This document shows positions 1 through 52,678 of a stretch of DNA of 52,678 nt, piece by piece. Numbering within the stretch: the first letter of the stretch is position 1; each line of letters opens with the position of its first letter. Source of the DNA: Candidatus Omnitrophota bacterium (GTDB lineage: Bacteria > Omnitrophota > Gorgyraeia > Duberdicusellales > 4484-171); NCBI GenBank assembly GCA_043815185.1, contig JBDRJF010000013.1:1-52678 (forward strand), read 5' to 3'. Below the pieces are notes generated by a model that was not told the origin of the DNA, ran no database searches, and saw only the letters and a list, made by a program, of their open reading frames with translations. A program made the position numbers and the translations under genes.

Positions 1-1377
1 TTCAACCCCGCCGACTGCACAGAAAACTGCTATAGCTCCGTCTAAAACCCGCAGGCTTCGCTCAACCTCAGCGGTAAAATCTACATGGCCAGGAGTATCA
101 ATAATATTAATTCGATAATCCTTCCAATGGCAGGTAGTAGCGGCAGAGGTAATTGTAATCCCCCGCTCTTGCTCCTGCTTCATCCAGTCCATCTGGGCTT
201 GGCCATTATGTACTTCGCCGATCTTATGAGAACGGCCGGTATAGAAAAGAATCCGCTCGGTTAAAGTGGTTTTACCAGCATCGATATGGGCCATAATCCC
301 GATATTTCTTACCTGCTCCAAGGCTATTTTCCGCAGCGGAAGCGGCTCAGCTTCCCTGGCCTCAGGCAAGGGGGCTGCTTCGGGAGTTAAGGCTTCCTCC
401 TGATTAGGCCCGGGACTTTGCTGGGGTAAGTTCTCTATCTCCGCTTTAGCTTCTTCTCCAGGCTCTTCACTAACTGTCAGGGGCTCAGCTGAGCTGGGCT
501 TATCCTCTTCCGGCTTAAGTTCAGCAGAAACAGCTTCTTTAAGTTCTTCTTCCTCTGGCTCAGCTTCAGCTTTAAGCGAAATTTTGAGTTCCGAATCTGC
601 CCCGCCCTCTTTAAGCTGATGGACTAAACGCATTCGCTCCTGATCTTTATTTTCAATCTCCTTCTCTTTTAGCTTAAGCTCTTTCTCCCTTATCTCTAAC
701 TGTTGCTTTAATTGAGTATACTCCTCCTTCAAGGCGTTATGAGTATCTTTAAAGACCCAATCGCTCTCTTTTTCTTTCTGCTTTAACTTCACCACCTCAT
801 CTTTATACTTATTGGCTTCAGCCTGCAGTTTAATTATTCTTTCATTAGCACCCTTAAACATCCTCTCTAATGCTGCCTTTGACTCTCTTAGCTCCCTAAT
901 GTCGGTTTCCAAAGATTTTACTTTTCGCTGGGCTTCGGTAATCTCTCTTTTTAAATCGACGTTATTGGTAAACTCCTTCTCTAATTGTTTCTCCTTATCG
1001 ATAAGTTTACTTTTAAACTCCCACTCCGGTCCTTTTCCTCGCTTTATGAGCTTCTGCTGATAATCCAGCCACTTCTTGCTCTGCTTATCCTTTTCTCTTA
1101 ACTCCAGCTCCCGATTCTTTAAACATTCAAGCTCTTTCTCAAGAGCCAGGTTATAAGCCTTGGTCTTCTTAAAATCAGTAAGATTGTTTTTGAGCTCAAA
1201 GATTTTTTTTCTTAAAGTCTGAATTTTTTCGGTTAGGACTGCAATTCTCTGCTCAGCGGATCGAGATTCAGCCTTCAACTTAGCCTTACGTCTGGTATCT
1301 TTACTATCTCCGGAATTAATAGCATAAATAACCAGGATTACGGATGTGGTTAATAATATCCAGACAAAAGTAATCAT
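1..1377 (-). CDS. fusA: Elongation factor G with ~347-aa N-terminal extension (TM helix, coiled coil, Pro/Glu/Ala linker); 3' end lies outside the window
   Basis: Not in the ORF track. Manual translation shows no stop between the ATG at 1377 and position 1. The C-terminal part reads [26 protein letters not shown]...[46 protein letters not shown] (EF-G G1/G2/G3 motifs). The N-terminus is [22 protein letters not shown]. Confidence 0.9.
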
Positions 1378-1407
1378 TATTGTCTTGATTTAAACAATAT
1401 CTTCGGC

Positions 1408-1854
1408 TTAAGCCTGGGCAATAGAACGGACAATATCCTTCTTAGTAATTACCCCTACCAATTTTTCCCCGGCTACTACCGGACAGTAATAGCTGGATTT
1501 ATCGATCATAGCGGTGGCAGCCTCTTCGACCTCCATCTCGGGAGTTAAAATAACCATATCTTTTTCTAAAATATCACCGACTTTGGTAGCAGTAATTTTC
1601 TTGATCTCCTCCTCGAACCTCTTTACTCCCAGAGTGAGAAAACCCAAGGAAATATGTAAAAAAGTGGGAAGATGCACTTTCTTGTCCTGAAAAATAACTC
1701 CCTCTTCACCGACAATACCCAGCAAGTTACCGTTAGTATCTACCACCGGGGCGCCGCTTATATTCTTTTCTAAAAGCAATTCGGCTAATTTATGCAAACT
1801 AGTATCGGCTGTGACTGTAATCGGATCTTTGGTCATTATATCTTTTACCTGCAC
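1408..1854 (-). CDS. CBS-domain pair protein
   Basis: VKDIMTKDPITV...SGAPVVD...LVGVITKKDI gives two CBS repeats. The start is moved to the GTG at 1854 because GAGGAGG lies just upstream (1860-1866). Confidence 0.85.
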   Translation of the reverse strand: MQVKDIMTKDPITVTADTSLHKLAELLLEKNISGAPVVDTNGNLLGIVGEEGVIFQDKKVHLPTFLHISLGFLTLGVKRFEEEIKKITATKVGDILEKDMVILTPEMEVEEAATAMIDKSSYYCPVVAGEKLVGVITKKDIVRSIAQA

Positions 1855-1866
1855 TTGAACCTCCTC

Positions 1867-1939
1867 AATGATCTCCGCCAAAGGCGGGGAGAATTGATCC
1901 CGAAGTCGCGCTGGGTAAATCTCCTGCGACGAGGGATAC
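1867..1939. repeat. Double-hairpin intergenic element, copy 1
   Basis: AATGA-[TCTCCGCC AAA GGCGGGGA]-GAATTGATCCC-[stem-loop]-GGGATAC. The junction sequences are shared with the copy at 19836-19945. Confidence 0.7.
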
Positions 1940-1984
1940 ATTATTAATCAACCTACGAGACGGGATATATTATTAATTAACCTA
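1933..1984. repeat. Imperfect tandem duplication (2 x 23 bp, period 29)
   Basis: GGGATACATTATTAATCAACCTA (1933-1955) and GGGATATATTATTAATTAACCTA (1962-1984). Confidence 0.7.
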
Positions 1985-1992
1985 ACTGTAAA

Positions 1993-2027
1993 ATTATATC
2001 ACATATTTGTAAAAAGTATGATATAAT
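1993..2027. promoter_or_regulatory. Back-to-back divergent extended -10 promoters
   Basis: TGATATAAT on the + strand (2019-2027) and TGATATAAT on the - strand (2001-1993), between the divergent CBS and YqeY genes. Confidence 0.55.
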
Positions 2028-2036
2028 CTGTGGATT

Positions 2037-2483
2037 ATGTTAGAAGATAAGATTTATCAAGATTACATCCAAGCTCTTAAAGCCAAGGATAAGAAAAAAA
2101 GAGATTTTTTAAGCCTAATCCGGTCCGACTTGAAAAATCAAGCTATTAACTTAAAGAAAGATAAATTAGACAATGACCAGGCCCTGCCAATATTAAAAAA
2201 AGCCCAAAAACGTCTGCTGGATGCCAAAGAAAGTATTGCCAAATCTCAGCGCAGCGACCTGCTCAATGACCTTGAGGAAGAACTTAAGATACTAAGCCAA
2301 TACCTGCCCCAGCCCATTACAGAATCTGAGCTATCGGAAATTGTCAATAAGGTAATAAATGAACTTTCAGCTTCTTCGATGAAAGATATGGGACTGGTGA
2401 TGAAAGAGGTTTTAGCCCGGGTAGGAGTCAGGGCTGATTCCCAAAAAGTCAGCAGCCTGGTTAAACAAAACCTCTCCGCTTAA
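2037..2483 (+). CDS. GatB/YqeY domain protein
   Basis: 148 aa with ALKAKDK, YLPQPITESEL, MKDMGLVMKEV and RAD..KVS, typical of YqeY. Confidence 0.9.
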   Translation: MLEDKIYQDYIQALKAKDKKKRDFLSLIRSDLKNQAINLKKDKLDNDQALPILKKAQKRLLDAKESIAKSQRSDLLNDLEEELKILSQYLPQPITESELSEIVNKVINELSASSMKDMGLVMKEVLARVGVRADSQKVSSLVKQNLSA

Positions 2484-2545
2484 AACACCAATTTACACCA
2501 ATAATTGGTGAAAATCCCAGAAAAAATTGTGGATATTTGTGTATT

Positions 2546-2839
2546 TTAAGAAACTATATCTATGAACAGCTCTTTTACAAATTCAACCACCGGATGGGTA
2601 TTATTTTTCTTGGCCTGAGCAATAAAGCGGGGGAGCCTCTGGGGGGCTTCTATCTTTTGACCTATCTTAGCTAAGTTAAAATCAACCTGGCCGTCAAAGT
2701 ACTTAACTAAATCCTCTATGGACTCATCGCTGTTGTAGCTATTTCGGTAGTCTCCCAGCTGCTTGAATTTAAATTTCTCAGTGTAGCTCTTCAATCTAAT
2801 CTCCTTATCATCACAAGGATTATTCAGGTCGCCTTCCAT
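2546..2839 (-). CDS. Hypothetical protein
   Basis: 97-aa ORF co-oriented with its neighbours; no recognisable motif. Confidence 0.5.
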   Translation of the reverse strand: MEGDLNNPCDDKEIRLKSYTEKFKFKQLGDYRNSYNSDESIEDLVKYFDGQVDFNLAKIGQKIEAPQRLPRFIAQAKKNNTHPVVEFVKELFIDIVS

Positions 2840-2869
2840 ATTGTTTGATTCTGTTTAAAAAGAGATTGT

Positions 2870-3103
2870 TTACATCTGGGCTGAAGCTTCTTGGATCAAA
2901 GGCAGAATTCCCTCAACCTCTTCTTTGGCTAAACGGCCTAATTTTGTAAACCGGTACTCACCTTCAGCAGATTGATTCTCCCGGGAAACCTGTAGTTTCT
3001 TAACTCCCTTGTTATAAGAATAAACACTAACCGTGATCTTAGTTCCCTCACCTTCCCAAACCCTGGAAAACAATTGTTGGTCTAAATTACTATCATACGG
3101 CAT
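2870..3103 (-). CDS. Small conserved hypothetical protein, possibly PC4/YdbC-like nucleic-acid-binding fold
   Basis: Strong RBS (AGGAGG). The pattern ITVSVYSYN-G-KKLQVSRE...FTKLGRL followed by a C-terminal helix resembles PC4-like proteins (inference). Confidence 0.6.
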   Translation of the reverse strand: MPYDSNLDQQLFSRVWEGEGTKITVSVYSYNKGVKKLQVSRENQSAEGEYRFTKLGRLAKEEVEGILPLIQEASAQM

Positions 3104-3123
3104 AGCCCCTCCTTTTTTAGTAT

Positions 3124-3153
3124 ATAATATACTAAAGCACTAACCTCTGTCAA
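3124..3153 (-). promoter_or_regulatory. Putative sigma-70 promoter
   Basis: TTGACA (3153-3148), then TATATT/TATTAT 16-18 bp downstream, ahead of the gene starting at 3103. Confidence 0.5.
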
Positions 3154-3166
3154 GATTAGTTAATAT

Positions 3167-3886
3167 TTACTCCTGGCTACAATGCGCACTATGTTTCTCC
3201 ACAAAACGGGCAATTTGCTCCTGCTTTTCGGGAATTATATTATGGAACTCTAAGCCCATTCCCGGATAATCTTCAGGTTGAATCTCTTGATCGACTACCC
3301 AAACTACCTTAACATCAGCTTCAATAATCCCGGGCTGGGAATGAAAGTCAATCCGGGTAGCCAGTAAATCTCCGATTGAGAATATCTTATCACTAACTAT
3401 TAATGCCCCTTCGGCACTTAGATTCACTATCTCCCCCTTAAAGAAAGGGTGATCCAAAAGAAGCTTTTGCCGGTATTCAATAGTAGTATTAAGGGGTATC
3501 CGTTCAAACCTTCTTCTGGAAGGTGATTGAGCAATCTCCTCGATTAACCGCTCCTGCTTTATAGCTGTTATTGCCTGCTCTTCGCTTAGATAAAGGTGAA
3601 AAACTCTGTCCAGACCGACAATTGAAAACAGTCTCCTTATATGCACAGGGACATTATAGAATTCAAGCCGCCCCTTATGATTTAAAACGTTTTTATAGAT
3701 GACTGTAATCAAAGAAATTCCCACATAATCAACCAAATTTACGCTGGAGAAGTTACAAACAATATCTTTGGTCTGATGATTAAGAATCCAACCTACAGTC
3801 TCAACAAAATCTGAAGCGTCAATACCAATACTACCTTCTAATTCTAAGACAGCTATCCCCTCTTTTATTTTAATTTTAATCCTCAT
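3167..3886 (-). CDS. STAS (anti-anti-sigma) + PilZ domain protein
   Basis: N-terminal STAS pattern (LELEGSI...VNLVDYVGI...FSIVGLDRVF). C-terminal PilZ with RRFER (RxxxR) and NLSAEG (NxSxxG). The ATG at 3886 overlaps the uppP stop (ATGA). Confidence 0.8.
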   Translation of the reverse strand: MRIKIKIKEGIAVLELEGSIGIDASDFVETVGWILNHQTKDIVCNFSSVNLVDYVGISLITVIYKNVLNHKGRLEFYNVPVHIRRLFSIVGLDRVFHLYLSEEQAITAIKQERLIEEIAQSPSRRRFERIPLNTTIEYRQKLLLDHPFFKGEIVNLSAEGALIVSDKIFSIGDLLATRIDFHSQPGIIEADVKVVWVVDQEIQPEDYPGMGLEFHNIIPEKQEQIARFVEKHSAHCSQE

Positions 3887-4614
3887 ACAATTAAAGTGAC
3901 TAAAGCCATCAATAAACAATAATAGGCGAAGTTTTTAAACTTTGCGCTTACCAAAGCCCTTTTAACTATTTTCAAAGCTAAAAGGCCAAAGGCAAAAGCA
4001 GCTATAAAGCCTAAACCCAGGCTTGAGACAGCAAGTTCGAATTCTCCCAGGGCTTTAAACTCAACCACAAAAGCCCCCAAAATAAGCGGTATTGCCATCA
4101 AAAAGGATAAACTGAAAGCATCGATAGGTTTAAATCCTCTTCTTAATGCCCCAACAATAGTGATCCCCGCACGGGATATGCCGGGAAAAGGAGAAATCCC
4201 TTGTAAAAAACCTAAAAAAAATGAATCTTTAAGGCTAATGCTCTCGATACTGCGCTTTGAGGAGCCCGGCCGGACACTGAGTAGTATTCCGGCATTGATT
4301 AAGAAACAAAAAGCCAGTAAAAACCTTGTGCCGAAGAAACTTGATAAGTAAAATTGAATTCCCAGCCCCATAAGACCACTAATCAGAGTAATTAACAGAA
4401 TGTTGAGTAAGAGTTTCGGCTGAGATAATAATCGAATCTGCTTAACGAAAAAAACAATTATTGCCAGAAGAGTTGCTAAATGGAGAAAAACGAAAAAAGA
4501 AAGATAATCTTCCTTAATTACTAGTAATTTTTGCAAAAGATATAGGTGGCCGGAACTACTTATCGGCAGGAATTCGGTTAAACCCTGTACAATGCCAAGA
4601 AATATAAATTTCAC
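3883..4614 (-). CDS. uppP: Undecaprenyl-diphosphatase
   Basis: GIVQGLTEFLPISSSGH and PGISRAG motifs; polytopic membrane protein. Confidence 0.95.
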   Translation of the reverse strand: MKFIFLGIVQGLTEFLPISSSGHLYLLQKLLVIKEDYLSFFVFLHLATLLAIIVFFVKQIRLLSQPKLLLNILLITLISGLMGLGIQFYLSSFFGTRFLLAFCFLINAGILLSVRPGSSKRSIESISLKDSFFLGFLQGISPFPGISRAGITIVGALRRGFKPIDAFSLSFLMAIPLILGAFVVEFKALGEFELAVSSLGLGFIAAFAFGLLALKIVKRALVSAKFKNFAYYCLLMALVTLIV

Positions 4615-4618
4615 CAGA

Positions 4619-5515
4619 TTAACCTTTTGTAAGAAGATAGATCAAGATTCCTAGGATACCCAAGCCTATGTATAAACAGAGATATTCTAAAAGGCCCGGT
4701 TGACTTTTGGTCAGAGGAGATCCGTCGAGTGAATAGGATGTTTCAGCCGGAGTTGCTGCCTTATCTTCATCAGGCAAAGTTTCTTTTTCTTCCGCTTCCA
4801 GGGATTTAACGTCAGGCAGGTCAGTGGCTTCCGCTGCCTCTTGGGCTGGCTTAGAATCTTTGGCTGCCGGCTCTTCAACTGACTCAGCTTTATCTTCGCC
4901 GGCCTCAGTCACACTCTTATCCTCAGGTAAAGGCTTATCTTCTTGAAACATTTCTGGTTTCGGAACAGTCTTATTAGATTCCTTCTCTTTTAAAACCTCA
5001 ACATCAGGTTCAACAGGAAATCCTCGACTAGCAGCTGAAGGAGGCCCCATTAATACCTCAAAAGAAGCATCTTCGTCTTCAACCCCCTCTTCTTCTTCCT
5101 TGGTTGGGCTTAAGGCTTCCTTCTCCTTAAAAGGTGGCTCTGCTTCTTGAGGTTTCTCTTTTGCTTCAGGAGCTGGCGCAAACTCACCTAAGATTTCATC
5201 CACCTTATCCATAGAAACTTCTTCGGAATCTCCGGGAAAATATTCGATATCTTCTTTTTTCTCTTCCAACTTCTCTTTTGGTTCCTCCGCACCCCCAGAA
5301 GGAGGAAGATCAGAAGCCTTTTCTTCAAGGGCAGGCTCTGCGGTTTTATCGAGAGCAGCAGGCGGAGCCTCTTCAGCCTGATCCATTAATTCGCCTAAGA
5401 CAGTACGGCAATCATGACAAACACAAAGATGCTCTTCCACTTGTTGTATTTCCTTTTCACTAGCAGTATGCCGGAAGTATTTAGGAATAATTTCTTTGAT
5501 TTCCTGACATTCCAT
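4619..5515 (-). CDS. zf-HC2 (ZAS-type) zinc-finger protein with long acidic disordered region and C-terminal TM helix
   Basis: MECQEI...EEHLCVCHDC (HxxxCxxC), then ~230 aa rich in E/K/P/A, then LLEYLCLYIGLGILGILIYLL. Confidence 0.75.
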   Translation of the reverse strand: MECQEIKEIIPKYFRHTASEKEIQQVEEHLCVCHDCRTVLGELMDQAEEAPPAALDKTAEPALEEKASDLPPSGGAEEPKEKLEEKKEDIEYFPGDSEEVSMDKVDEILGEFAPAPEAKEKPQEAEPPFKEKEALSPTKEEEEGVEDEDASFEVLMGPPSAASRGFPVEPDVEVLKEKESNKTVPKPEMFQEDKPLPEDKSVTEAGEDKAESVEEPAAKDSKPAQEAAEATDLPDVKSLEAEEKETLPDEDKAATPAETSYSLDGSPLTKSQPGLLEYLCLYIGLGILGILIYLLTKG

Positions 5516-5538
5516 ATTAATACTTTAGTTTTATAAAT

Positions 5539-5566
5539 ATTATACCAGAGACAAAAAATATTACAA
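5539..5566 (-). promoter_or_regulatory. Putative sigma-70 promoter for the zf-HC2 gene
   Basis: TTGTAA, 16-bp spacer, TATAAT preceded by TGn. Confidence 0.5.
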
Positions 5567-5607
5567 GCGGAAATCTTTAATTAGGCTAATTTGATAGCAA
5601 AAAATTA

Positions 5608-5640
5608 GCCCCGTTAGAGAACAGAAGCCTCTAACGGGGC
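5608..5640. terminator. 12-bp stem hairpin downstream of the TonB receptor (terminator or REP-like element)
   Basis: GCCCCGTTAGAG-9 nt-CTCTAACGGGGC, followed on the minus strand by TAATTTTTT. Confidence 0.6.
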
Positions 5641-5651
5641 GGGTTAGAAAG

Positions 5652-7637
5652 CTAAAATTTCACTTCTGTCCCAAAAGTAAATGTCCTTCCTGGAGCAGGA
5701 TTAAATGTTTTTGAAGACAGGCCGTAAGAATTATATTCTTTATCCAAAAGGTTATCAATCCCCAAAAAGAGAGTGCCCCACTTATACTCATACCTAATTT
5801 TAGTATCGACCGTTGTATAACAGAGAAGTTTGCTGCTATTGGTGTTATCTATGTAAGAAGTGCCGGTCCTGGTAGCAGTCAGATTTATGTTGAGACCGAA
5901 ATCTGTCCTAAAATTTATTCCAAGGCTCCCCTTGTGTATAGGAATATTGGTTAAATATTTACCCTTATAAGTTCCGCTTTCATTTTTGGCCCTGGTGTAA
6001 GTATAATTAGCAAAACCAGCTAATCCCTCAATAATTGTAAAGTCTATACTTGTCTCTATTCCTTTGTGTGAGGTTTCACCATAATTTTCATATTGTCGAT
6101 CATCATAATTATACCGAATCTCATTATCAAGCTCCATCCAGTATAGGCTAACATTTGCTTTTAAGTTATGATTAAACTGATGGTGAACACCTATTTCGTA
6201 ATTTTCTGCTTCCTCAGGATTCAAGTCAGGATTTGAAGAACTCCCGCTATAAGTAAACATCTGAGCCAATGTAGGGGTTCTAAAAGCCTGAGCATAATTA
6301 GCATAAATACTAGAATTCTTCTGATAGTTATACACTATCCCGAATTTTGGGGTTATCTTAGACATATCTCTTTTCTTTGAATTACTCTCATTTGTATAAT
6401 CGGTATAGTCAAATTTTATTAAATCATACCTTAGGCCGGCTATAAGCTTAACCGGCTCAAAGAGCTTAATCTCATCCTGAAGATACGGCCCGATTTTTTC
6501 TCTCTTAGCTCCGCAATCTTTGCTAATCGTGCTCCGTATCTGACTTGGGGCATTATACTCTTGGTAATCAAAATCATCTTTTTCTAAATCAATCCCCGTT
6601 GTAAAAAAATGTTTGATTCCAAAAATTTCCGAATCTGTATTCAAGCGCAAGAGTAAACCATAAACATCCTCATCTCCAAGCTGTTCTCTTGTAGAACTGC
6701 CTGTAGTCCCGCTGGTATAAAAGGTTTCACTCCCCACGCTTTTATAATAAAACGTTCCTTCTGTATCAAAAATATTACTTATCTCTTTTTGGTAAGTTAT
6801 TCCCAAACTGCTCTTTTCAATGTCGCTTTTATCATTCTCCGTACCCGGCCTGGCTTGACGACGATCATTCTCAATTTGAGCCTCGGTTATAGCCCAAGGA
6901 TGGGCGCCTCTTTCTTTGTCATAGTAGTCTAAAGAAAATCTTAAATTTTGTATCTCGTCGATTAAAAAATCTATCTTCCCATTCAGGTGAATATCTTCAT
7001 AATCAGAGTGTTTTCGGAAACCATCTGTTGATTTTGTACCGAAATTAAAGTAATAACCGAATTTCTCTAAAAATGCCGAGGTAGAAAGTTGATAATTTTG
7101 AGTATTAAAACTTCCATAAGAGGTAGATATCCTCGTCTCAGGGGTAGGGCTTGGCTTCTTAGTGATAATATTAATTACCCCGGACATAGCAGTATCACCA
7201 TAAAGGGCTGAATTAGGCCCTCTCACCACCTCCACCCGTTCAATATTATCCAACGAGATTAAACTCCAATCCACTAGCTTATCTTCACCGCTATTCTGAG
7301 GTATTCCATCTATAAGTATTAATTGGTGAGTTGACATACCTCCCCAGAATCCGCGCATATTTATCCTGCCAGATGTTCCGACGCCGGAAGCATCATACAT
7401 ATAAATTCCTTCTAAATTCTTTAATAACTCCGGAACGTTCTTTGCGTTTGAGGCCTCAATATCTTTTTCTGAAACAATACTTACACTTGAAGGAACTTCC
7501 AGCGTTCCCCTTGCTGTTCTTGAAGCGGTTACTGTTATTGGCTCCAAATCAATAATACTAGCATCTTCTGCTAAGCAAATTCCATTACTATTAATTAAAA
7601 TTGCCATTCCTGCTAAAATTGCGATATTTTTTCTCAT
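5652..7637 (-). CDS. btuB: TonB-dependent outer-membrane receptor, probably for cobalamin (BtuB-like)
   Basis: Signal peptide, ITVTASR TonB box, IERVEVVRGPNSALYG plug motif, terminal Phe. It is directly preceded by a cobalamin riboswitch. Confidence 0.8.
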   Translation of the reverse strand: MRKNIAILAGMAILINSNGICLAEDASIIDLEPITVTASRTARGTLEVPSSVSIVSEKDIEASNAKNVPELLKNLEGIYMYDASGVGTSGRINMRGFWGGMSTHQLILIDGIPQNSGEDKLVDWSLISLDNIERVEVVRGPNSALYGDTAMSGVINIITKKPSPTPETRISTSYGSFNTQNYQLSTSAFLEKFGYYFNFGTKSTDGFRKHSDYEDIHLNGKIDFLIDEIQNLRFSLDYYDKERGAHPWAITEAQIENDRRQARPGTENDKSDIEKSSLGITYQKEISNIFDTEGTFYYKSVGSETFYTSGTTGSSTREQLGDEDVYGLLLRLNTDSEIFGIKHFFTTGIDLEKDDFDYQEYNAPSQIRSTISKDCGAKREKIGPYLQDEIKLFEPVKLIAGLRYDLIKFDYTDYTNESNSKKRDMSKITPKFGIVYNYQKNSSIYANYAQAFRTPTLAQMFTYSGSSSNPDLNPEEAENYEIGVHHQFNHNLKANVSLYWMELDNEIRYNYDDRQYENYGETSHKGIETSIDFTIIEGLAGFANYTYTRAKNESGTYKGKYLTNIPIHKGSLGINFRTDFGLNINLTATRTGTSYIDNTNSSKLLCYTTVDTKIRYEYKWGTLFLGIDNLLDKEYNSYGLSSKTFNPAPGRTFTFGTEVKF

Positions 7638-7641
7638 TCTT

Positions 7642-7755
7642 TTCTCCTCCGCCGAGAATACATTCCAAGATAGGTAATCGACCGGGCTCTCCGTTTTGGG
7701 CGGGATTACCGTTGCGGGGCAGCGGAAGGAATCACACCTTCACTTCCCTTACCTA
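7642..7755 (-). ncRNA. Short (class II-like) cobalamin riboswitch with RBS-containing P13 hairpin
   Basis: Minus strand: TAGGTAA-GGGAAGTGAAGGTGTGATTCCTTCCGCTGCCCCGCAACGGTAA...GAGCCCGGTCGA-TTACCTA, then TTCTC-GGCGGAG-GAGAA. The TCCGC segment can pair with GCGGA (kissing loop over the RBS). Confidence 0.75.
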
Positions 7756-7771
7756 CATGTATGGCTAGTTA

Positions 7772-8509
7772 TCAAGCCAGTGTTTTAACTAAACTTGAGC
7801 TTCTCTTACTTGTTTTAATAAAAGTAACGTCCTTTAAGTATTTTCTCGCTATAATTACCACCTCCTTGATCTCTTTTTGAGTCGGCCTTCTCCATTCTGC
7901 ACCGGGCACAGGAATATATCCATCTATTCTGTGGGGTATATCCGGACTTATCCTGCTTATAGCTCTAGTAATACGTTCTGTTTCTTCCCGACCGATATAA
8001 TCCGGTATAAACACGCTTTCAGTTCGTAAGATTAGGCTGCTTTCGCTCAGGATATTTAAGTTCTTGAACACCGGCTCTGAATTCTTGCCGGTATATTCCC
8101 GATGAAGAGCTGGAGTCTTTGCCTTTATCCCCAGACAAACTTCATCAAGGAAAGAAAGTTCCGGCAAGATATAACCATTGGTAAGGAGCACATTGAAACT
8201 GTTAAACTTTTCTTTAAGTTTCTTAGTTAAAAACACAAACTTTGAATCTAGAGTAGGTTCTCCGCCCAAAAAGATTACCTTCTTAATTTTCGCTTTCTTT
8301 AATACATCCAAAATTTGATTCATAGTTAAAAAAATGGCTCCCTTTTTATCTGCCTGTTTCGAGGAAGAAGATGGTAGGTGTATATCAAAATTGCACCTTC
8401 GCCTGATACACCCTAGGCAGCGGAAATTACACCCCCAAAAGTAAAGACAGGCAGCCTTAGCTTGCGAAAAATATGTTATATGATATACATTTGTTTTTAT
8501 ATTACCCAT
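7772..8509 (-). CDS. Radical SAM protein (PflA/activase-like), function unknown
   Basis: GCNFRCLGC (CX3CX2C), GGEPT and TNG motifs. Confidence 0.85.
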   Translation of the reverse strand: MGNIKTNVYHITYFSQAKAACLYFWGCNFRCLGCIRRRCNFDIHLPSSSSKQADKKGAIFLTMNQILDVLKKAKIKKVIFLGGEPTLDSKFVFLTKKLKEKFNSFNVLLTNGYILPELSFLDEVCLGIKAKTPALHREYTGKNSEPVFKNLNILSESSLILRTESVFIPDYIGREETERITRAISRISPDIPHRIDGYIPVPGAEWRRPTQKEIKEVVIIARKYLKDVTFIKTSKRSSSLVKTLA

Positions 8510-9320
8510 CTTTGTTATTTTTGTTTCGCGCTTTTTGTTCTTCTGCGGATACTAATAATATATAGGGTTTAAGATTAATCGGGTTTTCCTTTACCACCAC
8601 TAATGTTTTGTAGACTTCCTCGATATTTTGATAGCTAAGCACTTCTTGAGGCGAACCTTCTTTGAATATTGCCCCTTCTTTAAGTAAAATTAATCTATTA
8701 CAATAGCTGCTTGCCAGATTCAAATCATGCAAGACCACAATTACTGTTAAACCTTTCTCTTTATTCAACCTTTTAACTAAATCTAAAATCCGGACCTGGT
8801 GAGCAATATCCAGGTGTGAGGTTGGCTCATCTAATAGCAAAAGAGAGGGTTGTTGAGCAAACCCTTGCGCAAGAATTACCCTTTGTTTTTCTCCTCCTGA
8901 CAACTCACAAATTTTCCGTTCGCGGAAAGGAAGAGTATCGGTCAAATTTAAGACATCTTCCAACACTTTATAATCTTGCTTCCTCAAAGCCTCAAATCTG
9001 CCTATATGGGGAAAACGGCCCATTAGCACAAACTCTTCCACTGAAAAGGCAAAAGGTATCTCTAAAATCTGGGGTATAACTGCTACCTCACGTGCAAAAT
9101 TACGGGGTGAAACTTTGCGAATATCCTTGTCCCTATATAAAATACCCCCCTTCCACGGTTTTAGTATTCCGGTTATGGCACGAAAAAGAGTAGTTTTCCC
9201 TGCACCATTAGGGCCGATAATACCCAAGAAATCTCCTTCCCCTGCAGAGAAAGATATATCTTTGATAACCTCCTGTACATCATACCCGCATGATAAATCT
9301 TTAACCTTTAATATATCCAT
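8502..9320 (-). CDS. btuD: Cobalamin/Fe-complex ABC transporter ATPase
   Basis: GPNGAGKT, LSGGE, LLLDEPTSHLD and VLHDLN motifs; B12 operon context. Confidence 0.85.
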   Translation of the reverse strand: MDILKVKDLSCGYDVQEVIKDISFSAGEGDFLGIIGPNGAGKTTLFRAITGILKPWKGGILYRDKDIRKVSPRNFAREVAVIPQILEIPFAFSVEEFVLMGRFPHIGRFEALRKQDYKVLEDVLNLTDTLPFRERKICELSGGEKQRVILAQGFAQQPSLLLLDEPTSHLDIAHQVRILDLVKRLNKEKGLTVIVVLHDLNLASSYCNRLILLKEGAIFKEGSPQEVLSYQNIEEVYKTLVVVKENPINLKPYILLVSAEEQKARNKNNKDG

Positions 9321-9324
9321 TTAG

Positions 9325-9391
9325 ATCCTTCGACTTCGCTCAGGATTAATTCGGTTAAGTGATTTTTTGAAAAAAAATCACAAGTCTCATT
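9325..9391. repeat. Double-hairpin intergenic element, copy 2 (opposite orientation)
   Basis: ATCCT-TCGACTTCGCTC-AGGAT-TAATTC-[GGTT..GTGATTTTTT G AAAAAAAATCAC..AGTC]-TCATT. Confidence 0.65.
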
Positions 9392-10382
9392 AAAAAACTC
9401 GCCAGTGTTTAGATTTTAATAAGAAACTCAAGAAAAAGATCCCGCCAAATATTCCCGTAATTACTCCTACCGGTAATTCTAAGGGTCTAATGATGATTCG
9501 GGCCAGAGTATCACAAAAAATAAGAAAAGCTGCCCCAGCTATACAGGAAGCAGGCAGAAGCAGCCGGTGGTCAACCCCAATAACCCTTCTCATAAAATGA
9601 GGAACCATTAATCCCACAAAACCAATTATCCCCGATGCTGCTACGCAAGCACCGGTAATACAGGAAGCGGCAATAAAAAGTATTTTTTTAACTAGTTTTG
9701 AATCAACCCCAAGATGCAGAGCTTTTTCCTCCCCCAAGGTGAGGATATTAAGGTCTCGGGAAAAAATTAAAAGTAATCCAATAGCGGGAAAAATAAAAAA
9801 AGGTATAATCTTTATCAAAGAACTCTCTGCTGATGAAAGATCACCCATTAACCAGAGAATTATTCCATGAACATCTTCGGCCCTGGAAACAGCAAATATT
9901 AAAAGCACTAAAGAAGAAAATAAAAAACTCAAAATAACGCCGCCCAGAATCAGGGTGGGATTGGAAAACTGCCTCCTGCAAGCAATAGTGTATACCAAAA
10001 ATATGCTCACAGCACTTCCAGTAAAAGCAAAAAGAGTAAGATAAATAGCAGAAACAGCTGAAATAACACCCAGGGTTGCTCCTAAGGCAGCTCCTCCAGA
10101 AACACCCAAAGTATACGGCTCAGCTAAAGGATTACGTAATAGGCCTTGAAATACTGCCCCACAGCATGCAAGGCCGGCACCAACAAAGAGTCCTAAAATA
10201 ATCCTGGGAAAACGAATCTGCCAAATAATATCTCTTTCGATACCGGAAGAACCAGGATGAAAAAGATAATATATAGCCTTTGAAAACTCAAGGCCGCTTC
10301 CGCCAAGTAAAATTGCCACAATAAGGCTAAGACCTAAAATCACAATTAGTAAAACTAATGTTAAAACTTGTTTTTTATTCAA
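9390..10382 (-). CDS. btuC: Cobalamin/Fe-complex ABC transporter permease (FecCD family)
   Basis: IRFPR, QGLLRNPLAEPYTLGVSGGA and GIIGFVGLMVPH motifs. Confidence 0.88.
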   Translation of the reverse strand: MNKKQVLTLVLLIVILGLSLIVAILLGGSGLEFSKAIYYLFHPGSSGIERDIIWQIRFPRIILGLFVGAGLACCGAVFQGLLRNPLAEPYTLGVSGGAALGATLGVISAVSAIYLTLFAFTGSAVSIFLVYTIACRRQFSNPTLILGGVILSFLFSSLVLLIFAVSRAEDVHGIILWLMGDLSSAESSLIKIIPFFIFPAIGLLLIFSRDLNILTLGEEKALHLGVDSKLVKKILFIAASCITGACVAASGIIGFVGLMVPHFMRRVIGVDHRLLLPASCIAGAAFLIFCDTLARIIIRPLELPVGVITGIFGGIFFLSFLLKSKHWRVF

Positions 10383-11289
10383 GGTTACTCCCTATCTGCC
10401 GATTGGCAGGCTTATCGCTAAAGACTTCTGGATGAAGAAGTGCTGCTACTTCTTTTAATCCAGCTAAAAAGCTATTGGGAGTGGGCCGGCAGACCTTATC
10501 AGCATCAATAACATAGATTCTATCGGATTTTGCCGCTTTTAGATCTTTGAATTTCTTCCAATACTCTTTTTCTCTCTTTGTGACATCACCCATAGTAACT
10601 AGCATAATTACATCGGGATTTCTCTTAAGAACTTCTTCCCGGCTTACCCGGGGATGTTTACCAGGGGTATCATCGAAAATATTAGCCCCGCCGGAATACC
10701 GGGTAAACTCATTGGTAAATGACTGTGGCCCTACGCTAACTAAAGGCCTTGCCCCCACTTCCCAAAAGACCCTTACCCGAGGTAAAGCCTTGAGTCTCTG
10801 GCTGATGAATTCTACTTCTGCTTCTACTTCCTCTATAATGGCTTCAGCTTCTTTCTCTCTGCCGATCAATTTTCCCAATTGAATAAAACTTTTTATAATA
10901 TCATCGAAATTATCGCATTCATCAAGTGCTACTACCCTTAGGCCCAGGCTTTTTAATTTTTCTATCGTCTGTAAGCGGTTTATTCCATTATTCGCCAACA
11001 CCAAATCAGGAGAAAGAGAATAAATCTTTTCAATATTAGGGCCTATTATGGTCCCGATTATTTCTTTTGTTTTTGCCTGCGGAGGGTAGTTGCAATAAGA
11101 AGTTACTGCTATCAAAGCCTCATCTAGGCCTAGTTGATAGAGACTTTCTGTGATTGATGGAGCCAAAGAAACTATTCTCTTACTTGTGCCCGTTAGGATA
11201 GGCTCTTCAGCATACCCCCCGAGAGTGGCTGAGCACAAGAATATTAAACAAATAATAAATTTGATTCCAATCCGTAGTCTCCTCATCAA
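10375..11289 (-). CDS. btuF: Cobalamin-binding periplasmic protein
   Basis: Signal peptide; RIVSLAPSITE, YCNYP and RPTP motifs. Confidence 0.85.
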   Translation of the reverse strand: MMRRLRIGIKFIICLIFLCSATLGGYAEEPILTGTSKRIVSLAPSITESLYQLGLDEALIAVTSYCNYPPQAKTKEIIGTIIGPNIEKIYSLSPDLVLANNGINRLQTIEKLKSLGLRVVALDECDNFDDIIKSFIQLGKLIGREKEAEAIIEEVEAEVEFISQRLKALPRVRVFWEVGARPLVSVGPQSFTNEFTRYSGGANIFDDTPGKHPRVSREEVLKRNPDVIMLVTMGDVTKREKEYWKKFKDLKAAKSDRIYVIDADKVCRPTPNSFLAGLKEVAALLHPEVFSDKPANRQIGSNLE

Positions 11290-11317
11290 TATACCCGTTC
11301 AGCCTTACGCTCTAGGT

Positions 11318-12103
11318 TTATCCCGGAATGAAGGCAGGATGAATAAATCCCGCTAGGGTTTCTAAGCCCTGTGCTGCTCTTGGTCCAGGACGACAAACCA
11401 GCTTTGCGTCAATCTGATAAATTCGATTATTAAAATATGCGTCAGTTTGTTTAAAACGAGACTGATTCTTTGCGTAAAATAGCAAATCTGCAGTTTCTCT
11501 ATGCCCTTTAGAGACAATAATAACTTGGGGATTCTTCTCAATGATAGCCTCTAGCAAATCATCAACATTATCTCTATCAATATCCTGTATAATATTTATT
11601 CCCCCAGCTACCTCAATTAGTTTATTAATTGTGCAAGATTTTAGGGCGATGCACAGCGGATCGTGAGAACATATATAGCAAACCCTTGGTTTCGGAATCA
11701 AGGCCTTAACCTTCTGGCATATCTTTTCAATCTTTCCCTTTATGTCTTCAGCTACTTGAGAAGCTTTCTCTTGGCAGCCGATAAGTCTTCCTACCAAGGT
11801 TATGGCCTGAGGGACATCTAAGACTGTCCTTGATTCTATCGCATAAACAGGAATTCCTTCAGCTTTTAATAGCGGCATAACCCTTAAATGAAAACGGAAA
11901 TTTGTAGATAACACTAAATCCGGGGAAAGTGATGCTATCTTTTTTATGTCAGGCCTGGCAAAACCGCCGATTTTGTCTATTAGCCCGGCTTCTCGAGGGT
12001 AATCACAGCACTCACTTACCCCTACCAGCTTATCGCCTTCTCCTAAGGCAAAGACGATTTCAGTATTAGACGGTGCCAGAGAAATAATTCTTCTGATATT
12101 CAT
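11318..12103 (-). CDS. Second BtuF-like binding protein, without an evident signal peptide
   Basis: Starts directly at RIISLAPSNTE; VGVSECCDYP and RPGPR motifs. Confidence 0.85.
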   Translation of the reverse strand: MNIRRIISLAPSNTEIVFALGEGDKLVGVSECCDYPREAGLIDKIGGFARPDIKKIASLSPDLVLSTNFRFHLRVMPLLKAEGIPVYAIESRTVLDVPQAITLVGRLIGCQEKASQVAEDIKGKIEKICQKVKALIPKPRVCYICSHDPLCIALKSCTINKLIEVAGGINIIQDIDRDNVDDLLEAIIEKNPQVIIVSKGHRETADLLFYAKNQSRFKQTDAYFNNRIYQIDAKLVCRPGPRAAQGLETLAGFIHPAFIPG

Positions 12104-12758
12104 TTTTCTCCAACTTGAGTTTCAAGAACCAATTTTTACCCTCTAGCACCTTTCCTTCAATAATAAACTCTATTAATTTTTTAAAAATTGGGCCATTGTA
12201 GACAAAGGTATGGTATTCGCCAGCTTCACCGCATAAATCAACACTAGTTACTTCTCCCAAATCCCTTATGAACTTCTCATCTATTTTACGCCCTACCCAT
12301 GTCGAACCTAAAACATCGGGCTTAACAGCTACGACAACTGCTTCAAACCCAGAATGAATAAATTCTTCAAGAATCTCACCTCTTTCTCTCTGCCATAAGG
12401 GGAAAATTGGCTTAATGTTACATTCTTTACAAACCCTTTCCACCCAGTCTCTATGCACTTGGAAATCGATATCCCCAAAGATACCAGTATTTATTCCCTT
12501 CTCCTTCAACTGCCAAACAGCCTTTTTAAATTCCTCCTCGTAAGTCTCCCAGGTAGTCCTTCTTTGAACTATAGGTATGCCTATTGCCTGTGCTTGCGCC
12601 CTTAGCAGTTTTGAACTAACTCCGTGAGTACGGGAATGCTTACCGTCCTCGGAAATCATATTCAGAAGATATGCGATTTCGACATCCTGATTCTGTGCTG
12701 CCTTATAAAAGGAGAGGGACGTCTCTTTACCACCACTCCAGGAAACAAATGCTTTCAC
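12066..12758 (-). CDS. DUF71 / diphthine-ammonia-ligase-like PP-loop ATP pyrophosphatase
   Basis: SWSGGKETS, FGDI, PLW and DLCGEAGEYHTFV motifs. Confidence 0.88.
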   Translation of the reverse strand: MKAFVSWSGGKETSLSFYKAAQNQDVEIAYLLNMISEDGKHSRTHGVSSKLLRAQAQAIGIPIVQRRTTWETYEEEFKKAVWQLKEKGINTGIFGDIDFQVHRDWVERVCKECNIKPIFPLWQRERGEILEEFIHSGFEAVVVAVKPDVLGSTWVGRKIDEKFIRDLGEVTSVDLCGEAGEYHTFVYNGPIFKKLIEFIIEGKVLEGKNWFLKLKLEKNEYQKNYFSGTV

Positions 12759-12786
12759 CTTACCCTTTTCCCTCCATTTATCACCA

Positions 12787-12806
12787 TTATCACCGCGTAG
12801 GTGATA
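12787..12806. repeat. REP-like palindrome, left flank of the Y1 transposase
   Basis: TTATCACC-GCGTA-GGTGATA; an extra half copy TTATCACC lies at 12778-12785. Confidence 0.8.
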
Positions 12807-12818
12807 GCTGGTTAAAAA

Positions 12819-13463
12819 CTATTCAGGAATTAAACCTTTCATTACCGCAAGTTCTCTTTGATAAAAAATTTGATTGTCTACAAACTTCCTGTATTCACCA
12901 GGACTTATTTCCAAAATGTGCTTAAACTCGCATATTTTGTCTTTTGTCGGCTTTGTTGCACGATATTCATAATAAGAAGAAAATTGCCAAAGTTCGGGTC
13001 TATCAACTAAATAAGCAGTAACTGGATTCAAGTGAACATATCGCGTCAAATGAATCAGCTGCTCATCTGTTTCTACCAATGCTCTCTTAAACCTCCCCGT
13101 CCAAAGAGGGCCCTTTCTATGATGCTTCGCGTTAAAGTAGTGAGTGTAGCTATTGAGCATTTTATTCATATAAATCGATATCCCATTCTTCTTTAATTGT
13201 TGGAGAACCAAGTGAATATGCGTAGGCATAAGGCTATAAGCGATGATTCGAACAAGCTTCTTCTTGTCTTGACGGTCCTTTTTATTAACAAGCTCATTCT
13301 TGTCTTTCCGCCGAGCCGCAAAGTAAGAAAACCTCAGGGGAGGATTTTCAACTTGGTAATATTGAATTAACTCTTTCATCCTTAAATATTCTGTTTCATT
13401 ATTAAAAATCACATACTTGGCGATACTCTTAGTCGTAATATGATACACTTTATCTATTTCCAT
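12819..13463 (-). mobile_element. Y1 (HUH) transposase, RAYT / IS200-like
   Basis: YHI near the N-terminus, AYSLMPTHIHL (HUH), YVHLNP (catalytic Tyr) and WQFSSY. Flanked by identical palindromes. Confidence 0.85.
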
Positions 13464-13475
13464 ATAAACCTCTAC

Positions 13476-13496
13476 TTATCACCGCGTAGGTGATAA
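13476..13496. repeat. REP-like palindrome, right flank of the Y1 transposase
   Basis: TTATCACC-GCGTA-GGTGATAA; contains the same 20-mer as the left copy. Confidence 0.8.
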
Positions 13497-13499
13497 GGT

Positions 13500-14822
13500 T
13501 CATAGTTTGTACTCGTATTTAAGGTTTTTTAATGCCTCCGGCCGCAAAAGATACTTTTCTTTTCTCTCGGATATCAATTTAAAGGCATAGCGGATTATTT
13601 CTTTGTAGAACTTACAAAAAACCGATTTTTTATACAGATTTCCCATTGAAGTCATCTCGGCCGGACAAGGTGCTCCGCAAATGTTACGCAACAGGCATAC
13701 ATCGCACTCAGGAATTTTCTCAACATAGCGGCCTCTAATTTTCTCAAAAGCTTCGGATTGCATTGCTTTCTCTATGGAATCCTTAAAAATATTTCCTCCG
13801 CTAAAATCTCCTTTTGCCCCCACAAACTCACCACATGGAATCATGTCGCCATTGGCCATTATAGTAAGAAAAGTCCGGCCGCCGCCGCAGGGAGAGATAT
13901 CACACATCATACGCCGCGCTGTCGGCGCAACAATAGCAATTACAATATTCGTAAAATTGCCAATAATAATGCTCTGTTTTGACTTCTTCGAAATTTCTAT
14001 TGAGCGCTCAACTGCCTTAATAAAATACCTGGTCATCTCCTTAACATCAGGACAAGAGCTACACGCTCCCTTACGGGTCAGGCGCATCGGATTCATAAGC
14101 ACACAACGCACACCTTTGCTATGTAAAAAATCAACTAATGCCGGAAGTTTCTTTACGTTCTTCCTCGTTATCGTTGTAATTACATTCAGGCCGCTATACC
14201 CGCGAAACCATTCAAGAGCCTGCACAGCTTTATCAAAATTACCACCGCCGGAAGATAGGCGCAGCTCATTATTTGTCTTAGCATCTGCAGCATCTATGGA
14301 AATACCAATGCTTACCTTATGATCTTTAATGAATTTCACATCCTCTTTTTCCAACAGCAAGGCGTTTGTCTGAATCCCGAAATAAAGCTTATCTTTAAAC
14401 CTTGCAATGGAATTAAACAAAACATCCTTGACCATAAGCGGCTCTGCCGCATGAAAAATAATAACCGGAGTCCTTTTTGTTTTTCCAAAGTATGCTGTCA
14501 CCTTGATCAATAATCTATCAAGCTGAGCTTGGCTGATGGATTGCCCGTTCTTTCGCGTTTGCACCGGAAGATAGCAGTAGGGGCACTGTGCATTACAGCG
14601 GTCAGTCGGATCAACGTAAACAGCGGTCAACCCGGTTTTAAAACGAAAATCATGCATTTCCCTATCGCAGGAATTCTTTTGCTTCTCGTATAATGAGAGC
14701 AATTCCCGCGATATAAAACCATTCGACTCGCTTCTGTTCTTTACAATGCCCCAAAATACATTATCCGGATCAAGAAAAACCTGCTGATCTTTAGTGATTT
14801 GTTCGCAATGTAACCCCTTCAT
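13500..14822 (-). CDS. cbpB: Peptide-modifying radical SAM/SPASM enzyme, CbpB-like
   Basis: RCNAQCPYC; LDPDNVFW near the N-terminus; RRMMCDISPCGGGR and the SPASM motif CDVC...CGAPCPAE...C. The ATG at 14822 lies just after the upstream stop (the ORF track start is 14858). Confidence 0.75.
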   Translation of the reverse strand: MKGLHCEQITKDQQVFLDPDNVFWGIVKNRSESNGFISRELLSLYEKQKNSCDREMHDFRFKTGLTAVYVDPTDRCNAQCPYCYLPVQTRKNGQSISQAQLDRLLIKVTAYFGKTKRTPVIIFHAAEPLMVKDVLFNSIARFKDKLYFGIQTNALLLEKEDVKFIKDHKVSIGISIDAADAKTNNELRLSSGGGNFDKAVQALEWFRGYSGLNVITTITRKNVKKLPALVDFLHSKGVRCVLMNPMRLTRKGACSSCPDVKEMTRYFIKAVERSIEISKKSKQSIIIGNFTNIVIAIVAPTARRMMCDISPCGGGRTFLTIMANGDMIPCGEFVGAKGDFSGGNIFKDSIEKAMQSEAFEKIRGRYVEKIPECDVCLLRNICGAPCPAEMTSMGNLYKKSVFCKFYKEIIRYAFKLISERKEKYLLRPEALKNLKYEYKL

Positions 14823-14823
14823 T

Positions 14824-14988
14824 TTACAGTAATGTTTTTTCTTCCTTGATATCGCCATACATCACAAAGTGAGAAAGGCCATTCGCAGTTTTAGGACACT
14901 TCAAGCGATAAGAAATTGCCTTAGTCTTAGGCGCTGTTTTCTTGCCCATACCTTTTTGGCTTTTAACTTTTGCTTTTTGACTACTCAT
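14824..14988 (-). CDS. cbpA: CbpA-like precursor peptide, embedded in frame in the 3' end of the upstream ORF
   Basis: MSSQKAKVKSQKGMGKKTAPKTKAISYRLKCPKTANGLSHFVMYG...: Lys-rich leader plus RxxCxxxxxGLSH motif. It has its own RBS-like AGGTGGAG before the ATG at 14988 and lies directly upstream of cbpB. Confidence 0.65.
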   Translation of the reverse strand: MSSQKAKVKSQKGMGKKTAPKTKAISYRLKCPKTANGLSHFVMYGDIKEEKTLL

Positions 14989-15948
14989 AACACTCCACCT
15001 TCCTTTGTTTTTTGTTCCTAATACCTTCCAATTCAAAATACACCCACAAACCTTACAATGAAATGCAGCCGGCTGCATCCCTGCCCCGCAACAAGGACAT
15101 TTTTTTTCTCCATCTCTAGGTTTGGGGATATCCCCGATTACATCCTTATATATCCGATAATAATAGTAGTGCTCTTTGTCCCAAAACTTTATCGGAGAAG
15201 ACTTTTTCGCTTCTTTGAATTCTTTGTCGCAGACTTTTGAACTAATAACTTCGCGAATTTTTGTCATCCCTGAACCGAACTCTAGAGGTCTTTTATCCTG
15301 CCAGATAATATCCGGAGGTAAACTATTCTCAAATGCCTTTCTTAAAATCCACTTGCCCCACAAATTACCCCCCTCTTGCCTTATCTTATTCTCTGCAGGA
15401 ATTCTTAAAGCAAAGTCCATAACTTCTTTGTCCACGAAAGGTTGTTTAATTTTAATATTAAAAAAATCTCCTAATTCATTGGAGCTAAATTTCATTTGCC
15501 TAGATATCTTTTCAATATAAGCTTCCAAATCATCTATCTCCTGCATAAAAGAATAGCCTCCAAAGAGTTCATCGCTTCCATCTCCGGCCATTACAGTATC
15601 AATATTTAATTCAGCTGCTTTTTTCAACCCAAAATAAACCACTAGGTCATTGGGAATGGCCGGATCAAAGGTCTTGAGTGCCTTTATCACCTCGGGAAGA
15701 GAGCTTATAGCTTCATCAATACTTACCTTCCAATGATAATGTTCTATATTCAGAAATCTCACCAGAGATTCAGCATAAGTTTTATCATTCCCGTATGATT
15801 CTAAATTCACCGTAATCGCCTTAACCTTAGAATTAATACTGGCTAAAATAGCTGAATCTAGGCCGCCGGAGAAAAGTAAACCGCCAGCTTTATTTCTTCC
15901 AACTGAACTGATTAATTTCCTCCTTAACTCAAGAATCATATCCTTCAT
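14824..15948 (-). CDS. Asparagine-synthetase-like (synthetase domain only) protein with C-terminal zinc ribbon, read through into the CbpA-like peptide
   Basis: LLFSGGLDS (PP-loop), GDGSDELFGGY, KWILRKAF and CPCC...CKVC. No Ntn glutaminase domain. Confidence 0.8.
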   Translation of the reverse strand: MKDMILELRRKLISSVGRNKAGGLLFSGGLDSAILASINSKVKAITVNLESYGNDKTYAESLVRFLNIEHYHWKVSIDEAISSLPEVIKALKTFDPAIPNDLVVYFGLKKAAELNIDTVMAGDGSDELFGGYSFMQEIDDLEAYIEKISRQMKFSSNELGDFFNIKIKQPFVDKEVMDFALRIPAENKIRQEGGNLWGKWILRKAFENSLPPDIIWQDKRPLEFGSGMTKIREVISSKVCDKEFKEAKKSSPIKFWDKEHYYYYRIYKDVIGDIPKPRDGEKKCPCCGAGMQPAAFHCKVCGCILNWKVLGTKNKGRWSVMSSQKAKVKSQKGMGKKTAPKTKAISYRLKCPKTANGLSHFVMYGDIKEEKTLL

Positions 15949-16997
15949 ACAACCTCCTTTAGGGCAGTAAGGAGTTTCAAATTCTCCCTACGAGAACGCA
16001 CAGCCACACGAATATATTTATTATCTAAATTTCTAAAATTACTACAATCCCTGACAAGAATCCCCTTGCTTATAAGCGCCTTTTTTAAGGATTTTGAAGT
16101 GACATCCGCTTTTTCTATCTTTATCAAAAGAAAATTTGCCACTGAAGAATAAGGTTTTAACCCCTTGATTTTCGCTAAACCCTTGAGAAGAAAACTCCTT
16201 TCTTTTTTTATAAGTTTATAAGTTTTGCTGATATATTCTTTATTATTTAAAATTTTCTCTGCTGCTATTTGGGCTAAAGAATTTATACTCCATGGAGCTT
16301 GATGCTGCCTTAATTTATTAATAACCTCTTTAGGGGCGACAATATAACCTATTCTTAAACCCGGGAGAGAAAAGAACTTAGTAAAAGTCCTTAGCACAGC
16401 AATTTTCTTCTTCTTCGCAGCTTTCCAGATTAAAGTATAATCTCCCTGATTGGGTAAAAAATCCATAAAAGTCTCATCAATAACAAGTAATTTATTAGCT
16501 AATTTCTCAATTGACTTTGACTTATTTAAGATAAGATTACCGGTAGGATTATTGGGATTGCAAATAAAAGAAATATCTGCTTTATTAGAATAATGCCAAT
16601 TAAAGGCAAAATCTTCTTTCTCCTTAAGTTTTAAAAATTGTACTCTGCTATTTACCATTTTTGCTGCCCGTTCGTATTCTGAGAAGGTAGGCACAGGAAT
16701 AAGCGTAGTCTTTGGCCTGTAGCTAGACATAATAAGATAAATAAGCTCCACAGAACCATTGCCAAGAAGAATATTCTCATCGCTTATCCCCCAGTATTTA
16801 GCAATTGTTTTGGTTATATCCCTTGCCCTAGGGTCAGGGTAGTGTCGAATCTTATCAAAACCCTCACACAGTGCTCTCTTTAAGGCTGGCGGTAAACCTA
16901 AAGGATTAATATTTGCGCTAAAATCAACTACTTCTTTTTTAAATTCTCTCTTAACCTCGTAGATATTACCACCATGAGAAAAAGCTAAATTAGCCAT
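15945..16997 (-). CDS. cobD: L-threonine-O-3-phosphate decarboxylase
   Basis: HGGN, DFSANINPLG, CNPNNPTG and RTFTKFFSLPGLRIGY (PLP Lys); cob operon context. Confidence 0.9.
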   Translation of the reverse strand: MANLAFSHGGNIYEVKREFKKEVVDFSANINPLGLPPALKRALCEGFDKIRHYPDPRARDITKTIAKYWGISDENILLGNGSVELIYLIMSSYRPKTTLIPVPTFSEYERAAKMVNSRVQFLKLKEKEDFAFNWHYSNKADISFICNPNNPTGNLILNKSKSIEKLANKLLVIDETFMDFLPNQGDYTLIWKAAKKKKIAVLRTFTKFFSLPGLRIGYIVAPKEVINKLRQHQAPWSINSLAQIAAEKILNNKEYISKTYKLIKKERSFLLKGLAKIKGLKPYSSVANFLLIKIEKADVTSKSLKKALISKGILVRDCSNFRNLDNKYIRVAVRSRRENLKLLTALKEVV

Positions 16998-17959
16998 CTT
17001 AAAATAACTCCTGCAGAAACCATTAAAATAGAAGCAATTAAACTTACGGATAATGCCTCATTTATAAATAAGGGTTGTAAAATTCTTTTCTCTTCTCCCA
17101 GGTATGGTCTCTCAAAAACTTTACCTTGATAGGTAGAAGGGCCGCCTAATCTTATTCCTAAGGCACCAGCCATAGCTGCTTCTGATACTCCACTATTTGG
17201 AGAAGAGTGTTTATTGCTGTCTCTGGCCATTACCTCAATAGATTCCTTGAACCTCCTTCGACTTCGCTCAGGATAGTGAGCTTGTCGAACCACTCCTCCA
17301 ATAATTGCTGAAGAAACAGCTATCAAAAATCCAGAAATCCGGGCTGGGATAAAATTAACAGCATCATCTAATTTTGCTGAAAACCAGCCAAAGTGAAGAT
17401 ATTTCTTGTTTTTATACCCCACCATTGAGTCCAAAGTGTTTATGCTCTTATAGGCAAAAGCTAAAACCGGCCCTCCTAAAACTAAATAAAAAAGAGGCCC
17501 TACAATGCCGTCATTGGTGCTCTCGGCAATGCTCTCTATCGTCGCAGCAACTATTCTGTCTTTATTCAAATCCTGGGTGTCTCTGCCTACGATTTTAGAA
17601 AGTTTCTTTTTAGCTTCACTCAAAGAATTCTTCTCCACTTCCTTTAAAACTTCTCTTGCCTTAACTCGTAAATCTTTTACTGAGAGGACAGCATACCCTA
17701 AATAAATCCAGGCTAAGCTTCCTAAAAAGGGGTTTAATCCTCCTAGGATCTCTATAAATAAATATGCCACAGAAGTGCTTATCCCGACAACAACAATAGT
17801 TAATATCACTCCGTTCAGCCGTTCTACCCATTTACTGCTACTTCCCCTTAAATTATTATCAAAGAAATTTATTAATTTACCCACTCCCTTTACAGGATGC
17901 GGAAACCACTCCGGATCACCCAAGAACAAGTCAGCGATATAGCAGTAAATTAATAAAAC
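16985..17959 (-). CDS. cbiB: Adenosylcobinamide-phosphate synthase (start codon unclear)
   Basis: DLFLGDP..HPV, IVGRDT, YKSINTLDSMVGY and HSSPNSG motifs. The in-frame hydrophobic N-terminus extends to 17959, but the first conventional start codon is the TTG at 17929. Confidence 0.88.
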   Translation of the reverse strand, partial: VLLIYCYIADLFLGDPEWFPHPVKGVGKLINFFDNNLRGSSSKWVERLNGVILTIVVVGISTSVAYLFIEILGGLNPFLGSLAWIYLGYAVLSVKDLRVKAREVLKEVEKNSLSEAKKKLSKIVGRDTQDLNKDRIVAATIESIAESTNDGIVGPLFYLVLGGPVLAFAYKSINTLDSMVGYKNKKYLHFGWFSAKLDDAVNFIPARISGFLIAVSSAIIGGVVRQAHYPERSRRRFKESIEVMARDSNKHSSPNSGVSEAAMAGALGIRLGGPSTYQGKVFERPYLGEEKRILQPLFINEALSVSLIASILMVSAGVILRWLI

Positions 17960-17960
17960 C

Positions 17961-18749
17961 TTATCCTCCTAGATAAAACAAACCAAAGAAAAGAATAATT
18001 ATTTCTGAAATCTCACTTGCAGCCCCAATAGTATCGCCAGTCATACCGCCAATCTTTTTGCTGACGTAATTTATAAACACCAATACTGGCACTAACGAAA
18101 ATATAAATAAAACAACTCCTTTTAACCCCAGGAGTACGAAAAATAAGGCTAGGGTAAAAAAAGTTCCTATGCGAAACTCATCTCCGCTCGCATATTCTAC
18201 AAAACACTTAGCCTTACCTTCTTTGCGTGCATATTCAGAGATATAACAAGCTAAAGCCTGAGACCACCTTCCAAAGGCTACCATTACAATTAATACTTTC
18301 CAAAGAATACCTTGGGGAATACTCACAATGAGGCTAAATTTTAAAAGTAAAAGGGAGACTATGCCAATCATCCCCATTGCACCAATTTTACTGTCCCGCA
18401 TTATCTCTAGTATTCTCTCCTTAGGCCTATGGCCATAAAAACCATCGCAGGTGTCGGCAAAGCCGTCTAGGTGAATTCCGCCAGTTATGACAATGGATAA
18501 TATTAAGATAAACGCACCAATAACTAGAGTTGGTAAAAACTCAAGAAGAAACAACGCTAAGGTCAACACTAAACCAATTAAGGCCCCAACCACTGGAAAA
18601 TAAAGGAGAGACTTCCCAAAGTCTTCCTCGCTTATCTTTGACTTTCCGCCATAGGCGGATCCCTGCCTTGCTGGCAGGCAGGCGCCTTGGGCGGAAATCT
18701 TTATTGGTAGAATAGTTAAAAATTGTAAAGCAATAAGGAATTGTCTCAT
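17961..18749 (-). CDS. cobS: Cobalamin 5'-phosphate synthase
   Basis: FLTILP, GGIHLDGFADTCDG, IMRDSKIG and GGMTGDTIGA motifs. Confidence 0.93.
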   Translation of the reverse strand: MRQFLIALQFLTILPIKISAQGACLPARQGSAYGGKSKISEEDFGKSLLYFPVVGALIGLVLTLALFLLEFLPTLVIGAFILILSIVITGGIHLDGFADTCDGFYGHRPKERILEIMRDSKIGAMGMIGIVSLLLLKFSLIVSIPQGILWKVLIVMVAFGRWSQALACYISEYARKEGKAKCFVEYASGDEFRIGTFFTLALFFVLLGLKGVVLFIFSLVPVLVFINYVSKKIGGMTGDTIGAASEISEIIILFFGLFYLGG

Positions 18750-18754
18750 TATCT

Positions 18755-19822
18755 CTACTCTCTGTTTTCTACTTCTCCAGATACGCCTGCATCTTGAAAT
18801 GTAGCCATCTGAGTTAAAATTTTAACACCAGCCTCGATTATATTTATTGCTAAGGCTGCGCCTGTACCTTCCCCTAATCTTAAATTTAAATCTAATATTG
18901 GCTTCAAACCCATAAAATCCAAAACTTTTTTGTGGCCTTTTTCCACCGAACAATGTGCAGCAATCATATAACTTTTTACCTTTGGCTCTAATTGATAAGC
19001 TATTAGTGCTGCTGCCCCTGAGATGAATCCGTCTATTACCACAGGAATTCTCTTGGCAGCTGCTCCTAAAATTACTCCGGTGAGTCCGCCTATTTCAAAT
19101 CCACCGACCTTTGCCAAAACATCCAAAGCATCTTTGGGGTTTGGTTTATTTATTTCAATAGCTTTATTTATTACCTCTATCTTATGCGCTAAAGCTTTAT
19201 CATCTATACCAGTTCCTCTTCCGGTTACCTCTTCAATTGCTTTACCGGTTATAACTGCCGTTATAGCGCTGCTAGGAGTAGTATTCCCGATCCCCATGTC
19301 CCCCGTTCCAACTATATCAACACCTTTCTCAAACTCATCTTCAAAGACTTCTATTCCGGCCTCAATTGATTTTATCGCTTCTTCTCTTGTCATTGCCGGT
19401 TCTTTTGTCATATCTTTAGTGCCATAATTTATTTTTTTAACTATTAACTCCGGGTGAGAGGACAAATCTGTTGCCACCCCCATATCAACAATAGTAACCC
19501 TAGCTCCCACATGTCTGGCCAACACGTTTATTCCGGCTCCTCCGCCAATAAAGTTATAAACCATCTGCGGTGTTACTTCTTGAGGAAAAGCACTTACACC
19601 TTCTGCTACAACACCGTGGTCACCGACCATAGTAAATATGACCTTATTTTTAACCAAGGGGTTTTCATTTTTTGTAATCTCTACTATCTGCTTAGCAAGA
19701 TCTTCTAAACGCCCAAGGCTTCCCTGAGGTTTAGTAAGATTATTAAGTCTCTTCTGGGTTTTCTCGGCTAAAGAATAATCAATCTTTTCAATTTTAGCTA
19801 TTGTTTTCTCTAATTTTTGCAT
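18755..19822 (-). CDS. cobT: Nicotinate-nucleotide--dimethylbenzimidazole phosphoribosyltransferase
   Basis: LTKPQGSLGRLE, DHGV, GDMGIGNTT and LRLGEGTGA motifs. ATG at 19822 with GAGGAG RBS at 19830-19835. Confidence 0.95.
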   Translation of the reverse strand: MQKLEKTIAKIEKIDYSLAEKTQKRLNNLTKPQGSLGRLEDLAKQIVEITKNENPLVKNKVIFTMVGDHGVVAEGVSAFPQEVTPQMVYNFIGGGAGINVLARHVGARVTIVDMGVATDLSSHPELIVKKINYGTKDMTKEPAMTREEAIKSIEAGIEVFEDEFEKGVDIVGTGDMGIGNTTPSSAITAVITGKAIEEVTGRGTGIDDKALAHKIEVINKAIEINKPNPKDALDVLAKVGGFEIGGLTGVILGAAAKRIPVVIDGFISGAAALIAYQLEPKVKSYMIAAHCSVEKGHKKVLDFMGLKPILDLNLRLGEGTGAALAINIIEAGVKILTQMATFQDAGVSGEVENRE

Positions 19823-19835
19823 CCTTTTTCTCCTC

Positions 19836-19945
19836 AATGAGACTACACGTTTTTTCGAAGAAAAAACGTGTAGTCGAATTGATCCCGGCGAGCGTGTCAA
19901 AATTATAGAATAGAATTTTGACACATCCCCCGTGAGCCGGGATAC
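19836..19945. repeat. Double-hairpin intergenic element, copy 3
   Basis: AATGA-[GACTACACGTTTTTT..AAAAAACGTGTAGTC]-GAATTGATCCCGG-[TGTCAAAATT..AATTTTGACA]-CCGGGATAC. It supplies the last codons and the stop of cobU. Confidence 0.75.
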
Positions 19946-20460
19946 TTTATTCTCACAGGTATACCTGCCTGCATAAAAATAACCTCATCTGCTTTCTTTG
20001 CGATCATCTGATTCGATAACCCCACCAAATCCCGGAATCTCCTTGCTAAAAGGCTTATGGGAACTATTCCCATACCTACTTCATTCGATACTAAAATCGT
20101 AGTTACTTTAAGCTTTAGTATAGTGCTAATAAGTTTTTTTATCCGTATCTCTATCTTTTTATCTTCTAAATTGTCTGCCAAGAGATTGGAAATTAAAAAG
20201 CCTAAGCAATCAATTAAAACCACCCTATATTTATCTTTTAGCGTAGGTAAAATTGAGTTAATATTCTTACCTTCTTCAATCAACTTCCATTGCCGCGGCC
20301 GCACTTTTTTATGTAACTCTATCCTCTTCTTCATCTCACCGTCCGATACAGTAGCGGTAGCAATAAAGACAGTTCTCTTCTTGAGCTTTTTTGCCAACTC
20401 TACAGCATAACTGCTCTTTCCACTTCTAGCACCTCCTAAAACAAGAATAAATTGCTTCAC
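19903..20460 (-). CDS. cobU: Adenosylcobinamide kinase / cobinamide-phosphate guanylyltransferase
   Basis: GGARSGKS, IATA, RI..HK..RP and VSNEVGMGIVP motifs. Confidence 0.95.
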   Translation of the reverse strand: MKQFILVLGGARSGKSSYAVELAKKLKKRTVFIATATVSDGEMKKRIELHKKVRPRQWKLIEEGKNINSILPTLKDKYRVVLIDCLGFLISNLLADNLEDKKIEIRIKKLISTILKLKVTTILVSNEVGMGIVPISLLARRFRDLVGLSNQMIAKKADEVIFMQAGIPVRIKYPGSRGMCQNSIL

Positions 20461-21023
20461 ACTCGGGCTCCTTTAGGGTAATCTATAATTCTTAAAGTGC
20501 CGATTCCCTGCTCTACCTTCCAGAAACTTTCTAAGCCAAGCTTCAATAGATGGCAGAGAATAACTCTTATCGGACCACCATGGCTAACCAAAGCTATTGT
20601 TTTACCCGCATCTTGGGAAAAAATAAAAGATAATTTCTTTTTGACTCTCTTCTCTAACTCTACTAGCCCTTCGCCGCTGGGGATTTTGACTCTCATTGGA
20701 TTATTTATCCACTCTCTGTAAAGTTTTGGATAAACTTTAATAATTTCTTCATATCTTAATCCTTCAAAAAGGCCAAAATTCATCTCCCGAAAGTCTACTA
20801 TTTCTTCAATTGAATTGCCCCTAAAAATTATCTTCGCGCTTTCGTATGCCCTTTTTAAGTTACTTGAATAGACTTTATCAATTCTGGCCTCTTTCAATCT
20901 AACAGCCAACCTCTCAGACTGCTTTACCCCCTTCTCGTTTAAAGACGGATCACTAAGCCCGCAATATCTACCTTGCGAAGCATAATCTGTTTCGCCGTGT
21001 CGAATTAAAATCAATCTCGTCAT
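20457..21023 (-). CDS. cobC: Alpha-ribazole phosphatase (histidine phosphatase family)
   Basis: LIRHGET, EMNFG and VSHGG motifs. The start is placed at the ATG at 21023, after the leader terminator. Confidence 0.85.
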   Translation of the reverse strand: MTRLILIRHGETDYASQGRYCGLSDPSLNEKGVKQSERLAVRLKEARIDKVYSSNLKRAYESAKIIFRGNSIEEIVDFREMNFGLFEGLRYEEIIKVYPKLYREWINNPMRVKIPSGEGLVELEKRVKKKLSFIFSQDAGKTIALVSHGGPIRVILCHLLKLGLESFWKVEQGIGTLRIIDYPKGARV

Positions 21024-21035
21024 GAGAATACCCTG

Positions 21036-21067
21036 AAAAAAATAAAACCCCGACAATATGTCGGGGT
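21036..21067 (-). terminator. Intrinsic terminator in the riboswitch expression platform
   Basis: Minus strand: ACCCCGACA-TAT-TGTCGGGGT followed by TTTATTTTTTT. Confidence 0.8.
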
Positions 21068-21193
21068 GCACCCTGATTTCTTGGCCCGGAAAATAAAAAT
21101 TTTAGGTTATTATTCCGCGTAAAACCTTCCGCCTAGGCTAAAGCTTCGGCGGACCCGCCTAAATAATATAATTTATTGTGGCGGGAAATTTAA

Positions 21194-21377
21194 TTCTTTT
21201 CGGCAGGTCTTCTGACTTCCTCACATCTCCTAGCCACCTTCCCACCAGTCTTAGACTGATAGTGGTTCAAAGCGCTAAAAGAATTTTCTTGACTTACGCC
21301 AAGAGCAAGATTACAGCACCGGGAGTGTCTCCGACTTTCACGGAATTCCCTATTATGCCTTACGGCACCGAAAAAAA
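21194..21377 (-). ncRNA. Cobalamin (AdoCbl, class I) riboswitch
   Basis: Minus strand: GGTGCC..GGCA-TAATAGGGAA-TTCCGTGAAAGTCGGA..CCCGGTGCTGTAA...CCACT..GGTGGGAAGG...AAGTCAGAAGACCTGCC (B12 box), closed by P1 TTTTTTCGG/CCGAAAAGAA. Upstream of cobC. Confidence 0.92.
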
Positions 21378-21404
21378 CAATTCCAACTTCCAAAGAACAA
21401 GTTC

Positions 21405-21432
21405 ATTCTATCTTAGCTAACTGCCTTGTCAA
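21405..21432 (-). promoter_or_regulatory. Putative promoter of the cob operon
   Basis: TTGACA-16 bp-TAGAAT immediately upstream of the riboswitch. Confidence 0.6.
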
Positions 21433-21539
21433 TATTTTTATTGTAACATATTTTTATGGTGGATTGTAACTCATATTGCGAAAATATTCAATTGAAAATG
21501 TCTAATCTGTTATCTGTAGCCTCTAAAACCATTTCCTCG

Positions 21540-21592
21540 AAATCGGGACAGACCCTAAATCAATTTAATTTAAATGGGGTCTGTCCCGATTT
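21540..21592. repeat. REP-like 16-bp perfect inverted repeat
   Basis: AAATCGGGACAGACCC ... GGGTCTGTCCCGATTT. Confidence 0.8.
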
Positions 21593-21667
21593 AGCGTTAT
21601 TGAGGCTGAAACAAAAAAGGTCACTGTTCTTCTTCTGTTCATTTTGAGTTTCCCTTTTTTAATAAAT

Positions 21668-21739
21668 ACATAACATTCAAGCTCAGCCGCTGGGCTCGCA
21701 CGAAGAGCGAGAACAGTCGGCTGTAGCGCGTTGTTATAG
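21668..21739 (-). mobile_element. Integron attC site (cassette 3)
   Basis: Minus strand: CTATAAC-AACGCG-CTACAGCCGAC-[TTCTCGCTCTTCGTGCGAG]-GCGGCTGAG-CTTGAAT-GTTATGT. It has the R''/L''/L'/R' layout with a bulged palindrome. Confidence 0.85.
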
Positions 21740-21759
21740 GTTTTATTTTAACTTTATTA

Positions 21760-22314
21760 CTATGAATTTCTTTTACGATCTTGTGCACGATTCCCAAATA
21801 ATTTTTCTTCATTTGTCAAGGGTTTACCAAATGCCCCGTCCAATAAGTGAATATTTTCGTTAAGAAATTTTCGTGCCCACAATTGCAAGTTAAAAGCATC
21901 GCCATCTAAAACATTTACGATATTGCTTGCCTTGTAAATGATACCTTTGACAATCAACCCACCAGCAATACCATCTCCCATTGCGCAGTAAATCGTATTT
22001 TTCTCTTCTTTAATGAATTCAGATAAATACCCTTTTTCTTCTGCAGTTAATGAATTAAGATATTCTTCTCTTTTTTTTAATGCTTTTCTCCGATTCCTTC
22101 TTTCAACTATTATTTTCGATATTAATATAGAAAATAAGAATATGAAAGCTGGGCCTAGGTATATTCGATATATTTTAACAAATTCATATACGACCAACAT
22201 CCTAGATAATTTCTCGGGAGAAAAAAGAAGAATTGCCAATACCACATTGAATGTAATAAGAAAACTTAAGGGCAATTTAATTATAAAATCAAAAAATTTT
22301 ATCAGTTTATCCAT
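21760..22314 (-). CDS. sieB: Superinfection exclusion protein B family (integron cassette)
   Basis: Two N-terminal TM helices, then LNSLTAEEKGYL..FI...NT...DGIAGGL..KGIIY...FNLQLWARKFL, matching the SieB family pattern as I recall it. Confidence 0.7.
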   Translation of the reverse strand: MDKLIKFFDFIIKLPLSFLITFNVVLAILLFSPEKLSRMLVVYEFVKIYRIYLGPAFIFLFSILISKIIVERRNRRKALKKREEYLNSLTAEEKGYLSEFIKEEKNTIYCAMGDGIAGGLIVKGIIYKASNIVNVLDGDAFNLQLWARKFLNENIHLLDGAFGKPLTNEEKLFGNRAQDRKRNS

Positions 22315-22326
22315 AATTAATTTTTC

Positions 22327-22392
22327 ATACAACGACCGAAATCAGCTGCACAAAAGCGAAGCTTTTGGGTCAGATGGATTGATTTATTATAG
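22327..22392 (-). mobile_element. Integron attC site (cassette 2)
   Basis: CTATAAT-AAATCAATCCATCTGAC-[CAAAAGC TTC GCTTTTG]-GCAGCTGATTT-CGGTC-GTTGTAT. R'' ends in AAT instead of AAC. Confidence 0.75.
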
Positions 22393-22393
22393 G

Positions 22394-22702
22394 CTAAATT
22401 GCTTTTGTAAAACAATCAATATGAGTTTTATTGCAATTAGTTTTATGCCCCCAACAACACGCATATGCTCTAGCCTTTTCTGATGCCTTATTTTTGTTGG
22501 TTTTGGTTTTAAAAATTATTACGTTTTCCCCTTTATGATTACCTTTTGCGCAAACGCTCACTTTAGCAACAAAAGGTGTATTGTTACCTGTTGTGTAATA
22601 ATTTTGGTTGGGATTTTTTTGAATATAAGCGCACGATTGGTCAAAACTCTTAGAATTGTCAATAATACCAAAATGAATCCCCAAATTAGGCTTTTTTATC
22701 AT
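22394..22702 (-). CDS. Hypothetical Cys-containing cassette protein
   Basis: The ORF exactly fills the space between two attC sites; contains ARAYACCWGHKTNC. Confidence 0.7.
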   Translation of the reverse strand: MIKKPNLGIHFGIIDNSKSFDQSCAYIQKNPNQNYYTTGNNTPFVAKVSVCAKGNHKGENVIIFKTKTNKNKASEKARAYACCWGHKTNCNKTHIDCFTKAI

Positions 22703-22722
22703 TTTATTTTTATTTATTTTAC

Positions 22723-22795
22723 CTATAACATAAAAATCAGCTGCCCGAACCTGCGTCAGGGCGCGGTGAGGGTCAGCTGGATTGATTTGTTATGA
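22723..22795 (-). mobile_element. Integron attC site (cassette 1)
   Basis: TCATAAC-AAATCAATCCAGCTGAC-[..CCTGACGCAGG..]-GCAGCTGATTT-TTAT-GTTATAG. The gene stop lies in R''. Confidence 0.85.
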
Positions 22796-23266
22796 GTTAT
22801 TAGACTTAAATCCTTTGAATATATGGACAAAATCATCTCTATCGAACCTAGTATCTTTTTTTATGTCTTTCCTCATTCTTGTAATGATTCCCCAACCTTT
22901 TTTCTTTAATTCTTCCATAGTTTCATTTACCTTTTCATGTTCTAATTTTCCCCAGTCAGTATGGTAAATTTTTTCACTTAATTTATTTATATCTTCTGTT
23001 AATTTATCATCCTCGCACACTAATACCGCTTCGCCTATAGCAGCCTGGAGTCTACCGTAAGCTTGATCGAAATTTTGATTATTATGAGGATTGGTATTAG
23101 GGCTAGCATATATTTGATTGCGCATTTGTACCCAATGTGAAATTAGTGTCGCATAAACTTTAATTTTATTATCAATTGCTCTCTGCTTAAAACTGATTTT
23201 CATCGAAATCGCATGAATAAAAAACCCACCAATAGCACCTATGATTAGAGATAAAATCATTTTCAT
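22790..23266 (-). CDS. Hypothetical cassette protein (N-terminal TM helix + helical domain)
   Basis: MKMILSLIIGAIGGFFIHAI; the ORF begins just after a GTTATAG core site and ends in attC. Confidence 0.75.
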   Translation of the reverse strand: MKMILSLIIGAIGGFFIHAISMKISFKQRAIDNKIKVYATLISHWVQMRNQIYASPNTNPHNNQNFDQAYGRLQAAIGEAVLVCEDDKLTEDINKLSEKIYHTDWGKLEHEKVNETMEELKKKGWGIITRMRKDIKKDTRFDRDDFVHIFKGFKSNNS

Positions 23267-23275
23267 TTTATTTTC

Positions 23276-23301
23276 CTATAACAATTAATATACATAGTAT
23301 G
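23276..23301 (-). mobile_element. Putative attI-like site
   Basis: GTTATAG core (23282-23276) at the head of the array, preceded by AT-rich sequence that is not an attC. Confidence 0.45.
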
Positions 23302-23522
23302 CATTAATAGCACACATAGAGTTCATTTGATTGGATTATCTCATAGCATTATTGACATGTCAAAAAAATAGTTGATTGTGTATGTGTTTGGCATACAGTA
23401 TCGGAAAATACATAGTATGTATAATACGGATAATTTGACAAGAAGAGCGGGAAGAAAACAAAACAATCCCTTATCTTTCAATGATTTTGAGATTGCACTC
23501 TTCGGGCACTTCGCTAAAACCA

Positions 23523-23540
23523 TGCCCCCACCCTGAGTCG
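23523..23540 (-). repeat. 18-bp duplicate of the tRNA-Arg 3' end (att-like scar)
   Basis: TGCCCCCACCCTGAGTCG is present at both 23523-23540 and 23668-23685. Confidence 0.85.
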
Positions 23541-23667
23541 TATACACTCTCCGCCGAAGGCGGAGTTTAACATAGCATTAACTTGCAACAGTGTATCCGA
23601 CGAATAGTTATATTTCTAAGTATACGCTCTATTTTGCCGCCGAGTATTGTAGCGAAATGAAACTATC

Positions 23668-23740
23668 TGCCCCCACCCTGAGTCGAACAGGGATCCCAGC
23701 CTTAGGAGGGCCGTGCTCTGTCCATTTGAGCTATAGGGGC
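23668..23740 (-). tRNA. tRNA-Arg (anticodon CCT)
   Basis: GCCCCTA-TA-GCTCAAATGGACAGAGC-A-CGGCC-CTCCTAA-GGCTG-GGATC-CCTGTTCGACTCAGGG-TGGGGGC-A folds as a cloverleaf; CCA is not encoded. Confidence 0.95.
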
Positions 23741-23750
23741 TAAAATTATT

Positions 23751-24263
23751 TTAATACTTGATTAAAGAGAGTACCGGGTATTTCTTTAATTTATTTCGCC
23801 CCTTGAGAAAGGTCAACTCAATAAGAAAGATAATCGCTATGACCTCCCCTTTCAGCTCCTCAACCAACTTTGCCGAAGCTAAAGCAGTTCCTCCGGTAGC
23901 CAATAAATCATCTAAAACCAGAATCTTTGAACCGGCGGGAAAAGCATCACAATGGATTTCTAAGGAATCCTCACCATACTCCAGGGAATAGGTATGACGG
24001 TAGGTTTTAGCCGGTAGCTTACCGGGCTTTCTTACCGGAATGAATCCGCAATTTAGGCGATAAGCTAAGGCTGCACCAAAGATAAATCCCCGGGATTCTG
24101 CAGCTACAATATAATCAACAGGCTTATCCTTTAATAATTCAGCCAGTTGATCAACTGCCGCTTTAAAAGCTACTTTACTCTTGAGTAAAGTAGTTATGTC
24201 TTTAAACAAGATACCTTTTTTGGGAAAATCCGGGATATCACGGATATATTTTTCTAAATTCAT
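23751..24263 (-). CDS. apt: Adenine phosphoribosyltransferase
   Basis: IRDIPDFPKKGILFKDIT, ESRGF, YSLEYG and LDDLLATGGT motifs. Confidence 0.97.
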   Translation of the reverse strand: MNLEKYIRDIPDFPKKGILFKDITTLLKSKVAFKAAVDQLAELLKDKPVDYIVAAESRGFIFGAALAYRLNCGFIPVRKPGKLPAKTYRHTYSLEYGEDSLEIHCDAFPAGSKILVLDDLLATGGTALASAKLVEELKGEVIAIIFLIELTFLKGRNKLKKYPVLSLIKY

Positions 24264-24277
24264 ATAATCTGCTATTA

Positions 24278-25099
24278 TTATGCCTCGATCTTGCGTTTCT
24301 GTTGATCAACCACGTAGCTGTGCAACCTCTTTAAAGCTTCCTTTTCAATTTGCCTAATTCTTTCCCGAGATACCCTTAGTATTTTTGCAACTTCAGCCAA
24401 GGTGCTCGGCCGGCCGTCATTGATCCCGAAACGCAGATCTAAAACTTTCTTCTGGCGTTCAGTAACAAAACTAAGCAGTTCATCTATCCTCTCCCGATTA
24501 ACAATTTTATCAACATCAGAAATAGTGGTGGTGTAATCACTACTATTAAGCAAATCGCCTAGTTGCGATTCTCCATCGCCGCCTACCGGTGCATCTAAAG
24601 ATGATTTCTTCTGGGTCCAAAGTTCAATTTCAGCTATCCTCTCAATTGACACTTTCAGCTGTTTAGCAACTTCGGCCCGATTAGGTTCTCGGTTTAACTT
24701 CTGACGCAAAACCTCTTTAACCCGTTTATGTTTGGCAATAAGTTCGCTCATATAGACCGGTACGCGAATAGTCTTACCTTGGTCAATAAGCGCACGGGTT
24801 ACCCCCTGACGTATCCACCACGCAGCATAGGTAGAAAAACGGTAACCTCTGTAAATATCAAATTTATCAATCGCCCGCATCAGACCGATGTTACCTTCAG
24901 CAATTAAATCCATTAAGGAAAGATTGCAGTGAGAATAGTGCTTAGCAATATTTACCACTAACTTTAAGTTACAATTGATTATCTTACGACGGGAAACGCG
25001 GCTTCCCCGCTTTGCTTTTTGGATAAGCTCAACCTCCTCCTTCTTGGTTAAAATTGGCAATTTTTTTATTCTTTCAAGATAAGCTTTAATTGCTTCCAT
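24278..25099 (-). CDS. RpoD/RpoS-like sigma-70 factor lacking region 1.1
   Basis: YL.RI...P.LT (1.2), NLKLVVNIAK/DLIAEGNIGL/FSTYAAWWIRQ (2), SLDAPVG (3.2) and TLAEVA...SRERIRQIE (4). Confidence 0.92.
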   Translation of the reverse strand: MEAIKAYLERIKKLPILTKKEEVELIQKAKRGSRVSRRKIINCNLKLVVNIAKHYSHCNLSLMDLIAEGNIGLMRAIDKFDIYRGYRFSTYAAWWIRQGVTRALIDQGKTIRVPVYMSELIAKHKRVKEVLRQKLNREPNRAEVAKQLKVSIERIAEIELWTQKKSSLDAPVGGDGESQLGDLLNSSDYTTTISDVDKIVNRERIDELLSFVTERQKKVLDLRFGINDGRPSTLAEVAKILRVSRERIRQIEKEALKRLHSYVVDQQKRKIEA

Positions 25100-25103
25100 A
25101 TTC

Positions 25104-27803
25104 TTAAAGGGATTTACTTTTATTCTTCTCTTTTATTACAATTTGGGCTGCGGCTAATCTGGCAATCGGCACCCTAAACGGAGAACAGCTTACATAATCA
25201 AGGCCGACTTTATGACAAAACTTAACCGACTCAGGATCTCCGCCATGCTCGCCGCATATACCGCACTTAAGTTTCTTATTCGTTTTCCGGCCTAAGTTTA
25301 CAGCTGTTTTTACAAGTTGCCCGACACCTTCCTGGTCAATTGTCTGAAAGGGATCATCGGATAAAATTTTCTTTTCTATGTATTCCGGCAGAAAGACTCC
25401 GGCATCGTCACGGCTGTAACCAAAAGTCATCTGGGTAAGGTCATTGGTCCCAAAAGAGAAAAACTCCGCTTTAGCAGCAACCTTATCGGCAACTAATGCT
25501 GCCCGGGGAATTTCAATCATTGTCCCTACCATATATTTTACTTTGGACCGTGACTTATCGATAATGCTCCCGGCTGTCTTGCGGACGATTTCTTCAAGAT
25601 ACTCAAATTCATTAGTTGTTCCAATAAGCGGAATCATGATTTCCGGAAGGACTTTAATCCCTTTCTTGGCCATATTGCAAGCTGCTTCAATAATCGCCGT
25701 TGTTTGCATCACACAAAGCTCAGGATAAGTAATTGACAATCGGCATCCGCGATGGCCAAGCATCGGGTTTAACTCATGTAATTTTTTAACCAGATTCTTT
25801 ACTTTTGCCGGTGAAATATTTAAGCGTTTGGCCATTTCTTTTTGCCCGGCTTGATCATTAGGCAAAAATTCATGCAGCGGCGGGTCGAGAAGCCGGATTG
25901 TTACCGGGAAACCATTCATTTCCCTGAAAATACCCTCAAAATCCTTTCGCTGATAAGGTAATAGTTTCTTAAGAGCCGCCTCTCTTGCTTTAAGATCCTG
26001 GGCTAAAATAAATTCACGAACAGCCCAGATTCTTTCTCCTTCAAAAAACATATGTTCGGTACGGGTAAGCCCGATACCTTCGGCACCTAATTTCCGGGCA
26101 GTCATTGAATCTTTAGGTGTATCGGCATTAGCCCGGACCTTAAGCTTTCGGTATTGATCGGCCCATTTCATTATCTGGACAAACATCTGGTAAATTGAGT
26201 TTTTCCTGGCAACAGGATTATTCTCGACAATTCCGGCAATTACCGGGCTGGTTGTGGATTTTACATGGCCCAACATAACTTCACCGGTTGAACCACTCAA
26301 TGAAATATAATCACCTTCGTTAATTATGATATTTCCAACTGTTATTTGTTTCTTAGGATAGTTGATATTTAAAGCGTTGCATCCGGCGACACAACATTTA
26401 CCCCAACCCCTGGCAACTACCGCCGCATGTGAAGTCATCCCGCCGGTTGAAGTTAATACCCCTTCGGCAGCATGCATCCCGGCTACATCTTCAGGGGAAG
26501 TTTCATGACGGACGAGTATGACCTTTTTCCCTTTTTTCTTCCAGGCTTCAGCATCATCGGCGGTAAATACAACGTGCCCTGAAACAGCACCGGGGCCGGC
26601 CGGAAGGCCTTTGGCTATTTTTTTAGTCTTGCTCATAGACACCGGGTCAAAAATCGGGAAAAGAAGCTGGTTGAGCTGTTCGCCTTCAACTCTCATCAGC
26701 GCTTCTTCGGGCTTAATCATTTTTTCTCCTACCATATCATAAGCAATCTTAACTGCCGCAAGCCCGGTACGCTTACCAGTACGTGTCTGAAGCATGAAAA
26801 GCCGGCCTTCCTGTATGGTAAATTCTACATCCTGCATGTCTCGATAGTGTTTCTCAAGTTTTTCCCTGATATCATCAAGCTGTTGATAAATTTTCGGCAT
26901 TTTTTTCCTAAGATGTTCTATCGGCTCGGGAGTTCTTATGCCGGCTACCACATCTTCACCCTGGGCATTAATAAGAAACTCACCAAAGAATTTATTTTCG
27001 CCGGTTGCGGGGTTACGTGTGAATGCTACACCGGTCCCCGAGGTATTACCCATATTTCCAAAAACCATAGCCTGAACATTAACAGCTGTGCCGAGAAGCC
27101 CGGTAATTTTATTTATTCTCCGGTAAATTACAGCTCTTTCCACATTCCATGAGCCAAATACAGCATTAACCGCAGCTGTCAGCTGCTCTTTTGCATCAGC
27201 CGGAAAAGGTTTTTTTACCTGCTTCTGGTAGACATTCTTATACTGCTGGACTAATTCCTTAAGCTGAGCGGCTGTAAGGTCATTATCCTGGGTTGCTTTA
27301 TACTTTTTCTTGATAAGGGTTAATTTCTCTTCAAAATGCTCGTGGTCAACACCCATAACCACATTTCCAAACATATCAACAAAACGCCGGTAGGCATCCC
27401 AGGCAAGACGCTGGTTTCCGGTTTTCTCTGCAAGGCCGATAACCACATTATCATTTAACCCCAGGTTAAGAACCGTATCCATCATCCCGGGCATTGAAAC
27501 AGCAGCACCGCTGCGCACTGAAACAAGCAGAGGGTTCACAGGGTCACCCAATTTTGCCTGCATGCTTTCCTCAAGCATAGCAATATTCGCATCGATTTGC
27601 TTCTGTAGTTCGGCCGGATATTTTTTCCCCTGCTTATAGTAATAATCGCAAGCTTCGGTTGAAATCGTGAATCCCGGAGGCACCGGTATCCCAATGCTGC
27701 ACATCTCAGCTAAATTCGCACCCTTGCCACCAAGAAGATTTTTCATTGTGGCATTACCATCAGACTTATCTTTACTGAAAAAATACACATACTTCTTGGC
27801 CAT
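25104..27803 (-). CDS. ppdK: Pyruvate, phosphate dikinase
   Basis: [24 protein letters not shown] (phospho-His), [10 protein letters not shown] and GICGEHGG motifs. Confidence 0.98.
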
Positions 27804-27826
27804 TTTCCTTCTTTCCTCCTTCTAAA

Positions 27827-29179
27827 TTAATCAAACTTTATTTTATTCTTAAGAAACTCTTTGACTCGGCTGACTTCGATTCTCTCCTGACTCATGCTGT
27901 CTCGATGGCGAATGGTAACCTTTCCGTCGGTTAAGCTTTCTACATCAACGGTAACACAGAAAGGAGTTCCAATCTCATCTTGGCGGCGATAGAGCTTACC
28001 GATTGCTGCTGTATCATCGTAGGAGGCAGGCAATTCATTCTTTATATCACAAAAAACTTTTTTTGCAAGTTCAACTACCTCAGGTTTATTCTTAAGCAAG
28101 GGAAAAACTGCTGCTGAATAAGGGGCTAAATCCGGCTTCAGCTTTAAGACATTCCGTACCCTGCCCCTTACCTCTTCACAGTAAAAAGCATCAGAGATAC
28201 AGGCGAAGAAAGTCCGGTCTACGCCGGCTGAAGGTTCAATCACATAGGGAATAAACTTTTTACCGCCGGCTCCATCAAAGTAAGATAAATCTTTTTTACT
28301 TACTCTGGCGTGCTCACTTAAATCGAAATCCCCCCGGTTAGCTATTCCCTCCAGCTCGCTCCAGCCTCCGCCGGAGGCGGGAAATGGAAATTTAAACTCG
28401 ATATCGGTACAAGCCTTAGCATAGTGGGCCAGTTCATCTTTGGCGTGCTCTCTTAACCGCAAATTCTCCTTATTTAAACCAATTTTCTCAATATAGAAAT
28501 TAAATCTTTCCTTAATCCAATATTTATAAAACTTATCTGCCTCTTCAGGCTGAACAAAATATTCGATCTCCATCTGATCAAATTCTTTCATCCGAAATAT
28601 AAAACTGCCGGTAGTAACCTCATTCCTAAAGGCCTTACCGATTTGAGCTATACCTAAGGGAAGTTTTTTAGCTGTGGTATTGAGAACATTACTGAAGTTT
28701 ACGAATATTCCTTGGGCGGTTTCAGGACGCAAATAAGCATAGCTAGGCTCATCCTCAGTAGCACTGATATTAGTCTTAAGCATCAGGTTGAACTTCCGGG
28801 GTTTAATCTTCTTAATATCAATTGCTTGCTTACACTCGGCGCACTTGTAGTGGCCTTCAGCTGTCTTTGTCAGCTTATCAACCCGGAACCGTTTCTTACA
28901 GTACGGGCAATCAACTAAGGAATCAGTAAATCCGCTAAGATGCCCGGAAGCTTTAAAGACCTGCTCGGGCATGATTATACTGCTATCTAAGCCAACAATA
29001 TCGGATCTTTTTTCTACGTACTCCTTCCACCAGATGTCTTTAATCCGTTTCTTAAGCCTGGCTCCTAGGGGGCCGTAATCCCAAATGCTAGAAAGGCCTC
29101 CGTAAATCTCCGAGCCGCCAAAGATGAATCCCCTTCTTTTACATAGAGATACTATTTTTGCTAATTTATCCTGACTCAT
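27827..29179 (-). CDS. glyQS: Glycine--tRNA ligase (alpha2 type)
   Basis: LCKRRGF, YLRPETAQGIF, GKAFRNE, ELEGIANRGDFDL and YRRQDEIGTP motifs. Confidence 0.97.
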   Translation of the reverse strand: MSQDKLAKIVSLCKRRGFIFGGSEIYGGLSSIWDYGPLGARLKKRIKDIWWKEYVEKRSDIVGLDSSIIMPEQVFKASGHLSGFTDSLVDCPYCKKRFRVDKLTKTAEGHYKCAECKQAIDIKKIKPRKFNLMLKTNISATEDEPSYAYLRPETAQGIFVNFSNVLNTTAKKLPLGIAQIGKAFRNEVTTGSFIFRMKEFDQMEIEYFVQPEEADKFYKYWIKERFNFYIEKIGLNKENLRLREHAKDELAHYAKACTDIEFKFPFPASGGGWSELEGIANRGDFDLSEHARVSKKDLSYFDGAGGKKFIPYVIEPSAGVDRTFFACISDAFYCEEVRGRVRNVLKLKPDLAPYSAAVFPLLKNKPEVVELAKKVFCDIKNELPASYDDTAAIGKLYRRQDEIGTPFCVTVDVESLTDGKVTIRHRDSMSQERIEVSRVKEFLKNKIKFD

Positions 29180-29200
29180 TTTAGGCTATTGGTATAATCT

Positions 29201-29329
29201 TCAGGTATAATTTCTATTAAGATTATACCTGATTACAGTGATTATTAATTGATTACAACGATTAATTAATCTATGTAATCTTTTTTTAATCTGTGTAATC
29301 AGATATCCTATAATCCTTATAGGATATCT
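29201..29329. repeat. Cluster of AT-rich inverted repeats upstream of glyQS
   Basis: TCAGGTATAAT/ATTATACCTGA; two nested GATTACA.../...TGTAATC pairs; AGATATCCTATA/TATAGGATATCT. Confidence 0.65.
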
Positions 29330-29422
29330 ATTATACTCTAAAAACTGGTTTTTTTAAGAGAAATTTTCTGTATAACCAGCGGGTTATTCCGGCAGTTTAC
29401 AAAAGTCCTTTAGCTTTGACTT

Positions 29423-30208
29423 TTAATCTACAGCTTGACTGCTCATCAACTCCTTTATCTTAGCATTGGCTGCCTTATATCTATCTGAAGGCTTAGGGTG
29501 ACTACGGAGAAATACCGGTATAGCACTCATAGCGTACTGCTTTTCAATTTCCCCAAACCGTTCAAAAACCAGAAGCGCAGCTTTAGGATCAAATCCGGCC
29601 TGATAAGCATAAGTAACTCCCAAAGAATCAGCCTGATATTCATCCTTGCGGGAAAAACCCAAACTAACATATTTATCCACCTCAGCAATTAAATCACCAA
29701 CGGCCTGTTGATTGGGCTGGCCAGATAAAACTGCCATAATTAACTTTAAGCCAAAAACAGCTTGGAATCGTTTAAAGCCGTGCCGGGCGCAAATGTGACC
29801 AGCCTCATGGGCTATAACAAACGACAATTCCGGCTCAGAAAAGGTATCAACTAACCCTTTATTCACAAAAATATGCCCGCCTAAAAGAGCATAAGCATTT
29901 ATCTCCTCACTATCAATGACATAAAAGTTATAATCGAGGTAATTACGGTGGCTGACAGCAACTACTTTTTCACCGATTTCCCTTAGGTAAGCTAAACTTT
30001 CGGGATCATTAACCATCTTGGTTTGAGCAATTAGTTGCTTAACCAAGGTCTTACCAAGACTAACTTCACACTTCTCATTAAAAAGGTGCCGCTCTCTTTT
30101 GCCGGTGGCCGGATTATATAGACTTATGCAACCGATAAGAAAAATCGTGATCAAAGCTATAATCAGGATATTTTTGGAACTTCTCGATTTCGCCTGTTTC
30201 TTAATCAA
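29423..30208 (-). CDS. M48 family metallopeptidase, probable lipoprotein
   Basis: LIGC lipobox; INAYALLGG, AHEAGH (HExxH), EYQAD and SHP motifs. Confidence 0.9.
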   Translation of the reverse strand: MIKKQAKSRSSKNILIIALITIFLIGCISLYNPATGKRERHLFNEKCEVSLGKTLVKQLIAQTKMVNDPESLAYLREIGEKVVAVSHRNYLDYNFYVIDSEEINAYALLGGHIFVNKGLVDTFSEPELSFVIAHEAGHICARHGFKRFQAVFGLKLIMAVLSGQPNQQAVGDLIAEVDKYVSLGFSRKDEYQADSLGVTYAYQAGFDPKAALLVFERFGEIEKQYAMSAIPVFLRSHPKPSDRYKAANAKIKELMSSQAVD

Positions 30209-30974
30209 TATCCTCCTCTACTACCTCTATTTCATCAGGGCCGTTAACAATAACCTCTGGCCCATTATACTCCCGAATCCTGCCAATTACACCTATCCTC
30301 TTCTGGTTATAAAAACTCATTGGATCAATACCTTTTTGGCTAAAAGCCTGAAGAACATTATTAAAAATTACTACTGTAAAATCGTTTTTATAATTTTGGC
30401 CAAAATTTAAATATACACATTTCGCTGACTTATAGGTACTCACCACTCTACCCTCGATTCGCCTTATCTGGCCAATATATTGATTAGCCTGGGTGTGATC
30501 AATAGTTAGAAAGCTACTCCAGAGGCCTTTACCCAATCTTCGGGCTTTATCTTGAGATTCAACAAATAAATCAACATACTTTAGGTTAGGAGGCCAGGTG
30601 TATAGAACCGCATAGCCCTCTTCGATGAGTTTTGCGTTCACAAAGATATCGTCAACAAAACAATACCCCAGAAGCCGGCCGTAGCGATCAGTCTTTTCAA
30701 TATCAAATTCGATCCGGATGTTTTTCCCTTCGACCAGCTTACGGTTAAATTCTTTAGCTTCTAAGCTAAAAGGTGTAGGCGAGTAGGTGAAACTGCCATC
30801 AACTGCCTTAATCCTCACCTCAGGAGTATCCAGGCCAATGTAACGCAAGAGCCTTCCGTTAGAAAGTTTAAGGGTATCTCCGTCAACAGCTTCTAAAGCT
30901 TTTATTTGGGAATAATCAGGCTGATTACAGGAGAGAATAAAAAGAAGGCATAAGAAAACTGTTCTTTTTATCAC
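30201..30974 (-). CDS. Thermonuclease (SNase) family lipoprotein with C-terminal OB-fold
   Basis: ILSC lipobox; VDGDT, RYIGLDTPE and DRYGRLL motifs; C-terminal YLNFG...FTVVIF...GPEV. Confidence 0.9.
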   Translation of the reverse strand: MIKRTVFLCLLFILSCNQPDYSQIKALEAVDGDTLKLSNGRLLRYIGLDTPEVRIKAVDGSFTYSPTPFSLEAKEFNRKLVEGKNIRIEFDIEKTDRYGRLLGYCFVDDIFVNAKLIEEGYAVLYTWPPNLKYVDLFVESQDKARRLGKGLWSSFLTIDHTQANQYIGQIRRIEGRVVSTYKSAKCVYLNFGQNYKNDFTVVIFNNVLQAFSQKGIDPMSFYNQKRIGVIGRIREYNGPEVIVNGPDEIEVVEEDID

Positions 30975-31342
30975 TGCAAGGCTGCGACTAATTTTAAAAA
31001 GATTTTCTGGGCAAATTGGGTTTTGGGCATAAAATACTGACGGGCCGTTACTTTTAGCCGCTGGGAATCAGTACCAACGCTATTTACCTTTACAGTTATG
31101 CTATGCTCAGAGAGCTTAGCTTTTATCAGCCCCCTGGATTCATTAGAATAGAGTATCTCTGCCTCCATTGTTGTGAGTACATCTAAGCAGAGATCCCACA
31201 ATACCCGGTACTCTGCCTTTACATTTCCGCTAGCTGAGGCATTACTTAAACTATAACCGGTTACTACACCGGCACCAATGATAACCGGAAGACACCCGGC
31301 TATCAGCAAAAGACACAACCCTAAACTAATTATTTTTATCAT
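30971..31342 (-). CDS. Putative lipoprotein (DUF3568-like)
   Basis: IAGC lipobox followed by Gly/Ala-rich IIGAGVVTGY and a small alpha/beta domain. Confidence 0.6.
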   Translation of the reverse strand: MIKIISLGLCLLLIAGCLPVIIGAGVVTGYSLSNASASGNVKAEYRVLWDLCLDVLTTMEAEILYSNESRGLIKAKLSEHSITVKVNSVGTDSQRLKVTARQYFMPKTQFAQKIFLKLVAALQ

Positions 31343-31407
31343 TGCTTAACTCCTTTATATTAACTATAGCAAATTTTTCTTTTTTTGCAAGCATTGTTGA
31401 TAGAAAA

Positions 31408-32034
31408 TTATTGCCTGAGGTGAGGAAGTGAAATATCTAAATTATCTAAATCTCTGAGCAATTGATTAAGATTAGTGAATTGCAGGCATTGTAAGTTAAA
31501 ATCCTTAGCTTTCGTAATCAAATCCTTACGGTCATCAATATAAATTATATTTTCAAACTCGGTAGCCGCAATATCGCTTAAGGCCTGATAAATGGCTTTT
31601 TCCGGTTTAACTGATTTAATTTTGTAGGAGAGAATCCACGCCCTAAAGTGGCCAAAGACTTGCGGATATGTTTGATAAAGATAGTCGAAATGAAGCTGAT
31701 TTATATTCGAGATAAGATATAAAGGATAAGCGCGCTTAAGCGCGCTTACTAAAGTAATTACCTCCTCCTTGGGTGAAAATATCTTACACCAGACATCAGC
31801 AAAGTACTCATAACTTAAAGAAGCTCCAAAAGTGTCATTAAAGTAAACGTGAAAGGCCCGGGAACTGACTAATCCTTTTTCAAAGCTTAAACCAAAATCA
31901 TTTTCAAAAAGCTCTTTAATTACCCGCGCGACCGGTACGCTGATTTTATCTTTAATCTTGGCTAAAGCAATACTGTAGTCAAAATCAAAAAGAACCCGTC
32001 CTAAATCAAAAGCAAGTACTTGTTTTTTCTCCAT
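31408..32034 (-). CDS. HAD-superfamily hydrolase (YihX-like)
   Basis: FDLGRV, ISN, KP and IDD motifs. Confidence 0.88.
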   Translation of the reverse strand: MEKKQVLAFDLGRVLFDFDYSIALAKIKDKISVPVARVIKELFENDFGLSFEKGLVSSRAFHVYFNDTFGASLSYEYFADVWCKIFSPKEEVITLVSALKRAYPLYLISNINQLHFDYLYQTYPQVFGHFRAWILSYKIKSVKPEKAIYQALSDIAATEFENIIYIDDRKDLITKAKDFNLQCLQFTNLNQLLRDLDNLDISLPHLRQ

Positions 32035-32036
32035 AA

Positions 32037-32966
32037 CTAATCCTTTAAAAAAGATTGCGCGCTTTTAATCAGGCTTTCTCTGGCCTTAAAAGGCGCTTTA
32101 AACCCTAAAGACTTTATTCTTGCTAAACTATAAACTCTGTCTTTAGAAAAGAAACTTATTTTTCTGCCAATAGAAGGTAGACTTATTACTATTGGCTTTA
32201 ACCAAGCCGGGAGATTAGGTAGTGTCTTTACCTTTAACGCTCCGGCAAAAGCATCAAATACCTCTCTTACCGCAAGAACCTCTTCATCACCAACAAAAAA
32301 AGAACCTTCTAAAGCCTCTTCTTTATCCAATAAAAAAATCATTGCTTCTGCAACATTCTTCACATAACCAAGATGCAATTTAGCCTTTCCCTTATCAATT
32401 AAAGGAAAAAGCCTATACTTAGTAATAAAGAGCAAAACTTTCAGTATATGAGGTTCGTTTTCTCCATAGACCATGGGAGGACGAACAATCACTATATTCA
32501 AACCTTTTTCTCTATACTTAAGAATTACTTTTTCAGCTTCAATCTTAGACTCACCATAGATATTAGTAGCTTTAAAGGGTAGGTCTTCAATAAGAGGCAC
32601 TTGCGGGTTTCCGCTTACAACAGATACTGAGCTAGTATAAATAAGCCTCTCTACTCCTAAAGATAGTGCTAGTTCACAGATGTTCTCGCTGCCTAATACA
32701 TTAACCCTATGAAGCAGGTTAAGGTTTTTATTCTCTACATAGGCAGCATTATGAAATATAACGTCGATTTTATAATTGAGGAGTTTGTTTAAGGAAGCCT
32801 TATCAGTGATATCACCATAGATAAGCCTTACCCCAAAAGGTTCTAAGGCTTTTGCTTTTTGGGGGTTTCTTACCAGACCGAAAAGAGTGCATCCGCCCTG
32901 CTTAAAGAGGCTCTCCACTAAATTCTTACCAATAAACCCAGTAGCTCCGGTTATTAATATATTCAC
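32037..32966 (-). CDS. NAD-dependent epimerase/dehydratase (extended SDR)
   Basis: TGATGFIG, HNAA and YGESK motifs. Confidence 0.9.
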   Translation of the reverse strand: MNILITGATGFIGKNLVESLFKQGGCTLFGLVRNPQKAKALEPFGVRLIYGDITDKASLNKLLNYKIDVIFHNAAYVENKNLNLLHRVNVLGSENICELALSLGVERLIYTSSVSVVSGNPQVPLIEDLPFKATNIYGESKIEAEKVILKYREKGLNIVIVRPPMVYGENEPHILKVLLFITKYRLFPLIDKGKAKLHLGYVKNVAEAMIFLLDKEEALEGSFFVGDEEVLAVREVFDAFAGALKVKTLPNLPAWLKPIVISLPSIGRKISFFSKDRVYSLARIKSLGFKAPFKARESLIKSAQSFLKD

Positions 32967-33922
32967 AATTTATCTTCTCTCTCTTTCAAAATTTTGTCAA
33001 TTTTCTTCAAATCTTCCTCGGAGATCTTCCAACCAAGGCTACCTAAGTTATCATATAGCTGAGTGAGTTTTCTGGTTCCGGCAATGGCTGAAGTTATTCC
33101 TTTCTGGTTGTAGTTCCAATTTAATACTAATTGAGCTAAAGTTTTTCGATACTTATCAGCTACCTTTTTTAATTTAAGAAGAGTTGTTTTATTTATTGAA
33201 AAACACGGCTCTTCTAGCTCTTGTTTCTTCATCTTGCGATTAATATCACTGGGAACCTTTGCCCCATCTAAGAAAAACTTCCCGGTTAATAACCCGCTAT
33301 ACAAAGGAGCGTAAGTAATGATCCCCAGTGAATTTTCTAAACAATAGGGTATTATATCTTCCTCAATGCTCCGTTCGAACATGCTATATTCCGGCTGCAG
33401 ACAATGCAGCGGTGAGTATTTTTTAAATTCCTGAATTTGGGCTAAGGAATAGTTGCTTACTCCGATTGCTTTGATTAGGCCGTCCTGGTAAAATTTATAC
33501 ATTTGCTCAGCAGTTTCAGCGATCGAAGTATTGGGATCAGGCCAATGTACCTGATAAAGATCAAAGTAATCAGTTTTAAGACGTTTTCGGGAAATATCTA
33601 GCTCTTCCCTCATCCGCTTGGAAGATAAATCATGCAAGATATCCCTACCTCGCCAGCTCAGCCCCAACTTAGTGGCTAAAATTATATTCTTGCGTAGTTT
33701 ACTCTTGGCAATAAATGAGCCGATAACTTCTTCGGCGTGTCCCCGGCCATATACCGGAGCCGTATCAATAAAATTTACCCCTCTCCTTATTGTTTCCTCT
33801 AATACCGATAAGGAATCTTTATCTTCTTGATGCCCCCACCACTTATCCCCGCCAAAAGCCCAGGTACCCAGGCAAATTACTGATACCTCAAGCGAAGAAC
33901 TTCCTAACTTCCGATATTCCAT
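32963..33922 (-). CDS. Aldo/keto reductase
   Basis: LGTWAFGG, IDTAPVYG, ATK, DLYQVHWPD and IGVSN motifs. The start is placed at MEYRKLG (33922). Confidence 0.92.
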   Translation of the reverse strand: MEYRKLGSSSLEVSVICLGTWAFGGDKWWGHQEDKDSLSVLEETIRRGVNFIDTAPVYGRGHAEEVIGSFIAKSKLRKNIILATKLGLSWRGRDILHDLSSKRMREELDISRKRLKTDYFDLYQVHWPDPNTSIAETAEQMYKFYQDGLIKAIGVSNYSLAQIQEFKKYSPLHCLQPEYSMFERSIEEDIIPYCLENSLGIITYAPLYSGLLTGKFFLDGAKVPSDINRKMKKQELEEPCFSINKTTLLKLKKVADKYRKTLAQLVLNWNYNQKGITSAIAGTRKLTQLYDNLGSLGWKISEEDLKKIDKILKEREDKL

Positions 33923-33935
33923 AGGTTTCCCATTA

Positions 33936-35435
33936 TTAAAAGTAAAGGTCACGCGCACCCTGCTCAATCCGCTGATAATACTCTTTAAGTTTTGGGTAAA
34001 TTTTTGGTATTGAAAACTTTATTTCTTCTAACTCTCTTTTGATAACCTTCTCACCTTCCTTTTGAGTTTGGCCAGTAGCAAAATCATCCAGCCATTCTCT
34101 GAAGGTAAGTACCGCATTTAACTTGCAAAACTTACCCTCTTCTCCAGTCTTTAAAAGTTCCATGATGCACTTTCCGGTTCTTCCGCAGCGGTAACCAGCC
34201 GTACAAAAAGAAGTAATATATCCTAAAGAAGCTAATTCTCTTATTAATTCGTCTAAACTGCGGGTATCGCCTAAGAAAAATTGCTGTCGTTTACCTTCCT
34301 GCTCAGCATAACGGTCACTGTAAGCACCGATTCCAATCCGGGTCGAAGCATCAGTTTGAGTACAGCCCAGGGGGATAGTTTCTCTTCGTATTCGGGCACT
34401 TTCCCGAGCAGTAAGGATCATTCCGGCATGGGGTATGGCTAATCTGATAACTATAATTAACTTTTTAAAATCCTGATCACTAACCTTATAGCCTGACTCC
34501 TGGGTAAAGGGTGTATTAGCCGCTGGTTCAAGCCGCGGGAAAGAAATTGTATGAGGGCCTACACCAAAACGGTTCTCCAGCTCCCGGGAATGCAGGAGAA
34601 GGCTTAAGACTTCGAACCGCCAATCGTAAAGACCGAAAAGAACACCAATACCGACATCATCAATTCCAGCCTCAAAAGCCCGATGCATACAATATAATCT
34701 CCACTTATAATCTGCCTTAAGCGTCCCTTGAGGATGAGCCTTTTGGTAGGTCTTGGGATGATAAGTCTCCTGAAACACCTGATAAGTACCGATGCCGGCT
34801 TGCTTAAGCTGCTTAAGATCTTTGCTCGACAAAGGAGCAGCATTAACATTAACCCGACGAATCTGGCCATAGCCTCTTTTAGTCTTAGCCTTTACTCCAT
34901 AAATTGTTTCAATAGTTGAAGCCATATAATCTATATCGGTCCGGGGATGTTCTCCGTAAACTACGATTAGCCGTTTATGTCCGATTTGACCAGCTAAAAC
35001 CTCGGTTTCTCTCCTTACCTCATCCTGGCTAAGGACTTTTCTTTGAACCTGTAAATTATCTCTTCGAAATCCGCAGTAAAGACAATTATTTAGGCAAAGA
35101 TTGCCTAGGTATAAAGGGGCAAAGGTAACAATTCGATTATCGTAGACCTTTTTTTTAACTTCCCCGGCAACTTCAGCCATCTGATCCCAAAGCTCTTTAT
35201 CTTCAACTCTCAGCAGGGTTGCCGTCTGGTCCAGGGTCAAAGTCTGGATAGCTAAGGACTTAGCCAAGATATCCTTAACCTCCCGGTAAGAAGCTTTAGA
35301 TTTAGAGGCTAAAGCCCGATTAATTGATTCCTGATCGATAAAGTGTCGGCCCTTATTCAGGTATTTCTCTACCTCAGCTGGTTTTATCTGATTTCCAGCC
35401 CAGGAATCTAAAGTGTTGGTCTTAATCAGCATCAA
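33936..35435 (-). CDS. hydG: [FeFe]-hydrogenase maturase HydG (radical SAM tyrosine lyase)
   Basis: RIVTFAPLY..N.CLNNCLYC, IRRVNVN, GIGTYQVFQETY, GIDDVGIG, GVGPHTISFPR and C-terminal SFCTAGYRC-X19-CKLNA (auxiliary-cluster domain, absent from ThiH). Confidence 0.92.
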   Translation of the reverse strand: MMLIKTNTLDSWAGNQIKPAEVEKYLNKGRHFIDQESINRALASKSKASYREVKDILAKSLAIQTLTLDQTATLLRVEDKELWDQMAEVAGEVKKKVYDNRIVTFAPLYLGNLCLNNCLYCGFRRDNLQVQRKVLSQDEVRRETEVLAGQIGHKRLIVVYGEHPRTDIDYMASTIETIYGVKAKTKRGYGQIRRVNVNAAPLSSKDLKQLKQAGIGTYQVFQETYHPKTYQKAHPQGTLKADYKWRLYCMHRAFEAGIDDVGIGVLFGLYDWRFEVLSLLLHSRELENRFGVGPHTISFPRLEPAANTPFTQESGYKVSDQDFKKLIIVIRLAIPHAGMILTARESARIRRETIPLGCTQTDASTRIGIGAYSDRYAEQEGKRQQFFLGDTRSLDELIRELASLGYITSFCTAGYRCGRTGKCIMELLKTGEEGKFCKLNAVLTFREWLDDFATGQTQKEGEKVIKRELEEIKFSIPKIYPKLKEYYQRIEQGARDLYF

Positions 35436-35436
35436 A

Positions 35437-36090
35437 TCACCCGTTTTTCCCCTGTCTTCGCTTAGTAAGAAAAATTAAACTCTCCAGCTCAGAGGCCATA
35501 TCTACGTTCGATACCGATACAGTTTGAGAAACTTTCAGCACAATCGGTGCAAAATTCAAGATACCTTTTATCCCTGATGAAACCAGCCCATCGGCAACCT
35601 TTTGAGCAACTTCCGGCGGTGTAGAAATGATGGCAATTTTAATATTTTCTTTTCTGATAATGCGCTGCATCTGTTTTACATGACGAATCTTTACTCCTTG
35701 CCTGACTCTTCTAATTTTATCTTCATCAATATCAAAGGCCAGGGTTATTTTAAGCTTGAATTTGGAAAACCCCTCAAAGCCTAAAAGAGCGCTTCCCAAT
35801 CTTCCTATGCCTACTATAGCAATTCTCCGTTCTTGATCCAGGCCTAAGATACTTTCAATCTCCTGGGCTAACCTTTCAACATTATAACCGACACCCCTCT
35901 TGCCAAAACCACCGAAGAAAGAAAGATCTTTTCTGAACTGCTCCGGACTAACATTAAGAAATTTGGTTAGTTTATCGGAAGATATAACATCAGTATTCTG
36001 ATCTTTTAATCGCTTTAAATTCCTCAGATAGATACTGAGACGCCTAATCGTCTCTAAGGAAAAACTATTTTTTTCATTTCGTTTCTTCAT
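35437..36090 (-). CDS. rex: Redox-sensing transcriptional repressor Rex
   Basis: TIRRLSIYLR, RKDLSFFGGFGKRGVGY, VGIGRLG and GILNFAP motifs. Confidence 0.95.
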   Translation of the reverse strand: MKKRNEKNSFSLETIRRLSIYLRNLKRLKDQNTDVISSDKLTKFLNVSPEQFRKDLSFFGGFGKRGVGYNVERLAQEIESILGLDQERRIAIVGIGRLGSALLGFEGFSKFKLKITLAFDIDEDKIRRVRQGVKIRHVKQMQRIIRKENIKIAIISTPPEVAQKVADGLVSSGIKGILNFAPIVLKVSQTVSVSNVDMASELESLIFLTKRRQGKNG

Positions 36091-37399
36091 CAAGTAATTC
36101 CCCACTGACTCCTAAATCTGTAGGCGCCCGGCCTAAAGATTTAAGTAAAGCTATTGCCTGATCAATTTGCTTATCTATTAACTCCTCATTATAAGCCTTA
36201 TTAGGATAAATCTCATAAAGCTTTCGATACTTAACTGGTGTAACATTAAGCATCAAAGAGTTAGCACCTGAAAGCAACCCCTTCTCGCGAGTAGTCGGTT
36301 CTAAAGTCTCTAGGGCTGTAGTTACTAAGATTTTAGCCCGCTCAGGATCAATGAACCGGGCCAGGGCTAAGGCCTTTAAAACCAGCCCTTCTGGCGGTGG
36401 TACAAGATTCACCAAAGGTGTCTTAGGGTGCGGCAAAAATGGTCCAAAAGAATACATTTCAGCACCTAGTTCTTTTGTCAAATTAATGTCATTTACAATA
36501 TCCTCATTGCTTTGCCCTGGCAAACCGATAAGTGCCCCAGTCATAATTAGATAGCCTGATGATGAAGCCTTCCTAATATGCTCTAATCTAGTTTCCAGTT
36601 TCCTTCCCGGGTGAAGACGAGCATAAATATCTGGATTAGAGCTCTCAAAACGCATGAGTAGAGCTCTTGCCCCGGCACTATAGAGTTTTTCTAATCCCTC
36701 TAATCCTACCTCGCCAAAACTAATACAGATTAATACCGGAACCTTTTCTTTAATTTTTTTTATAGTTGCAGCTAACTCATCAACGCTATATCCGGAATCT
36801 TCTCCACTCTGTAAAACTAAAGCTTGAAAACCATATTTTTCTACTGCTTCAACAGCAGTTTCAATAATTTCCTCCCGACTCATCCGGTAACGCGCAAGGC
36901 CCCTATTGTCAGTTGATATTCCACAATAAGTACATTGTTGCTGGCAATGATTTGAGATTTCAATTATTCCGTGGATACAACAAGAGTTTTTATGGTATTT
37001 TTGTCGTAAGAAGTTTGCTGATTTATAAAGAAGTTGGCAAGACTGCTGACTATCTAAATCAAGTAAGTACAACAACTCATCTTTCTTTAAGGGTATGTTC
37101 TCTAGGGCCTTATCTAAAATAAAACGTAGTCTCTTATCGCTGCCTTCATCCAAATCTAGGCGGGAAAGGCGCAGGTCAACGTCTTGGAGCTCGAAAAATA
37201 ACTCCTGCCAGGCTGATAAAACATCTTTGGCTTCATCAGCAGATACTTTTTTTATTACAAATCCGCCTTGAGCGCAGATATAATCGCCAACAGCAATATC
37301 GTAAAACTCATTAATTGCTTTTTTCTCTTCACCAAAGTAGTCTACTAAGACTTGTCTTCCCTTTACCTCTTTTACTTTTCCGGGAATTGCGTAACACAT
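36074..37399 (-). CDS. Fusion: N-terminal HypC/HupF domain + HydE-like radical SAM domain
   Basis: Residues 1-~65 (MCYAIPGKV..V......VDYFG......VGDY....GFVI..V..DEA) match the HypC pattern. The remainder has GIIEISNHCQQQCTYC, VLQSGED, RFES.NPDIY..LHP, IGLPGQ, GPFLPHPKTPL, TTALETL, GANSLMLN.TP and Y..YEIYPNK, matching the HydE/PylB pattern. It is a single continuous ORF. Confidence 0.88.
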   Translation of the reverse strand: MCYAIPGKVKEVKGRQVLVDYFGEEKKAINEFYDIAVGDYICAQGGFVIKKVSADEAKDVLSAWQELFFELQDVDLRLSRLDLDEGSDKRLRFILDKALENIPLKKDELLYLLDLDSQQSCQLLYKSANFLRQKYHKNSCCIHGIIEISNHCQQQCTYCGISTDNRGLARYRMSREEIIETAVEAVEKYGFQALVLQSGEDSGYSVDELAATIKKIKEKVPVLICISFGEVGLEGLEKLYSAGARALLMRFESSNPDIYARLHPGRKLETRLEHIRKASSSGYLIMTGALIGLPGQSNEDIVNDINLTKELGAEMYSFGPFLPHPKTPLVNLVPPPEGLVLKALALARFIDPERAKILVTTALETLEPTTREKGLLSGANSLMLNVTPVKYRKLYEIYPNKAYNEELIDKQIDQAIALLKSLGRAPTDLGVSGELLDEETK

Positions 37400-37491
37400 A
37401 ATAAGTAGATAATTTATGGAGCAAAGTGAACATAAATTATAGGCGTTAGCCGCCTACGAATTACCCCGAGGAAATCGAAGATTTCCCGGGA
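37400..37491. repeat. Double-hairpin intergenic element, copy 4
   Basis: AATAA-[GTAG ATAATTTATG..CATAAATTAT..CTAC]-GAATTACCCCG-[GGAAATC GAA GATTTCC]-CGGGA; abuts the ATG of the HypC-HydE gene. Confidence 0.6.
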
Positions 37492-37526
37492 CTAAGTCCC
37501 TGAAATTTTTCCGAAATTTCTAGGGG

Positions 37527-37638
37527 TCCCGAAACATCTAAATACTTAAAAAATTTCACAGAAATTTTTAAAGAATGTTTCGGGATGAATTCAACTACAG
37601 GCTTGCATTCGCTCCGCTCTGCAAACCTAAGTTTCATT
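37527..37638. repeat. Double-hairpin intergenic element, copy 5 (inverted relative to copy 4)
   Basis: TCCCGAAACAT...ATGTTTCGGGA-TGAATTC-[AACT..GG.TTGCA..TGCAA.CC..AGTT]-TCATT; overlaps the hypA stop. Confidence 0.7.
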
Positions 37639-37876
37639 CACAGTCAAAGGAAACAACTTCTATGCGCGTACTCGGAAAAAAAATAATCTCCAGCTTCGCA
37701 TCTTTAAGGATAGTATTCTTAGCCAGAAGTGCAAAAGTCTGGCGAAATGAATCTTCCTTAACGCCGGTAAGCTCTCCGATCTTAAGCCGAACCCGGGTTA
37801 CGGTTTTTGCTCCTTCTTCTTCAGCATGCTTAGCTATCCCTTTGATTATCGGCTCAATCAGATGAGTCTCATGCAT
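37634..37876 (-). CDS. hypA: Minimal HypA-like nickel chaperone lacking the zinc-finger domain
   Basis: MHE N-terminus, V.LKIGELTGV, ILKDAKLEI, then directly the terminal strand IEVVSFDCE. No CxxC motifs; 80 aa. Confidence 0.8.
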   Translation of the reverse strand: MHETHLIEPIIKGIAKHAEEEGAKTVTRVRLKIGELTGVKEDSFRQTFALLAKNTILKDAKLEIIFFPSTRIEVVSFDCE

Positions 37877-38330
37877 TAAATGACTCCCTAATCAATCTTG
37901 CGACTTCCCTTAAAGTCTGCCTCAGGCTGAGTGAAAGTTCAGACCCTAACTCGATTGTTTTCGGCTGGACCCCAAACATATAAATATCAGCCTCGGTCTC
38001 CTTAGTTAAACACTCCATAAACATTGCCGGGGATATGTCATGGGTAGTAAATCCGCACTTTACGATATCTTCTTCTTCTAAAATCTCATACTCCCCGGGA
38101 TTTCTTCCTAAATACACAGCATCAATGATTAAAACCGTATCGGGCTTTTCCTTAATAATCTTACCGATATAATTCTCCGGTGCCGACCCAGCATCTATGC
38201 AAACTGCTCTGGTTTCATCCTTTATCTTGTTAATAAGGGCTGGTCCAAAACCATCGTCGCCGCGAATAATATTACCGATGCCAACAATAACCACCTTTCC
38301 TTTGAGTATATCTTTCAATTTGTTTTGCAT
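37869..38330 (-). CDS. hycI: Hydrogenase maturation endopeptidase, HycI type
   Basis: VGIGN.IRGDDGFG, APEN, IIDA, TTH and GVQP motifs. Confidence 0.9.
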   Translation of the reverse strand: MQNKLKDILKGKVVIVGIGNIIRGDDGFGPALINKIKDETRAVCIDAGSAPENYIGKIIKEKPDTVLIIDAVYLGRNPGEYEILEEEDIVKCGFTTHDISPAMFMECLTKETEADIYMFGVQPKTIELGSELSLSLRQTLREVARLIRESFNA

Positions 38331-38335
38331 TGTGA

Positions 38336-38950
38336 TTAAGTAGTCAGAGTAGTTTCCCGGCGGCAGCGGGCGCAAAGAATCTTTATCCGGTCGGAACGTC
38401 CCTGATCCTTTAGCACTGATATGATATTCTCATCGACTATACCCAGATTTTTTAGGCCGGTGAGATAAAGTGTGGGGCTGGAAAAACTGAGCTCACCGAG
38501 TCTCTGATTAATCCATCTCAGGTGGTCAGAACAGGCAATCGTCTCGCCGCAAATTTCACAAAGCTGCAGTTTCTTCTCTATCCGCTCTAAAGCTTCACTG
38601 CGGTCAAAAAAGGAAAGTTCCCAATCGCCGGATAGCTTGATACCTTGATTATCGGCAATACAAGCAGCCTGGCACTGGCCGCAGAATATGCAGGTATCAG
38701 TATAGTGGATCATAACCCTGCGGGGATTATCCTTATCATTAATGATATCGATATTTCCAATTGCTTCTACCGGACAAACCTCTTTACAAGCCAGGCAGCC
38801 AACACACTTATCCTGATCAAATTTAGGTTGACCCCGGAAATTAGGGTGAGGTTGGTGTGACTCAACAGGAAACTTTGAAGTATACGGCCCTTTTATAAGG
38901 GCTTTTATTGCTTCAATTAATTCTCTGATCTTTGGTAAAGGTATTTTCAT
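38336..38950 (-). CDS. 2x[4Fe-4S] subunit (NuoI/HycF/MbhN-like) with extra C-terminal Cys pairs
   Basis: YTSKFP, FRGQP, CVGCLACKEVCP, CIFCGQCQAAC, CEIC and CARC motifs. Confidence 0.88.
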   Translation of the reverse strand: MKIPLPKIRELIEAIKALIKGPYTSKFPVESHQPHPNFRGQPKFDQDKCVGCLACKEVCPVEAIGNIDIINDKDNPRRVMIHYTDTCIFCGQCQAACIADNQGIKLSGDWELSFFDRSEALERIEKKLQLCEICGETIACSDHLRWINQRLGELSFSSPTLYLTGLKNLGIVDENIISVLKDQGRSDRIKILCARCRRETTLTT

Positions 38951-38955
38951 TCCTG

Positions 38956-38994
38956 TTTTAAGTTTTTAGTTTTGCGCTTTTAGCTTTTCACTTT
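38956..38994. repeat. Degenerate heptamer repeat tract
   Basis: TTTTAAG TTTTTAG TTTTGCG CTTTTAG CTTTTCA; a similar tract lies at about 14953-14982. Confidence 0.5.
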
Positions 38995-39330
38995 CTAGAC
39001 TTCTCCCTCTTTATCTTCTAAATACTTATCGACAACGCTCTCCTTGCTAAGCTTTACCCCTGCCCTATGCGCACCTCTGGCTATAGCATGGGCAGCCACT
39101 GGAGAGGTTAATAGCAAAAATACCATACATAAAAGTGCTTTCATTCCGGCAGCTGTAGGGCCGACGATAAGAAATGTCCCGAATAGAATACTGCAGGTGC
39201 CTAAAGTAACACACTTTGTTGCTGCCTGCAGACGATTATATACATCAGGAAGACGGACCAGCCCTAAAGCACCAAAAAGATCAAAAGCCAATCCTAAACC
39301 AATAAATATCAAACCGATAATACTACTCAT
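38995..39330 (-). CDS. mnhG: Mrp/Mnh antiporter subunit G
   Basis: GLVRLPDVYNRLQAATK..TLG and TSPVAAHAIARGA motifs. Confidence 0.92.
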   Translation of the reverse strand: MSSIIGLIFIGLGLAFDLFGALGLVRLPDVYNRLQAATKCVTLGTCSILFGTFLIVGPTAAGMKALLCMVFLLLTSPVAAHAIARGAHRAGVKLSKESVVDKYLEDKEGEV

Positions 39331-39346
39331 CGAACCCTCTTCCTTA

Positions 39347-39408
39347 AATCAGACCACAATTTATGGAACGAAATGAGCATAAATTGTACGGTCGAATTTA
39401 TCCTGGAT
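39347..39408. repeat. Double-hairpin intergenic element, copy 6 (second hairpin reduced)
   Basis: AATCA-[GACC ACAATTTATG..CATAAATTGT AC GGTC]-GAATTTATCC-T-GGAT; the inner hairpin is similar to that of copy 4. Confidence 0.65.
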
Positions 39409-39411
39409 CTT

Positions 39412-39780
39412 CTATTCATCAAAGCCCCTTCCTTCCAAATACTTTGATAAAGCTAAAGTACTTATAAAACTCTGCAAAGCCCAGGCTATTCCGATATCAA
39501 TATACCAAGATCTTCCGGTAGAAATAGTCAGTATTGCGCACAAACCAGCAATCATGATACCCAAAATATCAATTGCCACTATCCGGTCAGCACCAGTCGG
39601 CCCCCTATAAATACGATAGAGACATAAAAAACAAGCTAAAATAAGTATGTAGAGAGCTCTGCCTACGAACCCGACAAAGGGGAGGTCGGGATAAAAAAGA
39701 AAAGGAAACGGCCGGATTATTATTAAACCTACAATCCCTCCTAAAACAATTGCGCCAATAAACCATTTGATTCTCTTCAT
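39412..39780 (-). CDS. mnhF: Mrp/Mnh antiporter subunit F (extra N-terminal helix)
   Basis: RIYRGPTGADRIVAID and FISTLALSKYL motifs. Confidence 0.88.
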   Translation of the reverse strand: MKRIKWFIGAIVLGGIVGLIIIRPFPFLFYPDLPFVGFVGRALYILILACFLCLYRIYRGPTGADRIVAIDILGIMIAGLCAILTISTGRSWYIDIGIAWALQSFISTLALSKYLEGRGFDE

Positions 39781-39790
39781 CTTAACCTCT

Positions 39791-40288
39791 CTAATCAAAA
39801 ATCTTTTTTAGTATTTTTTCAAAGCGTTGGACAATGATTTTTGTAGCACTTTCAGTATCTTTTGCCCTTACATTAATCCAATGTATATATAAAACACCAT
39901 TATTCTTATCGATATCGACACTCATAGTGCCGGGAGTCAAGGTTATAGAATTAGCTAAAAAAGTAAGAGCAGTGTCACTCTTGAGAATTGTCTTTACTTT
40001 AACAATTCCCGGTTTTATCGGTAAATCCGGATGCAATACCCGATAAGCAACATCGATATTTGCTTTAATAAGCTCCCAGGAAAATACCGGTAAATAATGG
40101 GCAACAAAATACCAGTACCGCCAAGGATGTTTCAAAACATGGGGACGGGTAACAAATAAATCTCCGGTTAGAATAGCTACAAAAGCTGCCACAAAAATGC
40201 CAACTATAAGATGTTGGGAATCCGGAACCCAATTTAGGAGACACCAGCCTAAAAATGCTACCAAGAATAGTATTATCCTGCTTCTCAT
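39791..40288 (-). CDS. mnhE: Mrp/Mnh antiporter subunit E
   Basis: KANIDVA, PGIV, LANSITLTPGT and LYIHWI motifs. Confidence 0.92.
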   Translation of the reverse strand: MRSRIILFLVAFLGWCLLNWVPDSQHLIVGIFVAAFVAILTGDLFVTRPHVLKHPWRYWYFVAHYLPVFSWELIKANIDVAYRVLHPDLPIKPGIVKVKTILKSDTALTFLANSITLTPGTMSVDIDKNNGVLYIHWINVRAKDTESATKIIVQRFEKILKKIFD

Positions 40289-40291
40289 TTT

Positions 40292-41794
40292 TTACCTCAC
40301 TGCCTCAAAAACCGTTGGGCCGTATTCTACACCTTTGACAAGCACATCTACAGCTGGCTTTAAGAAAACTTGCCTTAAACCCGGCAGAAGTAAAACTCCT
40401 CCAACAATGCAGATAAGAGCTAAAGCCACCATAGCCAAAACCATGAAAAGAGGAGCTTCTTTTATCGTGCTCCATTTTTCTCTTAGCTTACCAAAGAAAC
40501 CATATTTCATAACCTTAGTAAATGAAGCTAAGGTCAATATGCTAGCTAAAACTGCCCAAAAAGCATAACCAAAATGACCAGCGCTTACAGCAGCAATTAT
40601 AATCAACAGCTTACTCCAAAATCCATTAAAAGGCGGGATACCGGCAATAGACATTGAAGCAGTAAGGCTGGTAGTACTAGTTACCGGCATTCTCTCCCTT
40701 AATCCACCCATCTTTTGTAAATCTCGGGTTCCTGTAGAATACTCCACTGCTCCGGAATTTAAAAACAAGAGCGACTTAAATATTGAGTGGTTAAAGAGGT
40801 GAAATAAACCCCCTAATATACCTAAAGGTGTGCCCAAGCCAATACCTAAAACAACATAACCGATTTGGCTTATTGAATGATATGCTAATAGGCGTTTGAA
40901 ATCCCACTGACCAATCGCCAAAAATACCCCGATTACCATCGAGACTGCCCCTAAGAACATTAACAAAGAAGAAATTTTTAAACTCAATCCAATTACATTA
41001 AAGAATATTCTGCAAATAGTGTATACACCTAGAGACTTTATCAGAACTCCTGAGAGCATAGCTGATATCGGAGCCGGTGCCGAAGGATGAGCATCAGGAA
41101 GCCAAGCATGAAAAGGAACCAGTGCGGCTTTTAATCCAAAACCCATGATAAATAAAACGCTCACCATAAGACCAACATTGCCAAGGCCCTTTTCGGCTAA
41201 GATTACTGCCATATCAGCCATATTTAATGTTGAAGTATAGCTATACAAGAATACAATTCCGATAAGAATAAAAAGCGAACCAACAGTACTCATAACTGCA
41301 TATTTGAAAGCAGCTTCTAGCTCATGGCGTTCGGTTCCAAAAGCAACTAAAGCATAACTTGCTACCGAAGCAATCTCTAAGAATACAAACAAATTAAAGA
41401 TATCACCGGTGATAATTACCCCGTTCATTCCGGCTAGCATCAAAAGGAATAAAGTATAAAACTTCCACTTCGAAGTATACTTCTCCATGTAATTTATTGC
41501 ATAGATAGAAATAATAAAAGCAACTAGGTTTACAGTAACAAGCATAAATGAAGTTAAACCATCCAGGACCAGGGCTATGCCTACCGGCGGCTTCCAATGA
41601 CCAACACTGTAAACTATAGTTCCGTAGGAATTAGATAGCTTTAGGGCAAAGGCAGAAAGACAAAGCAATGTAAGAGTGGTAAGATTTCCTAGGAAATCAG
41701 GAAACCATTTTATTTTTTTACCGACAATAGAGACTAAAAAGGCTCCAGCTAACGATATAGCTACAAAAAGAGGTATTATGTTAGCCCCCGGCAT
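40292..41794 (-). CDS. mnhD: Mrp/Mnh antiporter subunit D (MbhH-like)
   Basis: DIFNLFVFLEI, KAALVPFHAWLPDAH, KRLLAYHSISQIG and GIPPFNGFWSK motifs. Confidence 0.9.
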   Translation of the reverse strand: MPGANIIPLFVAISLAGAFLVSIVGKKIKWFPDFLGNLTTLTLLCLSAFALKLSNSYGTIVYSVGHWKPPVGIALVLDGLTSFMLVTVNLVAFIISIYAINYMEKYTSKWKFYTLFLLMLAGMNGVIITGDIFNLFVFLEIASVASYALVAFGTERHELEAAFKYAVMSTVGSLFILIGIVFLYSYTSTLNMADMAVILAEKGLGNVGLMVSVLFIMGFGLKAALVPFHAWLPDAHPSAPAPISAMLSGVLIKSLGVYTICRIFFNVIGLSLKISSLLMFLGAVSMVIGVFLAIGQWDFKRLLAYHSISQIGYVVLGIGLGTPLGILGGLFHLFNHSIFKSLLFLNSGAVEYSTGTRDLQKMGGLRERMPVTSTTSLTASMSIAGIPPFNGFWSKLLIIIAAVSAGHFGYAFWAVLASILTLASFTKVMKYGFFGKLREKWSTIKEAPLFMVLAMVALALICIVGGVLLLPGLRQVFLKPAVDVLVKGVEYGPTVFEAVR

Positions 41795-42138
41795 TATCCT
41801 TTCAACTCCTTAATTTTAGTAATATCAAAAGTACCGTATTTTTCATAAATTCTCATAGCAATAGCGACTAATAAAGCTGTGGTAGCTAAACCAATAACAA
41901 TAGCTGTAAGCACCAAAGCATGCGGTAAGGGATCGACCATAGTAGAACCGGAAATATTCACTTGAGATGAGAATATTGGAGCTCTACCGCCAATACGATA
42001 GGCGACCAAAATAAAAAAGAGGTTAACCGCATACTCGCATATAATAATCCCAACAATAATCTTAATAATATTACGTTTTCGTAAGATACAATATAGCCCT
42101 ACGCAAAAAAGTATTAAACAAAGAAAATATACTATCAC
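41794..42138 (-). CDS. mnhC: Mrp/Mnh antiporter subunit C
   Basis: NIIKI and DPLPHALVLTAIVIG motifs. Confidence 0.92.
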   Translation of the reverse strand: MIVYFLCLILFCVGLYCILRKRNIIKIIVGIIICEYAVNLFFILVAYRIGGRAPIFSSQVNISGSTMVDPLPHALVLTAIVIGLATTALLVAIAMRIYEKYGTFDITKIKELKG

Positions 42139-42587
42139 TTCTTCTCCTTTGACTCTAAATTTAATAAGACCAAGGCAACGAATATTGCAAACAGCCCGGC
42201 ACCGACTTTAAGACTAATAGCTATATTGCAAAGAGGGATAATCCCGGCACTAAAAAGTTCATAAGGTTTACCTTTGGCCATAAAATTCAAAAAGAAATAT
42301 CCTCCGGTAAATCCTAAGAGGGCTATACCTAAAAACATTATCGCCCCGGCATTTTCAAAAAATGATACCACCGCCTTAGGCAACTTCTTCAAAGCAGTCT
42401 CCTTGCCGTAAGCTAACATAAGATGGATAAAGGAAAGAGCAATAATAACCCCTCCGGCAAATCCTCCACCAGGAGATAAATGGCCGTGGGTAAGAATATA
42501 AATACCGTAGAGCAGTATCAAGCCTACTGTAAGACGAGTAATTGTCTTAACAATTACTGACATACCTTTATTATGCTCTCGACTCAT
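42135..42587 (-). CDS. mnhB: Mrp/Mnh antiporter subunit B (MbhF-like)
   Basis: GHLSPGGGFAGG motif. Confidence 0.9.
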   Translation of the reverse strand: MSREHNKGMSVIVKTITRLTVGLILLYGIYILTHGHLSPGGGFAGGVIIALSFIHLMLAYGKETALKKLPKAVVSFFENAGAIMFLGIALLGFTGGYFFLNFMAKGKPYELFSAGIIPLCNIAISLKVGAGLFAIFVALVLLNLESKEKK

Positions 42588-43117
42588 CCAGCCTCATCTT
42601 GTTTTTTTCTGCCGATTTTACGCACAATAGCCAAGACTCCGATTACAGCAGTAAATAGTACTGTAGCCTCGCCTAAAGTGTCATAGGCTCTAAAATCTAA
42701 TATTACCGAAGAAACAACATTAGCTGCGCCAGTCTGGCTTAAACCATCAACAAGATATGTTTTGGCAACCTTCATAATTGGATAACCAAAACCAGGCAGC
42801 TCTCTTAAAGCCTTTATGGCTACAAATAAAAATATGGCGATAAAGGTGAGAGTAATAAGTGTATTTAGAAACCACCTGCCAGTAGTAGCAAAAGGTAAAT
42901 CTTTCTTCAAAGTCGCCCGAATCAAAATAATCAAACACAATATCTCAACTACTAGCTGGGTAATTGCTACATCCGGTGCTTTTAAAATTAAAAAAACCAT
43001 CGAAAGTGCTATACCTACTGCACCAACGGTTACCACCGAAGAAAGAAGGTCTTTTACTTCAATAGCAATTACCGCACCGATAATCATAAATATTAGAAGA
43101 AGGTATAGTTCAATCAT
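42584..43117 (-). CDS. MbhD+MbhE-like subunit (MrpA C-terminal part)
   Basis: APDVAITQ and NVVSSVILDFRAYDTLGE motifs; start placed at MIELYLL (43117). Confidence 0.88.
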   Translation of the reverse strand: MIELYLLLIFMIIGAVIAIEVKDLLSSVVTVGAVGIALSMVFLILKAPDVAITQLVVEILCLIILIRATLKKDLPFATTGRWFLNTLITLTFIAIFLFVAIKALRELPGFGYPIMKVAKTYLVDGLSQTGAANVVSSVILDFRAYDTLGEATVLFTAVIGVLAIVRKIGRKKQDEAG

Positions 43118-43122
43118 AACAC

Positions 43123-44778
43123 CTACCGCAATAGAATATAGAATATTATCGCCATACCTAAAAGGCACCAAGCCATATAGGTAGGAAGTATACCGTTGTG
43201 AACATAACGCAATACCTTATTAAAACCAAAAGTTATCTTCGAGCCAACTTCATAGACATCAAATACTTTCTTCTCGGCTAATTTATATATACCTTTAAGG
43301 AGGCCGATCTCTTGAATCGTATGATAGAAGTCAATACCGGAAACTCGCATCTCAGGATGTTTTCCTAAAGACTCCCCTCCGATGAAACTTTCGGTCTCTC
43401 TTGTTTTGGTTACCTTACCGAGAAGATAAATTACCATACCAATAATAATTCCGACAGCTATTAAGACCGTAGCTAAGCCAGCATCCCAAACGCCAACGAA
43501 TCCAATTTCCCCTCCTAAACTAGGGAAGACAAGCAGCTTAAGCGGAACTGCCAGAGCAAAGACTCCAAAAATAATACAAAGTATAGCCAGAAAAACCTGA
43601 GGAATCCACATGCTCGGGCTAACATCTCTTAAAACCTTACCGGCAACTCCCGATTCAAAAGAAGGCTGGCCTAAAAATACAGCATGAATTAACTTCATAA
43701 AGCTAGCCAGAGTAAGAGCACTACCAAACATAGCCGCAACTAACCATACTATCCAAAGATATCCTCCGCCTTTAGCAGTTTCGATTATGCCCTGATAAAT
43801 CATCCACTTCGAAGCAAAACCATTAAAAGGCGGGACTCCCGAAATTGCTAAAGACGCTATAAGAAAAGTAATAAATGTGACTGGCATAGCTTTAGCTAAA
43901 CCGCCTAATTTCCCTAAATCGGTAGTTCCAGCTTTTTTCTCTACTGAACCACCAGAGAAGAATAAACAGGATTTATAAATTGCATGGTTTAACATGTGAA
44001 ATAGGCCGCCGGCAATTCCAATCGGATTTCCGGTTCCGATACCTAAGACCATATATCCAACCTGGCTAACAGCATGGTATCCTAAAAGTCTCTTCAAATC
44101 GTGTTGGATTAGAGCCATCATAACTGCGGCTACAATAGTAATGCTGCCGACTACCATCAAAAAGGTATTCATGCCGCTATCCATCTGAAAAATATTTAAA
44201 GACAATCTGGCTAAGAAGTAGATACCGAGAAGCTTATCTAAAGAAGCCGGCAAGAAAGCAGTAACTGGTGCCGGTCCATCTTCAGCAACATCAGGAACCC
44301 AGGTATGAAAAGGCATAGCTCCGGCCTTAGCAAAAGCACCAGCTGCCAAACACAAATAAGCTAAGACTGCTAAGTGAGTATTCAAAGATATACTCATCTT
44401 ATCAATCCGGAATTCTTTAGTTAATACCCAAATAAAAGCTACTCCCAAAAGCATTAAAGCGTCTGTTCCGCCAATTATGATAAAAGCTTTCTTTGCTGTA
44501 GCTTGAGTCTGGGCTTTTTTCCCAAAGCCAATTAAAAGATACAGAAGCATACCTAAGAAGCCCCAGAAGACCACAAACAGAATAATATTGTTGGAAAAAA
44601 CAGCACCTAAAGAAGCCAGGAAAGTAAAAACTATATATAGGTAATAACGAATTAACTCCCTGCCTCTGTTCATAAAACCTACTGAATAGATAATTGTCAG
44701 TAAGGAGAATATTCCAATAAATATTCCTACAAATATAGAGAGGTTGTCGAATTTAAAAAATTGTTCAATCAAGCTCAT
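43123..44778 (-). CDS. Antiporter-like membrane subunit (NuoL/MrpA/HyfB family)
   Basis: AKAGAMPFHTWVPD, KRLLGYHAVSQVG and GVPPFNGFASK motifs. Confidence 0.9.
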   Translation of the reverse strand: MSLIEQFFKFDNLSIFVGIFIGIFSLLTIIYSVGFMNRGRELIRYYLYIVFTFLASLGAVFSNNIILFVVFWGFLGMLLYLLIGFGKKAQTQATAKKAFIIIGGTDALMLLGVAFIWVLTKEFRIDKMSISLNTHLAVLAYLCLAAGAFAKAGAMPFHTWVPDVAEDGPAPVTAFLPASLDKLLGIYFLARLSLNIFQMDSGMNTFLMVVGSITIVAAVMMALIQHDLKRLLGYHAVSQVGYMVLGIGTGNPIGIAGGLFHMLNHAIYKSCLFFSGGSVEKKAGTTDLGKLGGLAKAMPVTFITFLIASLAISGVPPFNGFASKWMIYQGIIETAKGGGYLWIVWLVAAMFGSALTLASFMKLIHAVFLGQPSFESGVAGKVLRDVSPSMWIPQVFLAILCIIFGVFALAVPLKLLVFPSLGGEIGFVGVWDAGLATVLIAVGIIIGMVIYLLGKVTKTRETESFIGGESLGKHPEMRVSGIDFYHTIQEIGLLKGIYKLAEKKVFDVYEVGSKITFGFNKVLRYVHNGILPTYMAWCLLGMAIIFYILLR

Positions 44779-45959
44779 TTAATACCTAATTTACGCTTTA
44801 TCTTGGCGGTCTTTTCTTGCGAAAGCCGTATTAGATCTTCTCCATTATAAATCTTTTTACCCTTAGTATTGCGTACAGCCATTCTCTCGGTACAACAATA
44901 ACAAGGATCAATAGCCGCAAAGATTATAGTAGCGTCAGATATAGTCTGCCCAACAACAGTTGATTTATAAGTTGGTAAATTCATAAAAGTTGGTGCTCTG
45001 ACCTTATGGCGAGCCGGCCGGTTAGTGCCGTCACTCTTTACATAATGAAAACACTCTCCTCTTGGCGCCTCAATCTGACCAATACCTTCTCCGGGAGGAA
45101 TACTCTTAATTTTAGCATCGATTTCACCTTTGGGAAGATTCAGAAGACAGTGCTTTATTATTTTTATAGACTCAAAAGTCTCTAGAACTCTTACTACTAA
45201 CTTATCAAAGACATCGCCATTGGAAGTTACAATCATATCCCAATCTAACTCTTGGTAAGCTCCATACGGACAATCTTTTCGTAAGTCCTTAGCTACACCG
45301 GATGCTCTTGAAGTTGGGCCTAAGGCCGAATAGCTTATGGCGTCTTCTTTAGTAAGCACGCCTACCCCTTTAGTCCGGGCATGTAATACCGGATCATCGA
45401 TAATTGCTTTTTTAAGCATTGTCAATGTCGGTATGATTGAATCTATTTTTTTTATAACTCCTGATATATCTTCTGCCTTTATGTCTCTTCTTACTCCTCC
45501 GGGTTTAAACATAGCATAGTTGTTTCTATTTCCTGATAAAATTTCCATCGCATCTAGTATTTCTTCTCTTAACTTCCAGGCCCACATGTATACTGTGTTA
45601 TATCCTAAGAAGTGTCCGGCTAAACCCAACCAGAGAAGATGGGAGTGTATTCTCTCACCTTCAGCAATTATGGTTCGAATATACTTAGCCCGCTCAGGCA
45701 CCGCTATTGAAATAATATCCTCAACTGCTCTAGTATAAGCAAAAGGATGGCTGGTAGAGCAAATACCACAAATTCTCTCAACCAAAAAAGTCGATTGGTC
45801 AAAGGTTTTGCGCTCGGAAAGTTTTTCTATGCCCCGGTGGTTATAACCAACCTCAACATCAACAGCAACAATTTTTTCGCCCTCAACAGTAAGGGTAAAA
45901 AATTCCGGCTCTTCTTGTAAAGGATGGTAAGGTCCTATCGGTACTATTGTTCTTGCCAT
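44775..45959 (-). CDS. Group 4 [NiFe]-hydrogenase large subunit
   Basis: GPYHP..EEP, HRGIE, ERICGICS (L1), ERIHSH, EAPRGE, RAPT and DPCYCCTER (L2), plus a C-terminal extension. Confidence 0.93.
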   Translation of the reverse strand: MARTIVPIGPYHPLQEEPEFFTLTVEGEKIVAVDVEVGYNHRGIEKLSERKTFDQSTFLVERICGICSTSHPFAYTRAVEDIISIAVPERAKYIRTIIAEGERIHSHLLWLGLAGHFLGYNTVYMWAWKLREEILDAMEILSGNRNNYAMFKPGGVRRDIKAEDISGVIKKIDSIIPTLTMLKKAIIDDPVLHARTKGVGVLTKEDAISYSALGPTSRASGVAKDLRKDCPYGAYQELDWDMIVTSNGDVFDKLVVRVLETFESIKIIKHCLLNLPKGEIDAKIKSIPPGEGIGQIEAPRGECFHYVKSDGTNRPARHKVRAPTFMNLPTYKSTVVGQTISDATIIFAAIDPCYCCTERMAVRNTKGKKIYNGEDLIRLSQEKTAKIKRKLGIK

Positions 45960-46432
45960 TATACTCCTCTATCTCTAATTGCTTTTTCGTCCCACTCTTT
46001 ATAATCTCTACGTAAAGGATAAGAATCTTTCGGCCACTGATCAGGGAGAAGAAGCTTCCTTAAGTCAGGATGGCCTTTAAACTTTATTCCTAGCATCTCA
46101 AAAATTTCCCGCTCAATCCAATTTGCAGCTTCAAATGAAGGAGTGAGCGAATCTATCTCTAGTTTTGACTTATCTAGTTTAACTCTTAGGGAAATTACTA
46201 GATTTATATCGTCAAAGGTAAAATGATATAAAATCTCCATATGAGAACGAGTATCTACGCCAGAAGCAATACTAAATCTAGCTTTTAGCTCTTTAAAGAT
46301 ATAATTTGCAATCTTAACAAGCGAAGAAGCCTTAATCTCGATATATACTCGCGTAGAAGACTTATCAATAAAATCAATGATGTCTTCTTTAAATTTTTGG
46401 TTAATATCTTTTAAAACGTCACTTCGATACAT
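45959..46432 (-). CDS. NuoC/MbhK-like subunit
   Basis: AANWIEREIFEMLGIKFKGHP and YPLR motifs. Confidence 0.92.
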   Translation of the reverse strand: MYRSDVLKDINQKFKEDIIDFIDKSSTRVYIEIKASSLVKIANYIFKELKARFSIASGVDTRSHMEILYHFTFDDINLVISLRVKLDKSKLEIDSLTPSFEAANWIEREIFEMLGIKFKGHPDLRKLLLPDQWPKDSYPLRRDYKEWDEKAIRDRGV

Positions 46433-46872
46433 TATTTTCCCTTCTTCTTGATTGTACCTTTCACCTTTTCAATTAACTTAACTACACCGGCGATGATCGC
46501 TTCTGGTTTAGGCGGACATCCCGGTATGTAAACATCTACCGGTATAATCTTATCTATTGGAACCGGACAATTGTAGCTATGGATAAACATACCTCGAGAT
46601 AAAGAACATTCTCCGATTGCCACTACCAAACAAGGTTTAGGCACCTGGTCATACAATCTCTTTACCCTCTCCATTGATTTCCGATTACCAGAACCAGTAA
46701 CCAAAAGCACATCAGCATGCCTTATGCTTCCGGCTAAAATCATCCCGAACCTCTCAATATCAAACCTAGGGGTAAGACAATCTAGTATTTCAATATCACA
46801 ATTATTACAACTTCCGGTAGCAAGATGAAAAACCCAAGGTGATTTCAACAATGCTTTTAATGTTACACTCAT
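46432..46872 (-). CDS. Group 4 hydrogenase small subunit (NuoB/MbhJ-like)
   Basis: GSCNNCDIE, RHADVLLVTG, AIGEC and PGCPP motifs. Confidence 0.93.
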   Translation of the reverse strand: MSVTLKALLKSPWVFHLATGSCNNCDIEILDCLTPRFDIERFGMILAGSIRHADVLLVTGSGNRKSMERVKRLYDQVPKPCLVVAIGECSLSRGMFIHSYNCPVPIDKIIPVDVYIPGCPPKPEAIIAGVVKLIEKVKGTIKKKGK

Positions 46873-46873
46873 A

Positions 46874-47794
46874 TTACTTCCCGTTTAAAGCTAGAACAAC
46901 TGCCAACACGGCAATTATAGTCATTGGCCCCCAGAAAAACCGCATTGCCTGGTCAATTCTTACCCGAGGGTTGGTATTTCGAATAACTGTTATAAGGGCA
47001 ACCAGCCCAACATACTTTAGTATCCCATAAAGTAAGTGTATCCCGTCAAACCTCAAACCGCCCATAAGGAGAATCATTAAAAAGAACGGTAAGACAAATA
47101 AAAGCATATTTTTAGTGAGCCTATAGATAGCTAATCCTGTTCCTGAATATTCGATTAGCGGACCACCGACTATCTCAGTTTCAGCTTCAGGAATATCAAA
47201 GGGGACTAAAGCTAATTTTGCCTGCACACACATTATAAGTACAATAAAAGCTAATATCCCTGATAAATTTCCCAAGATTACTCCCTGTTGAGCCTGAAGA
47301 GTTATGATTTCTCCTAAGCGTATAGAAAAGTTAGATTTTATAATCGGAACTAATATAGCTAGGACAAAAGGAAGTTCATAACTTAAGATCAGTTTCATCT
47401 CCCGAGATGCACCCAAGCTAGCCAAGGGGTTACGAGAAGCAAAACCGCCAATAATAATACTCATTGAAGGAATAGTTAATAAATACAAAACTACTATTAA
47501 ATCGCCAAGAAAAGTCTTACCGGGATGGATATTGTTTAACCACAAAAGAGTAGCTACTAAAATTACGCTAGCAAGCCCAATAACCGGGGCCATAAGAAAG
47601 GTCAACTTTGATGAACCAACCGGTACAAGGTTCTCTTTCCCAAGAAGCTTTACAATATCTATTAAAGGCTGCAAAATCGGCGGCCCTACTCGATATTGGA
47701 CCCGGGCAGTAACCTTACGATCTATCCAACTAGCCAACAACCCGATAATTGCTGTCGCCAAAAAACCAAATACTATAAAATAGAATAAATACAT
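46874..47794 (-). CDS. NuoH/HycD/MbhM-like membrane anchor
   Basis: RKVTARVQYRVGPP, PFDIPEAETE and NPR.RIDQ motifs. Confidence 0.92.
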   Translation of the reverse strand: MYLFYFIVFGFLATAIIGLLASWIDRKVTARVQYRVGPPILQPLIDIVKLLGKENLVPVGSSKLTFLMAPVIGLASVILVATLLWLNNIHPGKTFLGDLIVVLYLLTIPSMSIIIGGFASRNPLASLGASREMKLILSYELPFVLAILVPIIKSNFSIRLGEIITLQAQQGVILGNLSGILAFIVLIMCVQAKLALVPFDIPEAETEIVGGPLIEYSGTGLAIYRLTKNMLLFVLPFFLMILLMGGLRFDGIHLLYGILKYVGLVALITVIRNTNPRVRIDQAMRFFWGPMTIIAVLAVVLALNGK

Positions 47795-48360
47795 TATACT
47801 TTGTCTCTATCCCAGTGAGTCGAATGAACTATCAAATTATCACCGACTAAAAATATATTTTCATCAAGCTCAATGTCGCCTCGTTTTAAACTTAAGGCAC
47901 CGTAGCTGCAGGTCTTTATACATAAAGGTTCCTGGTCAAGATCCCTGCGGTCTAAACAAAAGTCACAATTATGGATTAAGTAAGGGACATTCTCAGGGTA
48001 TATCGCTCCATAAGGACAGGCATGAGAACAGGATTTACAACTTACACAACGCAGATTATGCCGGATGAGAAACTTATCTTTATCTTGCTGTTGTTCTAAG
48101 GCTTCAAAGGGGCAGGCTCCGACACAATGCGGTTCTTGGCAGCGGCGGCAGACTAAAGCATAGGTAGCTAGCTCAGCCACCGAGATAATACCGTTGTTGC
48201 CCGGATTCTGGGAATGATAAAAATAACTGCACTCAATCAGACAGCCCTGGCATTGACCAGAAGCGCAGACGTCCAGATCGATAAACAGCCGCTTGTCTCC
48301 GCCAGCCCCAGCTTCCAAACTTAATTTACCTTGGTGTAGTTGTTCAGCGCTTGAGCTCAT
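47794..48360 (-). CDS. Polyferredoxin-like electron-transfer subunit (HycB/CooF-like)
   Basis: CRRCQEPHCVGACP, CVSCKSCSHACP and CDFC...CIKTC motifs. Confidence 0.85.
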   Translation of the reverse strand: MSSSAEQLHQGKLSLEAGAGGDKRLFIDLDVCASGQCQGCLIECSYFYHSQNPGNNGIISVAELATYALVCRRCQEPHCVGACPFEALEQQQDKDKFLIRHNLRCVSCKSCSHACPYGAIYPENVPYLIHNCDFCLDRRDLDQEPLCIKTCSYGALSLKRGDIELDENIFLVGDNLIVHSTHWDRDKV

Positions 48361-48361
48361 T

Positions 48362-49186
48362 TTAGTCCCAAATTTCGTGAAAGTTCTTTATCTTATCGTA
48401 AGTAAAGACCGGACCGTCTTTGCAAGCATAGTAAGTCCCAATCCGGCAATGCCCGCACTTGCCAATACCACAAGACATGTTCTTCTCCATTGAAAGGTAA
48501 ATATTCTCGTCTTTAAACCCCGACTCTAGCAGCTTAAAAGTAACGAATTTCATCATTATCGGCGGCCCGCAAACAACAGCAACTCCTTTTTCACAATCCA
48601 TAGCTAAACCATCCAGGATTGTGGTTACCAGCCCCACGTGGCCCTTCCAATTCTCATCGCCCTTATCTACGGTAAGCCCTAAGTCTAAATCATCCCGCTT
48701 TGCCCACTGGCTAACTTCACCCTTATAGACTAACTCCTGAGGGTTTCGGCAGCCACCTCTGAACAATAATTTTTTAATTTCCCCTCTTATTGTAAAGAGG
48801 GTATACATAAGACTGCGTAAAGGAGCGAAACCAACCCCACCGCCGATAACTAAAACTTCCTGGTCTTTAAACTTATCCAGAGGGTAACCTACACCTAAAG
48901 GACCCCTTACTCCGATAATAGTGCCTTTCCTAAGTTCATGGATCTTATCAGTAACCTTACCAACCTTCATTACAGTTATTTCCATTGTATCTTTTATTGA
49001 TGGCCTTGAAGAAGGAGTAAAAGGAGCTTCGCCTACACCAGGGATAGTCACTTCAATGAATTGACCAGTAGCAAAACTTAGTGCTTCCTTAGGTTTAAAT
49101 TTTATAGTCTTTATGGTCGGCGTCTCCTCAACAACCTCAAGAACCTCAGCTTCAACCGGTTGATAAGGATTTTTGCACTTAGACAT
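48362..49186 (-). CDS. FAD/NAD(P)-binding subunit (sulfhydrogenase gamma / AsrB-like)
   Basis: GQF, GEAPF, RGPLG, GGGVGFAP, VCGPP and MSCGIGKCGHC...C motifs. Confidence 0.9.
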   Translation of the reverse strand: MSKCKNPYQPVEAEVLEVVEETPTIKTIKFKPKEALSFATGQFIEVTIPGVGEAPFTPSSRPSIKDTMEITVMKVGKVTDKIHELRKGTIIGVRGPLGVGYPLDKFKDQEVLVIGGGVGFAPLRSLMYTLFTIRGEIKKLLFRGGCRNPQELVYKGEVSQWAKRDDLDLGLTVDKGDENWKGHVGLVTTILDGLAMDCEKGVAVVCGPPIMMKFVTFKLLESGFKDENIYLSMEKNMSCGIGKCGHCRIGTYYACKDGPVFTYDKIKNFHEIWD

Positions 49187-50219
49187 CGGATACCAACTTC
49201 TTTAATACTTTTCTAATATCTATCTTTGCCGGACAAGCCGAAATGCAGCGGCCGCAGCCAGTACAAGCATAAATACCGGCAACTTTGGGGAAAAAATCAA
49301 ATTTTTTCTCAAATCTGTTCCTTAACCGCATCCAGAGCTTCTCCCGGGGATTAGCGCCTCCGGCAACCCGGGCAAAATCTTTGATCATACATGAATCCCA
49401 GATTCGCAGCCGAGCCATATGCTGCTGATTTTTTTGATCATAAAGAAGAAAACAGTGACAAGTAGGACAGATGGTATTACAGGCTCCGCACTCAACACAA
49501 GCTTTAGCCTCATCAGCCCAGATACTAGAATCATATTTCTTTTCAACAATACCGTCAAAGGCCTCCTGGCTGGATAGGCTATTATCCTTAATGTTCTCAT
49601 TCACCATATTTTTAACCGCAAGCCGCTGTTGGTCTCGCTGGGCTATAAACTCGCTGCTGCCAGCCTCAAAAAGTGAAGAATTCTTATCGATAAGCTCACG
49701 GCCTCTTTCGGAACCAGGATCGACAAGAAAACCGTCTTTGACCTCCGAAAGATTAAGATCGAAATTACCTTGCGGATAAGGCATCAAACCTAAAGCCAGA
49801 CAAAAACAAGTATCAATTACGCAAGTGCAATCTGCGGCAATAATAAGATTCCTCTTCCGGGCGGTAAAGTAGAAAGGATCTTGGCAATCCGGGTCATCTC
49901 CCGAAGAAGCGGAAAATACCTGGTCCTGAACCTCAAAACCTTTTAAATCACAAGCTTTAACCCCGACAATTGCTAACGGCTTACCCTTGGGATGAGGAAA
50001 CTGATCCTTAAAATCTTCAGCTACTACTTCCCGGGCCCGGTAGAAGAACGATTTTAAAGGCTCATAAGTTCTTACTTCTCCGATAGTGATATCGCCGCCG
50101 GGGGCCTCATATTTTTTATAGAACCGCTGCTGACCCTTTTTTACCGGCAGATAGACAGAATAATCTTGGCTTAAATTATCTAAAAACTTAGTAAAATTGC
50201 CTGAGGAGATATAATTCAT
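49179..50219 (-). CDS. 4Fe-4S subunit (sulfhydrogenase beta / AsrA-like)
   Basis: GVKACD, CFC, CVECGACNTICPTCHC, WDSC and CTGCGRCISACP motifs. Confidence 0.9.
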   Translation of the reverse strand: MNYISSGNFTKFLDNLSQDYSVYLPVKKGQQRFYKKYEAPGGDITIGEVRTYEPLKSFFYRAREVVAEDFKDQFPHPKGKPLAIVGVKACDLKGFEVQDQVFSASSGDDPDCQDPFYFTARKRNLIIAADCTCVIDTCFCLALGLMPYPQGNFDLNLSEVKDGFLVDPGSERGRELIDKNSSLFEAGSSEFIAQRDQQRLAVKNMVNENIKDNSLSSQEAFDGIVEKKYDSSIWADEAKACVECGACNTICPTCHCFLLYDQKNQQHMARLRIWDSCMIKDFARVAGGANPREKLWMRLRNRFEKKFDFFPKVAGIYACTGCGRCISACPAKIDIRKVLKKLVSDV

Positions 50220-50277
50220 CCTAATTAATTTTTAATTGTTAATAGCGGGGAATTTCTCAAAAAAGAGCCTTAATACT

Positions 50278-50295
50278 TTGTGAATAAAATCACAA
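50278..50295. promoter_or_regulatory. Rex operator (Rex box)
   Basis: TTGTGAATAAAATCACAA has one mismatch to the TTGTGAA-N4-TTCACAA consensus; rex lies in the downstream gene string. Confidence 0.8.
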
Positions 50296-50307
50296 TCAAG
50301 ATGACTA

Positions 50308-50336
50308 ATCGTATCATACAAGAATAAACTTGTCAA
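50308..50336 (-). promoter_or_regulatory. Putative sigma-70 promoter of the hydrogenase operon
   Basis: TTGACA-17 bp-TACGAT with TGn extension, just upstream of the Rex box. Confidence 0.7.
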
Positions 50337-50387
50337 ATAATTTTTATTAATTAATCAAGCTGACTGCTGAAATATACTGACTGAAAT

Positions 50388-50699
50388 TTAAGCTCGGGTA
50401 ACTTTAGGCGAATAATTTTTGGCACCTAAATAGCCGGCAAAAGTAGGGTTGATTTTGCTCAACAACAACACTATCCCCCACAATAAGATTATGGCCATAG
50501 CAATAACTAACCCTAACAATAGGTCACCAATGATGTTTTCGGAAATAAGTAATAACTCCCCGTTCCAAAGATGGTCGATTACTCCAAACAAAGCACCTCC
50601 GTAAAACATCAGAGTCAGCCATCCGGTTTTTATGTTCTTAGTTCTCCCCCAAATCAAAGATGTAACTATTGCTCCGGCTACCGGTACTGTATAACACAT
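50388..50699 (-). CDS. Small hypothetical membrane protein (3 TM)
   Basis: GGAGGTGGAG RBS; hydrophobic helices; MCY N-terminus and DHLWNGEL loop. Confidence 0.75.
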   Translation of the reverse strand: MCYTVPVAGAIVTSLIWGRTKNIKTGWLTLMFYGGALFGVIDHLWNGELLLISENIIGDLLLGLVIAMAIILLWGIVLLLSKINPTFAGYLGAKNYSPKVTRA

Positions 50700-50732
50700 C
50701 TACTCCACCTCCTTCTCTTTTAAAAACAACCC

Positions 50733-51770
50733 TTATTTTTTATCTGCCTTGAGTAAATCAATTGCCTTCTTAGCTACCTCGTAAGGGCTGATCGCTATAA
50801 GACAACGAAATCCCTTGAAGCAATTATGGGCTAAACACTTACTGCAACCGGCATCTTTATGGAAATAAAAAGCCTCTTTTCCCAACGGACCCCACCTTAA
50901 CGGGGAAAGTCCGGGGTCTTTTCTCCCGAAGATAGAAATTACCGGGATATCAAGGCTTGCAGCAATGTGGACCGGACCCGAATCATTAGAGATAAAAAGT
51001 GAGGTTCGTTTAAACAAGGCTCCCAGTTCGGCGACACTTAAAACACCCCGTAAATCAATAACGCCGCTTTCCTCAACTAGTTTTTTTCCCAATTCTCTCT
51101 CCGCGAATGAGGTAATCACGGCTATCTTAAGGCTGATTTCTTTTCTTAATAATTTAATCAGTTCTAAGAAATGAGCTTGCGGCCAATGTTTAGACCGGCA
51201 AGATGCTGAAGGATGGATAACAATAAATTCTTCATTTTCGCCCACCCTTTTAATCTTAAGTATTTCCGCCACCCTGGCCTCAGCATTACTGGAGACCGGA
51301 AAGTAAGTATCTTTGCATTTAATCGGGATATTTAAGGCTCTTAAAATATCTAATGTATAATCTAACTCATGTTTTAGGCCCTCTTGTTTGCTGTGGGGAA
51401 TTTTTTTGGTAAGTAAAAAACTTAATTTTTTGTCCCATCCCACTCGCTGGGGAATCCGAGCTAAAAAAGTAATTAGGTGTACCCGATTTGTAGGGTGCAA
51501 AATAAGCGCAAGATCAAAATTTTTCTTACCTAGGTAAGCCGAAAATCTGATTGAGGCTCCAAAGCTCTTATCGCGGCCATACTTATCATAAGTAATGACC
51601 TCATCTAAATAAGGATTTCCTTCCAAAGCATCCCGGGTATAAGGCCGGCAGAGAAAAGCGATATGGGATTTAGGAAACGAAAGGCGTAAATTCTTAATCA
51701 CTGGCGTAGAAAGTATAACATCTCCTAATCTATCGGTACGAACTATTAAAATATTATTTGGTTGTTTCAT
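50733..51770 (-). CDS. waaF: GT9 LPS heptosyltransferase (WaaF-like)
   Basis: RTDRLGDVIL, IHPSAS...KHWP and SNDSGPVHIAA motifs. Confidence 0.8.
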   Translation of the reverse strand: MKQPNNILIVRTDRLGDVILSTPVIKNLRLSFPKSHIAFLCRPYTRDALEGNPYLDEVITYDKYGRDKSFGASIRFSAYLGKKNFDLALILHPTNRVHLITFLARIPQRVGWDKKLSFLLTKKIPHSKQEGLKHELDYTLDILRALNIPIKCKDTYFPVSSNAEARVAEILKIKRVGENEEFIVIHPSASCRSKHWPQAHFLELIKLLRKEISLKIAVITSFAERELGKKLVEESGVIDLRGVLSVAELGALFKRTSLFISNDSGPVHIAASLDIPVISIFGRKDPGLSPLRWGPLGKEAFYFHKDAGCSKCLAHNCFKGFRCLIAISPYEVAKKAIDLLKADKK

Positions 51771-52677
51771 TCTTCAATATTTTATTTATGGCAGCAATAA
51801 CGTCTTGGGATGCTATTTTCATGCACTCACTGTCACGATTGCATTTTGCCATCTCGCAAGGCAGGCAATCTAATTCCTCTTTTCGTAAAACTACCGAATA
51901 TTTTGAACGTGGATATGACCTTTCATAACTAGTTGGACCAAAAAGGCAAACCACCGGCAGGCTAAGATAACTCCCCATATGGGTAATGCTTGAATCAACT
52001 CCTAAAAGTAAACTTGCATATTTCTTAAGAAGATAAAAAACATCACATATACCGGTTTTACCCACTAAATCAATAACTCCCCTTTGGCTAAGTATATCTT
52101 TATAAAATCCTCTATCTTGTTCCTGGCCTAAGATGACAACGCTTTGTTTATTCTCAAAAGATGAAACCACATCCTTTAGGTTAGCATAAGGATATTGTTT
52201 TATGCTTGAACGTGAACTGCAAGCAATAAATATAGCTTTTTTTATCTCTAAAGAATCCCATTTATCTCTTTCACTGTCTTTGAGAATAAAATTACTCTTT
52301 TCATAAGTCTCCTTAGGAGCAATCTTACGTATTAAGCTAAGATATTTATCCTCGATATGCACTTTGTTAGAAAATCGACGGATAAAAGGTGTCCGTTTCG
52401 GTATGCCCAAAGCAACTGGAAGAAAGGAGTTCTTTAAATCAGCAATCAAATCATATTTACCTCTTAAGTAAAGACAAAATTTTATCTTTGCTCCTGGTTT
52501 CCAGGACTTATCAAATAGAATAACTTCATCGATAAAACTATTGCGCATAAAAAAGTTATGGGTCTGTGGTGAAGCAATAGCTGAAATTTTAGCCTGGGGA
52601 TAATTAGAGTGCAGTCTATCTAACACCGGCAGCCCAACAATCGCATCACCTAAATTAGTAGGAAAATTTATTATTAT
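51754..52677 (-). CDS. GT9 glycosyltransferase; 5' end lies outside the window
   Basis: The frame stays open to the window edge (IIINFPTNLGDAIVGLPVL); DLVGKT, GVDSSITH and LFGPT motifs. Confidence 0.85.
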   Translation of the reverse strand: MIINFPTNLGDAIVGLPVLDRLHSNYPQAKISAIASPQTHNFFMRNSFIDEVILFDKSWKPGAKIKFCLYLRGKYDLIADLKNSFLPVALGIPKRTPFIRRFSNKVHIEDKYLSLIRKIAPKETYEKSNFILKDSERDKWDSLEIKKAIFIACSSRSSIKQYPYANLKDVVSSFENKQSVVILGQEQDRGFYKDILSQRGVIDLVGKTGICDVFYLLKKYASLLLGVDSSITHMGSYLSLPVVCLFGPTSYERSYPRSKYSVVLRKEELDCLPCEMAKCNRDSECMKIASQDVIAAINKILKNETTK

Positions 52678-52678
52678 C

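Follow-up and report, generated by a model that had tools for sequence, protein, structure and literature searches.

A predicted membrane-tethered elongation factor G on a coiled-coil stalk in Omnitrophota

The gene, its continuation and its neighbours

The window analysed here is the whole stretch of 52,678 nucleotides that makes up contig C13 of the Omnitrophota assembly G000 (1.08 Mb, 31 contigs, 87% complete). At its edge, on the minus strand, lies the 5' part of a gene encoding an elongation factor G (EF-G) with a long N-terminal extension (1..1377), which starts with an ATG at 1377 and continues for 459 codons without a stop, still open at the window edge. An earlier note, based on the letters of this DNA, had claimed a single uninterrupted frame from that ATG, and the translation is indeed open to base 1. 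The complete gene has about 1045 codons, the first 459 in the window and the remainder on contig C28 of the same assembly (14467..12566, minus strand). The two contigs overlap exactly over 141 bases, the end of C28 repeating the start of C13, and the C28 frame has 633 codons, ends with a stop at C28:12566 and has 47 amino acids in common with the window piece; the two pieces were kept apart and the figure of about 1045 codons was computed from the overlap. In the tree of EF-G parts, the C28 sequence pairs with the long form of the genus-mate G004 (94% identity, support 100), and the order CBS - long EF-G - GGDEF - MscS, present on a single contig of G001, is reproduced by C13 followed by C28. 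On the evidence of this pairing and of the synteny, C28 is the true continuation of the window gene.

Immediately upstream, at a distance of 30 nt and on the same strand, there is a gene for a CBS-pair protein (1408..1941, Pfam CBS), in agreement with the earlier statement that neither rpsL nor rpsG precedes the gene. A scan found no terminator-like site between the two genes, which are probably co-transcribed; promoter and terminator signals from the scan did not rise above those of shuffled sequence. On C28 the tethered EF-G gene is followed by a response-regulator/GGDEF gene and then by MscS, and G017 has the same order as G000 and G001 (long EF-G - GGDEF - MscS) minus the CBS gene. A gene for an M48 (Ste24/HtpX-like) membrane protease lies two to three genes downstream in G001, G017 and G010, and does not adjoin in G000, G013, G025 and G037; in G010 the tethered EF-G gene comes after rplM-rpsI. 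Neighbours vary by lineage (RarA, cyclophilin, UvrD, GGDEF, MscS) and no operon partner is conserved beyond the family among the loci compared, so that the neighbourhood gives no functional support.

Anchor, stalk and linker

Residues 1-23 (1309..1377, minus strand) contain the start codon and a single putative transmembrane helix, indicated by hydropathy, by an AlphaFold2 helix at residues 2-22 and by the hydrophobic N-terminus of all aligned homologues. Only one hydrophobic segment was found in the 459-residue piece: the best 19-residue Kyte-Doolittle window covers residues 2-20 (2.42), and windows above 1.6 begin at residues 1-5 only. After the helix, residues 23-45 contain 8 K/R against 4 D/E, so that the hydrophobic helix of about 20 amino acids with basic residues behind it, as first described, is recovered. 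Since there is no N-terminal charge and the flank is basic, the positive-inside rule predicts an N-out/C-in orientation. A cleavable signal peptide was considered and rejected, as the hydrophobic stretch has no charged residue ahead of it, extends over about 21 residues and is followed by the K/R cluster.

The following segment (residues 24-257) lacks proline and is rich in K (20%), E (15%) and L (12%). AlphaFold2, run on alignment A1, places helices at residues 2-22, 26-114 and 117-257 with a Gly-Pro break before the third, and assigns to the stalk a pLDDT of 75-93 except for dips near residues 115 and 205 (80-93 in helix 26-114). The first stalk helix (residues 26-114; 1036..1302, minus strand) has a conserved tryptophan near its end, W103 (nt 1069-1071), which is present in at least 90% of the rows of both homologue alignments. 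Its heptad-type hydrophobic period of 3.5 is marginal (shuffle fraction 0.056), while in the second stalk helix (residues 117-257; 607..1029, minus strand) none of 2000 shuffles was as strong. Two further motifs stand out in the alignments. The sequence KEKxLEKEFSKNV (motif 2, residues 128-140; 958..996, minus strand) has K128 and F136 invariant and K130, L132 and V140 in at least 90% of the 21 full-length rows, and K128 and F136 are still present in at least 90% of 35 rows when stand-alone forms are included. The third motif, S-x-W-V-S-K-x-E-Y...L (residues 205-216; 730..765, minus strand), has S205, S209 and L216 nearly invariant in alignments A1 and A2, and lies between residues 187 and 206 in 21 of 21 homologues. 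The stalk is probably a coiled coil.

Between stalk and EF-G there is an acidic, Pro/Glu/Ala-rich linker of 89 residues (258-346; 340..606, minus strand), with 27% E, 15% A, 13% P and a net charge of -19; AlphaFold2 gives a pLDDT below 50 over residues 258-349, which together with the composition suggests disorder. Linkers of 82-211 amino acids, always net acidic (-5 to -42), occur in all 21 homologues. Pfam reports nothing at cut-off in residues 1-346. By textbook dimensions, a fully extended stalk (about 235 residues) would reach up to about 34 nm, to which the linker would add about 5 nm rms (about 32 nm contour).

The EF-G start occupies residues 347-459 (1..339, minus strand), with the N-terminal strand, the P-loop AHIDAGKT, switch I and DTPGH, as indicated by GTP_EFTU and the alignment. 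The boundaries proposed initially (coiled coil at about 1300-610, linker at about 600-340, G domain from about 336) agree with these within a few bases. The cut-off G domain of the window was modelled poorly by AlphaFold2, as expected of a fragment.

The EF-G part and its paralogues

Pfam GTP_EFTU matches window residues 355-459 (E 1.2e-44); the window piece carries AHIDAGKT and DTPGHVDF, and about 70 columns of the alignment are invariant there. The C28 part (633 amino acids) scores 918.6 bits against TIGR00484, above the cut-off of 659.4, over model positions 67-690, which assigns it to the EF-G equivalog, and the first 66 model positions are covered by the window piece through GTP_EFTU. The G004 orthologue, 81% identical to the window part, has all five EF-G domains (GTP_EFTU, EF-G_D2, EFG_III, EFG_IV, EFG_C) at residues 354-1031, and the same five domains are found, as precomputed, in proteins P0002-P0009. 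Motifs were scored with sequence patterns for the GTPase motifs and the domain IV loops: among 21 full-length forms, G3 and G4 are found in 21 and 21, G5 in 20, and the P-loop in all 20 rows that cover it, while at the tips of domain IV loop 1 is kept in 19 of 21 and loop 2 in 21 of 21. At least 90% conservation was found in 326 of the 704 EF-G columns of these long forms, and the best PDB matches are the canonical EF-G of Thermus, E. coli and S. aureus. Scores stay below cut-off for the models of EF-G2 (NF009377, 459 against 890), of Bacteroides EF-G2 (NF058620, 448 against 1000) and of tetracycline protection (NF012153, tet_protect, 322 against 775). The EF-G part is predicted to be complete and, apparently, working.

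EF-G is usually a soluble protein that starts a few residues before the RNIGI motif, a trait that is usual and not strictly defining. The tethered gene neither starts just ahead of RNIGI nor lies in an rpsL-rpsG-fusA-tuf locus. The second, canonical fusA whose presence was to be checked was found on contig C1 of G000 in the str operon (rpoC-rpsL-rpsG-fusA-tuf-rpsJ). This copy (type B, 694 amino acids) shows about 51% identity to the long form over the EF-G part. Many relatives possess another soluble copy (type A, about 700 amino acids), which is about 67% identical to the long forms and is set apart from them by only 5 conservative columns. In the tree, type B is a clade apart, and a second clade unites type A with the long forms, each with support 100. 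Type A was not found in the G000 bin, which is 87% complete; G010 and G025 (97% complete) have the long form and type B, and no type A. It should be noted that the long form of G013 as its only class-I EF-G was set aside, the one-contig assembly without tuf being incomplete.

The quick tree nests type A inside the long forms. AU tests rejected neither "long forms one clade" (p 0.358) nor "type A one clade" (p 0.531), so either the long form or type A may have come first. Within genomes, long and A copies resemble each other unusually closely over the first 450 nt of the EF-G region: 85-93% in G004, with an exact run of 80 nt, and an exact run of 928 nt in G021. This near-identity reflects either gene conversion or assembly collapse, and it probably accounts for the contig breaks inside the G domain in G000, G033, G204 and G274.

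Conservation of the fusion

The earlier note suggested a search for EF-G proteins with a transmembrane helix and a coiled coil in related genomes. Of the 401 genomes sampled from the phylum, 61 have uninterrupted frames of 993-1158 amino acids (61 of the 150 bearing the anchor-stalk module described below), a count made by hand from the profile-search table, and full-length frames are present in most of the 41 related genomes searched. The set of 21 full-length rows used throughout consists of 20 complete relatives from 5 families (1036-1156 amino acids) plus the window gene. All 21 have a single frame from the anchor to the end of EF-G, with a start codon (ATG in 20; in G020 a GTG one codon ahead of ATG) followed immediately by a hydrophobic helix of about 20 residues. 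A stop codon and separate start in relatives, proposed as the observation that would overturn the fusion, was thus not encountered in these rows; relatives without EF-G reflect its loss or absence and not a hidden stop, and in G349 the frame is split inside the G domain (413 + 616 amino acids). The fusion is also present in a single-cell genome (L116, Candidatus Omnitrophota bacterium SAG AM-311-N09), where a single 788-amino-acid frame, still open where the locus ends, encodes anchor, motifs, linker and EF-G; the fusion thus does not stem from metagenome binning.

To this we add the substitution rates in two close pairs. The dN/dS values of G000/G004 are 0.23 in the stalk, 0.35 in the linker and 0.08 in the G domain, and those of G001/G007 are 0.10, 0.13 and 0.03, respectively. 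Since the ratio is below 0.4 in every part, the N-terminal extension is, by this measure, translated and under purifying selection.

The absence of an ATG at the usual EF-G start was confirmed, as none lies within 16 codons ahead of RNIGI in the window, where a TTG is found at -4. The same TTG occurs in 3 of 21 homologues (the window and two others), the sole ATG is that of G011 at -2, and 12 of 21 have no ATG, GTG or TTG in this interval; since no start-type position is common to more than 3 of the 21, no conserved internal start codon was found in these 16 codons. In the short paralogues, Met stands 10-11 residues ahead of RNIGI in 8 of 8, with a start of the form M-[AS]-R-x-[VI]-[ED]-L, and the long forms retain residues homologous to this N-terminus minus the Met, indicating that the junction falls at the extreme N-terminus of EF-G.

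As to public reads, 5 groundwater-metagenome runs from 3 studies contain parts of the stretch, the best match being possibly the source sample; no RNA run is listed among the public runs matching the stretch. Read support had been suggested as a check on the junction, and no insertion or deletion was seen across the stretch in the short, fragmentary, low-depth Logan contigs, in which bins 470-603 are thinly covered. Given the comparative evidence, sequencing error becomes irrelevant. An assembly chimera or a lost stop joining two genes might be suspected because a contig ends inside the gene and because the 928-nt run of G021 shows that assemblies can tangle, but it is refuted by comparative data, as the junction of linker and EF-G (nt 340) falls well within C13, the fusion recurs in the 61 genomes and the single-cell genome, and selection acts on every part. 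The proposal of a membrane-anchored EF-G paralogue on a stalk, existing beside a canonical fusA, is therefore supported.

The anchor-stalk module as a protein family

The window gene shows all the features by which we define the module: an N-terminal transmembrane helix, a stalk of about 200 residues, and the motifs KxW, KEKxLExEFxKNV and SxWV[SP]KxE[YF] (module profile, E 1.4e-72). Searches of the 401 genomes sampled from the phylum gave matches in 93 when the 346-residue extension was the query (E up to 1e-5) and in 150 when profile A2 was used (E up to 1e-8). By family, matches occur in 59 of 60 genomes of f8, 14 of 16 of f1, 13 of 13 of f28 and 13 of 15 of f25, and are absent from f6 (0 of 25), f9 (0 of 16), f13 (0 of 11) and f16 (0 of 11). 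All the matches listed share the class of G000, and most of the genomes listed have a single one.

Most of the lower-scoring matches are stand-alone proteins of about 220-270 amino acids. Of 20 short-frame loci, 15 contain a complete stand-alone gene, 3 run into a contig end, 1 is the split gene of G349 and 1 is ambiguous. In genus g72, the fused form (G131, G222, G300, G301) and a form without EF-G (10 species) are found at the same locus, with a RarA/MgsA-type gene before it in most and a cyclophilin-type gene after it in nearly all, these neighbours being assigned by Pfam for G311 and by sequence patterns for the others. By this comparison of loci, EF-G has been lost or gained within a single genus, and it follows that the module works without EF-G, which is dispensable there.

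A profile search of 1.84 billion representatives returned 823 relatives at E up to 0.001, most of them short or fragmentary, and 87 at E up to 1e-30. Nothing specific to the module was found in Pfam, NCBIfam, the PDB profile search or the ESM Atlas, and the PDB gave generic coiled-coil matches only. Profile matches to P0140, P0128 and P0088 (transmembrane helix, coiled coil and MshEN/PilZ) were treated as compositional; the three module motifs are absent from the sequences of P0140 and P0088. As far as these sequences tell, the anchor and stalk constitute a separate, unnamed protein family, newly defined here.

Possible function

Starting from the observed architecture, conservation, selection, intact EF-G motifs and paralogy, we propose a reading that extends to topology, oligomeric state, ribosome engagement and biological role. 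We consider it rather probable that the product is a bitopic inner-membrane protein holding active EF-G for ribosomes beneath the membrane. The single N-terminal helix would anchor the protein in the inner membrane with almost nothing outside the cell, and a rigid alpha-helical stalk of about 235 residues in the cytoplasm would be followed by the disordered acidic linker and then by the complete EF-G. Acting beside the soluble fusA of the str operon, the tethered EF-G would give GTP-dependent translocation, and possibly RRF-dependent recycling, to sub-membrane ribosomes, for example those making membrane or exported proteins. The anchor-stalk family would be older and autonomous in this class of Omnitrophota, and would have acquired EF-G in some lineages. 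Cells of this phylum are reported to be very small, and the estimated reach of 35-50 nm covers 55-88% of the cytoplasm at a cell radius of 100-150 nm, so that the tether may concentrate or retain EF-G rather than restrict it; "localisation" may be of limited meaning in such cells.

A broader idea, which is possible although we would not expect it to hold, is that the module is a dedicated membrane organiser of translation in this class of Omnitrophota, holding EF-G covalently in fused forms and recruiting EF-G or ribosomes non-covalently in unfused ones, with a sub-membrane zone that would sustain the hours-long synthesis, coupled to the membrane, of the giant membrane-anchored proteins that typify these bacteria. 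Pieces of such giant genes are present in G000, where one open frame takes up the whole of contig C21 (4380 amino acids) and another the whole of C17 (3197 amino acids); giant membrane-anchored proteins of Omnitrophota are described in bioRxiv 10.64898/2026.06.07.730766.

Instead of acting as a translocase, the EF-G head might serve mainly as a GTP-gated adaptor by which ribosomes or polysomes are hooked onto a membrane scaffold, the stalk module. The autonomy and conservation of the module, mostly single-copy among the genomes listed and found in 150 of 401, would fit this, as would the loss of EF-G at a constant locus and the constrained length of the stalk, with motif 3 at a nearly fixed position in all 21 homologues, as expected of a scaffold. 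We regard it as unlikely, because a pure adaptor would be expected to drift or to shed GTPase residues, whereas the catalytic and domain IV tip motifs are all kept and only the 5 conservative columns differ, and because wild-type EF-G, which departs from the ribosome once GTP is hydrolysed, would make a poor static anchor.

A membrane reservoir, from which EF-G would be freed by proteolysis of the linker or made soluble through an internal start, tuning the soluble EF-G, appears quite unlikely to us. The long, disordered and variable linker, the M48 protease gene near the locus in three genomes and the TTG 4 codons before RNIGI in the window are compatible with storage, for which E. coli LepA/EF4, reportedly stored at the membrane, would be a precedent of a kind. 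However, the internal start is not conserved, no conserved cleavage motif was seen in the linker alignment, the M48 gene does not adjoin in four other genomes, G000 included, and a soluble EF-G is already present.

To the same low degree we credit a role of the module unrelated to translation, for example as an envelope or division scaffold, with the attached EF-G moonlighting or accidental. Stand-alone forms are common, neighbours are varied, and no relative of the module in Pfam, NCBIfam or the PDB hints at a function; but the fusion has been retained in at least 5 families, and the EF-G that it carries is fully canonical and under strong purifying selection; this persistence and selection are hard to explain without a ribosome-linked role.

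Comparison with known systems

EF-G is the textbook case of a freely diffusing translation factor. If the tethered reading is true, some bacteria organise elongation or recycling in space, and the fusion would provide a natural system for asking over what distance EF-G has to diffuse and whether ribosomes at the membrane draw on a factor pool of their own. It would also bring to light a previously unannotated membrane coiled-coil family tied to translation through gene fusion, with a fusion maintained for a long time in many uncultured members of one bacterial class, and it may be relevant to the production of very large membrane proteins by Omnitrophota that are ultra-small, predatory or episymbiotic. 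A published description of a membrane-anchored EF-G was not found in full-text literature searches, although preprint supplements might list the gene. The portions consulted of bioRxiv 10.64898/2026.06.07.730766 and of PMC12583861 do not mention a tethered EF-G; in the former, EF-G appears only as str-operon content of variable regions, and "membrane-anchored" refers to the giant proteins. New in the present work are the phylum-wide survey, the recognition of the module as a family, the fused and unfused pairs at the same locus, the selection analysis and the history of the paralogues.

With canonical EF-G (T. thermophilus 1efg/1dar, E. coli 4v7d/7n2c, S. aureus 2xex) the tethered form has in common the five domains, the GTPase motifs and the domain IV loops, and the T. 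thermophilus protein aligns with the C28 part at 759 bits. It differs from them by about 346 extra N-terminal residues, by the lack of an own start codon for the EF-G part and by its position outside the str operon. Other extra copies of the EF-G family beside fusA are known, such as EF-G2 (Thermus 1wdt), Bacteroides EF-G2 and Tet(M)/Tet(O), but these paralogues are soluble and divergent, while the tethered form belongs to the EF-G equivalog and not to their models. LepA/EF4 and FtsY are likewise translation or targeting GTPases found at the inner membrane, FtsY also having an acidic N-terminal region. They associate with the membrane peripherally or in a regulated manner and differ from the tethered form in fold and function, and neither is an EF-G with a covalent anchor; on the C28 part, the scores of LepA-type and TypA models fall far short of cut-off.

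The closest architectural analogue appears to be ZipA, the FtsZ tether of E. coli, which is anchored by its N-terminus and lies mostly in the cytoplasm, where a charged segment and a long, flexible linker rich in proline lead to a globular head at the C-terminus. Anchor, charged segment, Pro-rich linker and head are alike in the two, and the likeness is one of layout, as Pfam gives no match to the ZipA family at E up to 1; unlike in ZipA, the head is a translation GTPase and not an FtsZ binder, and the stalk is a long conserved helix. An engineered protein provides a last comparison: in the L9-EF-G chimera (PDB 4wpo, 4wqf and others, among the PDB matches), a protein is likewise fused to the N-terminus of EF-G, and this chimera is said to bind the ribosome, which would make an N-terminal fusion compatible with ribosome binding. 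Unlike the tethered EF-G, the chimera is artificial and tied to a ribosomal protein, whereas the Omnitrophota form carries EF-G on a stalk and linker that the chimera does not have.

Genomic context of the tethered EF-G gene

In the genome under study the locus of the tethered EF-G, the long form that joins membrane anchor, coiled-coil stalk and acidic linker to a full EF-G in one frame, is flanked by c-di-GMP-related genes. Directly downstream, on contig C28, lie a gene for an MscS channel (locus L067, 10238-11287) and one for a response-regulator/GGDEF protein (L067, 11301-12497). Upstream, on the minus strand of the window (3167-3919), a STAS plus PilZ-type protein is encoded, which matched the TIGR02266 and anti-sigma antagonist models below their cut-offs, and whose equivalent in another Omnitrophota genome, G001, has Pfam matches to both STAS and PilZ.

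In three genera of the family a gene for an M48 (Ste24/HtpX-like) membrane metalloprotease follows the tethered EF-G gene at a distance of two to three genes downstream: in G001 (L070, 3420-4649), G017 (L075, 3124-4359) and G010 (L072, 5074-6312). It is absent from the corresponding place in the genome under study. The site that the protease occupies in G001 is held there instead by an IS200-like Y1 transposase gene (L067, 7342-8058, contig C28), near the MscS and TPR genes, and this may be a sign of local rearrangement. Among the long-form loci seen, only that of G010 has ribosomal protein genes as neighbours: rplM-rpsI (encoding L13 and S9; L072, 10785-11613) lies about 290 nt upstream of the tethered EF-G gene on the same strand.

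Two further contigs of the genome under study, both outside the window, are each open in one frame from end to end: C21 (1-13140, 4380 aa) and C17 (2-9592, 3197 aa). These candidate pieces are probably fragments of at least one giant gene, of the type reported for Omnitrophota.

Paralogues and a split homologue

When the long form was compared with the short, soluble EF-G paralogue of the same genome, an exact run of 928 nt was found in common in G021 (L031 and L054), while in G004 (L026 and L046) the exact run is 80 nt and the first 450 nt are 85-93% identical; over the remainder of the gene identity is 55-73%. This likeness is due to gene conversion within the G domain or else to a collapse in the assembly. 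In G349 the homologue is split (contig C86, locus L093) into frames of 413 aa (1387-2628) and 616 aa (2665-4515), the break falling inside the G domain. The homologue may be a pseudogene, or the split may come from a frameshift error or be programmed.

Comparison with other anchored coiled-coil proteins

Three proteins of other Omnitrophota (P0140, P0128 and P0088) carry an N-terminal anchor, a long repetitive coiled coil and a C-terminal MshEN domain, accompanied by PilZ in P0140 and P0128; both domains bind c-di-GMP. The logic of the tether is like that of the tethered EF-G, with a different head, but the three motifs of the anchor-plus-stalk module (W103, KEKxLEKEFSKNV and SxWVSKxEY...L) are missing from P0140 and P0088, the two sequences inspected.

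What the first reader, a model, noticed from the sequence alone, without database searches (positions are those of the whole stretch)
33936..45959. Candidate hybrid maturation system: a [NiFe]-hydrogenase operon carrying [FeFe] maturases, with HydE fused to HypC
Seen: the group 4 [NiFe]-hydrogenase gene string ends with hycI, a minimal hypA, a hypC::hydE fusion, rex and hydG, all co-oriented. No hypB, hypD, hypE, hypF, hydF or hydA occurs anywhere in the 52 kb. Established: the [NiFe] Fe(CN)2CO unit is normally built on HypC-HypD, with cyanide from HypE/HypF, and is delivered by HypC. HydG cleaves tyrosine to make an Fe(CO)2(CN)-cysteine synthon, which HydE processes and hands to HydF for [FeFe] enzymes. 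Inference: covalent attachment of the [NiFe] delivery chaperone to HydE, in the place of HydF, points to a HydG -> HydE -> HypC -> large-subunit route that would bypass HypDEF and carbamoyl phosphate. I know of no described system like this. Caveat: hyp and hyd genes are often scattered, so absence from this window is not absence from the genome.
Basis: partly seen in the sequence, partly recalled or inferred. Interest (0 to 1): 0.96.

Follow-up and report, generated by a model that had tools for sequence, protein, structure and literature searches.

The report
[NiFe] hydrogenase matured by HydG/HydE-HypC
In this small Omnitrophota genome and hundreds of others, [NiFe]-hydrogenase operons lack the standard cofactor-building genes and instead carry a HypC chaperone fused to a HydE-like enzyme, plus HydG, which points to an undescribed way of building the enzyme's iron-carbonyl-cyanide centre.

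Summary
On the minus strand a Mbh/Mrp-type group 4 [NiFe]-hydrogenase operon ends with hycI, an 80-aa hypA, a 441-aa HypC::HydE-like fusion, rex and hydG. The 87%-complete genome has no HypB, HypD, HypE, HypF, HydF or HydA.

The fusion is a widespread, conserved family. It was confirmed at 359 of 388 candidate stretches in a collection holding one genome per species.

In an evenly drawn sample of 401 Omnitrophota genomes, 61 carry the fusion type, 132 carry HypD and none carries both. Two closed chromosomes with the fusion lack HypD, HypE, HypF, HydF and HydA.

A relative whose large subunit is 83% identical has hypF-hypC-hypD-hypE in exactly the operon slot held here by fusion-rex-hydG. HypC-HydE'-HydG triple fusions also exist.

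HydG is the ordinary lineage HydG. The fused HydE is a separate clade. It has lost the arginines that hold the cyanides of the di-iron product and gained an invariant Cys-x-His.

Best reading: HydG plus HypC-HydE' replace HypCDEF. The evidence is purely genomic. No paper describing this was found in nine answered searches.

The parts
50278..50295 (.). Rex-operator-like inverted repeat, 59 nt upstream of the first gene of the operon
   Evidence: It has 1 mismatch to a Rex-box consensus that I recalled from memory. It is the only hit with fewer than 2 mismatches in the window. It has not been tested further.
49179..50219 (-). AsrA-like Fe-S subunit (346 aa), first gene of the operon
   Evidence: Pfam Fer4_22, E 6.6e-31. 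The name AsrA-like follows the description of a similar Saganbacteria region in PMC6349859 (passages).
48362..49186 (-). AsrB-like FAD/NAD(P)-binding Fe-S subunit (274 aa)
   Evidence: Pfam NAD_binding_1, DHODB_Fe-S_bind and FAD_binding_6.
47794..48360 (-). CooF-like polyferredoxin (188 aa)
   Evidence: Pfam Fer4_11, E 8.6e-16.
46874..47794 (-). NuoH/MbhM-like membrane subunit
   Evidence: Pfam NADHdh, E 3.8e-65.
46432..46872 (-). Hydrogenase small subunit (NuoB-like)
   Evidence: Pfam Oxidored_q6, E 7.6e-28.
45959..46432 (-). NuoC-like subunit
   Evidence: Pfam Complex1_30kDa, E 9.7e-30.
44775..45959 (-). [NiFe]-hydrogenase large subunit, group 4 (394 aa), with a C-terminal extension
   Evidence: Pfam Complex1_49kDa and NiFeSe_Hases. 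Both Cys pairs (RxCGxC and DPCxxCxxR) are present, followed by about 35 residues.
38995..44778 (-). Seven Mrp/Mbh-type membrane subunits (MbhH-like, MbhD/E, MnhB, NuoK-like, MnhD-like, MnhE, MrpF, MnhG)
   Evidence: Pfam Proton_antipo_M (twice), MbhD+MbhE, MnhB, Oxidored_q2, MNHE, MrpF_PhaF and PhaG_MnhG_YufB.
38336..38950 (-). NuoI/MbhN-like 2x[4Fe-4S] subunit
   Evidence: NCBIfam NF009053 (88 bits) and TIGR01971; Pfam Fer4 families.
37869..38375 (-). HycI-type maturation endopeptidase
   Evidence: TIGR00072, 108.6 bits (cut-off 47.45); TIGR00142 hycI, 106.6 bits (cut-off 119.1).
37634..37876 (-). Mini-HypA (80 aa): the Ni-binding N-terminal domain only, without a Zn finger
   Evidence: PF01155, 59.2 bits, matching profile positions 1-67 of 112. 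It starts MHE and has no CxxC. Of 60 HypA-like ORFs beside fusions or relatives, 51 are 80-81 aa.
37400..37633 (-). 234-nt non-coding spacer between hypA and the fusion gene
   Evidence: There is no ORF of 60 aa or more on the coding strand, and no continuation of hypA in any frame. Its function is unknown.
36074..37399 (-). HypC::HydE' fusion (441 aa): HypC domain 1-76, helical linker, HydE-like radical SAM TIM barrel about 94-430
   Evidence: Family matches are. T. maritima HydE aligns over residues 94-427 (E 2e-64) and HypC over 1-67. The AF2 model has pLDDT 91.6 and pTM 0.91. Invariant residues are C2, Q44, C141, H143 and C152/C156/C159.
35437..36105 (-). Rex redox-sensing repressor, overlapping the end of the fusion gene by 32 nt
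   Evidence: NF003995, 252 bits (cut-off 126). It lies between the fusion and hydG in 41 of 80 related loci.
33936..35435 (-). HydG tyrosine lyase (499 aa)
   Evidence: TIGR03955, 452.3 bits (cut-off 312). It is 60-68% identical to HydGs that sit in hydE-G-F-A clusters of relatives, and has the same C-terminal Cys motif. It is interleaved with them on the tree.

Best explanation
This is a HypDEF-independent maturation module for [NiFe] hydrogenases, assembled from [FeFe]-type parts.

Proposed route (inferred):
1. HydG, an ordinary unspecialised HydG, cleaves tyrosine and builds an Fe-carbonyl-cyanide-cysteine synthon.
2. The HydE-like barrel of the fusion takes that synthon and removes the cysteine carbon skeleton by radical SAM chemistry, as HydE does.
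3. The barrel does not release a di-iron product to HydF. It keeps a mononuclear Fe(CO)x(CN)y unit at a remodelled cavity. There the two cyanide-holding arginines and a threonine of HydE are gone and an invariant Cys-x-His has appeared.
4. The unit passes to Cys2 of the covalently attached HypC domain.
5. HypC delivers it to the large-subunit precursor.
6. The mini-HypA then adds nickel, and HycI cuts off the C-terminal tail.

Shown by the calls: the gene content, the fusion, its conservation, its strict complementarity with HypD, the cassette swap, the triple fusions and the residue changes.
Inferred only: every chemical step, the direction of transfer, and the ligand count on the iron.
For: (a) The own genome has a group 4 large subunit with all four Ni/Fe cysteines, plus HycI and HypA. 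It has no HypB, HypD, HypE, HypF, HydF or HydA.

(b) Among 41 relatives:
- 12 carry the fusion, and all 12 have a [NiFe] large subunit and HydG.
- 0 of the 12 have HypD or HypF, and 1 of the 12 has HydF/HydA.
- Of the 10 other genomes with a large subunit, 9 have HypD and HypF.

(c) In the 401-genome phylum sample, 61 genomes have the fusion type, 132 have HypD and 0 have both. About 20 would be expected to have both if the two were independent. Within one family (f8) the counts are 21 of 60 and 25 of 60.

(d) Of 50 fusion genomes from several phylum labels, 1 has a HypD hit (a partial one) and 29 have no HydA. Two closed chromosomes lack HypD, HypE, HypF, HydF and HydA.

(e) Cassette swap: G032 has the orthologous operon, with the large subunit 83% and the small subunit 84% identical. 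After hycI and mini-hypA it carries hypF(short)-hypC-hypD-hypE where the window has fusion-rex-hydG.

(f) The fusion lies within 10 kb of a large subunit with both Cys motifs in 61 of 80 loci, on the same strand in 60 of those 61. The large subunits fall into at least three classes: Mbh-like, group-3b-like and Ech-like.

(g) Sixteen clusters are HypC-HydE'-HydG triple fusions, in three identity tiers. One sits directly after a [NiFe] small and large subunit.

(h) The fused HydE' forms its own clade (SH-aLRT 97, quick tree), whereas HydG does not.

(i) Residue changes, fused versus canonical:
- The T. maritima R54 position is His in 97 of 97 fused proteins and Arg in 18 of 18 canonical ones.
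- The R155 position is Gly or Ala in 97 of 97 fused and Arg in 18 of 18 canonical.
- Cys141 is present in 97 of 97 fused and 0 of 18 canonical.
- The methionines M224 and M291 and the SAM cluster are kept.

(j) The conserved His of HypC is Gln in 81 of 81 fusions but His in 5 of 5 free HypCs of HypD-bearing relatives.
Against: - There is no biochemical, spectroscopic or expression evidence.
- HydG's known product carries two CO and one CN per iron (recalled, and stated in the PMC11826987 passages). A [NiFe] site needs one CO and two CN. The module offers no obvious answer to this mismatch.
- Both methionines that hold the two Fe(I) units for dimerisation in HydE are kept. A di-iron product is therefore not excluded.
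- 22 of 62 fusion genomes also have an [FeFe] hydrogenase. In G036 the only HydG lies in the canonical cluster.
- Exception G062 has HypF and a HypD fragment, but its fusion lies on a 3-kb contig.
- Exception G023 has a large subunit and HydG but neither the fusion nor HypD was found. It is 89% complete.
- Exception G066 has the fusion but no HydG was found.
- Most genomes are metagenome bins. Related genomes are not independent, so the Fisher p-value overstates the case.
- I could not see the coordinates of the model, so the distance between Cys2 and Cys141/His143 is unknown.
Confidence: 0.65

Rival explanations
1. HydG and the fusion only supply diatomic ligands: CO, the long-sought anaerobic source, and/or CN. 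The iron is assembled on an unrecognised scaffold, or directly on the large subunit. The HydE' barrel does not hand an intact iron unit to HypC.
For: HypE and HypF, the cyanide source, are missing along with HypD. Some new CN and CO source is therefore needed, and HydG makes both. The 2 CO: 1 CN make-up of the HydG synthon does not fit a [NiFe] site, which favours ligand-level rather than unit-level transfer (passages of PMC11826987).
Against: A ligand supplier would not need to be fused to the iron-carrying chaperone, yet the fusion holds in all 97 family members examined. The cavity residues changed are those around the iron product, and a Cys-x-His was gained. No other conserved unknown gene accompanies the module in the 80 loci.
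Confidence: 0.15
2. The module matures the [NiFe] enzyme but installs a non-standard iron unit, for example Fe(CO)2(CN). These hydrogenases would then have a ligand set different from Fe(CN)2(CO).
For: HydG here is indistinguishable from HydGs of canonical [FeFe] clusters in motif and phylogeny. Its product is therefore probably the usual 2 CO / 1 CN synthon. Nothing in the module is an obvious CO-to-CN exchanger.
Against: The large subunits are ordinary: 83% identical to one served by HypCDEF in G032, with the same motifs. That argues for the same cofactor.
Confidence: 0.1
3. The fusion and HydG serve an [FeFe] hydrogenase or another iron-carbonyl enzyme. The [NiFe] enzyme is matured by hyp genes that lie in unassembled parts of the bins.
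For: The own genome is 87% complete. 22 of 62 fusion genomes do have HydA. The HydE' keeps the two methionines used for di-iron formation.
Against: None of the 49 high-quality fusion genomes in the phylum sample has HypD, against 127 of the 340 high-quality genomes overall. Two closed chromosomes lack HypD, HypE, HypF, HydF and HydA. 40 of 62 fusion genomes have no HydA. The HypC domain and the position beside hycI and hypA tie the fusion to [NiFe] enzymes.
Confidence: 0.05
4. The large subunits are not working hydrogenases (complex-I- or Mbx-like relatives), so no Fe(CN)2CO is needed. The maturation genes would be relics.
For: Group 4 large subunits grade into non-hydrogenase relatives. NCBIfam gives NuoD models as the best hits.
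Against: All four metal-binding cysteines are kept in 61 loci and across several classes. A cleavable tail plus HycI and HypA are retained. The fusion is under strong constraint, with 65% mean column identity over 81 species.
Confidence: 0.03

Closest known systems
HypCDEF pathway of [NiFe]-hydrogenase maturation (HypC-HypD scaffold, cyanide from carbamoyl phosphate via HypF/HypE)
   Same: The client enzymes are the same, and the fusion occupies the same operon position as hypFCDE in G032. It has a HypC domain with the N-terminal Cys. It is followed by the same late steps, HypA and HycI.
   Different: HypD, HypE and HypF are not found. The HypC domain has Gln where free HypCs have His. The ligand source would be tyrosine rather than carbamoyl phosphate; this is inference.
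HydE/HydF/HydG pathway of [FeFe]-hydrogenase H-cluster maturation
   Same: It has a bona fide HydG that is interleaved with canonical HydGs on the tree. It has a HydE-fold radical SAM barrel aligned end to end with T. maritima HydE. The SAM cluster and the residues M224, M291 and K309 are conserved.
   Different: HydF and HydA are absent from 40 of 62 carriers. HydE' scores below the equivalog cut-off and forms a separate clade. The R54, T134 and R155 positions are replaced and a Cys-x-His is gained.
HydE-HydF fusion proteins. Examples P0138 and P0139 were found here; the algal HydEF is recalled from memory.
   Same: A HydE barrel is covalently joined to the protein that receives and carries its iron product.
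   Different: The carrier here is HypC, the [NiFe] chaperone. It is placed N-terminal to the barrel, and the receiving enzyme belongs to the other hydrogenase class.
HypX, the aerobic CO source for [NiFe] hydrogenases (PMC6802093; search listing and abstract only)
   Same: It is an accessory route that supplies a diatomic ligand to the [NiFe] iron from a different metabolite.
   Different: HypX adds to HypCDEF and makes CO only. The present module replaces HypDEF altogether and would supply both CO and CN.

Membership tests
HydE (TIGR03956, [FeFe] H-cluster radical SAM maturase) | Curated whole-protein score cut-off of the equivalog model | tested here: not met
   236.5 bits against a cut-off of 254.6. 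HydE is still by far the best family; PylB is next at 139.8 bits.
HydE (TIGR03956) | CX3CX2C radical SAM cluster and full-length HydE fold | tested here: met
   C152, C156 and C159 are invariant. Residues 94-427 align with T. maritima HydE chain residues 16-345, E 2e-64. The AF2 model shows an alternating strand/helix barrel with pLDDT 91.6.
HydE (TIGR03956) | Cavity residues around the Fe(I) dimer (R54, T134, R155) and the two Fe-holding methionines (M224, M291), as named in PMC11826987 | tested here: inconclusive
   The methionines are kept (M315 in 96 of 97, M383 in 97 of 97). The R54 position is His in 97 of 97 and the R155 position Gly/Ala in 97 of 97. The T134 position is Phe, Cys, Leu or Ile in at least 93 of 97; the call printed only the four commonest residues per group. 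Canonical proteins have Arg in 18 of 18, Arg in 18 of 18 and Thr in 16 of 18. I mapped the numbering by hand from the alignment. All eight named residues landed on the right residue type.
HydE (TIGR03956) | Works with HydF and HydA | tested here: not met
   No HydF or HydA in the own genome, in 11 of 12 related carriers, or in the closed genomes G042 and G067.
HypC/HupF (PF01455, TIGR00074) | Family model over its threshold and an N-terminal Met-Cys | tested here: met
   PF01455 scores 49.8 bits against 28.5. TIGR00074 scores 47.7 against 48, just under. Cys2 is present in 97 of 97. It aligns with the solved HypCs 2z1c, 3vyr, 3d3r and 2ot2.
HypC/HupF | Conserved His in the last strand (His51 of E. 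coli HypC; number recalled) and partnership with HypD | tested here: not met
   The position is Gln44 in 81 of 81 fusions and 13 of 16 triple fusions. It is His in the four solved HypC sequences listed and in 5 of 5 free HypCs of relatives. HypD is absent.
HydG (TIGR03955) | Equivalog cut-off, radical SAM motif and C-terminal auxiliary-cluster cysteines | tested here: met
   452.3 bits against 312. The C-terminal Cys pattern is identical to that of most HydGs sitting in hydE-G-F-A clusters of relatives. It differs from the textbook CX2CX22C (recalled), but does so in both sets.
Group 4 membrane-bound [NiFe] hydrogenase (Mbh type) | Large subunit with both Cys pairs, NuoB-like small subunit, Mrp-type membrane subunits | tested here: met
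   H2 activity cannot be tested with these tools.
Canonical Hyp maturation system | Presence of HypD, HypE and HypF (and HypB) in the genome | tested here: not met
   for the own genome (87% complete). for the other carriers.

The most novel reading that the evidence does not exclude
A whole class of anaerobic [NiFe] hydrogenases, of groups 3 and 4, gets both the CO and the CN ligands of its iron from tyrosine through HydG. It occurs in Omnitrophota and in genomes labelled Saganbacteria/Margulisiibacteriota, Spirochaetota, Auribacterota and Nitrospirae. The HypC-fused HydE' acts as processor and scaffold at once, with Cys141/His143 of the barrel and Cys2 of HypC playing the part of the HypD-HypC iron site. 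This would be a third, chimeric hydrogenase maturation pathway. It would also be a natural bridge between the [FeFe] and [NiFe] systems, possibly installing a different CO/CN count.
Probability: 0.55. Interest if true: 0.95.

Novelty: categorically new. Interest (0 to 1): 0.92.

Why it matters
[quoted passage not shown] Both statements are recalled and are echoed in the abstracts of PMC8454700 and PMC6802093, seen in listings.

Here a compact set of genes sits directly after the structural genes of several hydrogenase classes and never occurs together with HypD. That makes a HypDEF-free route directly testable. The minimal set is three or four genes: mini-hypA, hycI, hypC::hydE' and hydG.

If the reading is right:
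- The two great hydrogenase families would share a ligand-making enzyme.
- It would give a natural experiment in how HydE's product is steered to one iron or two.
- It would offer a much smaller cassette for making recombinant [NiFe] hydrogenases.
- It would change how hydrogen metabolism is inferred from metagenomes. Hydrogenases in such genomes may be dismissed for lack of hyp genes, and hydE/hydG may be misread as markers of [FeFe] enzymes.

Tried and rejected
- Specialised HydG paralogue: rejected. The unusual C-terminal Cys spacing also occurs in most HydGs of canonical hydE-G-F-A clusters. Identities are the same in both sets, and the two sets interleave on a FastTree.
- Frameshifted or truncated hypA: rejected. 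Nothing continues the frame in the 234-nt spacer, and the 80-81-aa form recurs in 51 of 60 homologues.
- Mini-HypA as part of the new system: rejected. G032 has it together with HypFCDE.
- Assembly artefact or unique fusion: rejected.
- Six spirochaete genomes gave 125-133-bit hits to the C-terminal half of HypF and have no HypD. I read them as other carbamoyltransferases but did not check.
- Expression: no RNA holder was listed for the stretch.
- The careful tree did not finish. The quick IQ-TREE result (SH-aLRT only) is what I cite.
- Literature: nine answered searches and passages of PMC9431212, PMC11216029, PMC9324843, PMC6349859 and PMC12727194 gave nothing on a HypC-HydE fusion or on HydG-dependent [NiFe] maturation. 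Supplements are closed. The supplementary notes of PMC6349859, which describe the Saganbacteria hydrogenase regions, might mention these genes.
- Binding of the fusion to the large subunit: complex prediction gave no result.
- A second structure job, for the triple fusion, was not accepted.

Full report
**What is in the window.** All genes of interest lie on the minus strand.

The operon, read from 50219 down to 33936, contains:
- an AsrA-like Fe-S protein, an AsrB-like flavoprotein and a CooF-like ferredoxin;
- NuoH-, NuoB- and NuoC-like subunits;
- a 394-aa large subunit with both metal-binding Cys pairs and a tail of about 35 aa;
- seven Mrp/Mbh membrane subunits and a NuoI-like ferredoxin;
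- HycI;
- an 80-aa HypA;
- a 234-nt spacer;
- a 441-aa protein whose residues 1-64 are a HypC domain and whose residues 96-405 match HydE;
- Rex;
- HydG.

HydG passes its curated cut-off (452 bits against 312). The HydE part does not (236.5 against 254.6), although HydE is far its best family. A Rex-box-like repeat with one mismatch lies 59 nt upstream of the first gene.

**The genome.** The window is one whole contig of a 1.08-Mb, 31-contig genome that is 87% complete. Source names in the protein and contig searches place it in Omnitrophota.

Whole-genome family searches found no HypD, no HypB and no [FeFe] catalytic domain. HypE, HypF and HydF gave only weak paralogue hits, far below the cut-offs.

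**Relatives, chosen by kinship and not by the feature.** 41 genomes were searched.
- 12 have the fusion as a single ORF of 392-443 aa.
- All 12 have a [NiFe] large subunit and a HydG over its cut-off.
- None of the 12 has HypD or HypF.
- Only one, G036, has HydF and HydA. G036 also has a separate canonical hydF-E-G-A cluster.
- Ten other genomes have a large subunit. Nine of them have HypD and HypF.
- The exception, G023 (89% complete), has HydG but neither the fusion nor HypD was found.

**Phylum sample.** 401 Omnitrophota genomes were drawn evenly.
- 61 have the fusion type, defined as E <= 1e-90. In the 41-genome set this threshold separated fusions (E <= 6e-97) from canonical HydE (E >= 2e-68).
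- 132 have HypD, 130 of them over the cut-off.
- None has both. About 20 would be expected under independence.
- Among the 340 high-quality genomes the counts are 49 and 127.
- Within single families both states occur, for example 21 of 60 and 25 of 60 in f8, still without overlap.
- Related genomes are not independent, so the Fisher p of 3e-12 is only indicative.
- Twelve of the 61 hits covered only the HydE' part. For two of these, G036 and G040, I verified the fused HypC domain. The other ten were not inspected.

**Beyond the phylum.** Scanning one genome per species with two family motifs gave 388 stretches, 359 of them confirmed.

The 80 loci kept carry these labels: Omnitrophota, Saganbacteria/WOR-1/Margulisiibacteriota, Spirochaetota/Brevinematales, Auribacterota, Atribacterota and others. 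Some labels are doubtful. Near-identical relatives of the window are filed as Planctomycetia.

In 50 of these genomes:
- HypD appeared once, as a 132-bit fragment in G062.
- HypF over its cut-off appeared once, in the same genome, whose fusion sits on a 3-kb contig.
- HydA was present in 21.
- The two closed chromosomes, G042 and G067, have none of HypD, HypE, HypF, HydF or HydA.

**Gene neighbourhood.** Counts are over the 80 loci.
- HycI occurs in 54, HydG in 47, HypA in 46 and Rex in 41.
- 61 loci hold a large subunit with both Cys motifs, on the same strand as the fusion in 60 of them.
- The large subunits fall into at least three classes. Eleven are Mbh-like, as in the window. About 45 are group-3b-like, lying after AsrA- and AsrB-like beta and gamma subunits. 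Two are Ech-like without a tail.
- The fusion therefore follows [NiFe] enzymes in general, not one type.

**Cassette swap.** G032 is in the same order as the window's genome. It has the orthologous operon, with the small subunit 84%, the large subunit 83%, the membrane subunits 72-80% and NuoI 77% identical.

After hycI and a mini-hypA that is 71% identical, G032 carries a short HypF, HypC, HypD and HypE, all confirmed with NCBIfam. The window has fusion-rex-hydG in that place. This is the closest thing to a natural complementation experiment that sequence can offer.

**Rosetta-stone fusions.**
- One closed chromosome has a 921-aa HypC-HydE'-HydG ORF.
- A search among longer proteins found 16 such clusters, at 68-71%, 46-48% and 40-41% identity to the query. 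Some are named as from Nitrospirae bins.
- In a metagenome contig one of them follows an AsrB-like gene, a small subunit, a 439-aa large subunit and a cNMP-binding protein.
- The same search also returned HydE-HydF fusions, the [FeFe] counterpart of joining HydE to its product carrier.

**Which part is specialised.**
- HydG is not. The window's HydG is 60-68% identical to HydGs inside canonical clusters of relatives. It shares their C-terminal Cys pattern and interleaves with them on a tree.
- HydE' is. Fused forms make one clade (SH-aLRT 97, quick tree) apart from canonical HydE. Two deep triple fusions branch separately.

I mapped the window onto T. maritima HydE through the alignment, and used the residues named in PMC11826987 (passages). 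Counts compare 97 fused with 18 canonical proteins.
- M224 and M291, which hold the two Fe(I) units, and K309 are kept.
- R54 becomes His in 97 of 97 fused proteins; canonical proteins have Arg in 18 of 18.
- R155 becomes Gly or Ala in 97 of 97; canonical proteins have Arg in 18 of 18.
- T134 becomes a hydrophobic residue or Cys.
- A Cys two residues before the new His is invariant in 97 of 97 and absent from all 18 canonical proteins.

In the HypC domain Cys2 is invariant. The His conserved in solved HypCs and in 5 of 5 free HypCs of HypD-bearing relatives is Gln in 81 of 81 fusions.

The AF2 model of the fusion is confident as a whole (pLDDT 91.6, pTM 0.91), which suggests a fixed docking of the two domains. 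I had no coordinates to measure distances.

**Mechanism proposed.** HydG makes its usual Fe-carbonyl-cyanide-cysteine synthon. The HydE' barrel processes it by radical chemistry. The remodelled cavity, with its arginines lost and a Cys-x-His gained, traps a single iron unit instead of pairing two. Cys2 of the attached HypC takes it to the large subunit. Mini-HypA adds nickel, with no HypB found, and HycI trims the tail.

All chemical steps are inference. The chief difficulty is ligand count: two CO and one CN on the HydG synthon, against one CO and two CN in a [NiFe] site. The retained methionines also leave a di-iron product possible.

**Comparison and novelty.** The system works like HypCDEF in its place and client, and like HydEFG in its chemistry, but it is a member of neither.
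- The defining partners HypD, HypE and HypF, and HydF and HydA, were tested and not found.
- HydE' fails the equivalog cut-off.
- HypC lacks the family's conserved His.

Nine answered literature searches and five papers read in passages gave no description of it. Public records name the protein variously as HypC family, radical SAM protein, biotin synthase or HydE. Supplements could not be read.

Noticed in passing
window 50278-50295: A Rex-operator-like inverted repeat with 1 mismatch to the recalled consensus lies 59 nt upstream of the first operon gene, and rex itself sits inside the maturation module. The whole hydrogenase-plus-maturase unit may be under NADH/NAD+ control.
   Followed up: partly
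window 47794-50219: AsrA-like, AsrB-like and CooF-like genes precede the Mbh-type hydrogenase. This suggests an NAD(P)H-linked input module on a membrane-bound group 4 enzyme. A similar region is described for Saganbacteria in PMC6349859 (passages).
   Followed up: partly
window 37634-37876; 51 of 60 homologues in related loci: An 80-81-aa HypA has the MHE nickel site but no zinc finger, and the genome has no HypB. How nickel is delivered is open. The short form also occurs with HypFCDE in G032 (L155:4893-5147).
   Followed up: partly
L155:3669-4766; G030, G031, G037: Related Omnitrophota that do have HypC, HypD and HypE carry a HypF of only 358-405 aa. It matches the C-terminal half of the model (positions about 382-740) and lacks the acylphosphatase, zinc-finger and YrdC parts.
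   Followed up: no
window 33936-35435 and HydGs in L105-L120: Omnitrophota HydGs have a C-terminal Cys spacing that differs from the textbook CX2CX22C (recalled), with Gly in place of the second Cys and extra cysteines nearby. It occurs in most canonical-cluster copies and in many fusion-linked ones.
   Followed up: partly
window 37400-37633: A 234-nt spacer without an ORF separates hypA from the fusion gene. It could hold an internal promoter or a regulatory RNA. It was not examined with RNA tools.
   Followed up: no
window 32963-33967: An aldo/keto reductase gene overlaps the end of hydG by 32 nt. It follows hydG in 8 of the 80 related loci, all close relatives.
   Followed up: no
window 5652-20460: A TonB-dependent receptor, a FecCD-type permease, a CobT-like phosphoribosyltransferase and a radical SAM/SPASM protein lie together. 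This is probably a corrinoid uptake and remodelling cluster.
   Followed up: no
G023 (L122, L133); G062 (L067); G066 (L071): Three genomes do not fit the pattern. G023 has HydG and an Mbh-type large subunit but neither the fusion nor HypD was found. G062 has the fusion on a 3-kb contig together with HypF and a HypD fragment. G066 has the fusion but no HydG was found.
   Followed up: partly
L138:2935-3609: In the triple-fusion lineage a cNMP-binding (Crp-like) protein occupies the place between the large subunit and the maturase, where hycI and hypA sit in the window.
   Followed up: no
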